64,000 nt of DNA from Escherichia phage HermannAdler_Bas98. Both the position numbers and the translations under genes were made by a program. A model generated the notes under the pieces. It saw only the letters and a list, made by a program, of their open reading frames with translations, did no database searches and was not told the DNA's origin. Of the stretch, positions 1 to 64,000 are shown piece by piece; position 1 is the first letter of the stretch; each line of letters starts with the position of its first letter. The stretch lies in the sequence record PQ850608.1; one strand, written 5' to 3'.

Positions 1-240
1 TTCATCATTAACCAAAATGATAATTATTCTGGCGAATTTGATGAACACAAGTGTATGCTTGGATTTGATTCAGCAGAAGAAGCGAAAGAAGCTTATCAGG
101 CGTCATTTGGTAACGGTTGGAACGGATTTGACTCAATCCACGAATTGGATGTCAACTCATTCAAGGAGTGGTTGAAGGGTGATTGCTCTCAAGCATATGG
201 AGCACTCAACAATCCTACTAATTCACCGAAGCAAGGTTGA
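1..240 (+). CDS. 3' end of a gene starting upstream of the window (probably portal protein)
   Basis: Frame open from base 1 to TGA 238-240; directly followed by Mu F-like head morphogenesis gene, the usual neighbour of portal; product not recognisable from 80 aa. Confidence 0.35.
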   Translation, partial: FIINQNDNYSGEFDEHKCMLGFDSAEEAKEAYQASFGNGWNGFDSIHELDVNSFKEWLKGDCSQAYGALNNPTNSPKQG

Positions 241-241
241 T

Positions 242-1093
242 ATGGCTTTTAAAGCTTCGAAAAAACGTGAACGCCGCTTACCCGATAGAGTCGGGCGCGG
301 CAGTCCGATAATCCCATCCAACGCAATCGCGATGGCCTATCGTCGTGAGATGAAAGGTCTTTGCTATGCGATGATTGACGACTATCAAGAAGGAATTGCT
401 GAGTGGCTTGAAAAGAAGCAGGTAAAAAAATTCTTTGCGCAAGACTCTGCTGATTCAACTTTTCAAACCTTGATGAAGCGCCTTCAACTGAAATGGGCAA
501 AAGCATTCGCCCGTGTCGGGTCAAAGATTGCCGCAGATTTCATCAAGTCAGTTGAAAAGGGCGCGACTTCTGCTACATTTGCAAGTCTTAAATCTGCAGG
601 AATAGAAGCGCCAAAAGCCACATATAATAAATTCGTTGAGAACACTCTTAAAACAAGCGAGACGTTCAACACGACTTTAGTGACTAAGGTTGGCGAGGAT
701 ATTCACAACAGGGTGTACGAAGCGGTGATGCTTTCGCTGACTTCGCCAGACCCAGCGCAACAAGGCACGTCCGGCATTCAGGCGGCATTAAGGCATGTAA
801 AACACTTCTCTGCAAAACGCGTAGACCTTATCGCCAAAGACCAAACGAGCAAACTTTATTGCGTATTAAGTGATGAAAGAATGCGACAGAATGGCGTTGA
901 GGAATTTGAGTGGGCGCATTCAGGAGCAGGAAAAGAGCCGCGAATATCGCATGAGCATGTCGATGGGATGAGATTCAAGCTTGATGACAAACGCTTATGG
1001 GAAGTAGGTGGAGAACTTAAGTTCAAAAAGGGTGACATCGGTCCTCCTGGATGGGCGATACACTGCAAGTGCAGAAAAATACCAATTATCTGA
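242..1093 (+). CDS. head morphogenesis protein (Mu F / SPP1 gp7-like)
   Basis: C-terminal HEHVDG...PPGWAIHCKCR matches the Mu F domain signature (H..DG ... nCRC); ATG 2 nt after upstream stop. Confidence 0.75.
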   Translation: MAFKASKKRERRLPDRVGRGSPIIPSNAIAMAYRREMKGLCYAMIDDYQEGIAEWLEKKQVKKFFAQDSADSTFQTLMKRLQLKWAKAFARVGSKIAADFIKSVEKGATSATFASLKSAGIEAPKATYNKFVENTLKTSETFNTTLVTKVGEDIHNRVYEAVMLSLTSPDPAQQGTSGIQAALRHVKHFSAKRVDLIAKDQTSKLYCVLSDERMRQNGVEEFEWAHSGAGKEPRISHEHVDGMRFKLDDKRLWEVGGELKFKKGDIGPPGWAIHCKCRKIPII

Positions 1094-1100
1094 GGTCATT

Positions 1101-2021
1101 ATGACGATACCAATCAACACATTCCCTCTATCTGGACAAACTCCAGTCTTGCCTGCGGTGTATGCTAATGGCTTGGCAATTGTCTCAGAATTCACTTCTG
1201 ATAAAAACTTGATTGTTCCACTGAGCCCGCCGCTTGCATCAGGGTATAACTCAGTAGGTCAATTCTTTATGATTGGAAATGATGGCGATTCGACCAGCAA
1301 GCCTAATCTGACATTGTCTGTACCTAAGATGGACATCACAGACGTTCAAACTGGCTTGACTGCATCAACAATCACCATTGCTTTTGGAGAAGCGGTGATT
1401 ATAGGAATGGAGTCTGGAGGGTCCAAGAATGCTGTCGCCGTTAAGGTAGTCAAATCCATCGACAACCAATACACGTTACCAGCTGCGACGGCTTCCGTTC
1501 TCGGCGGCGTCAAAATAGGAAGCGGAATAAGCGTCGCAGGTGACGGTACAATTAGCGTCACCCAATACTCATTGCCGATTGCGTCAGCATCTACTTTAGG
1601 CGGCGTAAAGGTCGGTACAACTCTATCAATTGATGGTTCCGGTGTGCTTAACGCAGCGGAAAGCACCGTCCAGAATGCCACGAACAGTGTTAGCAATCCT
1701 CCAACCACTTTGGTTAATCTGGCGACCTTAAACCTTCCTGCAGGAAAGTGGCTTGTGACGGCAAGTCAGTTGACTGTCGCGACAGCAGGAATTCAAGCGA
1801 ATACCGGAATTACATCCAAATTGTCAACAAGCGATTCAGATATTACGGATGATGCATTTACGATGTCAGCTGGCATTCGGGCTGCAGGTCGTTTCGGCGG
1901 CAATATTCCAACAAAGATAATTACTCTTGCCGCTCCTGGCGATGTGTATCTAAACTATCAATGCACAGATGCGTTGACATCTACCGTTTACGGACAGATC
2001 ACCGCAATCAAGCTGAACTAA
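1101..2021 (+). CDS. hypothetical virion protein with internal Gly/Thr-rich duplicated repeats
   Basis: ATG 1101 preceded by GAGGT; internal repeat ASVLGGVKIGSGISVAGDGTISV / ASTLGGVKVGTTLSIDGSGVLNA; position in head module. Confidence 0.5.
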   Translation: MTIPINTFPLSGQTPVLPAVYANGLAIVSEFTSDKNLIVPLSPPLASGYNSVGQFFMIGNDGDSTSKPNLTLSVPKMDITDVQTGLTASTITIAFGEAVIIGMESGGSKNAVAVKVVKSIDNQYTLPAATASVLGGVKIGSGISVAGDGTISVTQYSLPIASASTLGGVKVGTTLSIDGSGVLNAAESTVQNATNSVSNPPTTLVNLATLNLPAGKWLVTASQLTVATAGIQANTGITSKLSTSDSDITDDAFTMSAGIRAAGRFGGNIPTKIITLAAPGDVYLNYQCTDALTSTVYGQITAIKLN

Positions 2022-2031
2022 AGAGGAAGTT

Positions 2032-2169
2032 ATGCAAAAGATTATTCAGTCACGTTATGTTAAAGTGCGAAATATTAATTGCAACTCTTTGCTTTCTTGG
2101 AAATGGGCCGTTTACGACTCGATGTTAATTGGCGTTTTAGTTGCAGGAGTGCTATTTAATATTCACTGA
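2032..2169 (+). CDS. small hydrophobic protein (45 aa)
   Basis: ATG 2032 after AGAGGAAG; one hydrophobic segment (SMLIGVLVAGVLF); short ORF, weak support. Confidence 0.25.
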   Translation: MQKIIQSRYVKVRNINCNSLLSWKWAVYDSMLIGVLVAGVLFNIH

Positions 2170-2204
2170 ATTCATCGGCAAAGGATTGCCGCGAGTTTTA
2201 TACG

Positions 2205-2480
2205 TATAATGACGTATCATCCGTATCAAGTAAGTTATTGTTTTCAAAAGAATCTTACGGATGATACGGATGATACGCGTTGCCGCCGTACTATATAGGA
2301 ATTCAAATAAATTAATTTAAAATTATATATCTAATTTAATTTTATTTTTTTATAAACTCTTATATATGAAAAGTATCCGTATCATCCGTATCATCCGTAG
2401 CACACCAGTGATAGCGCGGCTTATACACCGATACGGATAAAAATACGCCTCATTTTATCCGTATCATCCGTATCACACTA
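2205..2480. repeat. iteron / AT-rich module A: tandem and inverted copies of the 9-mer ATCCGTATC flanking an AT-rich core
   Basis: ATCCGTATCATCCGTATCATCCGTAG at 2376-2399, ACGGATGATACGGATGATACG at 2259-2277, further copies 2213-2228 and 2458-2476; AT-rich core 2290-2360 contains GAATTC. Confidence 0.7.
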
Positions 2481-2532
2481 ATAAAGGCGCGGCTATATTG
2501 GTTGTTATACATATTCAAACCATAATTATTGT

Positions 2533-2561
2533 TTGCCTAAGTTTTTTTCATTAGATATAAT
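2533..2561 (+). promoter_or_regulatory. sigma70-type promoter candidate for the scaffold/capsid operon
   Basis: TTGCCT - 17 nt - TATAAT, 30 nt upstream of the 2591 start. Confidence 0.45.
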
Positions 2562-2590
2562 ACACAATACTTATTTGAGGGTGGATGCGA

Positions 2591-4006
2591 ATGCAAACGG
2601 CACGCGAAATTGACAAAAATGGATTCTTGACGATTATGGGTTGTCCAATTTCGTCATTTGGCATTTTTGATTATTCTGCTGGTCAAGTCGGTCTTGATGG
2701 TGATCCGAATCGCATCGTAAAAGTCTATCGCCCTGAGTCAGCGGTGAAAGACCCCGAAGCGATAGATTCATTCAAAAATATCCCTTTCATCGACAATCAC
2801 GAAATGCTTTCTGGATTTGAAGGTGATGAGGATAACACAGCACCCGAAGAGTATGGAGTTGATGGCGTTCTGACTGGCAATGTTTATTATGACAAGCCAT
2901 GGATGCGCGGCGACCTTAAAGTGTTTAGCCGTCGTCTGAAGAAGGCCATTGATTCTGGAAAGGTTGACTTGTCTTTGGGCTATGACTGTGAATTCATCAT
3001 ACAGTCTGGAGAGTTTGACGGGCAGCCGTATGAAGTGGTGCAGACAACTCTTCGCGGCAACCACATTGCTCTCGTGGACGTTGGTCGAGTACCAGGTGCA
3101 CGGGTGCTGGATGGTCGTTGCTTTGACCATCTTTGTTTGACGACTGTAACACCATCCAACGAGGATTTAGACATGCCAAAACCGTTAAAAGGTAAAGCGC
3201 GTGATAATGCTGTTGAACAGCTGAAATCACTGATCCCTGCGCTCGAACAATTTCTGAACGAAGAGAGTACTGAAGCTGCTCATCAGGACGAAGTTGAAGT
3301 GAAAGCAGAAGAGAAGGACTCAACCGAAAATCGTGAAGAAGTAATGGTTGATCCAGAAGTCAAGGCAGAAGCAGAAGAAACCCCAGAAGGTGAAGAGAAG
3401 TTTGAAGTTGAAACTGAATCTCACGCTGGCGGCGAACTTCCGCAATTGATCAGCCAAATCGAAGCACTTATTGCAAAACTGAAAGGTGGCGCGGTAGGTG
3501 ATGAAGAAGAAGTTGAAGCCGAAGTCAAAGACGAAGAAGAAGTTGAAGTCAAGGCTGAAGATGTATCACCTTGCGACAAAGCTGAAGATGTGGTTAGCGG
3601 CCTGCAAAACAGCAACGTAAAGGGGGCTTCGGTCGAAAAAGATGACAAACCGACAAAAGCGGCGAAAGCGTCGCCAGGTCCAGCAAAAGGGGAACACTCA
3701 ATGGCATCTGATTCAGCAGTTGCTGCTTTCTACGCTGATTCTGCTCGTAAGAATAGCCTCTACCAGCGCCTGTCTAAAGTTGTTGGTGCCTTTGATCATG
3801 CAACTATGGACTCCAAGTCCGTAGCGAAATATGGCGCTAAAAAGTTAGGCTTGAAGTGCGTTGATGGTGCTGAGTTTGACGTGGTGGATAATTATCTGCG
3901 CGGCGTTGAGCACGGTCAAAAACAGCGTGTAGTCGCAAAACAAAAGGCCGCTGCGGATTCTGCAGCAACTGACGAAGCATTTGAAGCTTGGTTGAAAGGG
4001 GAATAA
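2591..4006 (+). CDS. putative prohead protease / scaffolding protein
   Basis: Globular N-terminal domain followed by a long acidic E/K-rich coiled-coil-like tail (EEVEAEVKDEEE...); sits between head morphogenesis and capsid genes; GAGGGTGG RBS. Confidence 0.45.
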   Translation: MQTAREIDKNGFLTIMGCPISSFGIFDYSAGQVGLDGDPNRIVKVYRPESAVKDPEAIDSFKNIPFIDNHEMLSGFEGDEDNTAPEEYGVDGVLTGNVYYDKPWMRGDLKVFSRRLKKAIDSGKVDLSLGYDCEFIIQSGEFDGQPYEVVQTTLRGNHIALVDVGRVPGARVLDGRCFDHLCLTTVTPSNEDLDMPKPLKGKARDNAVEQLKSLIPALEQFLNEESTEAAHQDEVEVKAEEKDSTENREEVMVDPEVKAEAEETPEGEEKFEVETESHAGGELPQLISQIEALIAKLKGGAVGDEEEVEAEVKDEEEVEVKAEDVSPCDKAEDVVSGLQNSNVKGASVEKDDKPTKAAKASPGPAKGEHSMASDSAVAAFYADSARKNSLYQRLSKVVGAFDHATMDSKSVAKYGAKKLGLKCVDGAEFDVVDNYLRGVEHGQKQRVVAKQKAAADSAATDEAFEAWLKGE

Positions 4007-4008
4007 AC

Positions 4009-4626
4009 ATGACTTTCCAAACTAGTGTAGGCCGTCAATATACAACTGGCTTTCCTGGCGACATCGTTCGCGACGGCCCACAGCGTGGGAAGCCAGGTCG
4101 AATCGTTAGCGCCAACGATGGTGCAAACGTAAACGCCATCAGCCGTGTGTTCGGTTTTAAAGATGACGTATCTTTAATGGGTACTGGTCAAACCAAAACC
4201 TTGGGCGCGCAGGACTTTGAAGTTGAACTGGGCGGCACCAATTACTATGGCATCCTTGGCAACAGCAAGCGTTACGCTCTGTATGGCAACTCTACTGGTC
4301 CTTTGGGCGCCAGCATGGTTCTGCCTCAATATAGCGAAGGCGAGTTCTATGATATGTGCACGGGCCTCGTAGTTGAAGTATTCAACCCAAGCACCAGTCC
4401 GCAGACGCTGAACTACGGCGACCTGCTCGCTTATGTACCTAAAGGCATTTCCAGCGGTAACAACCCGAACAACTTGCCTATCGGTGCAATTATCGCCTAC
4501 ACTGGCTCACTGCCAACTGGCATGGTTGCCATTCCAGGCGGTATCGTGATTGACCCGACTGCTATTGCCCTTTCCGGCCCAAGCGTCCAGTCTTCCACTT
4601 ATACCACTGTACAATTGACTCGTTAA
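4009..4626 (+). CDS. hypothetical protein, possible head decoration / minor capsid protein
   Basis: ORF with AGGGG RBS lying between scaffold-like and major capsid genes (same position as decoration genes in lambda-like head operons); no motif recognised. Confidence 0.4.
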   Translation: MTFQTSVGRQYTTGFPGDIVRDGPQRGKPGRIVSANDGANVNAISRVFGFKDDVSLMGTGQTKTLGAQDFEVELGGTNYYGILGNSKRYALYGNSTGPLGASMVLPQYSEGEFYDMCTGLVVEVFNPSTSPQTLNYGDLLAYVPKGISSGNNPNNLPIGAIIAYTGSLPTGMVAIPGGIVIDPTAIALSGPSVQSSTYTTVQLTR

Positions 4627-4640
4627 TAGGCAGGTGAATA

Positions 4641-5780
4641 ATGACTCGCATTAGCCAAACACACTCTCGCCTCCCAGCGAGCAAGGTGCGCCCTTTTGAT
4701 ATGCAATCCGTCACCGACGCGGCTGTTTCCCAGCTTGCTCGTATCGGTATTGTGTTTGATTCCGCGATTGTGCGTGATCAGATTGAGCACTTAAACCGTG
4801 CAGGCGCTTTTCGCGTAGGTGACGCCGCGTTTACTGCGCCGCAGACTACTCCGTCAATCCCGACCCCGTTGCAGTTCCTGCAGCAGTGGTTGCCTGGCTT
4901 CGTCAAAATCATGACCGCTGCTCGTAAAATCGACGAGCTGGTTGGTATTGATACTGTTGGTCAGTGGGAAGATGCAGAAATCGTTCAGGGTATCGTTGAA
5001 CCAGCTGGCACCGCAGTTGAATATGGTGATTTCACCTCTATTCCTCTGGCAAGCTGGAACGTAAACTTTGAACGTCGTTCTATCGTTCGTGGCGAAATGG
5101 GCATGGCAGTTGGTATGCTGGAAGAAGGCCGCGCGTCTGCGATGCGTCTGAACTCCGCAGAAACCAAGCGCCAGCAGGCTGCTGTATCTCTGGAAATCAT
5201 GCGTAACGCAATCGGCTTCTATGGTTGGTACAACGGGAATAACCGCACGTTCGGATTCCTGAATGATCCAAACCTGCCAGCGGCGATGACTTCCAACACC
5301 ACTTCCGGCTGGGCTACTGCGACCTTCCAACAGGTTACTGCAGACATCCGTTTGATGGTTCGTCAAATTCGTGTGAACTCTCAGGACCAGATTGATCCAG
5401 AGAAGGTTGACATGACTCTTGCGCTGCCGACTAACTCTATCGATTGGCTGTCCAACACCACTGACTTCGGTATTTCTGTACGTGACTGGATCACCCAGAC
5501 TTATCCGAAGATGAAGATCAAATCTGCACCGGAACTCAACGGCGCACTTGGCAGTGACCCGACTTTCTTGAACGTGGCATACCTGTACGCTGATCACATT
5601 GATTCCTCAATCGATGGCTCAAGCGATGATGGTTCCGTATTCAGTCAGCTGGTTCAGACCAAGTTCATGACTCTGGGCGTTGAAAAGCGTGCTAAGAGCT
5701 ATGTCGAAGACTACGCAAACGCAACAGCAGGCGTTCTGCTCAAGCGTCCTTTCGCAGTCGTCCGTATGACTGGTATTTAA
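4641..5780 (+). CDS. major capsid protein
   Basis: 379 aa ORF after scaffold/decoration genes, GGTGA RBS, followed by a stem-loop; size and position typical of lambda E-like capsid proteins. Confidence 0.65.
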
Positions 5781-5805
5781 TTGCTGTGATTACACAGTAA
5801 AACAC

Positions 5806-5835
5806 ATGGGGCGTGGTCGAAAGGCTTCGCCCCAT
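5806..5835 (+). terminator. stem-loop after capsid gene (possible terminator/attenuator)
   Basis: ATGGGGCG - 14 nt loop - CGCCCCAT inverted repeat; no clear T tract. Confidence 0.35.
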
Positions 5836-5895
5836 ATCAATAGACCTCAAGGGCTGTAGGGGCTTATCTGAGGCTTATATAAATAGGACTACAAA

Positions 5896-6360
5896 ATGTC
5901 AAAATACATCGTTTCAACTATGTCTATGTCAGTTAACTACACTTTCTATACGGAAGTGAAAGAAAACCCGAATGCAAAAGCTGGTTCAGGCGCTCTTCCA
6001 AATATTCGCAAACAGATTCTAATCAAGGGCGGCGCTGGTCTTACTTCAGCAACTTCCGGCTTTGGTGAAATGGCAAAAGGCGCTGACGGTGCACCTTTGT
6101 GGACTCCTGAAGGAATCGTCACCGTTGTAAGCGATGCAGATTTTGAGCATCTGAAAGATCATCACGTGTTTAAGCAGCATCTTGAAAAAGGTTTGGTGAA
6201 AGTCGTAAATCACGACATTGTTGGCAATCACAAGGCCGTCGCTAAAGAAGTTCGCGGCATGTCAGACGACCCGTTTGCGCCTATGACGCGCGAAACTGCT
6301 GACAAGCGCATCAAGGTCAAATTGAGCGGCGACCAAGAAGATGATTTATTCCGCGTTTAA
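5896..6360 (+). CDS. hypothetical protein
   Basis: 154 aa ORF in head-tail joining region. Confidence 0.55.
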   Translation: MSKYIVSTMSMSVNYTFYTEVKENPNAKAGSGALPNIRKQILIKGGAGLTSATSGFGEMAKGADGAPLWTPEGIVTVVSDADFEHLKDHHVFKQHLEKGLVKVVNHDIVGNHKAVAKEVRGMSDDPFAPMTRETADKRIKVKLSGDQEDDLFRV

Positions 6361-6374
6361 ATAAGGTGAATGCC

Positions 6375-6830
6375 ATGTCATTAGATTACGAAAAGTTCAG
6401 AATTAAATTTCCACAGTTTGCTGATCAGGTCAAATTCCCTGACGCAACACTTCAAGTATTCTATGACATGGCATGTGAATTTATTGAATCACAAGACAGT
6501 CCTTGTCGTGTTTTAAATGGCAGTAAATTGGAGCTGGCATTGGAATATATGACGGCTCATCTTTTATGCATAGCCGCAGACCAACAAGTGTCTGTGTCTT
6601 CTGGTGACGGAGTTGAACAAGGCGGCTTCGTGACTGGCGCAACAATTGGTGACATCACAGTGAACAAAGTCGCGCCGCCTGCGAGTGATGGCTGGGAATA
6701 CTGGCTATCAAGCACTCCATATGGCATGGCGCTGTGGGCGCTTCTTCAAGCACTGGCCGTTGGCGGCTTGTCATTCGGCGGTCTTCCAGAGCGTGAGGGA
6801 TTTCGTAAAATTGGTGGGGTGTTCTGGTGA
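6375..6830 (+). CDS. putative head-tail connector/adaptor protein
   Basis: AAGGTGA RBS, ATG 6375; N-terminal FRIKFPQF motif resembles a conserved phage head-tail family; assignment from memory only. Confidence 0.4.
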   Translation: MSLDYEKFRIKFPQFADQVKFPDATLQVFYDMACEFIESQDSPCRVLNGSKLELALEYMTAHLLCIAADQQVSVSSGDGVEQGGFVTGATIGDITVNKVAPPASDGWEYWLSSTPYGMALWALLQALAVGGLSFGGLPEREGFRKIGGVFW

Positions 6831-7213
6831 GGATTCCTGGCGTAAACTTATATCGAGTTGCGACAAAGGTTATCGGTCGCCAACCGATTCAATATTACAT
6901 GTACAAGGGGCGCACCCTTGATAAGATGCGCAACTATGCCACTACATATGAAGAACCAATCACCTTACTTGCTTCGGTGCAGGCTGTACTTCGAAACCAA
7001 TACGTTGAGCTTGGCTTAGAGCTTCAAAAGAACTATGTCAAAATCTGGGTGGACAAAGACGTTGTTGACCTTGACCGCGACGCTTCCGGCGACTATTTTG
7101 TGTTTGGTGGCAAAACGTACAAGATGGAAGATGAAACGACATGGTTTGACCAAGATGGTTGGACGTCTTGCCTTGCCGTGGAAGTAAAACAAAGCTTTCC
7201 AGTGTCTACTTGA
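6827..7213 (+). CDS. hypothetical protein
   Basis: GTG start overlapping upstream stop (GTGA), GGTGGGG RBS. Confidence 0.45.
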   Translation: MRIPGVNLYRVATKVIGRQPIQYYMYKGRTLDKMRNYATTYEEPITLLASVQAVLRNQYVELGLELQKNYVKIWVDKDVVDLDRDASGDYFVFGGKTYKMEDETTWFDQDGWTSCLAVEVKQSFPVST

Positions 7214-7220
7214 GGTGTAT

Positions 7221-7796
7221 ATGACAGATGTCGACCTGATTGACATGCTGGCAACGCGAATTGAAGAAGGTCTGGCGGCGTATAGTCGTGCAGACCTTTC
7301 TGCTGTTCCGGTCCAGAAAAAATACCAACCGACTCAACAGGGCATTCCGACTGGTGATCAGATTTGGTTTAACCTTTTATTCTCAGTCCCATTCGGTTGG
7401 TCAATGAGAAAGAATGAATTTGTCAATGATGAATCTCAATTCGTTAATGGCAAATTTAAAGATATTGAAGATCAGATATATGCAACACGTTTTCAAATTA
7501 GCGGCTTATTTCCAGAAGTTCCTGGCAATCCAGAAAAGCCTACGGCTAATGACGTTTTGACTTATTTAGCAAGATTCATAACCCACAAGGCTAATTTGAG
7601 GGATTGGTTTAAAAGGCATCAAGCTTCAGTATATAGAGTCGACATGAACAACAATGAAAAGTTCTATGACGACATGTCTCAGTTTGAATCGTTTCCTTCT
7701 TTTGATTTGGTAATCCTTCACAGAAACGCAATTTCAATTGACACGCCTGCTGTTGCAAGAGCTGTTAATAACGATTTAGGCGATATTCCGGTGTGA
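7221..7796 (+). CDS. hypothetical protein
   Basis: ATG 7221 after GAGGTG. Confidence 0.55.
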   Translation: MTDVDLIDMLATRIEEGLAAYSRADLSAVPVQKKYQPTQQGIPTGDQIWFNLLFSVPFGWSMRKNEFVNDESQFVNGKFKDIEDQIYATRFQISGLFPEVPGNPEKPTANDVLTYLARFITHKANLRDWFKRHQASVYRVDMNNNEKFYDDMSQFESFPSFDLVILHRNAISIDTPAVARAVNNDLGDIPV

Positions 7797-7797
7797 T

Positions 7798-8283
7798 ATG
7801 ACAAAATCAAAAATGATAGAAAAACAGATAAAGGCGCTTCAATCGATGAAGGGTCTTACTGTTGAAGCAGGATGGTTTGATTCTACCAGATACCCTTCAG
7901 AAACTGGTGGGGAAGGAATGTTGGTGTCAGAAGTCGCGCGGCTTAATGAATTTGGTCACATAGCCGTTTTGAACTTTGGGCAAGGGCCAGTCAGGGTAGA
8001 AGTGCCACCCAGACCATTCATGAGATATGCCTATGAATTATTCGTTAGTGAGCGCAGTGAAATAGAGAATAAAATTGCTAAAAAGATTTTTTCCGGTAAA
8101 ATAGACGCTAGACAGGCATTAGGTCAGATTGGGCTTGCGATGGAAGCAAAGATTGTCGAATCAATTAAAAACGGACCTTGGCAAAGAAACGCCAGATATA
8201 CCGTGCGTGTGAAAGGATTCGACAAACCTTTAATTCACAGCGGCCTTATGTGGCAATCTGTCAACAGCCAAGTCATTAAATAA
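7798..8283 (+). CDS. hypothetical protein, possible tail completion/neck protein
   Basis: ATG 2 nt after upstream stop; position just before sheath-like gene. Confidence 0.45.
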   Translation: MTKSKMIEKQIKALQSMKGLTVEAGWFDSTRYPSETGGEGMLVSEVARLNEFGHIAVLNFGQGPVRVEVPPRPFMRYAYELFVSERSEIENKIAKKIFSGKIDARQALGQIGLAMEAKIVESIKNGPWQRNARYTVRVKGFDKPLIHSGLMWQSVNSQVIK

Positions 8284-8295
8284 GAGGACACCGAC

Positions 8296-9834
8296 GTGAT
8301 CAGTCAATCTCGTTATATTAAAATTGTATCAGGGGTCGGAGCAGGCGCGGCTGTTGCAGTTCGCAAACTGTCGCTTCGCATCATGACTTCCAATACAGTT
8401 CTGCCGCCAGGCATTGTCGCAGAATTTTCAACTGCTGATGCCGTTGGATCATATTTCGGTTTTTCTTCCGAAGAATACAAGCGTGCAGCACTGTATTTCG
8501 GATTCATCAGCAAGCAAATCAACTCGCCTGATTCAATCAGCTTTTCTCGCGTTGTATCCACGGCGATTCCTGCAATGGTTATCGGCGACACTGAGCCTAA
8601 AACGCTTGCTACTTTCCAGGCATTCACTGGCGCTATCTTAAGCATCACTTATGACGGCACAGACTACCTGACTGACGCCATCAACCTTTCAGCGGCAACA
8701 AGTCTTGCCAACGTAGCGGAACTTTTGGAAACGGCAATCAACACTAAGTTTGCAGCAGAAGGTGGCACGTCGGTGCCTGCACTTGCTGATGCAGAAGTGT
8801 ATTGGAATGCCAACACCCAGCAGTTCACTTTGGAAGCCGCTACGTCGACCGCTGGCGCTGGAAACCTTTCGATTAACGTCACAGGTCAACCGACAGACCC
8901 ATCTCAGGCGCTTGGTTGGACGACTACTGGCACCGTTACGGTTGCTGGCCAGGGTGTAGCAAGTCCGGTAGAAGCCATCGCGGCATCTGTGGAGATTTCC
9001 AACAACTTTGGCTCATTCCTTTTCGCTGGAGCAGACCGAACGCTGGAAGAAATCACAGCCGTTGCAGCTTGGACTCACTCGCAGAACAACATGTACATGT
9101 ATCTGTTCTCGACTGCATTCGCCAACATCGGCTCATACTATACCGCGTTGAAAGGTTACTCAGGCGTTGGTATGATGATCCGTGCAACTAACCTCGCGAA
9201 TGATTACATCGACCAGGCACCTGCTGAAATTCTCGCGGCGACAAACTATAACACTGTAAATGCAACTCAAAACTACATGTATTATCAGTTTGAAACGCGA
9301 AATGTAACCGTATCGACTGATTCACGCGCAGATACTGCTGATCAAAACCGTGCAAACTATATCGGTGCGACTCAGCAAGCTGGTCAAACTCTCGCGTTCT
9401 TCCAGCGTGGTGTTCTGATGGGCGGGTCTACCGCAGCAGTTGATATGAACACTTATGCCAACGAGATGTGGCTTAAATCTGCTATCACTTCTCAGCTGTT
9501 CAGCATGTTCTTGAATCTTGGTCGCGTGCCTGCAAACGAAGAAGGCAAAGCAACTGTACAAGCAATGATTCAAGTTGCTGTTGACAATGCGAAGGTTAAC
9601 GGCACCATCTCTGTCGGTAAGGCGCTGACGGAAATCCAGAAACAGTACATCACGCAAACTTCCGGTGATAACACTGCTTGGCGGCAGGTTGAGACTATCG
9701 GTTATTGGTTGACTGTCGATTTTGACACTGAAACCACTTCCGATAACCGCACCGAATACTATGCAACATACACGCTAATCTACTCTAAAGATGATGCTGT
9801 GCGTCGCGTTGAAGGTCGTGACGTTCTTATTTAA
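8296..9834 (+). CDS. putative tail sheath protein
   Basis: 512 aa ORF directly upstream of a 155 aa tube-like gene, followed by hairpin GCCGCCGTAACTGGCGGC; family assignment not verified. Confidence 0.45.
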   Translation: MISQSRYIKIVSGVGAGAAVAVRKLSLRIMTSNTVLPPGIVAEFSTADAVGSYFGFSSEEYKRAALYFGFISKQINSPDSISFSRVVSTAIPAMVIGDTEPKTLATFQAFTGAILSITYDGTDYLTDAINLSAATSLANVAELLETAINTKFAAEGGTSVPALADAEVYWNANTQQFTLEAATSTAGAGNLSINVTGQPTDPSQALGWTTTGTVTVAGQGVASPVEAIAASVEISNNFGSFLFAGADRTLEEITAVAAWTHSQNNMYMYLFSTAFANIGSYYTALKGYSGVGMMIRATNLANDYIDQAPAEILAATNYNTVNATQNYMYYQFETRNVTVSTDSRADTADQNRANYIGATQQAGQTLAFFQRGVLMGGSTAAVDMNTYANEMWLKSAITSQLFSMFLNLGRVPANEEGKATVQAMIQVAVDNAKVNGTISVGKALTEIQKQYITQTSGDNTAWRQVETIGYWLTVDFDTETTSDNRTEYYATYTLIYSKDDAVRRVEGRDVLI

Positions 9835-9881
9835 ATAATTGCCGCCGTAACTGGCGGCCATCTCTCTGAGAGGAATCTGTA

Positions 9882-10349
9882 ATGATTAACGTTTCCGGTT
9901 TTGGCGCTTCGATTCGTTTGGTAGCATCAAACACTTTCCCTAATGGTGTGACCCTTTCTGATTTTGCAGATGATGCTGATCCGATTGACGCGCCGGACCT
10001 GCAAATCTCTGAGGCTGCAATGGGCCTTAACGGTGACTTAGTAGTGTGGAACCGTGCAAACCCGCTTGAAGTAGGTGTGAACATCATCCCTACTTCTGAA
10101 AGTGATGTCAACTTGGACGTTCTTGCAGCCGCAAACCGCGTAGGCAAGCGCAAGAACTCCGCAAAAGACGTGATCACACTTGTGCTGACTTATCCTTCTG
10201 GAATGGTTATCACGCTAAACAAAGGCACCTTGACAACTGGTTCAGTAATTCCTGGCATCCAGTCTCAAGGTCGTGTGAAAACACGTCAATATCGCTTCAA
10301 GTTTGAGAACGTAGTCAAAACTGGCGTGAGCAACCAAGAGATTTTATAA
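9882..10349 (+). CDS. putative tail tube protein (copy 1)
   Basis: 155 aa; GAGAGG RBS; clear paralogue of 11300-11797 (MINVSGFGASIRLVA... vs MVNISGFGTSIRIVA...). Confidence 0.5.
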   Translation: MINVSGFGASIRLVASNTFPNGVTLSDFADDADPIDAPDLQISEAAMGLNGDLVVWNRANPLEVGVNIIPTSESDVNLDVLAAANRVGKRKNSAKDVITLVLTYPSGMVITLNKGTLTTGSVIPGIQSQGRVKTRQYRFKFENVVKTGVSNQEIL

Positions 10350-10678
10350 TGTATCAAATACCACTTGACAGCGTACCTAACCAGAATATCAGCTTTAACG
10401 TTGACGGTGCATATTGGCAGTTGCACATTTTTGCCGCTATCGAGCATATGTGTGCCGACGTATATCGCAATGGTGAACTTTTGATTCAAGGGGTGCGCTG
10501 TTTTGGTGGTATCCCAATGGTGCCTTATAAGTATCTCATGATTGGGTACGGTAATTTCATTTTCGACAGCGTACCTGATTATGAAAGGTTTAACTCTGGC
10601 GGCTGTAATCTATATTACATGTCAGAATCTGAGTTGGCTGAATTCCAGGCCACTGCTGAAGCGGAGTTTGCAATTTGA
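10349..10678 (+). CDS. hypothetical protein
   Basis: ATG overlaps upstream TAA (TAATG). Confidence 0.5.
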   Translation: MYQIPLDSVPNQNISFNVDGAYWQLHIFAAIEHMCADVYRNGELLIQGVRCFGGIPMVPYKYLMIGYGNFIFDSVPDYERFNSGGCNLYYMSESELAEFQATAEAEFAI

Positions 10679-11031
10679 CAACTCTAACCATTGAAGTGAA
10701 CGAAAATAATGACCTTTTTCTACCTGATGGAAGAAACTTAAATATTCTTTCAGGAGAAAAAGCGATGGTGCAAGTAATCAAGGCCGCGCATCAGATGCGA
10801 CTTGGTGAAGACTTGTACGATATAGAAAACGGGGTCGATTATTTGGGGACCGTTTTCAAGTCGCCCGTTGACGAAGACGGTGCGCGAAAGTCGATTGCAG
10901 ATGCTATTCTGAAGAAAGCAGACGTTGCCGGAATCGACTCATTGACTGTCACCATCCAAAACGGTATCCTTGGATTCACTGCAGAAGTGGTGACTATTTA
11001 TGGCGAACGTATAAAGGTGAGTAATCAATAA
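10675..11031 (+). CDS. hypothetical protein
   Basis: TTG start overlapping upstream stop; start uncertain. Confidence 0.4.
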   Translation: MTTLTIEVNENNDLFLPDGRNLNILSGEKAMVQVIKAAHQMRLGEDLYDIENGVDYLGTVFKSPVDEDGARKSIADAILKKADVAGIDSLTVTIQNGILGFTAEVVTIYGERIKVSNQ

Positions 11032-11297
11032 TGGCACAAGTAATTCATTTTGCAAATGGCGTCATGAAATTTGGCGAAAAATTTGAAGACGCATCAGAGC
11101 TGTTTAATAAGAAGGTTGAGCCTGTTACAGAAATCAAAGAGCAGGTCGAAGAAAAGTCCGTTGAACAAAAACTCGATTTTGATTCCATGAGCGTTTCAGA
11201 ATTGAAGTCTTATGCCAAAGAAAATGGCATCGACATCAAGGGTCTTTCTTATAAGGATGAAATTCTTGCTGCAGTTAAATCTGCATCTGCGGAGTAA
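11031..11297 (+). CDS. hypothetical acidic protein
   Basis: ATG overlapping upstream stop. Confidence 0.5.
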   Translation: MAQVIHFANGVMKFGEKFEDASELFNKKVEPVTEIKEQVEEKSVEQKLDFDSMSVSELKSYAKENGIDIKGLSYKDEILAAVKSASAE

Positions 11298-11299
11298 AC

Positions 11300-11797
11300 A
11301 TGGTCAATATTAGTGGATTTGGCACAAGCATTAGAATTGTCGCTCTTCAATCTTTTCCTGTTGGGCTGAATATCAGTTCTTTGTCTGATGACCAGGATTC
11401 GCTAATTATTGAGGAAGTTGAATCAGTAGGTTATCAACTTACTTACGACGGCGGCATTTGCATATACGACAAAGCCGCCGTCGTTCGCGTATCCATTGCG
11501 GTCATTCCAAACACTGAAGATGACATAAATCTTAAGCTTTTATTATCTGCCCGTAAAGGTGGATTCAAGTGGTTGCCAATTCAGGATGTGACATCGATGC
11601 TCATTACATATCCTGACGGTGGAAGGGTGGCATTCTCTAACGGAACGATAATCAGCGGTCCGCTTGGTGACTCCATAGAGCAATCAGGCCGTCGCAAGAC
11701 AAACCGATACACATTTGTGTTTGCCAGCTACGGTGGCGCACAGAGCACGTCTCAAATTGCCAAGGGCGTGGTGCAAAGCATATTGGGGTCCATTTAA
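11300..11797 (+). CDS. putative tail tube protein (copy 2, paralogue of 9882-10349)
   Basis: Shared SGFG.SIR.VA, IPN/TSE.D.NL and R.KT.RY.F.F blocks with copy 1. Confidence 0.5.
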   Translation: MVNISGFGTSIRIVALQSFPVGLNISSLSDDQDSLIIEEVESVGYQLTYDGGICIYDKAAVVRVSIAVIPNTEDDINLKLLLSARKGGFKWLPIQDVTSMLITYPDGGRVAFSNGTIISGPLGDSIEQSGRRKTNRYTFVFASYGGAQSTSQIAKGVVQSILGSI

Positions 11798-12330
11798 TGG
11801 CTATCGATTTACTGTCATATAGTCTATCAAACAGAAGCTTCACGATAAAGAGCTTCAACCTTGGAGAAGTATCCACGCTTGGATGGGCCATAGTCAACGT
11901 CAAAATAAGACTCCAAGCGAAGATATTCAAAAACCAAAGGGAAGACGGCAGCTATATTGTCGATGGCAGAGTAAAGATGCCGCGAATACTCACTGTCACC
12001 GTGATAGCTCAGACGAAAAGCGCATCAGATGCAATAGCTAAGATGTTGCAAAACAGGTCGACTATATACACAATTAATTCCCGTGGTCTAATATTCGAAC
12101 GTATGGTGCTGCAAAATAACAACTTCAGCCAGGACGCTGACAATATAACGTCTCAGCCCATACAATTGGTCTTCCATGAGATATTAACACAGCAGGATGT
12201 GTCTATTCAAACAGCGCAGGCAGGCGACTCAACAGTAATAGAGCGCGGCATTGCATACATAAAAGAAACTTCTGCCAGCGTCACTGGCGTCGCTACAAAG
12301 GTGATGAATGGTATCAAGGGGATGTTCTGA
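11797..12330 (+). CDS. hypothetical tail protein
   Basis: ATG overlapping upstream TAA. Confidence 0.5.
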   Translation: MAIDLLSYSLSNRSFTIKSFNLGEVSTLGWAIVNVKIRLQAKIFKNQREDGSYIVDGRVKMPRILTVTVIAQTKSASDAIAKMLQNRSTIYTINSRGLIFERMVLQNNNFSQDADNITSQPIQLVFHEILTQQDVSIQTAQAGDSTVIERGIAYIKETSASVTGVATKVMNGIKGMF

Positions 12331-12890
12331 TGGACTTCGTTTCGATTCTGCTTTCTGGTCAATCTTTGACCATAACGAATGAGTCAACAGGTCTTCCTGT
12401 CTGGACAAGGCTTTCACCTGTTTCTGCAGAAATAACATCCCCAGCAGAAACAACTCAATTCCCTCTTGCTGGTACAGCCATGCAGGTTGTCGAAGTATCA
12501 AGCACGTCATCAGTAAGCAATTTACAGGCGGCAAAGGTTGTAATGCCAGCCCATATGGCGTTAAACGTAATTTGCAATGACCAGTCTACAATTGAAAATA
12601 TCATAAATTCATTTGATGATGACGAAGTCACATTTTCAATAACTTCACGAAGCATCATTGCCAGTAAAATGTCGATGTCCGACGTTGAAATAACCCAGTC
12701 AGAAGAAAACTTGAATGGAGTCTCAATAGTAATAACTTTCGAGCAAACGTCATTTAGCATTCAAGGAAGCTTCGACCCTAAACAATCTGCAGACGAATCA
12801 TCAAATGGTGTTGCTATTAAAGAACCAGTCAGTTTGACTACAACTGTGAGTTCGTTATATAATAAAATAAAATCAACAGTAGGAATATAA
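12330..12890 (+). CDS. hypothetical tail protein
   Basis: ATG overlapping upstream TGA. Confidence 0.5.
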   Translation: MDFVSILLSGQSLTITNESTGLPVWTRLSPVSAEITSPAETTQFPLAGTAMQVVEVSSTSSVSNLQAAKVVMPAHMALNVICNDQSTIENIINSFDDDEVTFSITSRSIIASKMSMSDVEITQSEENLNGVSIVITFEQTSFSIQGSFDPKQSADESSNGVAIKEPVSLTTTVSSLYNKIKSTVGI

Positions 12891-12891
12891 A

Positions 12892-13308
12892 ATGAAGATC
12901 ACCAACAAACAAACTGGTCGTACAGTAGAAATTAAAATCAGCAAAATGACTGCGATGGAAGGCTGGAATATTCAGCGTCGCTTTGTCGAATTTGCAATGT
13001 CGAAAGACCCTGCGTTTCGTTCAGAGTATACGATGGAAGTGTTGAGCTTCGCAAAAGTCGAGCTTGATGTGGGCCAAGAAATCCCATTAAGCACTGGTGC
13101 ACTAATTGACAACCATCTTGGTGACTGGGAAAACCTTAAAGAAGTCTTCGAAGCAGTCCTCATGGAGAACGGTATAAACCCAGATACTCACGCCGAGCGT
13201 GAAGGCTACTGGGAACAAGCTGGCGGCGAAATGGCTGCAGCATTCATCGGCGAATCGATGCGATTAATCGCGCCATTCCTCAGCGGCGAGACTCCAAACA
13301 AGGGGTAA
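12892..13308 (+). CDS. putative tail assembly chaperone
   Basis: 138 aa ORF immediately upstream of tape measure gene. Confidence 0.4.
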   Translation: MKITNKQTGRTVEIKISKMTAMEGWNIQRRFVEFAMSKDPAFRSEYTMEVLSFAKVELDVGQEIPLSTGALIDNHLGDWENLKEVFEAVLMENGINPDTHAEREGYWEQAGGEMAAAFIGESMRLIAPFLSGETPNKG

Positions 13309-13311
13309 ACT

Positions 13312-15492
13312 GTGTCTGACTCATTAGAAAAATTTGTGCTTCAATATACGGTGGACTTGAAAGAGTCCATCAATCGTCTTGAGCAATTGCAAGATAAGGT
13401 TGATCAGACAAACAAAAAGGCAAAATCCGCTGGCAAAGATTTCTCTGGAGCATTCAAAGATGTTTTTGGCGAGCTAAAGCCGCTTACTGGTGAGCTAGGG
13501 TCAATTGACGGAATACTTGCGCGGCTGACATATCGTTTTGCCGCGCTCGTTCCTGTTGTCGCAGGATTGGCAGTCGTCGTCAAATCCATCGTTGATGTTC
13601 GAAAAGAATACGAAGCGCAAAGAAAGCTTGGTTTTGAAGCCGGACTCTCTCCAATGGGTGTCGAACAACTACAACGACAGTTGAATGAAAGTTCAGGTGG
13701 CATCCTTGGCGCACAGGGGTCGCGAGACTTAATCAGCAAAGCTTCTAATCTGGCATTCAATGCATACACCAACCCCGATGTGATGAACAAGGACAACTTG
13801 TTGTTGAACAAGATGGGGACAAGTCCTTTCAACAGTAACGGCGGCATCAAAGACACGAATCAGCTGCTTGATGAAATTGGAACAAAGCTGAGAAGTGTGA
13901 ATGAGCAAACCGCTCGTGCTATTGGTGCTCTGGCAGGTTTTACCGCCGATGAAGTCCGCGCCCTTCGCGAGCGCAACCAGTCTGTGAAAGAAAGCACACG
14001 CATAAGCGATGAGGAAACGGCAAAGCTGCAGCGCCAACAAGCTGCTCTTGAGACTATACGAAATAGTATGGGGCAAATTCAAGAAGATTGGCGGCGTATT
14101 GAGCTGGTTATCGGTGAAAACGTCATGCCTGCATTCTCGACGCTTGTCAGCAAAACCGCCGATACAGTCGAAGGATTCCAGATGATGTTCCAAAGAATGT
14201 CTGACGGATGGAGCGAATTTGTCGACAATTTCATCGCTGACTTGAAACACCCGTTTGATAAACAGGCGGCTGTTAACGAGCGTCACGAGCGTGCCGTTGA
14301 TAGATGGATCACGCAGATGGCCGAAGGCGATGTGAAACGCCAGAGGAACCAGGAGCAAAACGCAGCTGAACAACGTTCTGCGCAAGCACTTTTCACTCGC
14401 GATATAAACCTGTTTTCAAGCGCCGTTTCAACATTTGCTGGCGTCATTGATGAGCGACAAGCATGGGCTGCATGGGCTGGTGAAATAGGACGAAGCGCAG
14501 GTCAATCTGCTATGCCTGGAACACCAGCACTAAGTACTGGCGCGACCGTAGGTAACAACTTGGGATCAGGCAATCCGACCGCTTACGACTCAATCTATGA
14601 GGAAGCATCCAAGCGTTATGGAATCCCTGTTGCGATGATGAAGGCCGTAACAGAAGTCGAATCTGGATTCAACCCAAATGCCGTAAGCGGAGCAGGTGCG
14701 ACCGGACTGATGCAAATCATGCCTTCCAACTTCAAGGGTCTTGGTATCACAGACGGCAACGACCCTAGACAAAACATTATGGGCGGCGCTCAACTGTTGA
14801 AAGAGTATTTAAACGCTGCCAACGGCGATTGGAATCTTGCGCTGACGATGTATCACGGTGGCTACGACCGCAGCGGCTGGGGCAAGAATACACGCGCTTA
14901 TCCTGGAAAGGTCATGGCCGCTCTCGACCGACAATCCAATGGTGAGTATGCCACGGCAGCGCCGCAAGGTGCACCAGTTACTCCAGTACTTAGCGGTAGC
15001 GGAGCGGAAGCACCAAAGGGAAGCTATGCACCAGTACAAGGCCAATCGCGCCAAACGGTGCAATACAGGCAATTGCAAGAAGCCATTGCAGGATACCTGA
15101 ACGTACCAGTTGAGCAGTTGATGCAGGGACAAGTCAACAAAGGTGATATTGACTTTGCTCAAACTTACCTTAAGCTTGGAACGCAAAGGGATTATATTAA
15201 AAATATGCAGCTGGCTTCAACTCCAGGTGTAAGACCGAACATTCAAGCCGAAGCGATGAAAAACGCTCGTCTTGCTGCATTCCAACTTGAAGCATTCCAG
15301 AAATACGGCGGCGACCTTTCCGCGAATAGTCGACCTGGTGGGCGTGATATTACTATGGGTCAGAAAAACGTTGTCATCAACGTCAACGGCGCTCAAGACC
15401 CACGCAGCACGGCATTCGAAACGAAACGGGTGCTTGAACAAGATGATATCAACGACATAAACAACCTTACTGCTACACCTTTGAAGTGGTGA
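13312..15492 (+). CDS. tail tape measure protein with C-terminal lytic transglycosylase (SLT-like) domain
   Basis: 726 aa; N-terminal coiled-coil and hydrophobic segments; GIPVAMMKAVTEVESGFNPNAVSGAGATGLMQIMP matches SLT catalytic region. Confidence 0.7.
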   Translation: MSDSLEKFVLQYTVDLKESINRLEQLQDKVDQTNKKAKSAGKDFSGAFKDVFGELKPLTGELGSIDGILARLTYRFAALVPVVAGLAVVVKSIVDVRKEYEAQRKLGFEAGLSPMGVEQLQRQLNESSGGILGAQGSRDLISKASNLAFNAYTNPDVMNKDNLLLNKMGTSPFNSNGGIKDTNQLLDEIGTKLRSVNEQTARAIGALAGFTADEVRALRERNQSVKESTRISDEETAKLQRQQAALETIRNSMGQIQEDWRRIELVIGENVMPAFSTLVSKTADTVEGFQMMFQRMSDGWSEFVDNFIADLKHPFDKQAAVNERHERAVDRWITQMAEGDVKRQRNQEQNAAEQRSAQALFTRDINLFSSAVSTFAGVIDERQAWAAWAGEIGRSAGQSAMPGTPALSTGATVGNNLGSGNPTAYDSIYEEASKRYGIPVAMMKAVTEVESGFNPNAVSGAGATGLMQIMPSNFKGLGITDGNDPRQNIMGGAQLLKEYLNAANGDWNLALTMYHGGYDRSGWGKNTRAYPGKVMAALDRQSNGEYATAAPQGAPVTPVLSGSGAEAPKGSYAPVQGQSRQTVQYRQLQEAIAGYLNVPVEQLMQGQVNKGDIDFAQTYLKLGTQRDYIKNMQLASTPGVRPNIQAEAMKNARLAAFQLEAFQKYGGDLSANSRPGGRDITMGQKNVVINVNGAQDPRSTAFETKRVLEQDDINDINNLTATPLKW

Positions 15493-15496
15493 TAAT

Positions 15497-16369
15497 TTGA
15501 AAAAGAGAATCCTTAAAGTCACCTTATCTATGCCGGATGGCACAAGCCAAGTGCTTGATGAAGGATTGATGCTTAGATGCCGAATCAAAAAGGCAGCACT
15601 TTCCGTGCAAAATAAGGCCACAATCGAAGTCGCAGGATTGACAGGGTACTTGAGAGAGTACCTGCTTTCCAACTTCACCGCATTCAACAAACGTCTGCGT
15701 GATCAAGGCCAATTGGCGGCGAATTACGTCAACGTAACAATTGAAGCTGGATATAGAGAAGGCAACGTTGTTAGCAGCAACTTGGTATACAAGGGACAGG
15801 TGACGACTGTCGAGATAACAGCGCCGCCGCCGAACATCGTCATACGCATCACTTGCTACACCAACCAGATAAACAGGACTAAGTTTATCACTCAAGCTGC
15901 ACCGTCAAACCCAACCTTCAAAGAGTTTGTGGAGTGGTCAGCAAAGCAAATGGATATTGATACTGTTATATGCGATACGTCGATTAACAATCAACGTCTT
16001 GTGAACCCAGGCCGAACAACATATGTTGCAGCAGCCTTGCTGCTTGAGATTCAGAACTATCAAAGGAACTCTATTGCGGCATATATCGATGATGATACGC
16101 TCATCGTCAAGGATAAAGACAAAATTCTGAATCCAGAACAGATAACGGTGATTGAGGAATTTGTCGGAATACCGATGTGGAACGAGTGGGGCGCTGACTT
16201 CACTTGCATGTATAACGCGGATTTGAAGCTTGCCCAAGGTGTGAAATTCAAATCAGTCTTAAACCCAAGCTTGAACGACACCACATTCGTCATCATGCAA
16301 CTTGAATATGATTTAGCAAGTCGTGATGACATATTTACGGTGACGGGCGGCGTTGCACCATCGGCCTAA
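15497..16369 (+). CDS. tail/baseplate protein (hypothetical)
   Basis: 290 aa ORF directly after tape measure; TTG start assumed. Confidence 0.45.
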   Translation: MKKRILKVTLSMPDGTSQVLDEGLMLRCRIKKAALSVQNKATIEVAGLTGYLREYLLSNFTAFNKRLRDQGQLAANYVNVTIEAGYREGNVVSSNLVYKGQVTTVEITAPPPNIVIRITCYTNQINRTKFITQAAPSNPTFKEFVEWSAKQMDIDTVICDTSINNQRLVNPGRTTYVAAALLLEIQNYQRNSIAAYIDDDTLIVKDKDKILNPEQITVIEEFVGIPMWNEWGADFTCMYNADLKLAQGVKFKSVLNPSLNDTTFVIMQLEYDLASRDDIFTVTGGVAPSA

Positions 16370-16371
16370 AT

Positions 16372-16893
16372 ATGAGAAAGAATAAAGTAATTGAGTTGTT
16401 TGGAGTTACTTATGAAATACATCAATTCAGCGCAATAGATGCGTTTGAAATGGTTGATGCGATAAGCATATTAACTCCACTTGAATTATTAAGTGAATGT
16501 CATGTTATTAAATATGACGGAACTAAAGTCAGGTTGAATTCTGAGAAGGCCATCAGTGAAGAAGTGAAAAGTGTGCCAAATCACTTGCCGCCCAACCTTG
16601 TATTGAAAGTTCTAATGGAAGCGGTAAAGAAGCACAATTTTGGATTCCTCAGTGATTGGAAAGGCACTAAGATTCCAAATAGATTCTTGGCTGATGTTCC
16701 GACCGTAGAGCCTAATTATCTTGAGCCGATGGTTGCAAGCCTAATAAACAATGGTCTTGCTTCGTTAAAAGAATTGGAAGAATATTATTCATTGCGTGAT
16801 GCATTCGCTATGTTTGATGGACTAATAGCAAAATCACTTAATGAAGCCTACTCAAACGAAGCTGCCATTAAAGAATCAAAGTCAAATCGCTAA
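16372..16893 (+). CDS. hypothetical baseplate-region protein
   Basis: ATG 2 nt after upstream stop. Confidence 0.5.
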   Translation: MRKNKVIELFGVTYEIHQFSAIDAFEMVDAISILTPLELLSECHVIKYDGTKVRLNSEKAISEEVKSVPNHLPPNLVLKVLMEAVKKHNFGFLSDWKGTKIPNRFLADVPTVEPNYLEPMVASLINNGLASLKELEEYYSLRDAFAMFDGLIAKSLNEAYSNEAAIKESKSNR

Positions 16894-16950
16894 AATATTG
16901 CTTATAGACTCCTTATAGATTATAATTTGTTGATCAGATATAAGGAGTCT

Positions 16951-17679
16951 ATGATGGCAGAAAAGTTAACCCAACTTACAAGCCCCAACCAAACTGACAA
17001 ATCAAGTATGTTTGCCGCGCTGCAGGGAATGCTGGACCGTGGCAAGTATACCACTGACGGCATGATTCCTGCACAAGTAATATCTTATGACCGCAAACAG
17101 AATTTAGCAGTCATAAAGCCTGTTATTCATTTCGTAAGTCTTGATGATAAACCAGTGGAGCGTCAACCACTGGTGTCAATTCCTGTATTGGCAATCGGCG
17201 GCGGCGGCTTCGTAATCAACTTTCCTCTGAAAGAGGGTGATTTGGGCTGGATATTCGCTGGCGACCGCGAGTTGTCGACATTCCTTGAAGAATTGAAGCC
17301 GACCGCGCCTACCAATGGCCGCGCGAAAACTTTCGCTGATGGACTGTTCATACCGGATGTATTTCGAAAATACACCATAAGCGGAGAGGATGCAGGCTCA
17401 ATGGTGATCCAGTCACTCAGCGGCGCTGTCCGCATTGCATTAAGTGATGACTCGATAAACATAACTGCATCGGCTGGAGTAAATGTGAAAACACCAATAA
17501 CCACTATCGACCAACAATTGATAGTTAATGGAAAGGCAACGTTCAATGGTGGTATAGAAGGGAAAGAAGGAACGACGGCAACGCTTCCGACTGGTACAAC
17601 AATCGGCGGCACAAATGTATCCACTCACGGTCACATAGGTAACGGACCTGGAAACAGAACTGGGGATATGATAGAATGA
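16951..17679 (+). CDS. putative baseplate spike / gpV-like assembly protein
   Basis: TAAGGAG RBS; AQVISYD...PLVSIPVLAIGGGGFVINFPLKEGDLGWIFAGD resembles gpV-type OB-fold spike. Confidence 0.45.
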   Translation: MMAEKLTQLTSPNQTDKSSMFAALQGMLDRGKYTTDGMIPAQVISYDRKQNLAVIKPVIHFVSLDDKPVERQPLVSIPVLAIGGGGFVINFPLKEGDLGWIFAGDRELSTFLEELKPTAPTNGRAKTFADGLFIPDVFRKYTISGEDAGSMVIQSLSGAVRIALSDDSINITASAGVNVKTPITTIDQQLIVNGKATFNGGIEGKEGTTATLPTGTTIGGTNVSTHGHIGNGPGNRTGDMIE

Positions 17680-18947
17680 GTGCACAATATTCTTACATAG
17701 TAAGCACTGGTGTAATAACCATCGACACAGCCGATTTGCTGGCTGACGTTCAAAGTGAATGGATTGAGTCATTAGGGGTCGGGCTTGACGTTGATGCCTC
17801 GACACCGCAAGGCACCCTAATCGCGACAGAGACTTTGGCAAGAACTTCAGTCATGAAGAACAACGCCGAGCTGGGAAGTCTCATCAACCCTAATTATTCA
17901 TATGGCGTATACCTTGATGCCATCGCGGCATTGCTTGGTATTGAGCGAACGAAAAACATCAGCACGATGTTGAAAGGAATTACCGCAGAAGGAACGCCGC
18001 TGTTGGAAATTCCTGCTGGAAGTTTGCTGACGGATTCAAACGGTACATACTGGTATGTTCTTGAAGACGTTCAAATCACTTCGACTGGCAAGACAAGCAA
18101 TATGACTCTTGCATCAAAAGAGTATGGCTCATTTACTGTTGCACCTGATGAAGAGTTTACCGTGGTGCAAGGATATGACGTCATCGGATGGTCAAGAACG
18201 TATTCAACATCAGCAACGACGACCGTACCAGGTACGCAATACATGGGCGACGGAGCGTTAAAGGCCGCTCGCGTTAAGCGCCTTTACCAGCAGGGAATTG
18301 CATCGCTTGGTGCTATTCGCGCTCGCGCCATGTCGGTCGACGGCGTGGAATCGGTGATGGTCGTAGAGAACGACACGGGATTGCCTGGAACGGTGCGCGG
18401 CATCACCTTTTCAACGCCTAACGGTGTCTGGGTGTGCGCAAGCGGAACGTTCGATAAGCAAGTCTTTGCTGAGACTATTTTCAAGGCAAAGATGGGTGGC
18501 CAGCCGTGGGACTTTGGTGCTACCAACCAGGGTGATCCAGTCAACTCGCCTGATGGAATAGAAGTTGTCGACGAAGAATCGCAACTGTCTTATTTCGTAA
18601 AGTTCAACACTGCTGTCATATATGACTTGTATGTCGATATTACTGTTGTAAGAGGCACCGCAACCGCCGATGCCGAATCTATTATTGCCGCTGTGTTGAA
18701 TTACGGTAATGGAAATTTTAACGGCGAGCAAGGATATGCAGTGGGCCAATCTCAATCTTCTTTTGAGATTGCTTCAGCAGTGTCTTGCGAGTATCCAGGT
18801 CTGTACATCAAAGATTGCAAAATTGCAGCAGTAAAAAGCGGACAGGCAGCGCCAAATTATCCATCCGATTACGGCAGCGAGTGGATTGCCAACCCTTGGG
18901 ATAAGGCGAATACTATGCGCGGCTTCATCAACGTTAAATTTGTGTGA
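17676..18947 (+). CDS. putative baseplate protein (J-like)
   Basis: 423 aa; ATGA overlap with upstream gene; position after spike. Confidence 0.4.
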   Translation: MSAQYSYIVSTGVITIDTADLLADVQSEWIESLGVGLDVDASTPQGTLIATETLARTSVMKNNAELGSLINPNYSYGVYLDAIAALLGIERTKNISTMLKGITAEGTPLLEIPAGSLLTDSNGTYWYVLEDVQITSTGKTSNMTLASKEYGSFTVAPDEEFTVVQGYDVIGWSRTYSTSATTTVPGTQYMGDGALKAARVKRLYQQGIASLGAIRARAMSVDGVESVMVVENDTGLPGTVRGITFSTPNGVWVCASGTFDKQVFAETIFKAKMGGQPWDFGATNQGDPVNSPDGIEVVDEESQLSYFVKFNTAVIYDLYVDITVVRGTATADAESIIAAVLNYGNGNFNGEQGYAVGQSQSSFEIASAVSCEYPGLYIKDCKIAAVKSGQAAPNYPSDYGSEWIANPWDKANTMRGFINVKFV

Positions 18948-18953
18948 GGAACT

Positions 18954-21692
18954 ATGCAAAAGTTTGACACAAACCTGTTGCAAAACCTTAAGTGGATGCA
19001 GAACAATGCACCAAACATTACATCTTTGGTGCAAAAGAAAAGTGACTGGTATGAAAGATACCAAGATCAGTTTTGGACTGACTGGTACAATAACATTTTT
19101 AACATTGACACTTGTGATGCAATGGGCATTTATATTTGGTGCGACATTCTTTGCATACCAAGAGACTTTGTGGACTTAAGCAATTATGAGCACAACTGGG
19201 CGTTTGGACCGACGCGCGACAACTTTGAAGGTGCGGACAACATCGGCGGCAACTTCTTTGGTGCTGGCGGGAAGGTTGTAAAGAATATCGAAGAAGCGCG
19301 CATACTTCTTAAGCTTCGTTATCTGACGCTTACAAGTGATGGTCGCATCGAAAGTATCAACCGCATGCTTAAGTGGATTTTCAACCGTGGAGAGGCTTGG
19401 GATTACTCTTCATCACGCTACGCATACGTGACCGACAACACTCAAGGTGCGGTGTCTTCATCTGAATCAACAAATGGATCATTCCTTCTATACGACTGGC
19501 AGGGGTCGACTGAGATTCAGCACGATTATAAGCAGATACTTTTAAGCCATGGCAACAACGCCGGACTGACTATCAGCGGAGTGTCAGGCACCGTGTCACG
19601 GATGGCGCACCCAGATTGGTACTCATGGGGGAATGGTTCCGGCACAGGTCTTGTCGGCGGCGACACCAGACAGTATGGTGGGCCTGATTACTATGGGCAG
19701 TTGTGTGGTGATTACCCAGGCGAGGCCATAGAGAATTTTGCCAACGCAGTAAGGGTCATCAAGACGGCTTCAAGCGGTGATCCTGTGTATTCTTTGGCCA
19801 ATAATCCAAGTGCCAAATCAATTTCGCTTCCTTCGCAGGCTGGCGTCAACGTTTGCTATAGCTTCTACATAAAGGTGCTTTCTGAAAATGTCGCTTCTGT
19901 TTCTGTTACAGAGAATAGTGATGCATCGAGTAATGGAAAGCTGTTTGACCCCGTCACTGGCCAGTTCAACTTGGACCCGTCATTGAGTTATTTCATCAAA
20001 GGCAAATTCGATGGAGTAAGAAGGGAATCAAACCGTGGTGGCATAAAAGCAATTGGCGGCGATTGGTATCGAATCTGGATTGTAGAGCAGACGGCAACCG
20101 CTGCTTCTGGAGTAAGTACCAGCTTTTCAATAGAGTTGAAGGCGACTGCCGCTGGATCAACTCAAACTCGTGAATTGCCTGAAGGGTCTGATGCTCTTTT
20201 GTTTGGATACTCGATTTGCGTCTGCGACCCTGTTCAGAATCCAAATGGACCTGAGCCTTATTTTTATGGAACGCAAAACCCTCCTTCTGACGGAACAGCA
20301 ATCCTGTCTGTAACGGCGGGAACACTCAATAACATCTCCTGTGCAAACGGACCGCTGACGACAAGAAACGGTGTGGTTGGCGAGTCATTCATGCAACCTG
20401 GCTCATCACTTGCATACTCTGGCTCAATCGGTGGCTACCCGTACCCAGGGAACGCCACGCTGATTGCAGAGACTGATGGAATCAGACGCTCATGGAACGT
20501 TAGCAGGCTGGATGGAGTACCGCCGCCGCCGACCGCCGACTATTACATGGAATACGTCATCGGACCTTATTTCGCCAACAACCTGTCTGACAACTTTAAG
20601 ACGCTAGTTGGCGACAGGAATGAAGGATTCTTGCCAGCAAATGCCGGAATACGTTGGCAGCTTTACCAAGAAGTCGCAGACTTATCTGATATTGATTTGA
20701 CCGTCAGCAACATAACAGACACGCGAGTAGGATTCGAAACGGAAGGTGTCGCATGGATTAACACTGACGGCATCATCAGAGTTGGCGGCATTAACGAGTG
20801 GCCGCTGAACAACTTCAACGGTGTGATACGCCAGCTTGAATCTTTGAAAGGTGTAAACCAGGTCGTCGACGGCGCACTTGTCAACGACTATTCAATCTCA
20901 AAAGCATCAAGAGATGACTTTGGTCGTGAAATACCACGCGCGCCAATCACTAACTATTGGCGCTACACACAGCCAAATGACGGTACATCTTTTGGCAATA
21001 TCATTGAGGATGGCGCAAACACTGTCACAGCGACGCCAATCAGCGGTGCGCCCAACCAGTTCCCATCATTCAAGCTTTCCGCTACAATAGGGACTGTGCC
21101 AGCATCCGGTTATGCACGCGCTGTGCTTGCTACTAAATACACTGGCACCCTGACTGGCCCTTTGTCATTTATCGCAATAGTCAAAAACAACACGGTTAAC
21201 GGTCAAAAACTTTTTGTAACTGTACCGGATGGGATGGGTGGCTATATCCCTAAATTCTACAACATAGGCGCAGGTGATTTGCAACGTATCGAAATTGACC
21301 TTGCCGCTGAGATTGTTGAAGGCGCTACCTGGGATGGATCAACAGGCGGCATCAGCATCGGTTTGATATCAGGGAAAGACTTGCCGACCGAAGTTGGTAC
21401 GACTCTTGAACTTGATATTTTAAGCTTGATGCTTGTGTCTGGTAGTACGATGAATGCGCTTGCAATTTCAACAAGCGAAGATTTTGCAAAGAAAACTGCG
21501 ACTTCTATATACATCAAAAACCCAGGATCACTTGCCACTGGAGTTCAATTGATTGCTTCTAATGGTGATGTTGTAGCAACAGTAAACTTTCCGAGAAGTG
21601 CTGCTGGTGGTTATGTTTCAAGCATGAACATAACTGACTTAACTGGTGATTGGGCATCAACCCTTTTATCAAAAATTAAATACATCGTGTAG
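18954..21692 (+). CDS. large tail fibre / baseplate wedge protein
   Basis: 912 aa Gly/Ser/Thr-rich ORF, GAGGAA RBS. Confidence 0.5.
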   Translation: MQKFDTNLLQNLKWMQNNAPNITSLVQKKSDWYERYQDQFWTDWYNNIFNIDTCDAMGIYIWCDILCIPRDFVDLSNYEHNWAFGPTRDNFEGADNIGGNFFGAGGKVVKNIEEARILLKLRYLTLTSDGRIESINRMLKWIFNRGEAWDYSSSRYAYVTDNTQGAVSSSESTNGSFLLYDWQGSTEIQHDYKQILLSHGNNAGLTISGVSGTVSRMAHPDWYSWGNGSGTGLVGGDTRQYGGPDYYGQLCGDYPGEAIENFANAVRVIKTASSGDPVYSLANNPSAKSISLPSQAGVNVCYSFYIKVLSENVASVSVTENSDASSNGKLFDPVTGQFNLDPSLSYFIKGKFDGVRRESNRGGIKAIGGDWYRIWIVEQTATAASGVSTSFSIELKATAAGSTQTRELPEGSDALLFGYSICVCDPVQNPNGPEPYFYGTQNPPSDGTAILSVTAGTLNNISCANGPLTTRNGVVGESFMQPGSSLAYSGSIGGYPYPGNATLIAETDGIRRSWNVSRLDGVPPPPTADYYMEYVIGPYFANNLSDNFKTLVGDRNEGFLPANAGIRWQLYQEVADLSDIDLTVSNITDTRVGFETEGVAWINTDGIIRVGGINEWPLNNFNGVIRQLESLKGVNQVVDGALVNDYSISKASRDDFGREIPRAPITNYWRYTQPNDGTSFGNIIEDGANTVTATPISGAPNQFPSFKLSATIGTVPASGYARAVLATKYTGTLTGPLSFIAIVKNNTVNGQKLFVTVPDGMGGYIPKFYNIGAGDLQRIEIDLAAEIVEGATWDGSTGGISIGLISGKDLPTEVGTTLELDILSLMLVSGSTMNALAISTSEDFAKKTATSIYIKNPGSLATGVQLIASNGDVVATVNFPRSAAGGYVSSMNITDLTGDWASTLLSKIKYIV

Positions 21693-21702
21693 AGGAACGG
21701 CA

Positions 21703-23490
21703 ATGCCAACACTTATTAACAGACCTTTCGCGCAAAGCGGTGATGTATCCGTGGTGCCGGATGCAAGCCCAAGCGGTTATGTGAACTTCCAGCGCGGCTA
21801 CACCCCTGACTATGCACTTGCGCTGGAAGCCGGAAACGTCGCTGCGAAAGCAGTTGAACGTGAGTCGATGAACTGGTTGCTGAATCTGATCACCGACAAC
21901 CTTATGTTCATCCAGGACCACGGCGCTCAACAGTATTTCTCGTCTGACTTGAAGCCAGATGGATACCCGAAAAATGCCATCGTTGTCAGCAACTCTGGCA
22001 CCCCTTCAGCGCCTGAATGGCGCATTTTCCAGAGCGTGGTTGACGGCAACACCAGCGCAGTACCAGCTAACGGCGAAACGGAATCTTGGCAAGAATTGAC
22101 GCTGCCTAGCGAAGCGCGAAAATATATTCCTATGCCTGCTGGCGGCGATGCGCAAAACCCGTATTTTGTTCGCGGACTGATTTCAAACTTTGTGGACTTT
22201 GATAATATCACGACTTCCACAACTATTGTTATTCAATCTGACGCAGTCGCCGCTCTATGCTCTAACATCCCGAACGCGGTTGGTGCGACGAAGGTTGCAG
22301 GTCGTCTACAGGTTTGCGCTTGGCAGGTTGATGCGCAGACTTTCGCCCTGCAACAATACACGTCAATGAACGGATATGTTTTCACCCGCTCTTATACGTC
22401 TGGTGCTTGGAGTGCTTGGATTCAAAATGCAACTGTTCAAGACGTGCAAATCGGCACGCCGAATCTTGCATCAGGTAAAGGCGCACAAGATATAATCCTT
22501 ACCGTTCCGGCAGGTTATGCATGGCCGCCGTCAGCAGGTAGTCGCCTGACAATTGTCAATGATGTAACGACTACCGGACCTGTTACCGTGACCATTGGTG
22601 CAAACAAAGTTGCAGTCCTTGGATTCGACGGCGGCGAGCTGCCAGCAGGGTCCATCGTCGGCCTTCTTCCTTTTACTATTATTTATGACGGCACCGTTTG
22701 GCGTCTTCTTCAAGCATTCGGCGCGGCGCAAATCGGTGTCGATGCTAGTGAGCCGCAACAGTTTGTTACAAAGCGCCAACTCGATGCTCTGGCCGCGAAG
22801 TTGATCACTATGGGTGATGTGTTCGAAGTCGGTGAGACTCGATTCTTGACTAATGGCACCAACCCAAATACTAAACTGGGCGCTTACGGTCAGGTATGGA
22901 CCAGATTGCCTGATAACATGGTCATCAGGACGTCTGGCACGGCAAGAAACGGTCTTGACACTGGAGGTGCAGACTCTGTTACTCTTACTGCCGCCATGCT
23001 TCCTCTGCACAATCACAGCGTGAACATAACTACGCGACAAAGTGGTCCATGGTCCAATACCACTGGAGACGCAGGCAACCATAACCACACAGGCGATACC
23101 AGTCAAAACGGTGCTCACGTGCACGGAATGGATTCAGCAGGTAACCACCACCATGACAGTAGCTGGGGTGAAGCAAATACGAATGATGCGCGGTATGGCG
23201 TGTATGATGGGACGCACAACAACTTCGGAAGTCGAAAGGGCGGCGACTGGGACAACTATAAATACAACACCTCAACTAACGGCAACCACGTTCACAATAT
23301 TCAATCTTCTGGGTCACACACTCATGGGTTGAATATAAATTACGCTGGCAATCACAGCCATGGATATACCCTCCCCGCTCACACTCACGATGTGGTCGGT
23401 AACACTGGCGATGCAGGGCAGTCCGTCCCAACGGCTGTTTCAACTCTGCCGCGATATGTCGTCTTGAACGGCTGGTACAGAAGCGCATAA
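21703..23490 (+). CDS. tail fibre protein with C-terminal histidine-rich repeats
   Basis: GAGGAA RBS; C-terminal NHNHTGDTSQNGAHVHGM...NHHHDS...HTHGLNINYAGNHSHGYTLPAHTHDV repeats. Confidence 0.55.
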   Translation: MPTLINRPFAQSGDVSVVPDASPSGYVNFQRGYTPDYALALEAGNVAAKAVERESMNWLLNLITDNLMFIQDHGAQQYFSSDLKPDGYPKNAIVVSNSGTPSAPEWRIFQSVVDGNTSAVPANGETESWQELTLPSEARKYIPMPAGGDAQNPYFVRGLISNFVDFDNITTSTTIVIQSDAVAALCSNIPNAVGATKVAGRLQVCAWQVDAQTFALQQYTSMNGYVFTRSYTSGAWSAWIQNATVQDVQIGTPNLASGKGAQDIILTVPAGYAWPPSAGSRLTIVNDVTTTGPVTVTIGANKVAVLGFDGGELPAGSIVGLLPFTIIYDGTVWRLLQAFGAAQIGVDASEPQQFVTKRQLDALAAKLITMGDVFEVGETRFLTNGTNPNTKLGAYGQVWTRLPDNMVIRTSGTARNGLDTGGADSVTLTAAMLPLHNHSVNITTRQSGPWSNTTGDAGNHNHTGDTSQNGAHVHGMDSAGNHHHDSSWGEANTNDARYGVYDGTHNNFGSRKGGDWDNYKYNTSTNGNHVHNIQSSGSHTHGLNINYAGNHSHGYTLPAHTHDVVGNTGDAGQSVPTAVSTLPRYVVLNGWYRSA

Positions 23491-23498
23491 GGTGATTT

Positions 23499-24143
23499 AT
23501 GATTAATGCAAACGTAATATCTAAAGGGACCGGATGCAGCATGGATGTTGCTGAAAAATGGGTCGACCCCTTCAAGCAGGCTTGTGAGCACTACGGAATC
23601 AAAAGCAAGAATGCCATCGCTGCGCTGCTTGCAAACGTAGGAGTGGAAACAGGCAGTCTGAAGACCTTTGTGGAAAACCTGAATTATTCCGCTCAAGGTC
23701 TTGCTAATACGTGGCCTAGCCGTTACAGCGCCAGCGGTCGTTTCGGTGGCGCACCAAACTCCTTGGCATTGTCGATTGCCCGTAAACCAATGGAAATCGC
23801 CAATAATACATATGCAAACCGAATGGGAAATGGTTCGGTAGCATCTGGCGACGGTTGGAAGTACCGTGGCCGTGGTGCCATTCAGCTGACTGGAAAGGAT
23901 AACTATGCAGAGTATTCAAAGCAATCAGGGTATGACGCATTGAATAACCCTGACATTTTGACTGAGCCGAAATACATTGCTGACAGCGCGGCATGGTTCT
24001 TCAAGAACAGCGGTTGCATTCCACTTGCCGATGCGGGCGCATTTGATTCGACCGTGAAGCGGATTAACGGGGCCGCGCCAAATACGGCTAACCATGGGGA
24101 TTTGCGACGGAAGCGTTACAAGGAAGCACTAGCAGTTATGTAA
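23499..24143 (+). CDS. endolysin, glycoside hydrolase family 19 (chitinase-like lysozyme)
   Basis: AALLANVGVETGSL and YRGRGAIQLTGKDNY match GH19 catalytic blocks. Confidence 0.7.
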   Translation: MINANVISKGTGCSMDVAEKWVDPFKQACEHYGIKSKNAIAALLANVGVETGSLKTFVENLNYSAQGLANTWPSRYSASGRFGGAPNSLALSIARKPMEIANNTYANRMGNGSVASGDGWKYRGRGAIQLTGKDNYAEYSKQSGYDALNNPDILTEPKYIADSAAWFFKNSGCIPLADAGAFDSTVKRINGAAPNTANHGDLRRKRYKEALAVM

Positions 24144-24144
24144 G

Positions 24145-24175
24145 AAAAGGCCCATATGGGCCTTTGTTTATTTTA
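24145..24175. terminator. bidirectional terminator between convergent modules
   Basis: Perfect palindrome AAAGGCCCATATGGGCCTTT followed by T-rich tract. Confidence 0.55.
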
Positions 24176-24398
24176 CGGCTTCAACCTGGACGGGCGGCGC
24201 GGAACTTGTATCGATGTCTGGCAAGTCGAAGTAATACCCCGCCATGCCAATCACGCCAACAATCGCGGCCCGTGCCACCTTGTTGCTAATTGACTCCCCA
24301 ATAAGCTTTACCAACAGGGACAAGATTTGAGACGTCAAAGCCTTTTTCAGCCTTTTGTTTTCTTCCAAATCTTTCTGCATAACTACCACCCATGTCAA
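24168..24398 (-). CDS. small membrane protein (possible holin)
   Basis: 76 aa; hydrophobic segment AAIVGVIGMAGYYF; adjacent to endolysin. Confidence 0.3.
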   Translation of the reverse strand: MTWVVVMQKDLEENKRLKKALTSQILSLLVKLIGESISNKVARAAIVGVIGMAGYYFDLPDIDTSSAPPVQVEAVK

Positions 24399-24937
24399 CG
24401 CACATCCTGTGTCTTAACATTACCTGAAGCATCTCTTAATGGCAGTGGATAGTAGGCCATTTGGTAGTCTGATACGCCTTCAACATGATAAAACACGATT
24501 ACGTCTTTGCTGTTGATGAGCATGTTAACGACATCTGATTTATCTTCTGGAGTGAGTATGAGTGCGCCGCCTGTCCTGCTGTCTACTGCAACAGGGTATG
24601 TCTTATCGACAAGGCCGCTGTCCAATGTATTATACCTGACAACGATTTCAGGGGCATCAACTTTTGCAATTGACATTCCGAACACAAACGACACGACTTG
24701 GCGACCGCGATCATTCATTACGCACATCTTTTCCTTGTCAAACCTTTCCTTTATCACATCGTATTTATTCCAGCAAAATTCGAACGATTGGCCGTTGTTA
24801 AAATATCTCGTTAACACTTTGGCATTACTATTTGGCGGCGTAAACATACTTTCAGCCGCTGCACTTTTGGTGAAGAACAAAACTGTCAGCATAGCCATGA
24901 TGATGATCAAAACAATCTTTAAGTTTTTCGATTTCAT
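24395..24937 (-). CDS. secreted protein of unknown function
   Basis: N-terminal signal peptide MKSKNLKIVLIIIMAMLTVLFFTKSAAA. Confidence 0.5.
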   Translation of the reverse strand: MKSKNLKIVLIIIMAMLTVLFFTKSAAAESMFTPPNSNAKVLTRYFNNGQSFEFCWNKYDVIKERFDKEKMCVMNDRGRQVVSFVFGMSIAKVDAPEIVVRYNTLDSGLVDKTYPVAVDSRTGGALILTPEDKSDVVNMLINSKDVIVFYHVEGVSDYQMAYYPLPLRDASGNVKTQDVR

Positions 24938-25113
24938 TATAATTCACCTTTTGATTACGAATATTAATAGTATAGGCCGAAGGTTTTGAAAGTAAATAAG
25001 GCGAAAGGTAAATAAAAGAAAAGCCGGAGATTTCCGGCTTTATGTATACACTGTATATTAAATTCTATAAAACGACGCGATAGATTATCCGCACCAATTA
25101 CTTATCTAGTGTC

Positions 25114-26091
25114 TTAAAAATACTCCATATCGGTAATATCACGGAAGCATTTATACAAAGCAGAGCGCGGCACGTCGACGATGCCAAAGTTAAAGAATTT
25201 ATACGTTAGGTATTTATCGCGATAGTTCTCGCGATTCTCCCAAAGCATTTTACGCTCTGCCATAGGCATTGAACCAGCGGAGACGCGGAAAGGAATCATT
25301 TCACCTTTCTCATCCACATATTTTGGATTGACGACTACGAATGAGCCAAGGTATCCTTTCGCAACTAAACCTTCAGCCTCTTTTGAACGCTTGGTGCGAC
25401 CCAATTCGTCAATGAATGCTTCGTTGTTGTTCTCCATCATCTCAACGAAGTCTATGATCAACCCTTCTTCATCGGTCCACGGCTTGTCCTTCCACACATC
25501 ACGTGACTTCGGCGTCGCGCGGCCATGCTTATATTTGCCCGTCCAAGACTTGCCATACAAGCCTTCATAGCCAAGCTGGTCTGCTTCGATTTGCATTGCC
25601 GCGTACTGGTCCATATTTTCGATGTTGCGATATTCGAGAGCGCGAAGGAATGGACGTCGGCCATGGTCAATGAGATGTTGATTGACCTCAGCAACACGTC
25701 GATTGTACTTCTCATAACGGGCCGAGAATGGCAAATCAGGTTCGCTAAAGTCATCAAACACCCACCATGTAAAGTTAGTGATTGCATCAGTGTTCATGCA
25801 TGCAGTATAGGCCTGTTGCATGACGTTCTTGTCATTTGGATTGCCGTCGATTAGCTCTCCATCAAGTCCGTGAATTAATTCACCCAAGAAGAGGAACTCT
25901 TTTTTGATTTGAATGTTGCGCAGCGCCATGCCGGACGTGCCCATTGGCAAGTTGTCATACGCCATTGCGCGTATGCCATCGACCTTGAATGACAATCCGC
26001 AAGGCAGCGGCACGTCTTCGCCGCGCTCGATTATTTGCTTACGCTGGCAACCCTTCATTGGTTTTAATGCTTTGATTTCTCCTGCCATCAC
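25114..26091 (-). CDS. ATP-dependent DNA ligase
   Basis: Motif I FKVDGIR (KxDG) and motif IV-like EGLVAKG. Confidence 0.65.
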   Translation of the reverse strand: MMAGEIKALKPMKGCQRKQIIERGEDVPLPCGLSFKVDGIRAMAYDNLPMGTSGMALRNIQIKKEFLFLGELIHGLDGELIDGNPNDKNVMQQAYTACMNTDAITNFTWWVFDDFSEPDLPFSARYEKYNRRVAEVNQHLIDHGRRPFLRALEYRNIENMDQYAAMQIEADQLGYEGLYGKSWTGKYKHGRATPKSRDVWKDKPWTDEEGLIIDFVEMMENNNEAFIDELGRTKRSKEAEGLVAKGYLGSFVVVNPKYVDEKGEMIPFRVSAGSMPMAERKMLWENRENYRDKYLTYKFFNFGIVDVPRSALYKCFRDITDMEYF

Positions 26092-26681
26092 TCAAACTCC
26101 TTATTCATCACTTGTTCCAGCGCATAGGCGTAATCCTGATCAGTCGATTTGATAAACGTGCCGTTGTACATGACGCCTTTGCGGTCTTTGATGTCTTCGT
26201 AGGCAGCTTGCGCACAGTCGGATAAGCGAAGGCCATAATCATGAGCTACGCCGGAAAGGTAATCGACTGCGGCCATGATGGTGACGTCAATATCCATGGT
26301 TTGATTCTTGGCAATAGCATCACCAAGTCGTCCAAGGGTCTTTGCCAGGCGAAGGATAAATGAATGAGGGTGAGCGCCTTTATCAGCGCAACCGCCGCCA
26401 TTAATGTTTTCGATTTCAGCACCGTTTTGCGCTGCCAGGATGGTCAACACAACAAGGCAATCGCCAATGTCGTCCTTAATTGCAGCTTGCAAGTCACAGA
26501 TGGCCTGCTCTGTATATCCAATTTCAGGGTCGAAGAACACAAGGTCATGGAGTTGATCAACGTGGTCGGTTAACTCCCCAAACTCGCTGATAAGCTTCGG
26601 GTATTGGTCCTTAAGGTCGCAACCTTGGATGATGTTACGGTCAGAAGCCCACTGGCGAATGTTTGCATAAATCTGTTTCAT
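26088..26681 (-). CDS. MazG-like nucleotide pyrophosphohydrolase
   Basis: Two all-alpha repeats with EFGELTDHV...DIGDCLVVLTILAAQNG pattern. Confidence 0.5.
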   Translation of the reverse strand: MKQIYANIRQWASDRNIIQGCDLKDQYPKLISEFGELTDHVDQLHDLVFFDPEIGYTEQAICDLQAAIKDDIGDCLVVLTILAAQNGAEIENINGGGCADKGAHPHSFILRLAKTLGRLGDAIAKNQTMDIDVTIMAAVDYLSGVAHDYGLRLSDCAQAAYEDIKDRKGVMYNGTFIKSTDQDYAYALEQVMNKEFE

Positions 26682-27196
26682 TTATTTTCCTTTGATGCAT
26701 TGAATTGATCGATTTTTATTTTAGCCTGATTATAAGTATCAATCAAGCCATTAACTTTCTCTTTTAATCGATTTGTTTCTGCGGCGAACTGAACAAGAAA
26801 TCTGACATCTTCTTCTGATAGTCCACAGTTTCCTTCTGGGATAGAGAGGCGTCCAGTGGTCGCAGAGTCGGGCACACTCCTGAGTAACTCACGGGAGCAG
26901 CTGAGTTGCTCGCGCAGCTTGATATTCCCAGACTTGTAACGAGCAATAGTGTCATCAGCAACCAGTTGCGCTTCCTGGCGACCTTTCTCATATGCCGATG
27001 CCGATTCAACCTGTAAAGATGCAATTTGCTCTTCGAGTGCATTTATCTTGTCCTTACGCTCATTAAGCGATGTCAGATATTGATTATCCTTGGCCAGTGA
27101 TGCGTTGGTTTGCTGCAGGTCTTCAACGTATGATCCAGCGGCAAACGCGCCAACAAGGGCCAGAATCTTCAGGAGCGGTACAATTCTTTCTATCAT
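26678..27196 (-). CDS. i-spanin (Rz-like)
   Basis: N-terminal TM anchor LLKILALVGAFAAGSYV then coiled-coil-rich periplasmic domain; contains embedded lipoprotein ORF. Confidence 0.5.
   Translation of the reverse strand: MIERIVPLLKILALVGAFAAGSYVEDLQQTNASLAKDNQYLTSLNERKDKINALEEQIASLQVESASAYEKGRQEAQLVADDTIARYKSGNIKLREQLSCSRELLRSVPDSATTGRLSIPEGNCGLSEEDVRFLVQFAAETNRLKEKVNGLIDTYNQAKIKIDQFNASKENK
26764..26991 (-). CDS. o-spanin (Rz1-like), embedded in +1 frame within the i-spanin gene
   Basis: MRKVARKRNWLLMTLLLVTSLGISSC: lipoprotein signal with lipobox-like ISSC, Pro-containing mature part; entirely inside 26678-27196. Confidence 0.4.
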   Translation of the reverse strand: MRKVARKRNWLLMTLLLVTSLGISSCASNSAAPVSYSGVCPTLRPLDASLSQKETVDYQKKMSDFLFSSPQKQID

Positions 27197-27253
27197 GATG
27201 CACCAGATAAATAAAAGGCCGCCAATCGGCAGCCTTGTTGATTTGATTGTCGA

Positions 27254-28114
27254 TTAAAACTCTTCTGCGTCGGTCGGAGTTTCATTGACAGGACCAGCGG
27301 CACCGCTTGCTTCTTCCTGCTTGCTGCGGTCGATGTTGACGTTGCCGCCCACTACGTCATTGTGGAATGCCTTGGCGACTTCGTACAGACCTTTGTCCTG
27401 CACCAGACCTTCCAACTCAAACTTCAGAACGGACCAGGTGTTGCCGTCTTTGGACTGAGATGCAGTGCCCATGCGAACAATGTTCATAAAGGTCGGCGGC
27501 GTTTTCAGGCCCTGCGGAGTCTGAACTTTCTTCTGCTGCAGAGCGGTCATCAGCATGCGAGACGGCTTGATCATGGAAGAAGTCAGGGACAGCATTGCGC
27601 TACCAAATTCACCCGTTTCTTCGTTCAACAGAATCACGAAGTGGTTACGTGTATCTGCATAGTAAGGAGATTTCTTCTCGTGCACTTTGCCGTTTTCGTC
27701 CGGCACAAATACCTTACCGTTGATCTCAACAGCGCGGCCTGCCGCGACTTCTGCATCAACGTGCTCTTTGGTGAATTCACCTTTAAAGCCTTTATCGTCG
27801 GACTCGCGACCGCCCCAAAGGATGAAGGTGCGTTTGAATGCGCAAGGGATGATCTGCACGCCTTTCTTGCCGTCATACAACTCACCAGTGACGGTGTTGT
27901 ACAGCATGCCAGCTTTTGCGCCAGGAACGTGTTTAGGATCATCTTCGTCGACCATAGGTGACATCTTCTGCAGGACGACGATAAAAGGAATGGCATACGC
28001 ATCGGCATCGGCACCTTCAAAACCAGCGCCAAAATCGGTCATGTCGACAAAATCAGCCATAGCGGACATCTGGGTGTTTTTCACTGCAACTTCGGTGGTT
28101 TCTTTCTTAGACAT
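27254..28114 (-). CDS. putative ssDNA-binding protein (gp2.5-like)
   Basis: Acidic C-terminal tail ending ...ETPTDAEEF (terminal Phe as in T7 gp2.5-type SSBs); location in replication module. Confidence 0.3.
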   Translation of the reverse strand: MSKKETTEVAVKNTQMSAMADFVDMTDFGAGFEGADADAYAIPFIVVLQKMSPMVDEDDPKHVPGAKAGMLYNTVTGELYDGKKGVQIIPCAFKRTFILWGGRESDDKGFKGEFTKEHVDAEVAAGRAVEINGKVFVPDENGKVHEKKSPYYADTRNHFVILLNEETGEFGSAMLSLTSSMIKPSRMLMTALQQKKVQTPQGLKTPPTFMNIVRMGTASQSKDGNTWSVLKFELEGLVQDKGLYEVAKAFHNDVVGGNVNIDRSKQEEASGAAGPVNETPTDAEEF

Positions 28115-28173
28115 TTGATATTTTCCTATAGTATCAAGTTTCGTGGCAACCTGATTTCAAGATAAAGGTTAAA

Positions 28174-28731
28174 TTACTTTTTGCTTTTAGGCAAGGTTAT
28201 TTTAGCTTCTTTGTATTCAAAAACGCTAATATCTTCACTAACTGGATTGCCTGCTTCCAGCTGTTCTTTTACAAACGACTTCAGTGTAGCAGAATGAACG
28301 CCTTGTTTCAATGTGGCTTCAACACCATCTTCACGCAGCGCGGCAACAATCTCTTGCGCCTGTTCGATTTCTTCGCGACCGAACTCAGCCGTGACGCTGG
28401 ACTTGATCAGGCCGCCGTAACCGTTGTTGACAAGCCAATCGAAAACTTTTAATTCGTTTTCTTTCTTGATCGAAGCATTCACCTTGGACTCGACCTTGAT
28501 TTTGGTCTTGTCCTCAAGCTTGATCTCAGACACGCCAAGCTCCTCCATAACGCCAGGAAGCAGAACAGTTTTGATTTCACTGATGCGCTGCTTTTGCATA
28601 TCAGCTTCATCTTCAAGCTCTGTCAAAGCCTCTTGGCGTTCTGCCAGTTCAGATACTAAGCGCGCAAGGCGCTCTTGAATGCTCTCAGGAGCGACCTGCG
28701 GCAAATCATCTTCCCAATTAATATTGCTCAT
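28174..28731 (-). CDS. hypothetical protein
   Basis: 185 aa coiled-coil-rich ORF. Confidence 0.5.
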   Translation of the reverse strand: MSNINWEDDLPQVAPESIQERLARLVSELAERQEALTELEDEADMQKQRISEIKTVLLPGVMEELGVSEIKLEDKTKIKVESKVNASIKKENELKVFDWLVNNGYGGLIKSSVTAEFGREEIEQAQEIVAALREDGVEATLKQGVHSATLKSFVKEQLEAGNPVSEDISVFEYKEAKITLPKSKK

Positions 28732-28991
28732 ATTTTACCTTCTTGCATTAACCCTTCAACACGGGTCATTTGATAACGTTCAGGTTTCCAAGCAGCCAAA
28801 GCCTTCTCAGCGCCTTTTAAGGTTTTATACGCCTTGATGCCAGGCATAATAACGGTATTCACCCCAGCACCGTTGCCATGATCAAACTCTTTAACAACGC
28901 GAAACATTCCGTCAATTTCTTTGACCAAAAGACGTTTGAAAGCGATTGCGCCAGTAGCTTCATTTTTGTAACGTTCAAGGATGCGTACCAT
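28728..28991 (-). CDS. hypothetical protein
   Basis: 87 aa ORF overlapping downstream gene start. Confidence 0.5.
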   Translation of the reverse strand: MVRILERYKNEATGAIAFKRLLVKEIDGMFRVVKEFDHGNGAGVNTVIMPGIKAYKTLKGAEKALAAWKPERYQMTRVEGLMQEGKI

Positions 28992-29065
28992 TTTGTATTC
29001 CTCTGTTTCGTTTCGATGAAGTAATTATGACTCATCTTCCGTGACAAGTCAAATTATTTTTGATA

Positions 29066-30589
29066 TTAATTCATCTTTTTGCCGTCGAGGATGTGATCAG
29101 CAAGCATAGATTTCATGCTCAGTGAACGCTGAATTTCTTCGTCGATGGTATCAACACCAATAAAATCAACATACAACACGCTTGATTTGGTGCCGATGCG
29201 GTGATTTCGGTCTTCGGATTGCTTGCGCAACTCGTTGTCATAGTTGCAAGAATAATAGATTGCCAAGTCAGCGGCGGTAAGCGTGATTCCGATGCCTGCC
29301 GCAGCTGCGTGACACACCAACACTTGCGTTCCACCGTTCTCGACTGTGTTTTTCTGGAAGTCATCAATCAAGAACTCGCGCTGCTCTTTTGATGTTTCAC
29401 CGTTGTACGCACCAGTGACCACGCCTTCAGACTCAAGCCAATCCTTAATCTGGTTCATCTCTTCCTTAAAGATGGCCCACACGATGAATTTGCGCTCTGG
29501 GTCGTCTTCCAGCACCCCTTCCACATAGTCCTTAAAGGCCGTGAATCGTGGGTTGTCTTCCATGTAGACCATCTCATCATACACCTTAACAAAGCCTGAT
29601 GTCACCTGCTTCATCTTGGTGCGAGATGCGATCATCTCAAACTTAACGTTTTCTTCTTCGCCTTTGTACTCCATCAAATAGTTGTACTCATTCTTGAGTT
29701 CATCGTAGACATCGCGCTGCTTAGGCGACAACTCGAAGTCGATAAACTTGTACACCTTCTCTGGAAGGTCCGGCAAGTATTCCGCTTTTGTCGCGCGGAA
29801 ATAGTGCGGCTCCATCAGCCGGATAAGCTTGTCAAGGTTTTTGTACATCGGTCGACCAAACTGGTCTTTGCGCGGCACTTGCGGAATGCCATAACCGTTG
29901 CCGCCGATTTTCTTGAGAATGGCCTGCATCTCTGGGTCGTGCGCTTCAAGTAGAACTGTGAATTCAGAGTTGAATGCACGGAACGATTTGGTGCCAAGCA
30001 AGCCAGCTTCAAGGAAGTGATATTGCATGTAAATATCAGCAGGCGAGCGTGGCAGCGGCGTACCAGAAAGGATTCGACGGGCCTTTGCCAGCCGTCCCAA
30101 TTCCACAACCTTGATGGAGCGTTTGGCTGTGTTATTTTTGATACGCGTCGATTCATCAATGATCATCAAACAGCGGTATTTCTTCAAGACCGACTCAATG
30201 TGTTGATAACCGACTGGTGTGTTGACGGTGTCAATGTTGAATGAGAAGATGCGCGCAGGCACTTCGCCTTCAGGGTAGTGATCAGCAAACATCTTCTCCC
30301 AAAGCGCCTTGCCCTTTTTAGTCTTCATCTTGTCATTGCCGCGCCAGTAATGCCCAATCCACTTGATGGAAAGGTGCTCTGGCGCTTCACGACGAATCCA
30401 GTTTGAGTGGACACCGTTTGGAGCAATAACAACCATGGCATCAAACGCGCCAGCAGTGAAGTGCTTTTCAAACTCTGCCAAAGCAGTCCAGGTTTTGCCA
30501 AGACCCTGCTCCATAAAATAAGCAAAGTATTTTCTGCGGCCTGCTTTATCAAGCGCCAATAATTGGTGGCGCATTCCTTGTGTTTTCAT
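29066..30589 (-). CDS. SNF2-family helicase
   Basis: GLGKTWTA Walker A, DESTRIKN DExx box, C-terminal helicase domain. Confidence 0.75.
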   Translation of the reverse strand: MKTQGMRHQLLALDKAGRRKYFAYFMEQGLGKTWTALAEFEKHFTAGAFDAMVVIAPNGVHSNWIRREAPEHLSIKWIGHYWRGNDKMKTKKGKALWEKMFADHYPEGEVPARIFSFNIDTVNTPVGYQHIESVLKKYRCLMIIDESTRIKNNTAKRSIKVVELGRLAKARRILSGTPLPRSPADIYMQYHFLEAGLLGTKSFRAFNSEFTVLLEAHDPEMQAILKKIGGNGYGIPQVPRKDQFGRPMYKNLDKLIRLMEPHYFRATKAEYLPDLPEKVYKFIDFELSPKQRDVYDELKNEYNYLMEYKGEEENVKFEMIASRTKMKQVTSGFVKVYDEMVYMEDNPRFTAFKDYVEGVLEDDPERKFIVWAIFKEEMNQIKDWLESEGVVTGAYNGETSKEQREFLIDDFQKNTVENGGTQVLVCHAAAAGIGITLTAADLAIYYSCNYDNELRKQSEDRNHRIGTKSSVLYVDFIGVDTIDEEIQRSLSMKSMLADHILDGKKMN

Positions 30590-31008
30590 GACAATTCCTC
30601 TAAATACTTGATGATGTGATGAATAGTTCCCTTCACGATTATCTCACGTTGAACGTCTGCAGTATTATAACGCTTTAATTCAATAGAAGGGTGGACTAAA
30701 TAAAACATCTTCTCAGAATCAACCTTAAGCAAAACGAATGATGGGTATCGCCAATCATTCCACGAAGAAAGGAAGCTGCACTGTCCTTTCTCAAATGCAT
30801 TTCTGAAAGGTGCAGTGGTGGCCCTTGCAGGCCACGATTCAAAGAACTTCATTTCAAGCCAAAAGCCGCGCCCTTTCCGGTTGGTGCCGATTACGTCCGG
30901 CACGCCATCACCAGTCATTGACTCGATTCGTTGAAGCTTCAATACTGATTCTGAATGCTTCTTCAAAGGTACGAATATGTATTTCTGCTCACGGTTATTT
31001 GTTGCCAT
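30586..31008 (-). CDS. VRR-NUC (PD-(D/E)xK) nuclease
   Basis: GVPDVIG...GFWLEMK motif; adjacent to SNF2 helicase. Confidence 0.55.
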   Translation of the reverse strand: MATNNREQKYIFVPLKKHSESVLKLQRIESMTGDGVPDVIGTNRKGRGFWLEMKFFESWPARATTAPFRNAFEKGQCSFLSSWNDWRYPSFVLLKVDSEKMFYLVHPSIELKRYNTADVQREIIVKGTIHHIIKYLEELS

Positions 31009-33892
31009 CTGGATACACCTGTTTGATCACGTCAACGATGAACATGTCAATGCCTTCAAGCTTACGACCTTTCATCAGGAAGAATGCGCCGTTCCCGACG
31101 TTTTCAGCAATGTACTTCCCGTACTTCTGGAACTTCTCTGGACGAATCCTGAAGCGCATTGGCGAGTCGGTCGAGTCGTCTTTGCACATAAGGTCAATGA
31201 ACTGAGTCTCAAGCTTGTTTCCATACTGGTCAAACTCTGCGTAGCGGCCATCAGCTTGAAGACCCTTTTTAAGTTTGCCGTGCTTTGTATAAATGCCGCG
31301 CTCAAGACGTTTACGGATGCGTGTTGCTTCGTTCTCGTCCGCAAGCACTTTCTTTGTCAACTTGCCGATTACTATTGCGCGCTCGTCATCACCGACTTCC
31401 TTCATCTGGCGTATTGAAGCGCCGGACGTCACACCAATCAGATACGGGTCATTATACGCCCAGCCAAACTTTGTGTGCATCTCTGTAAGGTCGCCGTATT
31501 TGACTTCAGCATTGGCCAATGCGTCCTTTTGCTTCTGCGTTAAGGTTCCGGCTTCACGCGCTTCGATGTACTTCATCGCCTTCACCATTCCGTACCCTTT
31601 CGCGTTCATAATGCCGCCGATTAGCTTTCCGTTCGCGATTGTCCAGTTCATTGAAGAGTGATCAGGGTCGATTGGAACGTAATCCACGCCTTCCTTCGCA
31701 AGTTCACGTAATATCGCAATCGTCTGGTCTTCGTCCTTAGCAGCGCGTAAGCAGGCTGCGGCAAATTCCAACGGGTAGTGTCGCTTAAGCCACAATGTCC
31801 AGTAGGTCACGACCGCGTATGACACGGAGTGTGACTTGTTAAAGCCCCATGACCCGAACGTAGCCATCGCTTGCCAAAGCTTTCTTGCATCCGCTTCCGG
31901 TACTCCGTTATTGATTGCGCCTGCAACAAAGTCCTCGCCAAGCTTGTTAAAGTATTCTTCACCCTTACGGCCTGACATCGCCTTACGCACAGCTGACGTT
32001 TTCGCCCAGTCAAATGAACCAATCTCTTTAACCACGGCCATGATTTGCTCTTGGTAAAGAAACACGCCGTAAGTCTCTTTCAAGTACGGCTCAAGCTGCG
32101 GCACGTCGTACTCAATCGGCGCACGTCCTGCCGCGCGTTCAATGTATTTCTGGGCCATACCGGATGACAACGGGCCAGGTCGACCCAAAGCTGTCAGGTT
32201 GTCGATTTTGTTAAAGTTGTCGACGTGCACAAAGTTTGTTACTGAGCGTACAGCGTCACCTTCAAACTGGAAGATGCCTGACATCTTGTTTTCGTTAAGA
32301 ATGTCAAGTACGCTTTGATCATCAAGCTTGATTCCGTAGAGCGTTTCAGCATCAATAACGCCTGTATCAGAAATAATGCCGAGAGTACGAAGGCCCAGCG
32401 CATCAAGCTTCAAAAGGTTAAGGTATTCGCTGTCAGGCTTATCGATTTGTGCAATCCCTTCCGCAGTTACAGTACAGTAATCAGAGATTGGGTCATTACA
32501 CACAATGATTCCCGCTGCGTGAACACCTGTGTGAGACGGGTGAATCTCAAGGTCACCCATGCAACGCGCGGCGTCAGGATATTTCGCCACGAACTCTTGG
32601 CCCGTGGTCGTTGTTGCAAAGGTATCCTCCAGGCCGTGGCCATAACGGGCGTCACCTGACGAGTATTCAAGCAGTGCGTTTTTAATGTTGGCCGTTTCGT
32701 GGTATCCAATGTTGAACTTCTTACCAACCTGCGCCATTACTGAGTTGGCCTTAAGCGTGTTGATGTTGCCAAGCTTTGCAACATTCATTTCGCCGTATTT
32801 CTCTTTAAGATAATCAAACACCATATAGCGTTTGGTATCTTCAAAGTCGATGTCGATGTCAGGGAGGTCGGCGCGGCTTACGTCGATGAATCGGGCAAAC
32901 AGCAGCTTATACGGGATTGGGTCCACTTCCGTGATGCCGAGGCAATAGCAAACAAGTGAACCAGCCGATGAGCCGCGAGCAGGACCGACGAGCATTTTTG
33001 TTTTTGCGAATCGTACAAGGTCCGCTACTACCAGAAAGTATGAGTCGAAATCTTTCAGCTGAATCTGGTGAATTTCTTCGTTGAAGCGGTCCTCATATTC
33101 CTGAGTCCATTCTTTGATGTGACCTGCTTTGAGACGGTACTCCATCCCCTCACGCGCAAGCTTTACCATATCACCAGCAAGGTGGATAATCGGTGCCTTG
33201 CGTAATTTCAGGTCAAGTCCGACTATGCCGTTTGCTATGTCAACAGCATTGGCCGTTGCCTGATTCAGCTCATCTTCCGTCAAGATGCCTTTAAGCTGTT
33301 TGCGCAAGTCTTCCGCGTCAACGATGCAGTGCGGCTTGACCGTGTCGCGCACTTCCCAAGCATAAGCAAAGTCAACGTGCTCAGGTGAAGGCATGTGGTT
33401 GTATCCGGTTAAAACCAGCGGCCTTCCACCGCTACGATGAGCCAATGCCTGGCGCTTTGCCAAAAGGAACGATGATGGGTTGACGTCTATATAGTCGTAG
33501 TCCTCTGGCCGCAGCAACTCCACGGCACCGCCACAGAATTTAACGACGCCATCGAGCGCCCCGAACTCTGCACGGGTAAGTCCACCGCGCTGCGTTGCAA
33601 GTGTTGTAGCGTTGTAAAAAGATTTTAAGTCAAGGGCCAATATCCAAGCCTTCGGTTTGAATCCCTTTTTCGGGTCCGCATCAGGGTCGATGATTGGAAT
33701 CTCCATTCCAAACATAGGCTTAATATCATTTTTCTGGCATTCCTTTTCCCAGCGAACGTGACCCCATGTATTGTTATCAACTAATGCCGCGACTTCGCAG
33801 CCCAACTCTTTGAGCCGTGCTATAATTTCAGGATGCCGTCCATATACTTCTTTGAACGTGTAACCGCTGCGAACTCTCAATTGTGGAAACAT
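30995..33892 (-). CDS. DNA polymerase III alpha-like (DnaE-type) replicative polymerase
   Basis: 965 aa; N-terminal PHP-like domain; polymerase core blocks. Confidence 0.75.
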   Translation of the reverse strand: MFPQLRVRSGYTFKEVYGRHPEIIARLKELGCEVAALVDNNTWGHVRWEKECQKNDIKPMFGMEIPIIDPDADPKKGFKPKAWILALDLKSFYNATTLATQRGGLTRAEFGALDGVVKFCGGAVELLRPEDYDYIDVNPSSFLLAKRQALAHRSGGRPLVLTGYNHMPSPEHVDFAYAWEVRDTVKPHCIVDAEDLRKQLKGILTEDELNQATANAVDIANGIVGLDLKLRKAPIIHLAGDMVKLAREGMEYRLKAGHIKEWTQEYEDRFNEEIHQIQLKDFDSYFLVVADLVRFAKTKMLVGPARGSSAGSLVCYCLGITEVDPIPYKLLFARFIDVSRADLPDIDIDFEDTKRYMVFDYLKEKYGEMNVAKLGNINTLKANSVMAQVGKKFNIGYHETANIKNALLEYSSGDARYGHGLEDTFATTTTGQEFVAKYPDAARCMGDLEIHPSHTGVHAAGIIVCNDPISDYCTVTAEGIAQIDKPDSEYLNLLKLDALGLRTLGIISDTGVIDAETLYGIKLDDQSVLDILNENKMSGIFQFEGDAVRSVTNFVHVDNFNKIDNLTALGRPGPLSSGMAQKYIERAAGRAPIEYDVPQLEPYLKETYGVFLYQEQIMAVVKEIGSFDWAKTSAVRKAMSGRKGEEYFNKLGEDFVAGAINNGVPEADARKLWQAMATFGSWGFNKSHSVSYAVVTYWTLWLKRHYPLEFAAACLRAAKDEDQTIAILRELAKEGVDYVPIDPDHSSMNWTIANGKLIGGIMNAKGYGMVKAMKYIEAREAGTLTQKQKDALANAEVKYGDLTEMHTKFGWAYNDPYLIGVTSGASIRQMKEVGDDERAIVIGKLTKKVLADENEATRIRKRLERGIYTKHGKLKKGLQADGRYAEFDQYGNKLETQFIDLMCKDDSTDSPMRFRIRPEKFQKYGKYIAENVGNGAFFLMKGRKLEGIDMFIVDVIKQVYPDGNK

Positions 33893-34434
33893 TATTTACT
33901 CCAGATGTCATATACGCCAATTTGTTGGCAGACTTTGTGCAGTAATATTACGTCGTCTAATGCACGGTGCTTCTGTTCATATTTTCCGAAATATAATTCA
34001 TACAGCTCTTGAAGCTTAACTCTTCGGCCAAAAATAGGCAAGGTTTGCTCGACCGTACAAACGTTTATTTCTGGGAAATTAACATCATCAAGTGTAAGTC
34101 CTTCGCGCTGTAATGCATAATCAAGAATGTTTTTATCGAACGCATGGTTGTGCGCGATAGTGGCATCAGTTTTCTTGAAGATTTCTTTTAGCTGTGGAAC
34201 GAAGTTGATGAATGGTGGATTGCACTCAAGGTCTTCATTGGTTAATCCGGTAATCTTTGTAATGATTTCTTCAATCACAATTTCAGGATTAATTATGAAT
34301 TCAAACGTTTCAAGAATCTCTTTGCCGTCCGTCAACAGGCCTGCAAATTCAATAGGGCGCGGCTGCATTCCAAGCGGCGCTTTCGGGTGCACGGTCAGTC
34401 CGGTTGTTTCGAAGTCATAAGGGAGAAATAACAC
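33892..34434 (-). CDS. DnaQ-like 3'-5' proofreading exonuclease
   Basis: Exo I YDFETTGL, Exo II AHNHAFD, Exo III HRALDD. Confidence 0.8.
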   Translation of the reverse strand: MLFLPYDFETTGLTVHPKAPLGMQPRPIEFAGLLTDGKEILETFEFIINPEIVIEEIITKITGLTNEDLECNPPFINFVPQLKEIFKKTDATIAHNHAFDKNILDYALQREGLTLDDVNFPEINVCTVEQTLPIFGRRVKLQELYELYFGKYEQKHRALDDVILLHKVCQQIGVYDIWSK

Positions 34435-34488
34435 ATTAGCCTCCTACAAAAAGGCCGCCCATTAGGACGGCCACAGATTCACGATTCG

Positions 34489-35040
34489 TTATACAGTGTA
34501 CGGAGTACCTTCTTGATTCAAGCGCACGATAAACTTCAAATCAACGCCGATGATTTCACGCGTATCAAAGATCACATAGTTGTAACGACGTTGGCCAGCG
34601 ATGTTTGGGTTGGTGTGAGAATCAGTTACGACTTCCTGTGCAACCTGAATGCCTTCTTCGCTAAAGAACTTACGCCATTCAGCAAGTTCAGCAGCAGTCA
34701 CGTGCATACCAAGGTGGCTGACCTGATTATCGTGCGCATCGAGCATGTCGATGTTTTCATTAATCCAGTTGCAACCTTTTGTGTAGTCAAGGATTTCAAG
34801 CTCAAGAGGCTTACCAGCGCCGCCATCAGTACCGTTGCCAGCCTGATAGTTGAAGCGCAAGTCAGCTTCATTGGTGCAATCGCCGCGCTGACCTTTAAAG
34901 TCATCAGCTTCAAATACGCGACCAGTAGCAACAACGTGATCATGGAACCACTCTGTCAGGCCGATTTTAGCCAGGAAGTCCTGAGCGCGTTGAGCATCTG
35001 GAATGGACAGGGCGATTTGTTCAATTTTAAAATGTGGCAT
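34489..35040 (-). CDS. hypothetical protein, possibly glyoxalase/VOC-fold
   Basis: Two beta-alpha-beta-like halves with His-containing motifs (HDH, HLGMHV); weak. Confidence 0.3.
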   Translation of the reverse strand: MPHFKIEQIALSIPDAQRAQDFLAKIGLTEWFHDHVVATGRVFEADDFKGQRGDCTNEADLRFNYQAGNGTDGGAGKPLELEILDYTKGCNWINENIDMLDAHDNQVSHLGMHVTAAELAEWRKFFSEEGIQVAQEVVTDSHTNPNIAGQRRYNYVIFDTREIIGVDLKFIVRLNQEGTPYTV

Positions 35041-35060
35041 TTTGTTTCCTTAATTAAATA

Positions 35061-35276
35061 TTATTGATTAATTACTGTGTTGTCTTCGTCCTGTTTCTTT
35101 TCAGGAGCGGGTGTGACAACTTCAAATTTAGGTTTGGGTAATTCACCTTTAGCGCCTGGGACTTCAACGACAATCTTTTTGTCAGGCTCAACAGGATTTG
35201 GAACTTCAAATTTGATTGTGTATCCTAATACAACAAGAAGCACTAAACCGATTACCGCTACCCAGGCTTTGTTCAT
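35061..35276 (-). CDS. small membrane-anchored protein
   Basis: N-terminal anchor MNKAWVAVIGLVLLVVLGY followed by Pro/Lys-rich tail. Confidence 0.5.
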   Translation of the reverse strand: MNKAWVAVIGLVLLVVLGYTIKFEVPNPVEPDKKIVVEVPGAKGELPKPKFEVVTPAPEKKQDEDNTVINQ

Positions 35277-35278
35277 GG

Positions 35279-35446
35279 TTATTCGCCCTTATCTTTGCCT
35301 TCTATGGAATAAGTCTCAATGGAACCGACGCGCTCGTGGTTAACCTTTGCGTTTTCGATTCTTATTACTTCAAATCCAACGCCTTCTTGATCAATCTTCA
35401 CTTCTGCCACGTCGCCAATCACTTCTACAACAACTTTGATAGTCAT
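35279..35446 (-). CDS. small protein (55 aa)
   Basis: Short ORF below ORF-track cutoff, packed between neighbours. Confidence 0.3.
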   Translation of the reverse strand: MTIKVVVEVIGDVAEVKIDQEGVGFEVIRIENAKVNHERVGSIETYSIEGKDKGE

Positions 35447-35449
35447 GAT

Positions 35450-36133
35450 TTATTTCCCAAATGGAATATCAGTACCAGACATAAAGCGCCATGCGCCCGT
35501 AATTAAGATATGGCGAATGAAGTCAGCAATTACTTGCGGCTCAGTCTCCAATCCATTCATCAATGCCTTTTTCTGGTATTCAGCGGCGTATTCAGGAGTC
35601 CATCCGCGAGTCGCGCAAACAGCATCTTCAATCTGTTTAGACATACCAGTGCCGCGCAACTTGTTAGGACTAATAGAGAATACCGTGATGCCGTATTTAG
35701 GCGTAAGCTCGTGAGCCATCTGCTTGCTAATCATAAGCGCAGCAGCCTTGGATGCATTATAACACAAGCTGGACGTCATAGGAATATGCGCAGCGTTAGA
35801 AACGATATTGATCACAAAACCTTTGTTGTCGATAAGACTTTTCAGCGCGGCCTGAGTCGTGTTGACGAAAGAGAAGGCGTTGGTGTGCATAACGCGATTG
35901 AACTCTTCGTAGTTAACATCTTCGAACCAGTTGTTGGAGTTGACGCCAGCGCAGTTGATCAAGCCTTCTACATCATATGGGCTTAAAATTTCTTTCATCT
36001 GTTTAGCGTCGCGGACGTCATATCCGTATGCTGAATCGATTCCAAGCACGTTATGACCGTAAGCGCCAAGGGTGTCAAAAATAGATTTACCAAGACCGGA
36101 ATTGGAACCTGTTACAACAATTACTTTTTTCAT
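35450..36133 (-). CDS. short-chain dehydrogenase/reductase (SDR)
   Basis: TGSNSGLGKS (TGxxxGxG) and YNASK (YxxxK) motifs. Confidence 0.75.
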   Translation of the reverse strand: MKKVIVVTGSNSGLGKSIFDTLGAYGHNVLGIDSAYGYDVRDAKQMKEILSPYDVEGLINCAGVNSNNWFEDVNYEEFNRVMHTNAFSFVNTTQAALKSLIDNKGFVINIVSNAAHIPMTSSLCYNASKAAALMISKQMAHELTPKYGITVFSISPNKLRGTGMSKQIEDAVCATRGWTPEYAAEYQKKALMNGLETEPQVIADFIRHILITGAWRFMSGTDIPFGK

Positions 36134-36198
36134 TTATTTATCCTTTTTGGACTTCGTTTCGATGAGGTAAATATAACTCATCGAAACGCACAAGTAAA

Positions 36199-37074
36199 CT
36201 ATTTATTGAAATTAATATTATGGGTGTTAACAAGACGTTCACACATGGCGCTATAAACACCATCGTCGTGTATTGAGTCTTCGTGCTTCAGGCCGCTGAT
36301 TGCGAAGCGTGTAAGCTTGACAATCTTAAGCTCGAACAGATGCCACATGTGGTAGTCTTCCGGTGTCTTCAAAGTTACGCCATTAGGGAACAACACCTGC
36401 ATAACCTGACCTACCATCACAGCGTTATCGCCATAAACGGCATTGCGCTCACGGAAGGTCGCGGCCATCGCATCAAGAATATCAGCAGCGGTTGCTGGGG
36501 CTTGTTGTTCAACTTCAACAAGTTTAGTCTCTTCTTTCCCTGTTGCACTTGGATCAACTGCTAATTGTTGCACCACTTCACCTGCCTTGCAAAGATTAAA
36601 TGTAAAGGCGATTTTATTTTGCGCCATGGAATTATAGTGCAAAGCTTCTTCTTGCATCCGCGCGAGTACGTCTTGTCGGTCGTCGAATACATTGATGATT
36701 CGATAATCGCCGTGCCGCAAAGCGTGCGATAGCCATGCAGATTTCATAATAGTTGATGGACGTTTGTCGCCATAGTCTCTCATCTTGATTGTAAATTCAT
36801 CAAAAGGGAAAACATTGTCCAGACGTTCAAAAGTCACTTGTCTGTATTTTTCTGGCCTTGCAGTCCAATATTCAACCGCCTCACCGCGAAGAGATGCCGA
36901 CTCTACTGCTGATGCAATGTGAGGATAGAACTGATCATAACCAATACCGCTGTGATAGTCATCATAGTCTGACAACGGACCTGCCACCTTGATGCGGTCT
37001 AAGCGCCAACGGTCATCAAACAGCGTTCCGTCAAGGTCGAATACGTTTAAGATTTCGCTGTTTTTAATGCTCAT
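36199..37074 (-). CDS. HAD-superfamily hydrolase with C-terminal domain of unknown function
   Basis: N-terminal VFDLDGTLFDD (HAD motif I DxDGT); C-terminal ~130 aa unrecognised. Confidence 0.55.
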   Translation of the reverse strand: MSIKNSEILNVFDLDGTLFDDRWRLDRIKVAGPLSDYDDYHSGIGYDQFYPHIASAVESASLRGEAVEYWTARPEKYRQVTFERLDNVFPFDEFTIKMRDYGDKRPSTIMKSAWLSHALRHGDYRIINVFDDRQDVLARMQEEALHYNSMAQNKIAFTFNLCKAGEVVQQLAVDPSATGKEETKLVEVEQQAPATAADILDAMAATFRERNAVYGDNAVMVGQVMQVLFPNGVTLKTPEDYHMWHLFELKIVKLTRFAISGLKHEDSIHDDGVYSAMCERLVNTHNINFNK

Positions 37075-37880
37075 CCTTTTGATACTCCATCTTTAGCAAC
37101 TGGATTGTTGGTGATTGGCATTGCACTCCAAAACTGGATGCGCAACTCTTCTTGCTGTGCCGTGGTATCCATCCAATCACGATACCAAGGGCAATGGGCT
37201 TTGCCATGACGAGGAAACGCGCATTTACCCATACCGATGCATTGCGGCTGTAATAGTGGATTTGCCCACGGGTGCACCTTGAGGACTTCCGCAACCATTG
37301 CGCGGAATACTTCTTGATACTCGCCTTGGGTGCGCGTGCACAAGCGGTTTGACGCCATCTGCTGCAGCGTGCGCAAGTTGAACTTTGCCATGATATGCGT
37401 TTGCATATTAGAAGGCAACACGGCACGTGCATCTTGAATCTCTGCGCCAGCCGCGCGAAGCTCTTGGTATAGAGCGTCAATCGTGGCCATCGCATCATCC
37501 CACTTCTCTGCCAATGAGTGATTTCTTATGTGCACATCATCAAATGCATTTTCATCATTGCAGTCAAAAGGGTGCTCGAATGCCTTCGGACGAATCGCAT
37601 CAAATGCAGACGACTCCTGAGCGCGGCTGGTGCGTTCTTGATATGCGCCTGTGCGTGTGCGTACCATCTGATGGGTCATGTTCTTTGATACAGCTGTGAT
37701 ATCAAAGATATAGTCCACAAAGTCAAAAGGAGACCTGATTGTATCAAGCATGTAGCGCCAGTGCTCTTGCTTCTCTGATTCTGTCATCTCAGAGACTGGC
37801 TTACCAGTCATGCGCGTGTTCTTTGTTTCCAGCAAAAGGTCAAGTGCATCTTGGGTGTATCGAATTAATTCAACTTTCAT
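37071..37880 (-). CDS. thyX: ThyX-like flavin-dependent thymidylate synthase homologue (divergent)
   Basis: ThyX-like blocks but signature reads RTR-X8-S (MVRTRTGAYQERTSR) instead of RHR; VLPSNMQT...NLRTLQQM block; Cys-rich C-terminal extension. Confidence 0.5.
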   Translation of the reverse strand: MKVELIRYTQDALDLLLETKNTRMTGKPVSEMTESEKQEHWRYMLDTIRSPFDFVDYIFDITAVSKNMTHQMVRTRTGAYQERTSRAQESSAFDAIRPKAFEHPFDCNDENAFDDVHIRNHSLAEKWDDAMATIDALYQELRAAGAEIQDARAVLPSNMQTHIMAKFNLRTLQQMASNRLCTRTQGEYQEVFRAMVAEVLKVHPWANPLLQPQCIGMGKCAFPRHGKAHCPWYRDWMDTTAQQEELRIQFWSAMPITNNPVAKDGVSKG

Positions 37881-37893
37881 TTTAATTATCCTA

Positions 37894-38340
37894 TTAACGG
37901 TAATTCACTAGTTGCTGATCACCAGAGAAGGTGCAATGATAAACGAATTGTGCGTTATAAAGCAACTGAAAACTTTTCTTTGGTTCATTATTAGAACTCA
38001 TTGATGTAAAGATTTCTGCACCAGAACGGTTTTCACCAATCAGGTTAATAAAGTCGCCAGTTGAACGAGGCTGAACGAAAGTGAAACGCTGCATCCACGG
38101 AGTCCGGTTGGCACCTTTTCCGGTGAATCCCTGAATCTGAATATTCAGACCTTCTTGCTCGTTCACACCGATGTAAGTGGTAATTGTTGCGCCAGTCGTC
38201 GCTGCAGTCTTGCCGTCCATCGCTTCGCAATCGTAAACAGCGATTGAATCGGAAGTACGGACAGCGGCTTCAGTCGCTTCCATATACATGGTTCCGAGAA
38301 TAGCAGTTGCGGCAAGCGCGATTCCAGTGATGCGTTTCAT
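37894..38340 (-). CDS. secreted protein of unknown function
   Basis: Signal peptide MKRITGIALAATAILGTMYMEA; two Cys in mature part. Confidence 0.5.
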   Translation of the reverse strand: MKRITGIALAATAILGTMYMEATEAAVRTSDSIAVYDCEAMDGKTAATTGATITTYIGVNEQEGLNIQIQGFTGKGANRTPWMQRFTFVQPRSTGDFINLIGENRSGAEIFTSMSSNNEPKKSFQLLYNAQFVYHCTFSGDQQLVNYR

Positions 38341-38405
38341 TTTCGTTTCCTCTATGAGTTCTGCTTCAATGATTAAAGTATACGCCCATTGAAGCAGAAA
38401 GCAAA

Positions 38406-39401
38406 TTATTTATTAGCAATATAAGCAAATTTTTGATAGTTATTTGCTTTGATGAGTTTTTCAACTTCAGCAAGGTCATGAGCGACGTCATCAAGCAAAA
38501 TGTTTCGCCAAGTAGCGAATCGACCGACACTAAATACGTTCAAATCCATGGTCAGTTGCAGGAGTAGAGCGTGTCGCAAGTCTTTCGGAATGTCGACAAT
38601 CTTGCCATACTTCTGGTCGACCTTTTCAACTTCTTCGAGAGCGATGTCACTCCATGATAGGCCAAAGGCTGTCAATACTTCGTCAACTTCTGCACGCAAC
38701 TTAATGTCACGGTAACGAGTAATGCCGCCAGCGGCTTCAACTGCGGCTTCACTTACGCTAACCAAAGGAATTGTTTCGATGATCAGCGTGTCACCAGTGA
38801 TTGATGCGCGGTAAGTTCTGACGGAGTAGTCAGGGAAGTAAATTGTCTGATACAACTCACACTTACGTTTAATCTTAAAGCGGTAAACACGAATGTTTGC
38901 TTTATCAAATGAAAAATCAAGCTTTTGATCAATCCCAGCCAGCTTCATCATAACTGGCAGCGGCGACGTGTTGATGATTGGCGTCTCGCTATAGCCGCAA
39001 AGAGTATCAACAGGAGTATTAAAGAATATGCGGTCGCCCAGTTTGTCGACAAGCTGATCATAAAAGTCATCAGGCGCAATATAACGCGTTGCAGTTTTAA
39101 GCTTCATGATTGAACGGCTGCCAAACTGATTGGTGACCTTCATGGAATACATATTGGCAAGGTTGATTGGACAATGGTCGTGGTAGTAGTTGCCGCGAAA
39201 ATACACAGCCTTGTCAACTGTCACGGCCTTAAAAGGGATTCCGGTAATACGGCTTACTTCTTCGCCGCGAAAGCGTAGCAGTGCCTTGTGCTGTGGCGCT
39301 CGCTCCCCTGCTTCGTACACAATAGAGTTCGGGAAGTGACACGCGGTGATAAGTCCTGCCAAACCGCCGCCGATAATCATTACAGGTTGTTTCATGTTCA
39401 T
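38406..39401 (-). CDS. FAD/NAD(P)-binding oxidoreductase
   Basis: N-terminal VMIIGGGLAGL dinucleotide-binding motif. Confidence 0.45.
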   Translation of the reverse strand: MNMKQPVMIIGGGLAGLITACHFPNSIVYEAGERAPQHKALLRFRGEEVSRITGIPFKAVTVDKAVYFRGNYYHDHCPINLANMYSMKVTNQFGSRSIMKLKTATRYIAPDDFYDQLVDKLGDRIFFNTPVDTLCGYSETPIINTSPLPVMMKLAGIDQKLDFSFDKANIRVYRFKIKRKCELYQTIYFPDYSVRTYRASITGDTLIIETIPLVSVSEAAVEAAGGITRYRDIKLRAEVDEVLTAFGLSWSDIALEEVEKVDQKYGKIVDIPKDLRHALLLQLTMDLNVFSVGRFATWRNILLDDVAHDLAEVEKLIKANNYQKFAYIANK

Positions 39402-39535
39402 TTGTCCTTTGTGGGTGATATGAGAAGTATAATAGCTAAATTATTTTACAGCAACAAGTCATTTCTATTTAGTACAGACGAAAAAAGACCCACAACAAGT
39501 GTGGGTCAATTACCGCTATATAACCGTCCTACAGG

Positions 39536-40381
39536 TTATTCCGCTTGATCACCGTCTTCGGCATCGTCGTTGGATTCAACATCGACAAACTCGATGTGGC
39601 CCATCTCTTCCAGCTTGCTCAGGTAGGAGCGAACGGAAGCGCCAAACAGCTGATCTTTAACTTTCTCGCCCAGCTCATCGATAGACTGCGCCACGCCAAC
39701 TTCGCCTTCTTTGATCGCCGCCAGAACGCGCCCACGGGTGGAGTGCTCCTGCGGCTGGCTCAGGCCGTTGCCAGTGTAGATGAAGTGAGTAGCTTTTGCA
39801 CGGCGCTGACCGTTTGCCTTTTTGGCAGCCTTGCGCTCTGCGATGGCTTTGCGACGTTCTTCAGCTTCTTTCTTACGCTGTTCTTTTTGCTGTTCTGCAG
39901 CTTCTTTCGCCGCGATCTTAGCAGCTTCACGCTCTGCCTTGCGTTTCGCTTTCGCTTCTTCTTTAGCCTTCTCTTTTTCGGCCTTTGCTGCAGCACGGGC
40001 TTGATCACGCTCTGCTTTCTTAGCAGCAGCTTGTTCAGCTTTCAGGCGCTTGGCTTCTTCTTTGGCCTTTGCCTTTTCGATTTCTTTTGCTGCTTTAGCG
40101 GCTTCACGCTCTGCTTTCTTAGCAGCAGCCTTTTCTGCACGCTCTTTAGCTTTCTTAGCTGCTTCTTCAGCACGCTTCTGAGCCTTCTCATCAGCAGCCT
40201 GTTTGCGCTTCAGCGCGGCTTCTTCACGCTTGGCTTGTTTTTCCTGCTCACGCTTCTGGCGTTTTTCTTCGGCTTCTTTCTTTTTAGCCAGGCGTTTTTC
40301 TTCAGCCACGCGACGACGTTCTGCTGCGGCTGCTTGTTTTTCTTCTTTAGATAATACTTTGATTGCTTCGGCCATATTCAC
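39536..40381 (-). CDS. charged low-complexity (K/E/A repeat, TolA-like) protein with C-terminal globular domain
   Basis: About 190 aa of AEEKRQKREQEKQAKR / AKKAEREAAKAAKE repeats; DNA repeats such as CACGCTCTGCTTTCTTAGCAGCAGC occur twice. Confidence 0.6.
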   Translation of the reverse strand: MNMAEAIKVLSKEEKQAAAAERRRVAEEKRLAKKKEAEEKRQKREQEKQAKREEAALKRKQAADEKAQKRAEEAAKKAKERAEKAAAKKAEREAAKAAKEIEKAKAKEEAKRLKAEQAAAKKAERDQARAAAKAEKEKAKEEAKAKRKAEREAAKIAAKEAAEQQKEQRKKEAEERRKAIAERKAAKKANGQRRAKATHFIYTGNGLSQPQEHSTRGRVLAAIKEGEVGVAQSIDELGEKVKDQLFGASVRSYLSKLEEMGHIEFVDVESNDDAEDGDQAE

Positions 40382-40534
40382 AGTCCTTAAATAAATTAGT
40401 TTATTTTATATTCCCCGTTTGGGATAACTTAATTATGCCTTCAGTCGCCGCCAGTAGCAACTAAAAACTATGGCGGCAATGCCACTTTAATTAAACTGAT
40501 TTTCAGTTTTATTTTTCGTAAATTTACGTCAACA

Positions 40535-41719
40535 TTAACGCGCTTTCAAATCACGGTACACGGTCAGATTCTTCTTAGCACGGGTGATAGCGGTGTACAT
40601 CATCTTGGAGTACGGAACGCCGCGCAGGATTTCTTCCAGCACGCACACATTGTCCCACTCGCTGCCTTGCGATTTGTGCACCGTGATGACATAGCCATAG
40701 TCCATGCCTCCAACAGCGCGTTGCGCTTCTTTGCGCACTTCCTGATCAGTAGAGAAGGAAAGAGGATTGATCTTCACCTTTATATCTTTACCATCAGTTA
40801 ATGAACGTAAGTTGACATACATTATTTCATTCGACTCATCTTCATCCCTTTCGAAGTCCGGCACTGGCTCATAGCTAATAACAATCCCTTGCTCGCCATT
40901 ACAGAATCCTGGCCCGTGTTGGTTGAAGGTGCAAATAACCTTCTCACCGATTCCTGGCATTGGCGTTATACGTCCGCTCACTTGCCGTAATAATGAATTC
41001 CATTTATCTTTTGTGCTATTATAGGAGCAAATAATTTGATCATCTTCGCCCATGAATTTCTTCAATGCAGTAACGCGCGGCGATTCTGCCAATACTTTGA
41101 CGTCATCGTATTCACGCGGAGGAAGGCGGTTGCCTTGGCGCACGAAGAAGGAGGCGCGGATTATATTGGACTCTTTCCCTTGCCGCATGATTTCTGTTAA
41201 CAGTACGTCAACGGCATCTTCAGTAAAGTAGGCGGCGGCTTTTACCGGAGGGACTTGTCCAATGTCGCCTAATGCCAGGACAGGGATGCGGTGATCAAGA
41301 AGGCGCTCTGTGTCCCACTCGCCAACCATCGACGCTTCATCGAGTACAACAAGATGCGGCCTTTCATCCAGCTTTGACTTTCTCGAAAAGATTGGCTCAT
41401 TGTCGTCATTTACGCCGCGCACGTTATAGATGAACTGGTGAAGGGTCTTAGCGCCACGACAGCCTTTTTGCTTTAATCGGCTTGCAGCCTTTCCGGTCGG
41501 CGCAATATAGATAGCTCCATACTCACCGACACAACGGCGCACAATCTCGCGAGCAATAGAGGTTTTACCAGTCCCTGCATAGCCAGCAATGAAAAACACG
41601 CGCTTCGTCGTTTTACCGTCCTGCAATCGCTTGTACCATGCAACGGCTTTCTCGATGGCGTCGATTTGTTGCGCGTTAAACTGAATCACTGGCTCATCAT
41701 TAAATTCTGGAATGTTCAT
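40535..41719 (-). CDS. Dda/RecD-like SF1 DNA helicase
   Basis: AGYAGTGKTS Walker A, VVLDEASMV Walker B, VITVHKSQGSEWD and YTAITRAKKNL motifs. Confidence 0.75.
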   Translation of the reverse strand: MNIPEFNDEPVIQFNAQQIDAIEKAVAWYKRLQDGKTTKRVFFIAGYAGTGKTSIAREIVRRCVGEYGAIYIAPTGKAASRLKQKGCRGAKTLHQFIYNVRGVNDDNEPIFSRKSKLDERPHLVVLDEASMVGEWDTERLLDHRIPVLALGDIGQVPPVKAAAYFTEDAVDVLLTEIMRQGKESNIIRASFFVRQGNRLPPREYDDVKVLAESPRVTALKKFMGEDDQIICSYNSTKDKWNSLLRQVSGRITPMPGIGEKVICTFNQHGPGFCNGEQGIVISYEPVPDFERDEDESNEIMYVNLRSLTDGKDIKVKINPLSFSTDQEVRKEAQRAVGGMDYGYVITVHKSQGSEWDNVCVLEEILRGVPYSKMMYTAITRAKKNLTVYRDLKAR

Positions 41720-42045
41720 TATAACTCCACTACGCTGTCAAGGTCCAGATATACTGGAATAAAATGGCAATCTTCTTTTCGTTCAAACATCTCACCATCA
41801 ACATGGCTGAAGAAAACAGTTGTGTTTGGTATCTTCCATCCTTTCTCGTCGCGCACTAAGTACGCCATGGATTCAACAGGGATGTACAGCGATACCGGAT
41901 TTGCGGCAAAAATAAATTTGATTCTGTCTGGTTGACCCAGAAATCGCATGATTGTTAGGCTTGAATTCAATCTTGTATTAAGGAAGGACTCAACGATTCC
42001 GACGTGTGTTGCACGTTCGCGTTGCTTCGTCTCTTTTTCGTTCAT
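41719..42045 (-). CDS. hypothetical protein
   Basis: First gene of leftward operon; ATG overlaps downstream gene. Confidence 0.5.
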   Translation of the reverse strand: MNEKETKQRERATHVGIVESFLNTRLNSSLTIMRFLGQPDRIKFIFAANPVSLYIPVESMAYLVRDEKGWKIPNTTVFFSHVDGEMFERKEDCHFIPVYLDLDSVVEL

Positions 42046-42148
42046 TTCAGGCGACCTTTGTTAGTGCGGAAATATTTTCTGATAGTATAATTGCAGATAT
42101 AGTATAAAGCAAAGTAAATCGAAATTGTGAACTAAATGGTAAATATTG

Positions 42149-42176
42149 TTGACTTTGTATCACTCAATATTATACT
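42149..42176 (+). promoter_or_regulatory. sigma70-type promoter in divergent intergenic hub
   Basis: TTGACT - 16 nt - TATACT, about 30 nt upstream of 42206. Confidence 0.5.
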
Positions 42177-42205
42177 GCAGGTATTGATCACCGAAGGAAA
42201 GAAAG

Positions 42206-43288
42206 ATGGCTAGTTTAAGAGAAGAAGCAAAAATAATCGAAGAGTTTTTGACGGAACTCCAAAGAGGCATTCCAGAAGACGAACGCGTCATGACCGTGTT
42301 TGCGCCTGAAGCGACAGTGCAGACTGACGAGCGCGGCAAGAAGATCAACAGCAGCTTCTGGCCTAAGCCTTGGAAGTTGGGCAAGTCGCTCATGCAGCAC
42401 CAAAACGGCTATGCGTGCATCAGTTCAATGCGTAAGTCTCCCAACCCAAAGACGGGTGAGATGCGATACTGGCGTACAGAGTCGGCCTTTGGTCACGGCA
42501 TGGCGATGATGGTCGACGACATCGGTCACGGTAAAGGGTCCAAAGGCGATTTAGATTTGGAATTCTTTTTTGAGCGACTGAAGCCGACTGTCATCGTCGA
42601 GACTTCACCGAACAACCACCAGCTTTGGTACTTCTTTAAAGAACCGATTGACCATCTTATTCAGTTCAAAGCGTTCCTTGGGTCTTTCGTTAACATGGTA
42701 CTCAAGAAGGGCGGCGACAACACGATTAAAGACGTAACGCGCGTGGGCCGTGTTCCTGGGTGCATCAACAACAAGCGTGTGACTCACGACGGCCCCTATA
42801 AATATGTCGATGAGAACGGCGACCCGTTCCGCTGCCGACTTGTCCATGCAGACTACTCATTGCGCTACACCATCGAAGACATTTGTCAGGCATTTGGCTT
42901 TCACGTCGTCATGCCGCAAAAGCGTGAGATTCAAATTGACGTCGATGAATACAAGTATGATGCTGTTTGGTATAAAATAGCCCAGCAGATTCTATCGCGC
43001 AACAAAATGGGTGAAGGGTCTGATGGCGACGTCATCGAGAACATGTCAGGCAAGTGCCGCATAATCTGTCCTTGGGGTGAAGAACACACCAACGGCGACC
43101 CGTATGGCGCTTACTTTCGCGGCCCTATTCCTGGTGCAGAACATGAGTTTGTGTTCGGTTGCGCCCACGACTGTCACCGGAAAGGGGAAGGCAAGAAAGG
43201 TTGGACTGCTTTTGTTGAAGCAATCGTCATGCCTTATATTGAGAATCAACTTGACATGATAAATCGTCGTGCAGGTGGCATAAAATAG
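42206..43288 (+). CDS. primase-polymerase (AEP-family) protein with C-terminal Cys/His cluster
   Basis: MVDDIGHGKG, SPNNHQLWYFF and TRVGRVPGCINNK blocks resemble prim-pol motifs; C-terminal CPWGEEH...GCAHDCH. Confidence 0.5.
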   Translation: MASLREEAKIIEEFLTELQRGIPEDERVMTVFAPEATVQTDERGKKINSSFWPKPWKLGKSLMQHQNGYACISSMRKSPNPKTGEMRYWRTESAFGHGMAMMVDDIGHGKGSKGDLDLEFFFERLKPTVIVETSPNNHQLWYFFKEPIDHLIQFKAFLGSFVNMVLKKGGDNTIKDVTRVGRVPGCINNKRVTHDGPYKYVDENGDPFRCRLVHADYSLRYTIEDICQAFGFHVVMPQKREIQIDVDEYKYDAVWYKIAQQILSRNKMGEGSDGDVIENMSGKCRIICPWGEEHTNGDPYGAYFRGPIPGAEHEFVFGCAHDCHRKGEGKKGWTAFVEAIVMPYIENQLDMINRRAGGIK

Positions 43289-43346
43289 TTTGCTTTTATT
43301 TTCATAGCAACTATAATCATTTTATGAACTGAAGCAGAGGTGATTC

Positions 43347-43493
43347 ATGCAAAGCGAAGAATTGAACATCGAGGTTGAATGTCTGTTAAAGTCGTTAGAA
43401 CCTAAACCAGCAGAGCTTCCGACCCTTCAAGGAGTCATGGCTCACCATCAAGCGGCTGCGGCCCAACACTACTCTGAATTTGTTAAGGAATAA
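43347..43493 (+). CDS. small protein (48 aa)
   Basis: GAGGTG RBS; short. Confidence 0.35.
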   Translation: MQSEELNIEVECLLKSLEPKPAELPTLQGVMAHHQAAAAQHYSEFVKE

Positions 43494-43495
43494 AA

Positions 43496-43786
43496 ATGAA
43501 CGAACCAAAAATGATGACCGTTGAAGAAGCACAAAATCTTCGTGTTGAAAACGAGCTTAAGCTTGTCAACCAGATTCTTCCCTTGTTTGCAGGCTACGCA
43601 GTGGAGGAAGTTGTTGGTGCAATCCTTAACGTATCCACGCATGTCGCTATGAATCTTCAGGCCGAACGATTCAACACGCTGCTGACTATTAAAAACCTTA
43701 CGGTCAGTGCAACGTTCACCGTTGAGCCAGTCAATTTTGACGAAGCTTCAGCCGCGATTCAACAGCAAAGAGATCAAGAGGTGTAG
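43496..43786 (+). CDS. hypothetical protein
   Basis: ATG 2 nt after upstream stop. Confidence 0.5.
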   Translation: MNEPKMMTVEEAQNLRVENELKLVNQILPLFAGYAVEEVVGAILNVSTHVAMNLQAERFNTLLTIKNLTVSATFTVEPVNFDEASAAIQQQRDQEV

Positions 43787-43787
43787 C

Positions 43788-44051
43788 ATGGGCGCTTTCC
43801 GTAACGAGTTCATCTGGAACGTTACCAGCAATCTCTCGACCTGCCCTAACTGTGCAAGCGATGTTATCAAGGTGCGGCAACATCGCAACGCGGAGGAAGG
43901 TGCCTGGGAAGATGGCGACCTTGTAGAGTGCCAGTGCTGCTCTCATGAAGGAGTTGTTGAGCTTCAAGCTGGTGAAGGTTGCCCACCAGCAGAGCGCACA
44001 GCACGCGTTGAATGGGATGCGACAGACTCCATTGGTGATCCTCAACAGTAA
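43788..44051 (+). CDS. small Cys-rich (zinc-ribbon-like) protein
   Basis: CPNC ... CQCC pairs; ATG 1 nt after upstream TAG. Confidence 0.45.
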   Translation: MGAFRNEFIWNVTSNLSTCPNCASDVIKVRQHRNAEEGAWEDGDLVECQCCSHEGVVELQAGEGCPPAERTARVEWDATDSIGDPQQ

Positions 44052-44069
44052 ATTTAGGTATAGATACTT

Positions 44070-44174
44070 ATGAAAGCCGTAAAGAAATACACATTAATCA
44101 TTTCCCTTGTTATCATCCTGGGGCTATTATATGTATTGGATATGGCATATTATTTGGCAGGGGTGAGTAAATGA
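44070..44174 (+). CDS. small membrane peptide (34 aa)
   Basis: Single hydrophobic helix; stop overlaps next start (ATGA). Confidence 0.3.
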   Translation: MKAVKKYTLIISLVIILGLLYVLDMAYYLAGVSK

Positions 44175-44461
44175 ATATTGTAATTCTTTATGGTGAAAAT
44201 ATCAGCGATGACGACATCGAAGTTGCCGTTGATGTTTACGGTATCGATGAGGTGAAACGTGTTGAAGAAATTAGTGGCGCAAATCTCAATGAGATTGTCA
44301 AAGAAGCTGGCTGTCCTTCGGAAGAGATTCTGGTGGTTACTAACGATGACCTGTCTTCTATGGATCATTTGCGCCGCATCTTCACCGATTGCCAATACCT
44401 TCATGCTGTTCAATCAGTAAACAAATTGAGAAAGGCATACGCTGACCAATTTCCTTGCTGA
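44171..44461 (+). CDS. hypothetical protein
   Basis: 96 aa ORF, GGGGTGAG RBS. Confidence 0.5.
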   Translation: MNIVILYGENISDDDIEVAVDVYGIDEVKRVEEISGANLNEIVKEAGCPSEEILVVTNDDLSSMDHLRRIFTDCQYLHAVQSVNKLRKAYADQFPC

Positions 44462-44510
44462 TAGTTCACCAGTTATATTGCTTTAAATTGAGTTTTACTA
44501 TATTAATATA

Positions 44511-44536
44511 CAACGCCAGATTTCTGGCGTTTATTT
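44511..44536 (+). terminator. rho-independent terminator candidate
   Basis: AACGCCAGA-TT-TCTGGCGTT stem-loop followed by TATTT. Confidence 0.45.
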
Positions 44537-44597
44537 ACCGCACCCTGAAAGGATATATCCATGCAACAATATAACAAAGCCGTATCAGGAGGATTAA

Positions 44598-46268
44598 ATG
44601 TCAATTAATAATGACAATCTTCCAGAGGATACAGGTGATGAATTTGGTGCAATCTTTGACGAAATTCAAGATGCAGGCGTTTCGGAAGAAATGCAGGCAG
44701 CAGAGCAGCAAGGCACCAGAGCTAAAATCAGCCTTCAACACAAAGCCGTTGAAAAAGATTCAGAGCGCATGGAATGCTACGGTGAAGAAGACTTGGTTGA
44801 AAGAGCACGCTTGCTCGCCTCACTTCAGGTAATCAAGTTCCCTCACTACAAGCCTACCAAAGATGACTTCGTTCTACAGGCAGACCGGACGAGTGACATG
44901 AACCGTTATGCGGTTTTCGACGCGTTGTTTGATAAGGGAAGTGGCGTTGTTCCATTCCCTCACAAAGATACTTTTCGTGGGCGCTTAGTCGACCATCGCG
45001 GCGAAACTTTCACCGACCGGACGTTGGAAGTCACAGAGATAGTTGCCGCTGTCGACGCAGCAGGTCTGTCCAACCCAAACTCACGTCAGGTAGCTCAATC
45101 CTATAAGGAATGGGCTATGCGTTATCAGCGTGACGACCTGATGGACTTCTTCTACAAGAAGCTGCCTGAATGGGACGGTACTGCGCGCATTGAGAAATAC
45201 CTTATCGAGCTATTCCGACCGTTCGATACAGAGTTAAACCGACAAATCGGTGTGTATTTTTGGCTATCGCTCTACAACCGACTGACCAACCCTGGCTGTC
45301 AAGCGCCAATCTCCATCGCGCTCATCGGCGGCCAGAACGCAGGGAAGAGTTATTTTAGCAAGCTACTTTGCGAAGCTATTATGAACGACCGCCACGCAAC
45401 ACCGATTCCGTTGAACTTAGCCGCGCAGAACTTCAACCCGTTCTTGCGAGCTATTACGGGTCGCTCAATTATCGCGAACGTCGGCGAGATGACAGGCTTT
45501 AAAAAGGCCGACATCGAAAACATGAAAGCATTCCTGACTAAGACGGAAGATGACCTGGACTTCAAATTTGAAGATACTCAGGTTAAACCACGCCAGTGGA
45601 TTGCTATCATGGACGGCAACGAATACGCAGGCATGCAGCGTGATGACACGGGCAACCGTCGTGTGTATCCTATCTTTGTTGGCCAACTCGCTGACAAGGA
45701 CGGGCAACCGAACTGGTCGAAAGATTTCCAAGCTGACCTTTCCACTTTGAAAGAAGACGTTTGGCAGTTGATGGCTGAGTGCGCTGCATGGATGGAGAAG
45801 CACGGCGAAGCAGGCTATAACGCGTTTGTTGGTGAAACATCTCGCATGCTTACTGAGTTCAGTAAAAACGAAATGGAACGTGCACGCGGCGTTATTCGTG
45901 ATGAGATGGTTGACAACGACCTTGTTGAAGTCGTCATCACCGCGCCTTATGACCGACATCACAGCGGACGCTGGCACATCACCAGTGGTGCTATTGCTAT
46001 GGGATTCAGAGCGAAGTGCGGCAAGTCGCCTTTCTCTCGTACCCTTGCGCCGCACATGTCGAAGCTTGGTTTTGAGCCTGCGACCTATCGCAACCAGCGC
46101 GGTTACTTTACGCCGCTGATTAAGAATGAAGCAGGGGAATACATTTCCGACTTGATGACCATCTTAGCGTATCTTATCCGTGATGAGTCTGACCCTGAAG
46201 ATATTGAATTCTTGAAGAAGGTTATCGAGCGTAAACGTTCTTTGGGAAGAGATAAGGATGAATTCTGA
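44598..46268 (+). CDS. VirE/D5-like P-loop NTPase (putative primase-associated helicase)
   Basis: Walker A GGQNAGKS; downstream acidic Walker B-like region; AGGAGG RBS; partner of prim-pol gene. Confidence 0.55.
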   Translation: MSINNDNLPEDTGDEFGAIFDEIQDAGVSEEMQAAEQQGTRAKISLQHKAVEKDSERMECYGEEDLVERARLLASLQVIKFPHYKPTKDDFVLQADRTSDMNRYAVFDALFDKGSGVVPFPHKDTFRGRLVDHRGETFTDRTLEVTEIVAAVDAAGLSNPNSRQVAQSYKEWAMRYQRDDLMDFFYKKLPEWDGTARIEKYLIELFRPFDTELNRQIGVYFWLSLYNRLTNPGCQAPISIALIGGQNAGKSYFSKLLCEAIMNDRHATPIPLNLAAQNFNPFLRAITGRSIIANVGEMTGFKKADIENMKAFLTKTEDDLDFKFEDTQVKPRQWIAIMDGNEYAGMQRDDTGNRRVYPIFVGQLADKDGQPNWSKDFQADLSTLKEDVWQLMAECAAWMEKHGEAGYNAFVGETSRMLTEFSKNEMERARGVIRDEMVDNDLVEVVITAPYDRHHSGRWHITSGAIAMGFRAKCGKSPFSRTLAPHMSKLGFEPATYRNQRGYFTPLIKNEAGEYISDLMTILAYLIRDESDPEDIEFLKKVIERKRSLGRDKDEF

Positions 46269-46915
46269 TGAATAAAGCAATCAACATCGCTAAATTCTTT
46301 CAACATCTTGGTGAACTGAACAAAGAAAGTGACGTTCACGGCGAAGAAATGAACCGGATGATCTCAACCGTGTTGCGTGGCTTTGGTTATGATAAGGACT
46401 CAATCACTTGCAAGCGTACAAAGCTTGTTGATGAGTCTTATCTTTACTACGTAGAGCTGCGCATCGGGAAAGATGTGATGATCATTGACCCTAAACTGGA
46501 AGGGGCGCACTGTTTTGGCGCTCACCCTCGTGCGAGTGAATTCAAGGGGCGCGGTCGCAACCGAATCCAGAAGCTTGATGACGCAGGCGACTTGAACATT
46601 GCAATGTTCCTTAAAGAGTTCCTTGCGCTACCGAAGGTTGCATCATCCACTGGCCGTGATGACCCTTGCAAGATTGGATTCAGAACTAAAGATTTGCGCA
46701 ATGCGCTACGCAAGAAGGGATTTGTGCCTTCTTATGACAACGTCGCCGCGCTGATGGCTTCAATGGAGGAAGCTGAAGCAATGGATAAAGTGCGCGGCTA
46801 TTTCCTGAATACAGGCTTCACCATGTATGAATGGCACACGAAGGGATTGACTGTCGCCGACTTCATCTATTCATTAGAGCAGAAGTATGTACGCAATATG
46901 CAGGCCACAGGATAA
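46268..46915 (+). CDS. hypothetical protein
   Basis: ATGA overlap with upstream gene. Confidence 0.55.
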   Translation: MNKAINIAKFFQHLGELNKESDVHGEEMNRMISTVLRGFGYDKDSITCKRTKLVDESYLYYVELRIGKDVMIIDPKLEGAHCFGAHPRASEFKGRGRNRIQKLDDAGDLNIAMFLKEFLALPKVASSTGRDDPCKIGFRTKDLRNALRKKGFVPSYDNVAALMASMEEAEAMDKVRGYFLNTGFTMYEWHTKGLTVADFIYSLEQKYVRNMQATG

Positions 46916-46954
46916 TTATCATCAAAATATTTGCTTTTCTGACGAGGTGATATT

Positions 46955-47179
46955 ATGATTAATTTAGACAGGATTGAGTTAGCACTTAGTACCTTAATCA
47001 AATATTACCAGTTTGCTTTTAAGGCTAGTTTGTTTGGCTTGTTCAATCCTCATCAAGCAGCAAAGGCGCGAAGCAATGCCAACCGCCTGCGCTGCACTGG
47101 TATAGTTATCCACGACCGGATATTGACAGAGGGTAGATTCAGCCATGAATACACAAGGGAGAATAACAAAGCAACGTAG
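46955..47179 (+). CDS. hypothetical protein
   Basis: GAGGTGA RBS. Confidence 0.35.
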   Translation: MINLDRIELALSTLIKYYQFAFKASLFGLFNPHQAAKARSNANRLRCTGIVIHDRILTEGRFSHEYTRENNKAT

Positions 47180-47350
47180 GGCTTTACAAGTCCTCATCCA
47201 CTACCTGTCACGCCTTTATCCAACGGCGCACGAGCAGAATCCAGCAACTGGTCATCTGTTTAAGCGCCGTAACCTTTCGCTAAAAACATTCGCTTTAATC
47301 CAACATGACCGCTACCTGGACGGGCGCTATTGCGGCCCGAAGGATTCTCT

Positions 47351-47629
47351 ATGATTACTACATACAAAGTATTCTTCGTCAAGTGCACATCATCTATTGA
47401 TGACCAATTTACTGCTGGCAAGAATTATCCCGTGATTTCTGAGTCAAAGCTAGATATAATCTTGAACGATCATGAAATCTATGAGCCGATGCCAGCGACT
47501 GCGTTTGATGTTATCGGTCACGTTCGGATTAAGACGAATGTTGAAACGATGCATGATCCGTTGTTCAAGAAGCAAATTAAGAATGCCATGCAAGACTTTT
47601 GCGCGGCTATGTTTAAATATTATAAGTGA
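47351..47629 (+). CDS. hypothetical protein
   Basis: AAGGA RBS, ATG 47351. Confidence 0.4.
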   Translation: MITTYKVFFVKCTSSIDDQFTAGKNYPVISESKLDIILNDHEIYEPMPATAFDVIGHVRIKTNVETMHDPLFKKQIKNAMQDFCAAMFKYYK

Positions 47630-47636
47630 GTTGAAG

Positions 47637-47858
47637 ATGAGCAAGAAAACCCTTAAGGCTGGCGACCGTATCCGTTGGGTATCAGGACAGCACATGCGTG
47701 CAGGCACCATCCTTGAGCTGGACGAATACCTTACCGATTCGCGCGGTCGTAATCACTACCGTGTAAGAATCGATACAGTAAAAGAAGATGACAAGTCGCT
47801 GGTTGGTGAAGTCGTCATTGTAACTCCACGTCAAATAAAGGCGGCTTGTGAAGCATGA
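47637..47858 (+). CDS. hypothetical protein
   Basis: 73 aa ORF. Confidence 0.45.
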   Translation: MSKKTLKAGDRIRWVSGQHMRAGTILELDEYLTDSRGRNHYRVRIDTVKEDDKSLVGEVVIVTPRQIKAACEA

Positions 47859-48010
47859 ATAAATATCAATTTAACGATAATAAAATCAGTAAGGCAGACG
47901 CAATCAAGCAGCTTCGCCGCGTACTTGAAGCCAGCGGCCATACGAAAGAGCGCGCACGCGTCCTAGCCAAAGAACATTATAAACGTTTTGTGTCACAAAT
48001 CAGAGGTTAA
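47855..48010 (+). CDS. small protein (51 aa)
   Basis: ATGA overlap with upstream gene. Confidence 0.35.
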   Translation: MNKYQFNDNKISKADAIKQLRRVLEASGHTKERARVLAKEHYKRFVSQIRG

Positions 48011-48012
48011 TT

Positions 48013-48507
48013 ATGATCATCCATCGCCCTTTAATGTTAAACAAAGAAGAGTGTGAAGAAATTTTACACGCATTGAGACGTGCAGAAGCAGATGTTAACC
48101 TTCGTGTAAGGGTAAGAGACTTCATCATGAAGGAGTTTGAAAGTGATGATGTTGACTATGCCATTGATGAATTGCTGAAGCGCAACGTCAAGGGTGCAAC
48201 AAGACCTATTCACCATCAATCACGTTGCGTACAAGTTCCTATTCAAACTTATGTTGATAAAAAGCCGCGCCTTAAGCCTGTTCCGGCTGATAAGATAGAA
48301 GTTGGTGACGTTATTGTTTGCGTATATTACGGCAGTCAGATTTTCAATGCTGTTGTGGTAAGGCGATACAGCATAAACGGTTGCCAATACATGGAAGTGA
48401 CAAACACAAAGAAAGAACCTGGCAGCTTGAACGTGGCTTACGCATTAAGTGAATGCAGCAGTCCTTCTTGCACTCTTTATAAGGTACTCGACCATGGCTC
48501 ATGTTAA
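48013..48507 (+). CDS. hypothetical protein
   Basis: 164 aa ORF. Confidence 0.5.
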   Translation: MIIHRPLMLNKEECEEILHALRRAEADVNLRVRVRDFIMKEFESDDVDYAIDELLKRNVKGATRPIHHQSRCVQVPIQTYVDKKPRLKPVPADKIEVGDVIVCVYYGSQIFNAVVVRRYSINGCQYMEVTNTKKEPGSLNVAYALSECSSPSCTLYKVLDHGSC

Positions 48508-48841
48508 AGACGAAGTGCTTTTTGGCGCAGAGATTAAGAAACGTGTCAGAGAAATGGCAGGAGAAGAAAGAATGAAGCCGTTGCGAAAAGGTTTTGATCA
48601 CATCAATGGCGTATCCGGCACGAAGGAGATGGGCGTGTTGGTAAAAGACATTCGCATTGGCGATGTCATGGTCATCGACCGACAAGCGCGCGTCGTTATC
48701 CAGGTGCAACCGAACGATGATGAAGGTTGTGTTCTATTGAAGCTGAAGAAGCTTTCATCCAGCCCAGCGAAGGCCGTCATCAAGAAGGTATGGCCCGAAG
48801 GATTACGCAAACTCATTCGTCGACCCGTGGAGAATGTTTAA
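48494..48841 (+). CDS. hypothetical protein
   Basis: ATG 48494 overlapping upstream gene by 14 nt. Confidence 0.4.
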   Translation: MAHVKDEVLFGAEIKKRVREMAGEERMKPLRKGFDHINGVSGTKEMGVLVKDIRIGDVMVIDRQARVVIQVQPNDDEGCVLLKLKKLSSSPAKAVIKKVWPEGLRKLIRRPVENV

Positions 48842-49077
48842 TGGAAGATTATATTAACGCGATGTATATGGCATTCTATGTCGTGCAAATTCCCAATGGC
48901 GCGGTATTCTATGGCGAGTATACCTTTGACGTTCAATATGACGTTTCAGAGCGTACAGTGTTAACAAGGGAGCTAATCGCGGACCTTAAGGACGACATCA
49001 AGCGCGTCGCGCGGCAGCAGTTCAATTTAGATGACACCGTAATCGTTCGCATTACCGGAATAACAGAGGTGCAGTGA
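48841..49077 (+). CDS. hypothetical protein
   Basis: ATG overlapping upstream TAA. Confidence 0.45.
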   Translation: MEDYINAMYMAFYVVQIPNGAVFYGEYTFDVQYDVSERTVLTRELIADLKDDIKRVARQQFNLDDTVIVRITGITEVQ

Positions 49078-49406
49078 TGACCCGTGATCAGATACTCGCC
49101 GCGCATGAGCGTGGGTTGATAAAGGAAGTGTGGAAGAAGGCCAATGCCTTTGCTGATTCTTATTACTTCTTAAAGAAGTGCATAAAAGAAAATGCAAGAA
49201 TGGGCAATACAGTATTGACTTTTAATCTTCTTTCTTATGGCGAAAAGCTTAATGCAATATATGCTTGTCGACTAGCCAGCATGAAGTTCGATAGAGGAAA
49301 TGACGGAGAGTTGACCATCTATCGATTCTCCCACAGGACGGGAGATACAAAGATAACAAGGACGCGTGACCAGATAGAGATTGACTTACTCCACTATGCA
49401 AAATGA
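49074..49406 (+). CDS. hypothetical protein
   Basis: ATGA overlap. Confidence 0.5.
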   Translation: MMTRDQILAAHERGLIKEVWKKANAFADSYYFLKKCIKENARMGNTVLTFNLLSYGEKLNAIYACRLASMKFDRGNDGELTIYRFSHRTGDTKITRTRDQIEIDLLHYAK

Positions 49407-49409
49407 ATA

Positions 49410-49491
49410 TCAAAAAGGTGAGCTAAATGCTTGCCTTTTCTTTTATCAATACTTATACTCTTTTCATCAAGACGAACAAGTGAGGTGAATT
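49410..49491 (+). promoter_or_regulatory. repeated promoter cassette copy 1 (conserved 30-mer + sigma70-type promoter)
   Basis: TCAAAAAGGTGAGCTAAATGCTTGCCTTTT identical to 50947-50976; TTGCCT - 17 nt - TATACT; conserved TCATCAAG. Confidence 0.55.
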
Positions 49492-49809
49492 ATGATTTAC
49501 TTAGGAATGGACGAAGATGCGCACAAAGACCTTTCAAGGGTGCCAAACGTTAAGTTAGACACAGCCGTACACATCAAGCCTTGGCCAATCGTCCACCCAA
49601 ACGTAGTTGTACCAGTCGCGCCTGGCACGCGTTACGTGGCCATTGATGACGACGGAGTCATTCACTGTTATTCGGAAAAACCAAAGTACATAGAGCAATA
49701 TCACGGTTGGTTCTTGGATGAGCGTGCAATGGCGCGTTACTGCGGCGAAGTCGGTCTGGAAGGCTGGGGATTCAAGGCTAGTGAATCGTGTGTCGAGGTG
49801 CAATTATGA
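49492..49809 (+). CDS. hypothetical protein
   Basis: GAGGTGA RBS. Confidence 0.5.
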   Translation: MIYLGMDEDAHKDLSRVPNVKLDTAVHIKPWPIVHPNVVVPVAPGTRYVAIDDDGVIHCYSEKPKYIEQYHGWFLDERAMARYCGEVGLEGWGFKASESCVEVQL

Positions 49810-50024
49810 ATGCCGCGCTGGGTAAGCTGTCTTTCAACAAGCGTAATGAGCTGAGAATGGTGTCGCGCTTTCAACAAACATATTCATCACTAATAAAGAT
49901 TACAAATAAGGCCGACTCTCGTGTTTGCTCTAAAGAAGAATGGGAAGAATTGAACGAGCGTCGTAAACAATTACAACATGCCGCATTCAAGCTGCAGCAA
50001 TATGCTATGGAGTATGCAAAATGA
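49806..50024 (+). CDS. hypothetical protein
   Basis: ATGA overlap. Confidence 0.45.
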   Translation: MNAALGKLSFNKRNELRMVSRFQQTYSSLIKITNKADSRVCSKEEWEELNERRKQLQHAAFKLQQYAMEYAK

Positions 50025-50305
50025 AGATGCAAAGATGTCCCCATTGCTTGTCCACGATGCAGCTTACTGCTGAAGAATATTTACATCACGTTAACGTTTG
50101 TGAGGCTAATCCTGAAAACTCGACGCGTTACTATTATCATTATCACGCAGAAGCGGAAGATGGATCAGGCGCAACAGGCATCGTCACCACTAAAGAAATG
50201 GTGATAACTAAAAAGGCATATGAAAGCTTGCTGGAGACGATTAAAGAAGTTTCTGGCAAAGAAATCACCTGTATTAAATCTTTATCTTTCTTGCACGAGG
50301 TATAA
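50021..50305 (+). CDS. small protein with N-terminal Cys/His zinc-finger-like module (paralogue A)
   Basis: MKMQRCPHCLSTMQL..EEYLHHVNVCEANPEN. Confidence 0.5.
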   Translation: MKMQRCPHCLSTMQLTAEEYLHHVNVCEANPENSTRYYYHYHAEAEDGSGATGIVTTKEMVITKKAYESLLETIKEVSGKEITCIKSLSFLHEV

Positions 50306-50306
50306 A

Positions 50307-50690
50307 ATGAGAATGAAGCGTTGCCCTTACTGCCACGATGTGATGCATCTTCCACACGAAGAGTTTGTGCAGCACATGACTAACTGTGATAAGAATCCTA
50401 ATAGCGAAAGCCAACTTGAAGAAAGAATGTTTCTTGTGTCATTCAAAGCTTCTGCTTATGAAGTGCAACGGGCTTACGGCGCACCAAGTACGATTTACTG
50501 TCCAACAACATTGAGAAGCGACATCGACTCAATTCAGCTTGCGGCCTGGATTAACGTTAAGGAAGGCATCACGCCGCACTTTATTGCGCGCATCCAATCT
50601 CAGATTCTACAAATGAAGCGCGAATACAACCGTGACATCACTGAAGTGAAGGTGCTGTCTATCACGCCGATGAATAAGGAGTTGCCGTGA
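50307..50690 (+). CDS. small protein with N-terminal Cys/His zinc-finger-like module (paralogue B)
   Basis: MRMKRCPYCHDVMHL..EEFVQHMTNCDKNPNS; same module as 50021-50305 with different C-terminus. Confidence 0.5.
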   Translation: MRMKRCPYCHDVMHLPHEEFVQHMTNCDKNPNSESQLEERMFLVSFKASAYEVQRAYGAPSTIYCPTTLRSDIDSIQLAAWINVKEGITPHFIARIQSQILQMKREYNRDITEVKVLSITPMNKELP

Positions 50691-50947
50691 ACAAGGGTCC
50701 GATGACTAAGTTAGCCGTTGCCGCGCGGAAGCTTCGACAAGCCGTTAATGGGTCGCGGCCCGTGGCGTTAACACTCGACGATGCAAAGGCACTGGTAGAG
50801 CTACTCGACGAGCACAACCGACGCAAGAATCTGGAGAACACATTACGCTGGCGCGTTACTCCGAAAGGGCGGGAGAGCGAAAAGAAAGCTTACTTGCGGC
50901 GCAAACTAAGGTCGGTCGGCCTTCACGAAGAGGCGAAGAATATTTAA
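50687..50947 (+). CDS. hypothetical basic protein
   Basis: AAGGAG RBS before GTG 50687. Confidence 0.45.
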   Translation: MNKGPMTKLAVAARKLRQAVNGSRPVALTLDDAKALVELLDEHNRRKNLENTLRWRVTPKGRESEKKAYLRRKLRSVGLHEEAKNI

Positions 50948-51019
50948 TTCAAAAAGGTGAGCTAAATGCTTGCCTTTTTATTTGCCTGTATTATACTTAG
51001 TTCATCAAGCAAAGGAGAA
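50946..51019 (+). promoter_or_regulatory. repeated promoter cassette copy 2
   Basis: Same 30-mer as 49411-49440; TTGCCT - 16 nt - TATACT. Confidence 0.55.
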
Positions 51020-51328
51020 ATGATTATGAGTTACGACGAAAGGTTTGGCAGAAGCGGATTATTTCATGACGCTGTACACAAAGACAGCAAAGATGTTGTC
51101 TGCGCATTCAAGGTTGATTCTTACGGTACGCTGAAACCATTTAAGGTCGGCGAAACATACAAGCTGTTTCACGGATGGTTGACGCGTCGCAACAACTTGC
51201 CTGACATGGAAGTCTGGTGGATAGAATACAAGGGTCAGGCTCATCGTTGCAAGGTTGTAGAGGTGCGCGGCGTGGAATACTATCAATCTGTTATCAGCGG
51301 CTTTGTTTTTAAAGAGGGTGAGCTATGA
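51020..51328 (+). CDS. hypothetical protein
   Basis: AAGGAG RBS. Confidence 0.5.
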   Translation: MIMSYDERFGRSGLFHDAVHKDSKDVVCAFKVDSYGTLKPFKVGETYKLFHGWLTRRNNLPDMEVWWIEYKGQAHRCKVVEVRGVEYYQSVISGFVFKEGEL

Positions 51329-51510
51329 GTACCGAAGTCCACAACGCATCAGCCTTGGTCAGCTTTTACCGTAACAAAGGCGTGTCACTCGTTAAAACGC
51401 CGCAAGGCATGCTGTTCTTTGGCACGCGCTTCCTTAAGGCTTCGGAGCGTGAAACGCTGTCCAAGTTCGACCAGAAAACATTACACGCAGTTTGGAGAAG
51501 ACAACCATGA
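51325..51510 (+). CDS. hypothetical protein
   Basis: ATGA overlap. Confidence 0.4.
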   Translation: MSTEVHNASALVSFYRNKGVSLVKTPQGMLFFGTRFLKASERETLSKFDQKTLHAVWRRQP

Positions 51511-51743
51511 CATCCAACCTTAAGGCCCGTTTATTATTCATCAAGCCGCATGTGCCGTATAAGATTAGTAAGCGCACCTGGCTTAACATTTACAACCGCA
51601 GCGGCGACCGTTGTTTGTACAAGGCGAAGCGGCGCAAGAAGGTATATTTAAAGGCTGTGATGTCGCAGCCAGTCGATGCATTCATCGTCGGCGAAAATGA
51701 ATTATCAATCGGCTATCAAATTGAACTCGGAGTAAAGAAATGA
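51507..51743 (+). CDS. hypothetical basic protein
   Basis: ATGA overlap. Confidence 0.45.
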   Translation: MTSNLKARLLFIKPHVPYKISKRTWLNIYNRSGDRCLYKAKRRKKVYLKAVMSQPVDAFIVGENELSIGYQIELGVKK

Positions 51744-52243
51744 AAATCGAACAACTCGAAGCAGTATTGGAAATGGCTGTTAAAGCAGGCGCAATCAAAA
51801 GCTGGCATCGCGAGAAGTCGGATGACGCCGCGCACTTTTGTCGCAACTTCTATATCGTTGGCAACCTTAATGACCACTACACCATCGAGTGGTATACTAA
51901 TATGATGACGCTTAAGTCGCGCACCATGGAGCTTTGGTGCAATGACATTTGCTTATCCAACACTCATCCATCCTACGACGTGGCATTGGCATTCTATTAC
52001 GGAAGTCATCAACCAGTAGCCCACATTGGTGAGAAGCACGAACACCTGAAGGCGGGACCAGAAGATTCAATGGAAGGTTGGATTGAATGGTCTGGCGGCA
52101 AGAATCCGGTGCCTGGTAAAAAGGTCATGTTGATGTGGAGGAATGGCGCAAAGTCATCATACGCTTTCAATTCAAAAGGATACATATGGACTCACGACGG
52201 AAGCACCCATGACATCATTGCTTATCGCGTCGTGGAGGAATAA
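51740..52243 (+). CDS. hypothetical protein sharing a C-terminal module with 53125-53550
   Basis: C-terminal W..GG.NPVPGK.V......G..S...W.......I.AYRVV.E shared with 53125-53550. Confidence 0.55.
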   Translation: MKIEQLEAVLEMAVKAGAIKSWHREKSDDAAHFCRNFYIVGNLNDHYTIEWYTNMMTLKSRTMELWCNDICLSNTHPSYDVALAFYYGSHQPVAHIGEKHEHLKAGPEDSMEGWIEWSGGKNPVPGKKVMLMWRNGAKSSYAFNSKGYIWTHDGSTHDIIAYRVVEE

Positions 52244-52584
52244 TGGAAGAGCAAGAAGGCCGTGAGCTAACGTTCGATGAACAGATGGCCGAACTTCAGC
52301 GCACATCGCCGCTGCGCGGTAAGGTTGTTGACATCGAGGCAAGCGAATCCAACCTCACCCAGTGGCGGCTCATGTGCACCAGCGCAGGCAAAGAGTTGTC
52401 AAGCTTCAAAGTCGGTCAGTCTTATTTGCTTTATGAGGCAAAAGGACTTATTATTGATGGAAGGCAAATCGTCTTCACTGTAGTCAGCGGAATGCGTTGG
52501 TTCGTGAAGCGTGATGTCGAGGGTCGTGACATGTTTGTCGCAGGCTTTCCAGAAACAAGATTCCAATTGGAGAAGGTTAAATGA
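52243..52584 (+). CDS. hypothetical protein
   Basis: ATG overlapping upstream TAA. Confidence 0.5.
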   Translation: MEEQEGRELTFDEQMAELQRTSPLRGKVVDIEASESNLTQWRLMCTSAGKELSSFKVGQSYLLYEAKGLIIDGRQIVFTVVSGMRWFVKRDVEGRDMFVAGFPETRFQLEKVK

Positions 52585-52913
52585 AATTGAAATGGTATGT
52601 GGACCCTGAGCCGACAGGCTCATACAGGTCATTCCAACGTCGCGGCTGGCCGATTTGTTACAGCGGCAATCCCGATAAAGAAGACTGCGAGGTGCTTGCC
52701 GCGATAGTAAGTCTTAATCATGACGGCTATGAAGGCCACTACGCGAGAGCAACCAACCTTCGTCTCAAGGTGCGCATCCATTTCAAGGTCGCAGGCGAGG
52801 ACCGCACCGGACTCTCCAAGGAAGAGTTCAGCAGCATTGCCGAAGCAAAGGCATGGCTCAAGGCGTTCTACAAGAACAATCCTAAATTTTATCCAACTAA
52901 GGGTGCATTATGA
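52581..52913 (+). CDS. hypothetical protein
   Basis: ATGA overlap. Confidence 0.5.
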   Translation: MKLKWYVDPEPTGSYRSFQRRGWPICYSGNPDKEDCEVLAAIVSLNHDGYEGHYARATNLRLKVRIHFKVAGEDRTGLSKEEFSSIAEAKAWLKAFYKNNPKFYPTKGAL

Positions 52914-53128
52914 CCGATAATCAATACGCAGTCGGGCAACGTGACATCGAGCAACTCGACGAGGGCGGCTATTATACGCGCCACATCTATGCCATGACTC
53001 ATGAAGGACTTTACAGCAAGTCGGACATCGCCGCTGAACTGGCCCATCGTGACTTGCAAATTGACCTTCTCAAGATAGAAATTCAAAACTTACGCAACAC
53101 CCTGTTAAACACCTGGAGCTTAAAATGA
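52910..53128 (+). CDS. hypothetical protein
   Basis: ATGA overlap. Confidence 0.45.
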   Translation: MTDNQYAVGQRDIEQLDEGGYYTRHIYAMTHEGLYSKSDIAAELAHRDLQIDLLKIEIQNLRNTLLNTWSLK

Positions 53129-53550
53129 TACAGCGTTACGACCTGACATATGACGTGGCATCAGACGATTTCGCCGTCACTCCCGTTCCAGAAAGTCATG
53201 AAGGACGTTTTGTTGCATATGAGGACTATGAATCACTACTCAAGCTTAATGAGTCGCTAACAAAAGAGATTGAGCAATACCGCGAGCGCATCAAAGCCGC
53301 TGAAGATGTTATCAAGCTTTTTAGCGAGGCTGTTGAGAAATACAAGGAGCGCAACGTGCCGATTAAGGAGGAAGCGTGGACCGTGTGGTTTGGTGGCGTG
53401 AATCCGGTGCCTGGGAAGATGGTTGAGTTTGAATTACTCAACGGTTATAAATCAAAAGGTGCTGTTCCTTCGGATAGTTTGACATGGGATAAAGTCACAA
53501 GCCCGACTGGTGCAAAGATTGTTGCTTATCGGGTCGTTAAGGAGGGGTGA
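53125..53550 (+). CDS. hypothetical protein sharing a C-terminal module with 51740-52243
   Basis: Coiled-coil N-terminus; same C-terminal NPVPGK...AYRVV module. Confidence 0.55.
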   Translation: MIQRYDLTYDVASDDFAVTPVPESHEGRFVAYEDYESLLKLNESLTKEIEQYRERIKAAEDVIKLFSEAVEKYKERNVPIKEEAWTVWFGGVNPVPGKMVEFELLNGYKSKGAVPSDSLTWDKVTSPTGAKIVAYRVVKEG

Positions 53551-53999
53551 TGGGTAACAAGCTTATCGCCGCTGGTTGGGCCATACCGAAGTGGGCTCAT
53601 CGTGCGCACTACTTTGATGAAGGAGAAGTGCAAAGCCTTTGCGGTCGCGCAACATACTTTGGTGATGAGCGCGTCAGCGGCGATTACATCGACTCGCTTT
53701 TAGGCAAAGGTGATTGCAAGAAATGTCAGGATATATTAAGAGATATTCTAACGCAAAAAGGACTGCTTGAGCTTGATGAGTCGGAGGAAGTAATAGAGCT
53801 TAAGCTTGAAGCCAATCACCTTATTAATATGTTCAAGAATTATTACTCAACGAATATGCGCTCAAAGATGCGTGAGGAAGTAATAAAAGAGGTGCTCACT
53901 TACAATCCGTTAAGGATGAATAAAACTAAACTGAAGAAGTTTAATGCAATAGTAAGAAAGGAATTTAGACGGCTTGGAGTGAAGAATTTTATATTTTAA
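53547..53999 (+). CDS. hypothetical protein
   Basis: Last gene of + strand operon; followed by terminator. Confidence 0.5.
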   Translation: MMGNKLIAAGWAIPKWAHRAHYFDEGEVQSLCGRATYFGDERVSGDYIDSLLGKGDCKKCQDILRDILTQKGLLELDESEEVIELKLEANHLINMFKNYYSTNMRSKMREEVIKEVLTYNPLRMNKTKLKKFNAIVRKEFRRLGVKNFIF

Positions 54000-54016
54000 T
54001 TATGATTAATGTTAAG

Positions 54017-54037
54017 AGGGCCGATTGGCCCTTTTTA
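54017..54037 (+). terminator. rho-independent terminator
   Basis: GGGCC-GATT-GGCCC hairpin followed by TTTTT; then TTTGCCT resembling cassette -35. Confidence 0.55.
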
Positions 54038-54529
54038 TTTGCCTGTGTAATGGGAGGCTTTTGTGGTTATTTACGATTCAAGGCTGTAATTTAAGAGAGC
54101 GAAAATATTATAATAATTTATCAAGATTATTGCATATTGTGGCAATCAACGTTTATACGTATTTATGACAGTTTAATCCACTAAATAATACGGATAGAAC
54201 AGTGAGGAAAATACAGCGGTGTATTTTAGTGTAAATATTGAATCAAAAATAAATAATTATGGTGCTATTATATACGCAGATTGTTTGTAATTTATAGGAT
54301 ATTTTATCGTGGAGTATTGGCTAACGGTGCGTTAGCCGTGGGTCTTGGTGCTTGTGGTGTTGATGCTCAGAATTTTAATAATGTTTTTAGTTTTAGTAAT
54401 CGTAGTCAATGATGATACGTATAAGAAAATGAGAGTCACCCCTTCACAGGATATTGTACCGTGGCCCTGTGGTGCGCCGCGCCTGGGATTGCTGGTATAC
54501 ACTGGTGCTATTTTGCCGCGAAGGCAGTC

Positions 54530-54790
54530 ATTCATACGTATCATGACGTATCATTGGGCTATTGATTTATAAGGAAAAATACGCTGATACGGATGATACG
54601 GGTGCAAACATAATATATATAGAATTCCAGAAAATTAATTAACTCCATTTTGAATTAATTTAAATTAATTTTTTTCTACATCCTCATACTTATACTAAAC
54701 TTATATTCATACGTATCATCCGTAAGATATAAGTAAAAACAAGGACTTGCGGCAATACGGATGATACGTCATGATACGCTTCGACCAGCC
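54530..54790. repeat. iteron / AT-rich module B (homologous to 2205-2480)
   Basis: CATACGTATCATGACGTATCAT, GATACGGATGATACG, AT-rich core with GAATTC and AATTAATTTAAATTAATTTTTTT, then CATACGTATCATCCGTA and AATACGGATGATACGTCATGATACG. Confidence 0.7.
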
Positions 54791-54943
54791 AGCAGCGGCT
54801 AAGTCATTGATTTGCATAGCAAGCGGCGAAAGGGATGGATTTCTTTTATACGTATCAAACAGTACACCACGCACCACGGTCCGCAATCCTATTTGCAATA
54901 TGATTTGTGTACGTTTATAGCCATAATGAACATCAATCTGCAC

Positions 54944-54972
54944 TTGAATATAATGTCCATCCATTGTATAAT
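54944..54972 (+). promoter_or_regulatory. sigma70-type promoter candidate
   Basis: TTGAAT - 17 nt - TATAAT. Confidence 0.45.
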
Positions 54973-54992
54973 TCACACTATTAATTTGCACT

Positions 54993-55481
54993 ATGGGATT
55001 TTGCACTATGAGTCAAGATTATGTAGCGATGCCTGAAGACTTTGAAGACCCGCGATTCGCAGAGCACAATCAGGCTTTATTCGATGAGTTCATTGACCTT
55101 GTTATTCAGGGTCATGACATGCGCGCAGCTTTTGCACTAGTATTTGGAATGGAAGTTGCAACGGATAACTACACTGGCCAGCGAATCCTTTGCACGCAAC
55201 GCAATCCATACTACAAGATGCGCTTCAAAAAGCGTATGGAAGAGATGCCACTCAAGGATTTGTGGAGCGTAAAAGGTGCAATTCACAATTTGGTCAAGCT
55301 TGTGCGTGATCCAGAAGTCGCGGCGTCAGCCAAGCTTAATGCTATTCGTGAACTGAATATCATCTACGGCATCACGATGATTGATGAAAACGGCAATAGT
55401 AAAATGGGCCGTTCTATGGACGATTTCTACAAGGATTTTGGAGAGGCTGCCAAAGAAGGAGAGCAATTCTCCCGCCACTAG
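54993..55481 (+). CDS. hypothetical protein (possible helix-turn-helix; terminase small subunit-like)
   Basis: 162 aa ORF; no Shine-Dalgarno; the repeat motif TTTGCACTATG lies on its start region; functional call speculative. Confidence 0.4.
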   Translation: MGFCTMSQDYVAMPEDFEDPRFAEHNQALFDEFIDLVIQGHDMRAAFALVFGMEVATDNYTGQRILCTQRNPYYKMRFKKRMEEMPLKDLWSVKGAIHNLVKLVRDPEVAASAKLNAIRELNIIYGITMIDENGNSKMGRSMDDFYKDFGEAAKEGEQFSRH

Positions 55482-55500
55482 CCAATTTGCACTATAAAAC

Positions 55501-55534
55501 GGCCCTAGAACACATGTTCTCCACTTCTAGGGCC
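55501..55534 (+). terminator. stem-loop (possible terminator)
   Basis: GGCCCTAGAA - 14 nt - TTCTAGGGCC; no T tract. Confidence 0.35.
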
Positions 55535-55595
55535 ATCGGTAATACGACGGGGAAGGTCGCACCCATAAACGCGTTAGAAAGTGTATTATTATAAG

Positions 55596-55859
55596 TCATC
55601 TTTTAGTCGCTTTACGTAACAATTTACGACCTTCAACCGTCCAATCGAACGACTCCACCAGCAGATTCGCACTATAACCTAAGACGATGCGCCCTTTCTC
55701 GTTATCGACCCGCCAACAAGTCTCGAATAGCATTCGATTTGCACTATTAACTATTGCCGCAACGCGCGTAGGGTAAGCGCAATTTGCACTATGGTCGTAA
55801 AGGGATAAGGTGCGACCACTTCCGATGGACAATGTAGCGATGAGAATAAGCGTATTCAT
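55596..55859 (-). CDS. hypothetical protein (doubtful ORF within repeat array)
   Basis: 87 aa ORF with GGTGG RBS, but contains three motif copies (translated as SAN). Confidence 0.3.
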   Translation of the reverse strand: MNTLILIATLSIGSGRTLSLYDHSANCAYPTRVAAIVNSANRMLFETCWRVDNEKGRIVLGYSANLLVESFDWTVEGRKLLRKATKR

Positions 55860-55909
55860 AAGCCACCAATTTGCACTATGAAAAGCGACCCCGAAGGGCC
55901 GCCATTCGA

Positions 55910-56536
55910 TTAGATAATCTGGAAGGTGTAGGACTTGTTGCCGAACTCGAAGTTCAAGCGTCCAGCTTCTTTAAGCTTCATGCGGAAGCGAATGTGCTTG
56001 CTATCCGGTAATCCCAGCGCGGCGAAGGCTACGCGGACCGATTTGAACTCGCCTACACCCTCGACCATAACGCCGTTACGGGTGAGACGCTTTTGCGCCA
56101 CTTCCTTATTATCCCAACTTTTTGCAATACCTTCGCTATTCGAACGGCGATGGGAAGGAGTTCCATTTTGCACTACGCAATTTGCACTATCGTTTAAGCC
56201 GCTCTTAACGAAGGCTTCATACTCTTCATCGCTCATCGCGTCGAGTTCTTCCTGGGTCGGCTCAGCCTTTTTAACGACCGCACGCGCCTTATGCGTTTTT
56301 ACATCACTGGACACTTCCTCACGCGGCTTCGCGTCGGGAATGGGCGATTCGTTGGACGGCTCATCGAGCGCGTTTAAGGACTCGATTAACGCGATTACGC
56401 GAGTCTCGGCGGTCCGGCGGTCCGCAAATTTCTTAATCGGCTTCGAACCGGAATTTGCATTATAAAATGCAACGAGGTCGGCGGTCTTAGTTGCGATAAC
56501 GTCGCCGCTAGTAGAAAAGCGATTTAAGCTAACCAT
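55910..56536 (-). CDS. hypothetical protein (candidate DNA-binding protein of the island)
   Basis: 208 aa; RBS context AGGAGTTTATTATGG identical to the next gene; two motif copies inside coding sequence. Confidence 0.5.
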   Translation of the reverse strand: MVSLNRFSTSGDVIATKTADLVAFYNANSGSKPIKKFADRRTAETRVIALIESLNALDEPSNESPIPDAKPREEVSSDVKTHKARAVVKKAEPTQEELDAMSDEEYEAFVKSGLNDSANCVVQNGTPSHRRSNSEGIAKSWDNKEVAQKRLTRNGVMVEGVGEFKSVRVAFAALGLPDSKHIRFRMKLKEAGRLNFEFGNKSYTFQII

Positions 56537-56616
56537 AATAAACTCCTATTTGTTAGGGCGCTAGGCGCGAAAGAATTTTATTAAAGCGCCGCGCACGACG
56601 CTCTAAAAATCCTCTC

Positions 56617-56931
56617 TTACTCTTCGTCGTCTTCGATTAATTCGAGGGCGAAGGCGTAAGCTTTGCTATCGTAATTAACTAAAACGGCGAGTTCGAACTC
56701 GTTAATAAACGCCGTTTTACCGCATAAATTTAATTCCGCATCGACTTCGAAGAATCCGTTTTCGTCGCGCTCTAAGCGAGAAGCAGCGAGTTGCTCGATT
56801 ACCGTCGCGTCGTTAATTTCTTCGCCTAAGCGAACGCCGGAGAATTTCGCGAGAATTTCGCCGTAAGTAAGCGTAACGCCCTGGACTTCGGCGGCGGCGT
56901 TTTCGAGGGTAAAGCGGGTAACGATAGCCAT
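56617..56931 (-). CDS. small very acidic protein (104 aa)
   Basis: 22 Asp/Glu vs 7 Lys/Arg; AGGAGTTTATTATGG start context; C-ending codon bias distinct from neighbouring early genes. Confidence 0.6.
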   Translation of the reverse strand: MAIVTRFTLENAAAEVQGVTLTYGEILAKFSGVRLGEEINDATVIEQLAASRLERDENGFFEVDAELNLCGKTAFINEFELAVLVNYDSKAYAFALELIEDDEE

Positions 56932-56999
56932 AATAAACTCCTAGTTGGGAGAGGCGTTAACGACCTATTCGTTAACTCATCCCGTCCCGATATGAGTAC

Positions 57000-57027
57000 A
57001 TTATAATATAGTGTAGAAAAAAGTAAA
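57000..57027 (-). promoter_or_regulatory. promoter cassette copy (minus strand) driving 56617-56931
   Basis: Minus strand reads GTGCTTTACT - 16 nt - TATAAT ... ATATCGGGACGGG, matching the two plus-strand cassettes. Confidence 0.5.
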
Positions 57028-57071
57028 GCACTTTTTCGATAAAAATGCGATAAATTATTTTATCTTTTTTC

Positions 57072-57099
57072 TTTACTTCTTCGTACACTCGCGTATACT
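57072..57099 (+). promoter_or_regulatory. promoter cassette copy driving 57156-57458
   Basis: CTTTACTTCTTCGTACACT ... TATACT (16 nt spacer) ... TTTATATCGAGACGGG. Confidence 0.5.
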
Positions 57100-57155
57100 T
57101 GTTTATATCGAGACGGGCGATGGCCCTTTCTTCTACTAGCATCGGGAGCTTTATT

Positions 57156-57458
57156 ATGACTACTTTAATCTCTTCCATCCTTACTTACGACGAAGACCGC
57201 TTAACCGTTCGCTCTCTTATCGCCGCCGTTAACGCGGAACTAGAATCTAGCGCCATTAAGGTCCGCGCGGTCGCCTTCATCGGCCTTTCCTTCGACGATA
57301 TGAAGTATGCCGAACGTAGCGCCATCCGCTTCGCGAAGACCGACGACGAAGCCGTTACCCTTATCGAGACGGTTACGCCGCGCGGCGAAGCGTTAATTAT
57401 CGTCGAGTATATCGACGTAGAAGGCGATAAATCTTATAAACATTTTATCGCAGAATAA
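57156..57458 (+). CDS. small acidic protein (100 aa)
   Basis: 18 Asp/Glu vs 11 Lys/Arg; C-ending codon bias. Confidence 0.6.
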   Translation: MTTLISSILTYDEDRLTVRSLIAAVNAELESSAIKVRAVAFIGLSFDDMKYAERSAIRFAKTDDEAVTLIETVTPRGEALIIVEYIDVEGDKSYKHFIAE

Positions 57459-57470
57459 CGAAAAAAGTGC

Positions 57471-57499
57471 TTTACTTCTTCGTACACTAAGACTATAAT
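57471..57499 (+). promoter_or_regulatory. promoter cassette copy driving 57567-57857
   Basis: GTGCTTTACTTCTTCGTACACT ... TATAAT (17 nt spacer) ... TTTATATCGAGAGGGG. Confidence 0.55.
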
Positions 57500-57566
57500 G
57501 TTTTATATCGAGAGGGGATGAGGTAGCGAATAGGTCACTACCCTCCCGACTAACTAGGAGAATATT

Positions 57567-57857
57567 ATGATTACTTTAGCCGCTATCCGTTCCGCTCGCG
57601 TCGAAACTTCCGAAAACTCTAACGTATTTGGCGAAAAACTTAAAAACGTTTATCTCTTTAACGTAGATGCGACTATCGAGGAGCTTCACAGTCCTATCGA
57701 TTTTAGCGAATTTACGGAACTCGAAGAGGAAGATATTTCTACCTTCCGCGTTACTATCGAAGGCAAGGTTTATTTTGCTACGGAGTTCGGCGGCGAATAT
57801 CTCGCGGTATCCGAAGGCGAAGGCCGTTACTCTTTCTTTAAAATCGTTTCCTTATAA
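57567..57857 (+). CDS. small acidic protein (96 aa)
   Basis: 18 Asp/Glu vs 8 Lys/Arg; TAGGAG RBS. Confidence 0.6.
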   Translation: MITLAAIRSARVETSENSNVFGEKLKNVYLFNVDATIEELHSPIDFSEFTELEEEDISTFRVTIEGKVYFATEFGGEYLAVSEGEGRYSFFKIVSL

Positions 57858-57877
57858 TACCCTTCCGTTACTAATAG

Positions 57878-57900
57878 GCCGCGCTTAGTCGCGGCTTTTC
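57878..57900 (+). terminator. rho-independent terminator
   Basis: GCCGCG-CTTAGT-CGCGGC followed by TTTT. Confidence 0.6.
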
Positions 57901-57904
57901 TTCG

Positions 57905-58555
57905 TCCCTATCTCGATGCGCTCCTACGCGAAAACTCCTTTATCCTTCCCTTCGTCGTCGCATAATCTTCTTCGAGATGCGTCTTAGTTCGCATAACAGG
58001 TATTACGTTAAATGGAGAACATCGCGTAAGTCCTTGTTTTATATAGACACCTATATCGGACCGTTAGGGCGGGTCGCGTAAGTCGTTGTTTTATAAAGGC
58101 ACAAAACTTTCCCTTCGTTCCGAACTAAAACGAGAAATATGCCGACCCTTCGCCCGAAAATAGTACGTATGCGAAATTACATTCATCTCGAATAATCCCT
58201 CCCGATATTATCCTACACGCAATCATTCGCTTTCGAATCATTATGCTTCATATTATTATGCGTCGAATCATTCGCTTTCGAATTGTAACGCTGGAAACTG
58301 TAACGTCGATTGATTATTGCGTTCGTGTGGTTTTTATGGCATGGGTCTTTTGGTGCGTTTTGCTACTTGATGGAATTTGCGGTACACTAATCAAAATACG
58401 ACACATTTGGTCCACTAACTTTTCAAAGAAAAAGTCCTAGACAGTACCGTACTATTTTGTACCCACAGGAAATTTGCAGTACACTCCTGAGCGGCAGGCA
58501 AAATAAAGGGCCGCACTAAGCGACCCACGATTCACGGTTAAATCAGCAACACCCA
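57905..58555. repeat. noncoding repeat-rich region
   Basis: No credible ORF; duplicated GCGTAAGTC(C/G)TTGTTTTATA, duplicated AATCATTCGCTTTCGAAT (ATTCG...CGAAT arms), duplicated TTTGC(G/A)GTACACT. Confidence 0.55.
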
Positions 58556-58936
58556 CTATTCGCTCTTATGGGCATCACCAAAGCCATCCGCAATCTGGCT
58601 GATCAATGATTCAATGGACACAGTTTTACCAATTGATCGAGCGGTAATAGCAAGCATATTATCAATCAAACCATGATTGGATGCATATGGTCCAGGTTTT
58701 GAATCATCTTCAGGACAACCAAAAAGCTGGTCGCGCAAACTTTCGAGAGAACGCTCAATATTTTCCAGCTTCTCTTCTAAATCAGATTGGCGACGTAAAA
58801 CCCATGTTAAGTCTCGGTTGCCGACTTCCAATCCATCGAAATCGCAAGCTGGAACGTCAATTTTAATACTTGGATTAAAAGCAGTACCGCTGCCTTTAGT
58901 ATATTTGTGGTGATTGCGATCAATAGTTTGTGACAT
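58556..58936 (-). CDS. hypothetical protein
   Basis: Start MSQTIDR chosen (AAGGT RBS). Confidence 0.45.
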   Translation of the reverse strand: MSQTIDRNHHKYTKGSGTAFNPSIKIDVPACDFDGLEVGNRDLTWVLRRQSDLEEKLENIERSLESLRDQLFGCPEDDSKPGPYASNHGLIDNMLAITARSIGKTVSIESLISQIADGFGDAHKSE

Positions 58937-59030
58937 ATCATTACCTTTAATATTTGGGTGATTAACAATAACTATAATAAAGCCGCATAGCGCGGCATTC
59001 AAATCGGTTTGTTAATTGTAACGATTGAAT

Positions 59031-59126
59031 TTACTTATCCAACCAATCAATAAGCGCAATCATAGCAACAACAAATACTGCGCTGATTGCTAATATGATC
59101 AAGAACATCACAAAATCAACATTCAT
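59031..59126 (-). CDS. small membrane peptide (31 aa)
   Basis: MNVDFVMFLIILAISAVFVVAMIALIDWLDK; overlaps upstream gene end. Confidence 0.3.
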   Translation of the reverse strand: MNVDFVMFLIILAISAVFVVAMIALIDWLDK

Positions 59127-59352
59127 CAATCGATACCAATTGTGCAGGGTCGCCGGATACAGTTGCGCCGATGATACCCATATGAGAGAAAAATTCTGAA
59201 TAAACTTCTTTCCAGTACTTGCGCGCAGCTTTCTGGGCTTGCCCTTTGCGCTTGTAGCTTTTACCTTGGAAGATGAAGCGGTCGTTTGCTGCGTTATATT
59301 CCACCACACCTTCCAGCCATTGTAAGAAAGCTACTGATTCATTTTGATTCAT
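59116..59352 (-). CDS. hypothetical protein
   Basis: 78 aa ORF. Confidence 0.45.
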   Translation of the reverse strand: MNQNESVAFLQWLEGVVEYNAANDRFIFQGKSYKRKGQAQKAARKYWKEVYSEFFSHMGIIGATVSGDPAQLVSIDEC

Positions 59353-59359
59353 GTTAACC

Positions 59360-59755
59360 TCAACAATCTAATAAGAAAATTTTTAACCAGCTTTCTGCAA
59401 CCTCGCGGCCCGTAGCCAATCGGTCGGTATTTTCCATTGGTCTGGATTTACCGCATGGCAATCCTTTCTGTAGTTGTGTCCCACTGCCAATTCTTATCCA
59501 AATTTCCCCATCCTTGTCGACGTAGGCTTGGCAACCCATAATATCAAGTCTACTCATTAGGGTGTTAAAAACCTTGAGCCTTTCTTTGGCGATGTTGGCT
59601 GTTCCTCCATTTCTTGGACCACGGCGATTAACAGTCCGCTTCACAACCGGAATATCATTGGTGCGTCGCGGCTTGGGGCGGTAGTAGGCTTCTTCACCAG
59701 GAGTGACACCTGGCGTCAGTTCGCGCTTAAGCGCCTTTTCAATATCAATGATCAT
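59360..59755 (-). CDS. hypothetical protein
   Basis: 131 aa basic ORF. Confidence 0.5.
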   Translation of the reverse strand: MIIDIEKALKRELTPGVTPGEEAYYRPKPRRTNDIPVVKRTVNRRGPRNGGTANIAKERLKVFNTLMSRLDIMGCQAYVDKDGEIWIRIGSGTQLQKGLPCGKSRPMENTDRLATGREVAESWLKIFLLDC

Positions 59756-59849
59756 GATTTATGCCGCAGCAGCGTGGATGATTGCGTAAACTATGCCAAA
59801 CAGGGCAACAACACAAACTGTGCCCCAAAATGCAAAGCGTCGTGCCTCT

Positions 59850-60146
59850 TTATCCATTAGAGCCTTCTCCGCTGTTAATGTTGTCCAGAATCAAGGTTGG
59901 AATTTCATCTTGAGTCCTGACTTTGTAATGCGAAGGCATTTTGCTTTCTAACAATGCTTGTTCAGCTTCTCCCTTTGTCTCAAAGAGCGGGATGCACCAA
60001 TCAACTGCATTGCCGTGTTCATCACCCTTGACGGCTTTCAAAAAGACAAGGCGCTTGTCTTCAGGGTCGATGCCGCAAATTAAGTATTTTGGAAGAGCTT
60101 TTGCTTTTTGAGCTTTATCAATATCTTCAAATTTCATTTCATTCAC
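59850..60146 (-). CDS. hypothetical protein
   Basis: 98 aa ORF immediately downstream of tail fibre gene. Confidence 0.5.
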   Translation of the reverse strand: MNEMKFEDIDKAQKAKALPKYLICGIDPEDKRLVFLKAVKGDEHGNAVDWCIPLFETKGEAEQALLESKMPSHYKVRTQDEIPTLILDNINSGEGSNG

Positions 60147-60220
60147 CTCACTTGTTAACGTATAATGAGTATAACTTAATAGTGAATAAAGTAAAGGCGC
60201 TTTTCAGCGCCTTGAGTGAA

Positions 60221-62554
60221 TTATTTCGCTGCTTTCAGCGCGGCTATCTCTGCCTCTAGTGACTCGACCTTTTTCATCAACTCCTGCACCACGTGCATCG
60301 TATCCAAAAGCATAGGTGTGGTGTCAAGTTGCTTTTGCTCGACCTCTACACCTTCACTCGGATAAAACTTCACCGTTTTTACATACAACGGGTCGATTAT
60401 CTCTGCTTTTTGAGCGATGATGCCCCTTCTTACCCTTTCCTTTTCATCATTGTTGTAGATGAACGTTACATACTCCAGCGATGAAAGGTTGCTCCATGCT
60501 TTTTCAACCGTTCCTGGTTGTATGTCATGCTTCAAATTCTCATCAGAGATGGCATTCTTCTGAAGAGTGTAAAAGCTATCTGATCCAAGAATTGACACAG
60601 AGAAAAATACATCATGAGAGTTAGGCTGTATGTTCATCCTTGTCTGGTACTGAGCGTTGTCATCACCAACAACAAGCCAAGTCCCCTGCGCAAAACTTCC
60701 GTTATTATTATGGATCAAACCGTGATGAAGAGTGGTTGCATAGCCTGTATCTACTTGTTGACCGCCGCTGAAAAGGCTGTTGAATGCATAGTTTTGACCT
60801 ATTGACTGTCTCACCGTTGCATAAGTGCCGATTCTTGTGCCAGTCTCGCTCCAAGACATGAGACTTCCATATCTCGCAGCAAATCTGTCACTGCTAAGGG
60901 TGCCCGCATCGTCAAATGCAAGGTCTTTAGTCACCCCTTTTGTTTTATTGTACACAGACAGGATTGCATAATAAAACCCATCCATGTATGCATCACACCG
61001 CAATCCAGCATCCGCTTCAACAACAGCACCAATTTTGTATTGTGCTCTTACCTGCCCTGAAGATGCCTTGACTCCTGAACCTGGGCGAACAGCATCAGCA
61101 TTGATTACTTGCCATTGCGTATTCGCGGCAACAAATCCACCCGATGCACGAATCACCCAAACGCCGACAAAGTTGCGCGGAACGATTTCCGCTGCTGAAC
61201 GACCATAAACAGGACTGCAGCGAGAAGCGTCAAAGTTTGTTTGTATGAATCTTGACCCAGAGCCTGCTGCCGCAGGAGAGTCACCCGAAGTTATTGACTG
61301 AAAAGCACCATTAGTTGCCACCTGGCTTGGTGCAGAAGCCAGCGTCACCATTGTGTGCGGCGCTGCGTAAGTTATATTTGGCGCGCCTGATTCAGACACG
61401 ATACCGTTGGCTGATGAATTACCGCCATCACCTCTTCCAAACAAGGCCTGTATGGAACCAGTTTGAACACCGTTCCTGTCAGGCACTCGAAACGTCGTCG
61501 TTCCGTTACCCAGAGAATACTTGCCGCGTTTCGCTGGGTCCGCTAACCAATCTGCATCTGCAATAGGTGAAAGCATTTGCGCATACGCCCAAAGCTCAGG
61601 CCAATCCGCTCGATTCAGCAATTGCCCATCAGCAACGACTTCATACGGTTGAATATATGCACGACTGTCGCGTAAGTGGAAGTCGCCGACGCCATAGTTC
61701 ATAACACCGTTCATGCTTGGGCCAACGGTGCCTGTGTTTACTAAGTTCTCAACCCAACGCTTGGTCGCGGCATCATAATCGTTAACTGGGTCACCAGCCA
61801 GTGGCGTTGAACCTTGTGGGCGAATATTTAACCATGCTTGCGCATTATCTGCTGAGCCTGTGCCGCCCATGGAAGTTGGAACGATGTCTTGATCAGCAAC
61901 AGTCCCGAATCCAAAAGCAGACTTCATCCCTTGGATTGTCGTTTGGCCTGTGCCGCCATTAGCTACTGGGATTATGCTTGACTCGGAATAAATCATGACC
62001 CAAGGAGACCATGATTGAGTTTCCATGGTGAATCTTCTTTGATATGTATTGTTGGAATCGAATGTCGTATATCGCTGAATGCAACTTTCTGATATAACGC
62101 CTGTCTGCAATACTTCTAATACTCCTGCTTGCTGCGCAGGGTAATTCAAAGCTGAAGATGCACCACCGTTTGAATTTTGGAAGTACTGCCCAAACCAAGT
62201 CCCTGTAAGCGCATTAAGATTCATGCCGGATGGAACAATCCCAAAGTTTCGGACAGTACCCGTCAAAGTCGCGGCAGTTGTTCGAATGGAAAGCATATCG
62301 CCAGCCTCCCATGCACGCGCTGCAGTTCCTTCCTGTGCACGCTGTACTGTCAGCACGTTTCCAACCACGGCTGTTACTGTGACGATTTCGAATTGGAGGC
62401 CTGTTGCAGCGTCGACGATTGTCGCCACTACACGCTCATTTGCACTCAAGGTCGGAAAGCCCGACCCTGAGCGAATTGTGATTGTGGTGTCTGAAGTCGT
62501 CATTGGTTGGGCAAGCGCGACCTCAAAGTTGTTTTTGAATATTAGCCTTGGCAT
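60221..62554 (-). CDS. tail fibre protein with C-terminal intramolecular chaperone (peptidase S74-like) domain
   Basis: 777 aa; PVANGGTGQTT fibre motif; C-terminal ...AISDENLKHDIQP...coiled-coil tail resembles self-cleaving chaperone domain of endosialidase-type fibres. Confidence 0.6.
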   Translation of the reverse strand: MPRLIFKNNFEVALAQPMTTSDTTITIRSGSGFPTLSANERVVATIVDAATGLQFEIVTVTAVVGNVLTVQRAQEGTAARAWEAGDMLSIRTTAATLTGTVRNFGIVPSGMNLNALTGTWFGQYFQNSNGGASSALNYPAQQAGVLEVLQTGVISESCIQRYTTFDSNNTYQRRFTMETQSWSPWVMIYSESSIIPVANGGTGQTTIQGMKSAFGFGTVADQDIVPTSMGGTGSADNAQAWLNIRPQGSTPLAGDPVNDYDAATKRWVENLVNTGTVGPSMNGVMNYGVGDFHLRDSRAYIQPYEVVADGQLLNRADWPELWAYAQMLSPIADADWLADPAKRGKYSLGNGTTTFRVPDRNGVQTGSIQALFGRGDGGNSSANGIVSESGAPNITYAAPHTMVTLASAPSQVATNGAFQSITSGDSPAAAGSGSRFIQTNFDASRCSPVYGRSAAEIVPRNFVGVWVIRASGGFVAANTQWQVINADAVRPGSGVKASSGQVRAQYKIGAVVEADAGLRCDAYMDGFYYAILSVYNKTKGVTKDLAFDDAGTLSSDRFAARYGSLMSWSETGTRIGTYATVRQSIGQNYAFNSLFSGGQQVDTGYATTLHHGLIHNNNGSFAQGTWLVVGDDNAQYQTRMNIQPNSHDVFFSVSILGSDSFYTLQKNAISDENLKHDIQPGTVEKAWSNLSSLEYVTFIYNNDEKERVRRGIIAQKAEIIDPLYVKTVKFYPSEGVEVEQKQLDTTPMLLDTMHVVQELMKKVESLEAEIAALKAAK

Positions 62555-62592
62555 TTTACGGTCCTCGTTTTGTCGACAACCGTATTATAACC

Positions 62593-62934
62593 TTAATTTC
62601 TTTTGAGAGGAATATGACGGTGGCCGCCATTATTTGGTTTAATAATGAGCATAAAAACGATTAGAAAGATGATGGCTGATATACTTAATTCAATCAGCGC
62701 GGCTTGAGATATAGATTGATCTTCATGATACTGCTTTTGCATTTCCGCTTTCTTCTGAGCGCAAACTTCAGGTGATATGTAATCTCCTTTTGAGTTGCCA
62801 TAATAAATTTCGCCGTTTTCAGAAATCAGTCTGCCGCAAATATCCGTTTCAGCCTTTGCACTTGACATCATAATAACGGTGCCGATAATAGCGGCGATGG
62901 TCCAAATTAACAGTTGTGATAAAGTGTTGTTCAT
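62593..62934 (-). CDS. membrane-anchored exported protein
   Basis: AAGAGG RBS; signal peptide MNNTLSQLLIWTIAAIIGTVIMMSSAKA; C-terminal TM ALIELSISAIIFLIVFMLI. Confidence 0.5.
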   Translation of the reverse strand: MNNTLSQLLIWTIAAIIGTVIMMSSAKAETDICGRLISENGEIYYGNSKGDYISPEVCAQKKAEMQKQYHEDQSISQAALIELSISAIIFLIVFMLIIKPNNGGHRHIPLKRN

Positions 62935-62951
62935 GATAACCTCTTTAAATT

Positions 62952-62972
62952 CCCTTCCCATTTCGGGAAGGG
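62952..62972 (-). terminator. stem-loop (possible terminator/attenuator)
   Basis: CCCTTCCC-ATTTC-GGGAAGGG. Confidence 0.35.
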
Positions 62973-63130
62973 TGATAATCATTTTACGCGAAAGAATAGG
63001 CGCGTGCCACACAGCGAGTCCCAACGGCCCTCACCATCCCATATCGACCCAACACCAGCAGTGATTGGGCCAGCAGAATTGGCGGCATTGGCCCAGGCGA
63101 GACGTTTCAACTTCCAACTGCACCAACGAT

Positions 63131-63364
63131 TCACAGTTCGCCTCCAGACTGCAAAATCAGACCCGCATAGAGGATTGCCAGAGCTAAAGGCGCACCGCTT
63201 CCAGCCTCTCTATTCTCTTTAATTTGAAGCGTGTCCTTAAGGAATTGCAATTGAACGTTGAATTCATTTTCAATCCCAAGCACCACGGCCAATTCTTTTA
63301 CAGAATCTGCATATGCCTTATCTAGCACTTCTTTTGGTACTTTTAAAGTTAATTCACTTGCCAT
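63131..63364 (-). CDS. small protein with C-terminal hydrophobic segment
   Basis: ATG 63364; PLALAILYAGLILQ. Confidence 0.4.
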   Translation of the reverse strand: MASELTLKVPKEVLDKAYADSVKELAVVLGIENEFNVQLQFLKDTLQIKENREAGSGAPLALAILYAGLILQSGGEL

Positions 63365-63575
63365 TTTCTTTCCACTCCACAAATGTGCTGCCGCTTGTTT
63401 CTCTGTTTAGCAGGTATCTGCCGCGCATCCCATGAAGGCTGAACTCAACCGTCGATGGATTAGATTTTGAAAGCCATATAGGTTGCCCGTCGAATGGACC
63501 GCCTACGCATGTATATTTCGCTTTTGGCTCACTCCTTTTGGGACGTTTTGCCCGCTCTTTGATTGATAGTCTCAT
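63354..63575 (-). CDS. hypothetical basic protein
   Basis: 73 aa ORF. Confidence 0.45.
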   Translation of the reverse strand: MRLSIKERAKRPKRSEPKAKYTCVGGPFDGQPIWLSKSNPSTVEFSLHGMRGRYLLNRETSGSTFVEWKENGK

Positions 63576-63790
63576 CAGTCTTCACCTTGAGATTCCAGAC
63601 AAGTAAGGACAAGCCACGTCATCGGAAGAATCAAAACCAGAGAAATGAGGGACCAGATAGACCAGCACAAGATGACAGACTTAAATGTGTGAACGTCGCC
63701 AAACGCAGCAGTAAAACAGAATCCCATTACGAATGCAATAGCTGTGGAATGGTTATCTATGGCTTTGATGGCACGGTCGATGAGTTTCAT
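63575..63790 (-). CDS. small membrane protein with two predicted TM segments
   Basis: IAFVMGFCFTAAFG and ILCWSIWSLISLVLILPMTWLVLTCL. Confidence 0.45.
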   Translation of the reverse strand: MKLIDRAIKAIDNHSTAIAFVMGFCFTAAFGDVHTFKSVILCWSIWSLISLVLILPMTWLVLTCLESQGED

Positions 63791-63872
63791 ATTACCTCCG
63801 GTTTTGAGTTAATATGATTATAACGCAGACTTTCAGAAAGGCAAACTTTTTGTGAATTTTAATCAAAAAAAT

Positions 63873-63891
63873 GGCCAGAAAAAATCTGGCC
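63873..63891 (-). terminator. hairpin with flanking A/T run (possible minus-strand terminator)
   Basis: GGCCAG-AAAAAAT-CTGGCC preceded on plus strand by CAAAAAAA. Confidence 0.4.
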
Positions 63892-64000
63892 GAAAGATCA
63901 CCCTTTATCCACTACTAAGCTGGAATCATAATTTTACTTGATATAGCTTGTACAAGCAAACTATAATATGAATAAAATATTAACACATAATTGGAAATTC

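What the first reader, a model, noticed from the sequence alone, without database searches (positions are those of the whole stretch)
58556..63790. Separate minus-strand tail-fibre locus with self-chaperoning fibre and flanking membrane proteins
A 777 aa fibre (60221-62554) with a C-terminal intramolecular-chaperone-like domain is encoded about 37 kb from the main tail module and on the opposite strand. Immediately upstream is an exported membrane-anchored protein (62593-62934) and other small membrane proteins. A membrane or lipoprotein gene next to the receptor-binding gene is the arrangement of phage T5 llp beside pb5, where it blocks the receptor for superinfection exclusion. The locus may be an exchangeable host-range module.
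Basis: partly seen in the sequence, partly recalled or inferred. Interest (0 to 1): 0.5.

Follow-up and report, generated by a model that had tools for sequence, protein, structure and literature searches.

The report
Known Wifcevirus host-range tail fibre locus
This is the already described variable "T-shaped" tail fibre gene of a Wifcevirus-type E. coli phage. The small membrane-protein gene beside it is a conserved genus-specific gene that shows none of the testable hallmarks of a T5 Llp-like receptor blocker.

Summary
A 777-aa fibre ORF lies at 60221-62554(-). It has a Peptidase_S74 intramolecular-chaperone domain with an invariant Ser670/Lys675 pair. It sits in a minus-strand block apart from the tail module and is flanked by small hydrophobic proteins.

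The window is a Wifcevirus-like myophage, 94% nt identical to Bas100. Humolli et al. 2025 described this fibre for the genus: baseplate anchor, Gp12-like RBD1, T5-like RBD2 and chaperone domain, with O-antigen as receptor. Residues 196-561 closely match the O-antigen-specific LtfA of siphophage DT57C.

The "exchangeable module" idea is supported, but the cassette is intragenic (about 60255-62180). It lies between conserved arms and excludes the neighbouring genes.

The Llp analogy fails every test I could run:
- The 113-aa protein (62593-62934) has no lipobox.
- It is predicted to be anchored by a C-terminal transmembrane helix.
- It is 96-99% identical in all 15 relatives compared in detail, and 95.6-99.1% in all 28 database records, whatever the fibre allele or host.
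- It has no homologue outside the genus and no structural match.
- It lies next to a glycan-binding fibre, not a protein-receptor binder.

Its function stays unknown. Published mass spectrometry places the orthologous fibre in CsCl-banded particles but also detects chaperone-domain peptides in abundance, so processing is unproven. Low novelty.

The parts
63817..63844 (-). Sigma-70-like promoter candidate (TTGCCT-16-TATAAT) upstream of the first gene of the fibre transcription unit
   Evidence: Consensus scan, 10 of 12 matches. Prediction only.
63575..63790 (-). 71-aa hydrophobic protein (m71), first gene of the unit. Genus-restricted and 96-100% conserved.
   Evidence: Hydropathy. tblastn finds only 28 Wifcevirus records. 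pN/pS 0.04.
63354..63575 (-). 73-aa basic soluble protein (phrog_12090, function unknown)
   Evidence: pN/pS 0.10.
63131..63364 (-). 77-aa protein, function unknown
   Evidence: pN/pS 0.16.
62979..63134 (-). 51-aa ORF (GTG start), annotated in relatives
   Evidence: pN/pS 0.10.
62593..62934 (-). 113-aa membrane protein (mem113). It has a signal-like or first transmembrane helix, a roughly 47-aa periplasmic loop with 2 Cys, a C-terminal transmembrane helix and a basic tail. No lipobox. Genus-restricted orphan.
62180..62554 (-). Fibre residues 1-125: conserved N-terminal anchor domain and left recombination arm
   Evidence: 92-97% identical in 15 relatives over residues 1-100. Mean pairwise column identity stays at 0.81 or above through residue 125. 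Matches the N-terminus of the fibre in PDB 8jov (18 chains) and fibres of Ralstonia GP4, Bcep22-like, Klebsiella and Yersinia phages, with no Pbunavirus among the 45 of 153 records listed.
61955..62179 (-). Fibre residues 126-200: variable region 1, similar to the R2-pyocin fibre domain
   Evidence: Mean pairwise identity 0.44-0.62. Residues 102-189 match PDB 6ct8 and 6cl6.
61055..61954 (-). Fibre residues 201-500: Gp12-like/LtfA-like receptor-binding region. It has a conserved core (201-375) and a variable patch (376-450).
   Evidence: Residues 196-561 align closely with DT57C LtfA 502-876 (whole-protein E 1.9e-141). Conservation profile. pS 0.58 against about 0.21 in the flanks. Pfam Collar is below threshold (E 0.067).
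60548..61054 (-). Fibre residues 501-669: hypervariable distal domain, called 'T5-like RBD2' in the literature
   Evidence: Mean identity 0.17-0.34. Residues 562-669 give no hit in 12 of 15 relatives. Homologues occur in 544 phage records of several morphotypes. My own model was unusable.
60224..60547 (-). Fibre residues 670-777: intramolecular chaperone domain (Peptidase_S74). Ser670 is codon 60545-60547 and Lys675 is codon 60530-60532. Predicted cleavage between Ile669 and Ser670. The last 11 codons form the right recombination arm.
60194..60213 (-). Terminator-like hairpin directly after the fibre stop codon
   Evidence: A terminator is annotated at the same place in WFC. 94-98% nt identity in most relatives (91.5% in Bas100).
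59850..60137 (-). 95-aa soluble protein (p95), variable or absent among relatives. Its orthologue was detected in CsCl-banded vB_Eco4M-7.
59759..59857 (-). 32-aa single-transmembrane peptide
   Evidence: pN/pS 0.19.
59360..59755 (-). 131-aa basic protein. This window carries an allele only 64-67% identical to the alleles of all 15 relatives.
59116..59352 (-). 78-aa protein (weak match to phrog_20882)
58556..58936 (-). 126-aa protein, last gene of the block
58508..58526 (-). Terminator-like hairpin closing the block, just outside the mapped terminal repeat (54647-58350)

Best explanation
The locus carries the variable lateral 'T-shaped' tail fibre gene of a Wifcevirus-type myophage. The gene sits in a leftward transcription block between the terminal repeat and the terminase gene.

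Shown:
- The protein is a mosaic. It has a conserved N-terminal anchor (1-125), an R2-pyocin-like variable domain, a Gp12-like region closely matching DT57C LtfA, a hypervariable distal domain, and a Peptidase_S74 chaperone domain with an invariant Ser670 and Lys675.
- Orthologues are abundant in purified particles.
- Variation is confined to the inside of the gene, between arms conserved at DNA level.

Inferred:
- Trimers fold with the help of the C-terminal chaperone domain, which then cuts itself off between Ile669 and Ser670.
- The fibre docks on the baseplate through its N-terminus and binds O-antigen.
- The conserved second fibre, encoded in the tail module, has a fixed role.
- Host range changes by homologous recombination that swaps intragenic segments with fibres of unrelated phages.

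The flanking small genes are conserved, genus-specific core genes. They are neither part of the cassette nor matched to the receptor. The 113-aa protein is most likely an inner-membrane protein with a small disulfide-bonded periplasmic domain that acts on a conserved host envelope component. Its role is unknown, and it is not an Llp/Cor-type receptor-blocking lipoprotein.
For: Genome identity: 94% nt to Bas100, and all top hits are Wifcevirus. The locus order is the same in 15 relatives.

Fibre domains:
- PF13884 and phrog_6921 end to end.
- PDB sequence matches to DT57C LtfA, the 8jov fibre N-terminus and the R2 pyocin fibre.
- A chaperone-domain profile hits LtfA, MYRF, 8jov, 6f45 and the GA-1 neck-appendage chain 3gud. 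Residue 1 of 3gud aligns with Ser670.
- S-[DG]-x3-K is invariant in 16 alleles that are otherwise 29-99% identical.

Mosaicism and junctions:
- Per-segment identities and the conservation profile.
- Nucleotide homology resumes about 35 nt before the stop codon in every divergent allele and runs through the terminator.
- The distal module is shared with 544 phage records.

Literature:
- The T-shaped dual-domain fibre, its dependence on O16 O-antigen and its horizontal transfer (PMC11990801).
- Recombination inside ltfA switches O-antigen specificity (PMC4728585).
- The orthologous fibre is the top-scoring protein in CsCl-banded vB_Eco4M-7 and is present in ECML-117 (PMC7048862).

mem113: no lipobox, 96-99% identity everywhere, pN/pS 0.04, no homologue beyond the genus in 5.8 billion clustered or 1.84 billion representative proteins, and no fold match.
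Against: - Cleavage and release of the chaperone domain are not shown. In the published data for vB_Eco4M-7, 500 of 2013 fibre spectra come from the chaperone part. That preparation also held scaffold/protease and helicase peptides, so it was not pure mature virions.
- My monomer model of residues 541-777 was unusable (pLDDT 46). The 'T5-like' fold of this allele's distal domain therefore rests on the literature for other alleles.
- The O-antigen receptor is inferred from relatives, not tested for this phage.
- Promoters and terminators are consensus predictions only.
- Nothing positive identifies the function of mem113.
Confidence: 0.85

Rival explanations
1. First reader's model. The 113-aa protein is an Llp/Cor-like factor that blocks this fibre's receptor, so that fibre and blocker form one exchangeable host-range and exclusion module.
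For: It lies directly upstream of, and is probably co-transcribed with, the fibre gene. It is exported or membrane-anchored with two periplasmic Cys, and Llp also has an internal disulfide. Exclusion genes next to receptor-binding genes are common in T5- and T1-like phages.
Against: - No lipobox, and a C-terminal transmembrane anchor.
- 96-99% identical across phages of O157, O16, Shigella and E. coli 4s hosts, while the fibre's receptor-binding parts are replaced.
- It lies outside the recombining segment.
- The receptor in close relatives is O-antigen, not a protein channel.
- No similarity to Llp or Cor in Pfam, PHROGs, NCBIfam, BFVD or PDB.
- In T5, llp pairs with pb5, not with the chaperone-bearing lateral fibre (plus my own knowledge).
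Confidence: 0.04
2. The conserved membrane proteins (mem113, possibly m71) exclude superinfecting phages at the inner membrane or periplasm. They would resemble T4 Imm/Sp or HK97 gp15 in function but not in ancestry, and would act on a step common to all Wifcevirus phages whatever the fibre allele.
For: Predicted inner-membrane topology with a small periplasmic domain. Strict conservation and strong purifying selection regardless of host. Not detected in particle preparations, unlike neighbouring gene products. A sigma-70-like promoter lies upstream.
Against: There is no homology or structural similarity to any known exclusion protein. There are no expression-timing data. Co-transcription with a late structural gene is unusual for such factors (my own knowledge). 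This is argued from topology only.
Confidence: 0.15
3. m71 and/or mem113 are the missing holin or antiholin of this phage group. No holin is annotated, and the endolysin has no export signal.
For: They are small proteins with one or two hydrophobic helices, and mem113 has a basic C-terminal tail. The endolysin (23499-24143) starts without a hydrophobic segment. No holin appears in the Bas100 annotation.
Against: They lie about 39 kb from the endolysin and spanin genes. A 70-aa hydrophobic ORF directly beside the endolysin is conserved in 325 records, including 289 Pseudomonas records (those listed are 60-67 kb Pbunavirus-type genomes) and 3 Pantoea records. In Pantoea phage PA1 the ORF next to the endolysin promotes lysis (PMC11538084), although I did not check its homology to the window ORF residue by residue. 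m71 and mem113 are found only in Wifcevirus records, whereas the lysis genes are shared with the wider group. A 47-residue loop is atypical for two-helix holins (my own knowledge).
Confidence: 0.08
4. The chaperone domain of this fibre is not released. It stays on the mature fibre, uncut or bound without a covalent link, as a permanent part of the distal tip.
For: In CsCl-banded vB_Eco4M-7, peptides from the chaperone part make up 25% of fibre spectra although that part is 14% of the length.
Against: - The Ser-Lys pair is invariant in 16 divergent alleles, as expected for an active autoprotease.
- The domain aligns from its Ser with the first residue of the GA-1 chain 3gud, which from my own knowledge is the released fragment.
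- The same preparation contained scaffold/protease and helicase peptides, so free fragments or immature particles may have been carried along.
- Spectral counts are not quantitative.
- The data come from a different chaperone allele (38% identity over 62% of the domain).
Confidence: 0.2

Closest known systems
T-shaped dual-receptor-binding-domain tail fibre of Wifcevirus phages (Gp114 of ManiWeber/Bas99; fibres of Bas100 and Bas101), Humolli et al. 2025, PMC11990801
   Same: Same gene at the same genomic position. Each segment is 96-100% identical to Bas100 and Bas101. It has the same conserved N-terminal anchor, variable binding domains and C-terminal chaperone domain.
   Different: The distal domain allele (562-669) differs from that of Bas99 and most other relatives, which give no detectable match. 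Nothing else differs in kind.
LtfA lateral tail fibre of T5-like siphophage DT57C (sequence deposited with PDB 8HQZ; Golomidova et al. 2016, PMC4728585)
   Same: Residues 196-561 align closely with LtfA 502-876, and both end in a Peptidase_S74 domain with a predicted cleavage motif. LtfA binds O-antigen, and recombination inside the gene switches its specificity.
   Different: LtfA attaches to a siphophage tail through a T5-type N-terminus and carries a second fibre, LtfB. This protein has a different N-terminal anchor and belongs to a myophage. The binding region of LtfA is not resolved in 8HQZ.
Intramolecular chaperone / Peptidase_S74 domains of K1F endosialidase, T5 Ltf (pb1), GA-1 neck appendage protein (3GUD) and MYRF (7DC3)
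   Same: Pfam hit above threshold, C-terminal position, S-x4-K pair and a terminal coiled coil.
   Different: Self-cleavage is untested here, and published mass spectrometry on a relative still detects the domain.
T5 Llp and T1/phi80 Cor superinfection-exclusion lipoproteins
   Same: A small exported protein encoded next to a receptor-binding gene, with two Cys in the exported part.
   Different: No lipobox, a C-terminal transmembrane anchor, no co-variation with the binding domain, a glycan-binding neighbour, and no sequence or fold similarity.

Membership tests
Peptidase_S74 / intramolecular chaperone domain | Profile match above the curated threshold at the C-terminus of a fibre or spike | tested here: met
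   PF13884, residues 670-722, 36.8 bits against a cut-off of 22. A profile of 7 alleles hits LtfA, MYRF 7dc3, 8jov, 6f45 and 3gud.
Peptidase_S74 / intramolecular chaperone domain | Catalytic Ser-Lys pair (S-x4-K) at the start of the domain | tested here: met
   Ser670 and Lys675 (SDENLK). They are invariant in 16 alleles of 29-99% identity. The Ser aligns with residue 1 of chain 3gud.
Peptidase_S74 / intramolecular chaperone domain | Self-cleavage and release after trimer folding | not testable with these tools
   Published shotgun data for a relative detect the domain's peptides in abundance (500 of 2013 spectra). No peptide spanning the site was found. Inconclusive.
Wifcevirus T-shaped dual-domain fibre | Orthology and synteny: the same gene between the terminal repeat and the terminase, with a conserved N-terminal anchor | tested here: met
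Wifcevirus T-shaped dual-domain fibre | Gp12-like first binding domain | tested here: inconclusive
   Residues 196-400 are 86-99% identical to relatives in which the domain was assigned. Pfam Collar is only E 0.067. No structure test succeeded.
Wifcevirus T-shaped dual-domain fibre | T5-like second binding domain (defined by structure only) | tested here: inconclusive
   The AlphaFold monomer model of 541-777 had pLDDT 46, so no fold search was run on it. Sequence homologues are fibres of T5-like and other phages.
Wifcevirus T-shaped dual-domain fibre | O-antigen as receptor | not testable with these tools
   Shown for Bas98-101 (O16) and for DT57C LtfA (O22-like) in the literature. Not tested for this phage.
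Llp/Cor exclusion lipoproteins | Lipoprotein signal peptide with a lipobox Cys | tested here: not met
   No [LVI][ASTVI][GAS]C motif in mem113 or in any of the ten small ORFs.
Llp/Cor exclusion lipoproteins | Encoded beside, and matched to, the binder of a protein receptor (FhuA, BtuB and similar) | tested here: not met
   The neighbour is an O-antigen-type fibre. mem113 is 96-99% identical whatever the fibre allele.
Llp/Cor exclusion lipoproteins | Sequence or fold similarity to Llp or Cor | tested here: not met
   No Pfam, PHROG or NCBIfam hit. Foldseek found nothing with E below 0.1 in BFVD or PDB, though the model's pLDDT is only 71.5.
Llp/Cor exclusion lipoproteins | Expression blocks adsorption or infection | not testable with these tools
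   Needs an experiment.
Holins (for m71 and mem113) | Small membrane protein encoded with the lysis genes that permeabilises the membrane | tested here: inconclusive
   Hydrophobic helices are present, but the genes lie about 39 kb from the endolysin. A conserved hydrophobic ORF sits beside the endolysin instead. Lethality was not testable.

The most novel reading that the evidence does not exclude
The strictly conserved, genus-restricted 113-aa inner-membrane protein, co-transcribed with the fibre, might be a new kind of exclusion or anti-readsorption factor. It would act on a host step shared by all hosts, for example phage DNA entry or a conserved inner-membrane step of O-antigen assembly, rather than on the variable receptor. 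That would give virulent O-antigen-dependent phages the receptor-inactivation strategy that Humolli et al. could not recognise.
Probability: 0.1. Interest if true: 0.6.

Novelty: already known. Interest (0 to 1): 0.15.

Why it matters
The fibre is the host-range determinant of a phage group of interest for biocontrol of E. coli O157 and for therapy. Locating the recombination arms (codons 1-125, and the last 11 codons plus the terminator) is practically useful for engineering fibre swaps. Beyond that, the locus adds nothing new in kind, because the architecture, receptor class and horizontal exchange are already published.

Two small open points remain:
- Is the chaperone domain really shed? 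Published mass spectrometry suggests it may not be.
- What do the strongly constrained, genus-specific membrane proteins do?

Tried and rejected
- Pfam, PHROGs and NCBIfam scans of all ten small ORFs gave nothing informative.
- Homologue searches for mem113 found only proteins at least 93% identical or its own cluster. The one other hit is a spurious ankyrin-repeat match.
- The AlphaFold model of mem113 (pLDDT 71.5) found no Foldseek match below E 0.1 in BFVD or PDB. The weak WW-domain resemblances are not meaningful.
- The AlphaFold monomer model of fibre residues 541-777, built from an 11-sequence alignment, had pLDDT 46. I abandoned it and ran no fold search.
- The u-spanin idea for mem113 (N-terminal signal plus C-terminal helix) was rejected. 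There is no lipobox, the loop is too short, and Rz/Rz1-type spanins are already annotated.
- I tested whether p95, directly downstream of the fibre, co-varies with the fibre. It does not: vB_Eco4M-7 has the same p95 (97%) but different fibre domains.
- A search of the published peptide tables for a peptide spanning the cleavage site (SISDER, CQEWR) found none, which is uninformative.
- PDB code 8JOV is not mentioned in the paper library. From memory it belongs to Ralstonia phage GP4. GP4 does carry the same N-terminal domain, but I do not rely on this.


Full report
What is there. The region 58556-63790 carries eleven minus-strand ORFs. The largest, 60221-62554, encodes 777 aa. It matches tail-fibre family phrog_6921 over its whole length (E 4e-200). 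It also has a Pfam Peptidase_S74 domain at residues 670-722, scoring 36.8 bits against a cut-off of 22. The stated coordinates, the fibre and its C-terminal chaperone-like domain are therefore real.

Which genome. The region is 94% nt identical to Escherichia phage HansTraber (Bas100), and 43 phage records match, essentially all Wifcevirus-type. The window starts at Bas100 position 4383 and ends 3 nt before that record's end, so it is the last 64 kb of a roughly 68.4 kb genome opened at the large terminase. The 3,673-bp direct terminal repeat of phage Mansfield maps to window 54647-58350. The minus-strand block thus fills the interval between the left terminal repeat and the divergently transcribed terminase and structural genes. 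In window coordinates the tail module is at 8296-23490(+), with a second fibre at 21703-23490. "37 kb away on the other strand" is correct for the window, but the short way round is about 14 kb to the sheath gene. The gene order is the same in all 15 relatives I retrieved.

The fibre is already described. Humolli et al. 2025 (PMC11990801) characterised Wifcevirus isolates Bas98-101. They describe two fibres. One is conserved and encoded in the tail locus. The other is a variable "T-shaped" fibre with an N-terminal baseplate anchor, a Gp12-like RBD1, a T5-like RBD2 and a C-terminal intramolecular chaperone. They also report total dependence on O16 O-antigen and scattered, horizontally transferred binding domains. 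The window's fibre is 96-100% identical, segment by segment, to those of Bas100 and Bas101.

My own domain evidence. I ran a sequence search against PDB chains.
- Residues 196-561 align closely with residues 502-876 of LtfA of the T5-like siphophage DT57C (whole-protein E 1.9e-141). The deposited 8HQZ model covers only the LtfA N-terminus.
- Residues 4-124 match the N-terminus of the "putative tail fiber protein" of 8jov, present as 18 chains.
- Residues 102-189 match R2-pyocin fibre structures.

LtfA determines specificity for O22-like or O87 O-antigen, and recombination within ltfA switches host range (PMC4728585). The anchor domain occurs in fibres of Ralstonia GP4, Burkholderia Bcep22-like, Klebsiella and Yersinia phages and of roughly 40-kb Pseudomonas siphophages. 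No Pbunavirus appears among the 45 of 153 records listed. The distal 237 residues have homologues in 544 phage records of several morphotypes.

Ser-Lys pair. The motif SDENLK places Ser670 and Lys675 at the start of the Pfam match. In a MAFFT alignment of 16 Wifcevirus fibres, S-[DG]-x3-K is invariant although the surrounding domain falls to 29% identity. A profile of seven alleles finds LtfA (5e-34), the MYRF autoprocessing domain 7dc3 (6e-12), 8jov (5e-10), 6f45 (7.5e-7) and the GA-1 neck-appendage chain 3gud (2e-4). The first residue of 3gud aligns with Ser670. From my own knowledge that chain is the released fragment, so I predict cleavage between Ile669 and Ser670.

Is it in virions, and is it processed? 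Necel et al. 2020 (PMC7048862) analysed CsCl-banded vB_Eco4M-7 and ECML-117. The orthologous fibre was the top-scoring protein in vB_Eco4M-7 (34 peptides, 80% coverage, 2013 spectra) and was also found in ECML-117. Six peptides from the chaperone part account for 500 of the 2013 spectra, although that part is 14% of the length. No peptide spanning the cleavage site was listed. The preparation also held scaffold/protease and helicase peptides. Presence in particles is therefore supported, but loss of the chaperone domain is not demonstrated. I give retention about 0.2.

An exchangeable module, but an intragenic one. The conservation profile shows conserved blocks at residues 1-125, 201-375, partly 451-500, and 751-777. 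The variable blocks are 126-200, 376-450 and 501-750. The variable segments assort independently. For example, phage kaset shares the distal domain and chaperone with the window (72% and 96%) but not residues 101-195 (52%). At the 3' end, nucleotide homology to the window resumes about 35 nt before the stop codon in every divergent allele. It then continues through the terminator hairpin at 94-98%. All alleles end in the same L(K/E)AEIAALKAAK tail. Mansfield's chaperone domain is LtfA-like up to that tail. Synonymous divergence in codons 201-375 (pS 0.58) is well above that of the flanking genes (about 0.21). The cassette is thus roughly 60255-62180, inside the gene.

Transcription (prediction only). 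There is a sigma-70-like site at 63844-63817 and a hairpin at 60213-60194 directly after the fibre stop; a terminator is annotated at the same place in WFC. Another promoter-like site lies at 60195-60168, and a closing hairpin at 58526-58508. This suggests two units. The first carries five small genes plus the fibre, and the second carries five small genes.

The membrane proteins. The 113-aa product of 62593-62934 has these features:
- a hydrophobic N-terminus with an AKA|ET site but no basic residues before it;
- a roughly 47-residue acidic loop with Cys33 and Cys58;
- a second hydrophobic segment (74-103) and a basic tail;
- no lipobox.

AlphaFold predicts helix 3-29, a small sheet and helix 55-97, with pLDDT 71.5. 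The topology I infer is an inner-membrane protein with a small periplasmic domain. The 71-aa and 32-aa ORFs are also hydrophobic.

Test of the Llp analogy. Llp is a lipidated outer-membrane lipoprotein encoded next to pb5, and it jams the protein receptor FhuA (PMC9586334). In the DT57C group, llp and the pb5 homologue hrs form one functional module. Here the results are as follows.
- mem113 is 95.6-99.1% identical in all 28 phage records that contain it, from hosts including O157:H7, K-12 with O16, Shigella flexneri and E. coli 4s.
- Across 15 loci it stays at 96-99%, while fibre segments drop to 29-50% or have no detectable match.
- pN/pS is 0.04, so it is a real, constrained gene.
- It lies outside the recombining segment.
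- It has no homologue outside the genus in 5.8 billion clustered proteins or 1.84 billion representatives. The only other hit is a spurious ankyrin-repeat match.
- No family matches and no fold matches.

Humolli et al. state that these O-antigen-dependent phages lack a recognisable receptor-inactivation strategy. From my own knowledge, the T5 counterpart of this fibre is the lateral fibre Ltf, not pb5. Membership in the Llp/Cor family therefore fails on every feature I could test. An exclusion function of some other kind is not excluded.

Other roles considered. The holin idea is weakened. A 70-aa hydrophobic ORF directly beside the signal-less endolysin is conserved in 325 records, including 289 Pseudomonas and 3 Pantoea records. 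The ORF next to the endolysin of Pantoea phage PA1 promotes lysis (PMC11538084). In contrast, m71 and mem113 are confined to Wifcevirus. Inner-membrane exclusion remains possible but rests on topology alone.

Verdict. The central object is published for near-identical phages, so novelty and interest are low. The residual curiosities are the unproven shedding of the chaperone domain and the unknown role of two strongly constrained, genus-specific membrane proteins.

Noticed in passing
window 63858-63865 (junction); compare L001 8723-8987: This genome lacks a 231-nt gene (Bas100_0111 / vB_Eco4M-7 gp32) that some relatives carry upstream of the 71-aa gene. In CsCl-banded vB_Eco4M-7 that 7.8-kDa product gave 390 spectra, so it may be an accessory particle protein.
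   Followed up: partly
window 59850-60137 (-): The 95-aa protein just downstream of the fibre is 97% identical to vB_Eco4M-7 gp26, which was detected in the banded preparation (89 spectra, 65% coverage). It is variable or absent among relatives and does not co-vary with the fibre.
   Followed up: partly
window 59360-59755 (-): The 131-aa basic protein is only 64-67% identical to the alleles in all 15 relatives. The first 45 or so residues are conserved and the rest has diverged, so this is a window-specific allele.
   Followed up: partly
window 24168-24380 (-), beside the endolysin at 23499-24143: A 70-aa ORF with one hydrophobic stretch is conserved in 325 phage records, including 289 Pseudomonas and 3 Pantoea records. 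No holin is annotated in Bas100. A neighbour of the endolysin in Pantoea phage PA1 was reported to aid lysis. This ORF is a candidate holin-like factor.
   Followed up: partly
window 24395-24937 (-): A 180-aa protein with a clear N-terminal signal peptide (MKSKNLKIVLIIIMAMLTVLFFTKSAAAES) is encoded next to the lysis region. Its function is unknown.
   Followed up: no
window 61430-61954 (-), fibre codons 201-375: Synonymous divergence among relatives is about 0.58 here, against about 0.21 in the flanking genes, although the protein is highly conserved. This suggests a different and deeper ancestry for the conserved core of the binding region.
   Followed up: partly
window 54647-58350: This stretch corresponds to the 3,673-bp direct terminal repeat predicted for phage Mansfield, and it contains the small terminase gene. 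By analogy the physical genome ends probably lie inside the window.
   Followed up: partly
window 21703-23490 (+): The conserved second fibre ends in a run of His-x-His motifs (HNHS, HNHT, HVHG, HHHD, HVHN, HTHG, HSHG, HTHD). This fits the T4 gp37-like metal-binding tip described in the literature.
   Followed up: no
L002 5484-7775 (Mansfield fibre): Mansfield was isolated on E. coli 4s, which is also a host of DT57C. Its fibre has a chaperone domain very close to that of DT57C LtfA until the last 20 or so residues, where it switches to the Wifcevirus-specific tail. This looks like a visible recombination junction linked to a shared host.
   Followed up: partly
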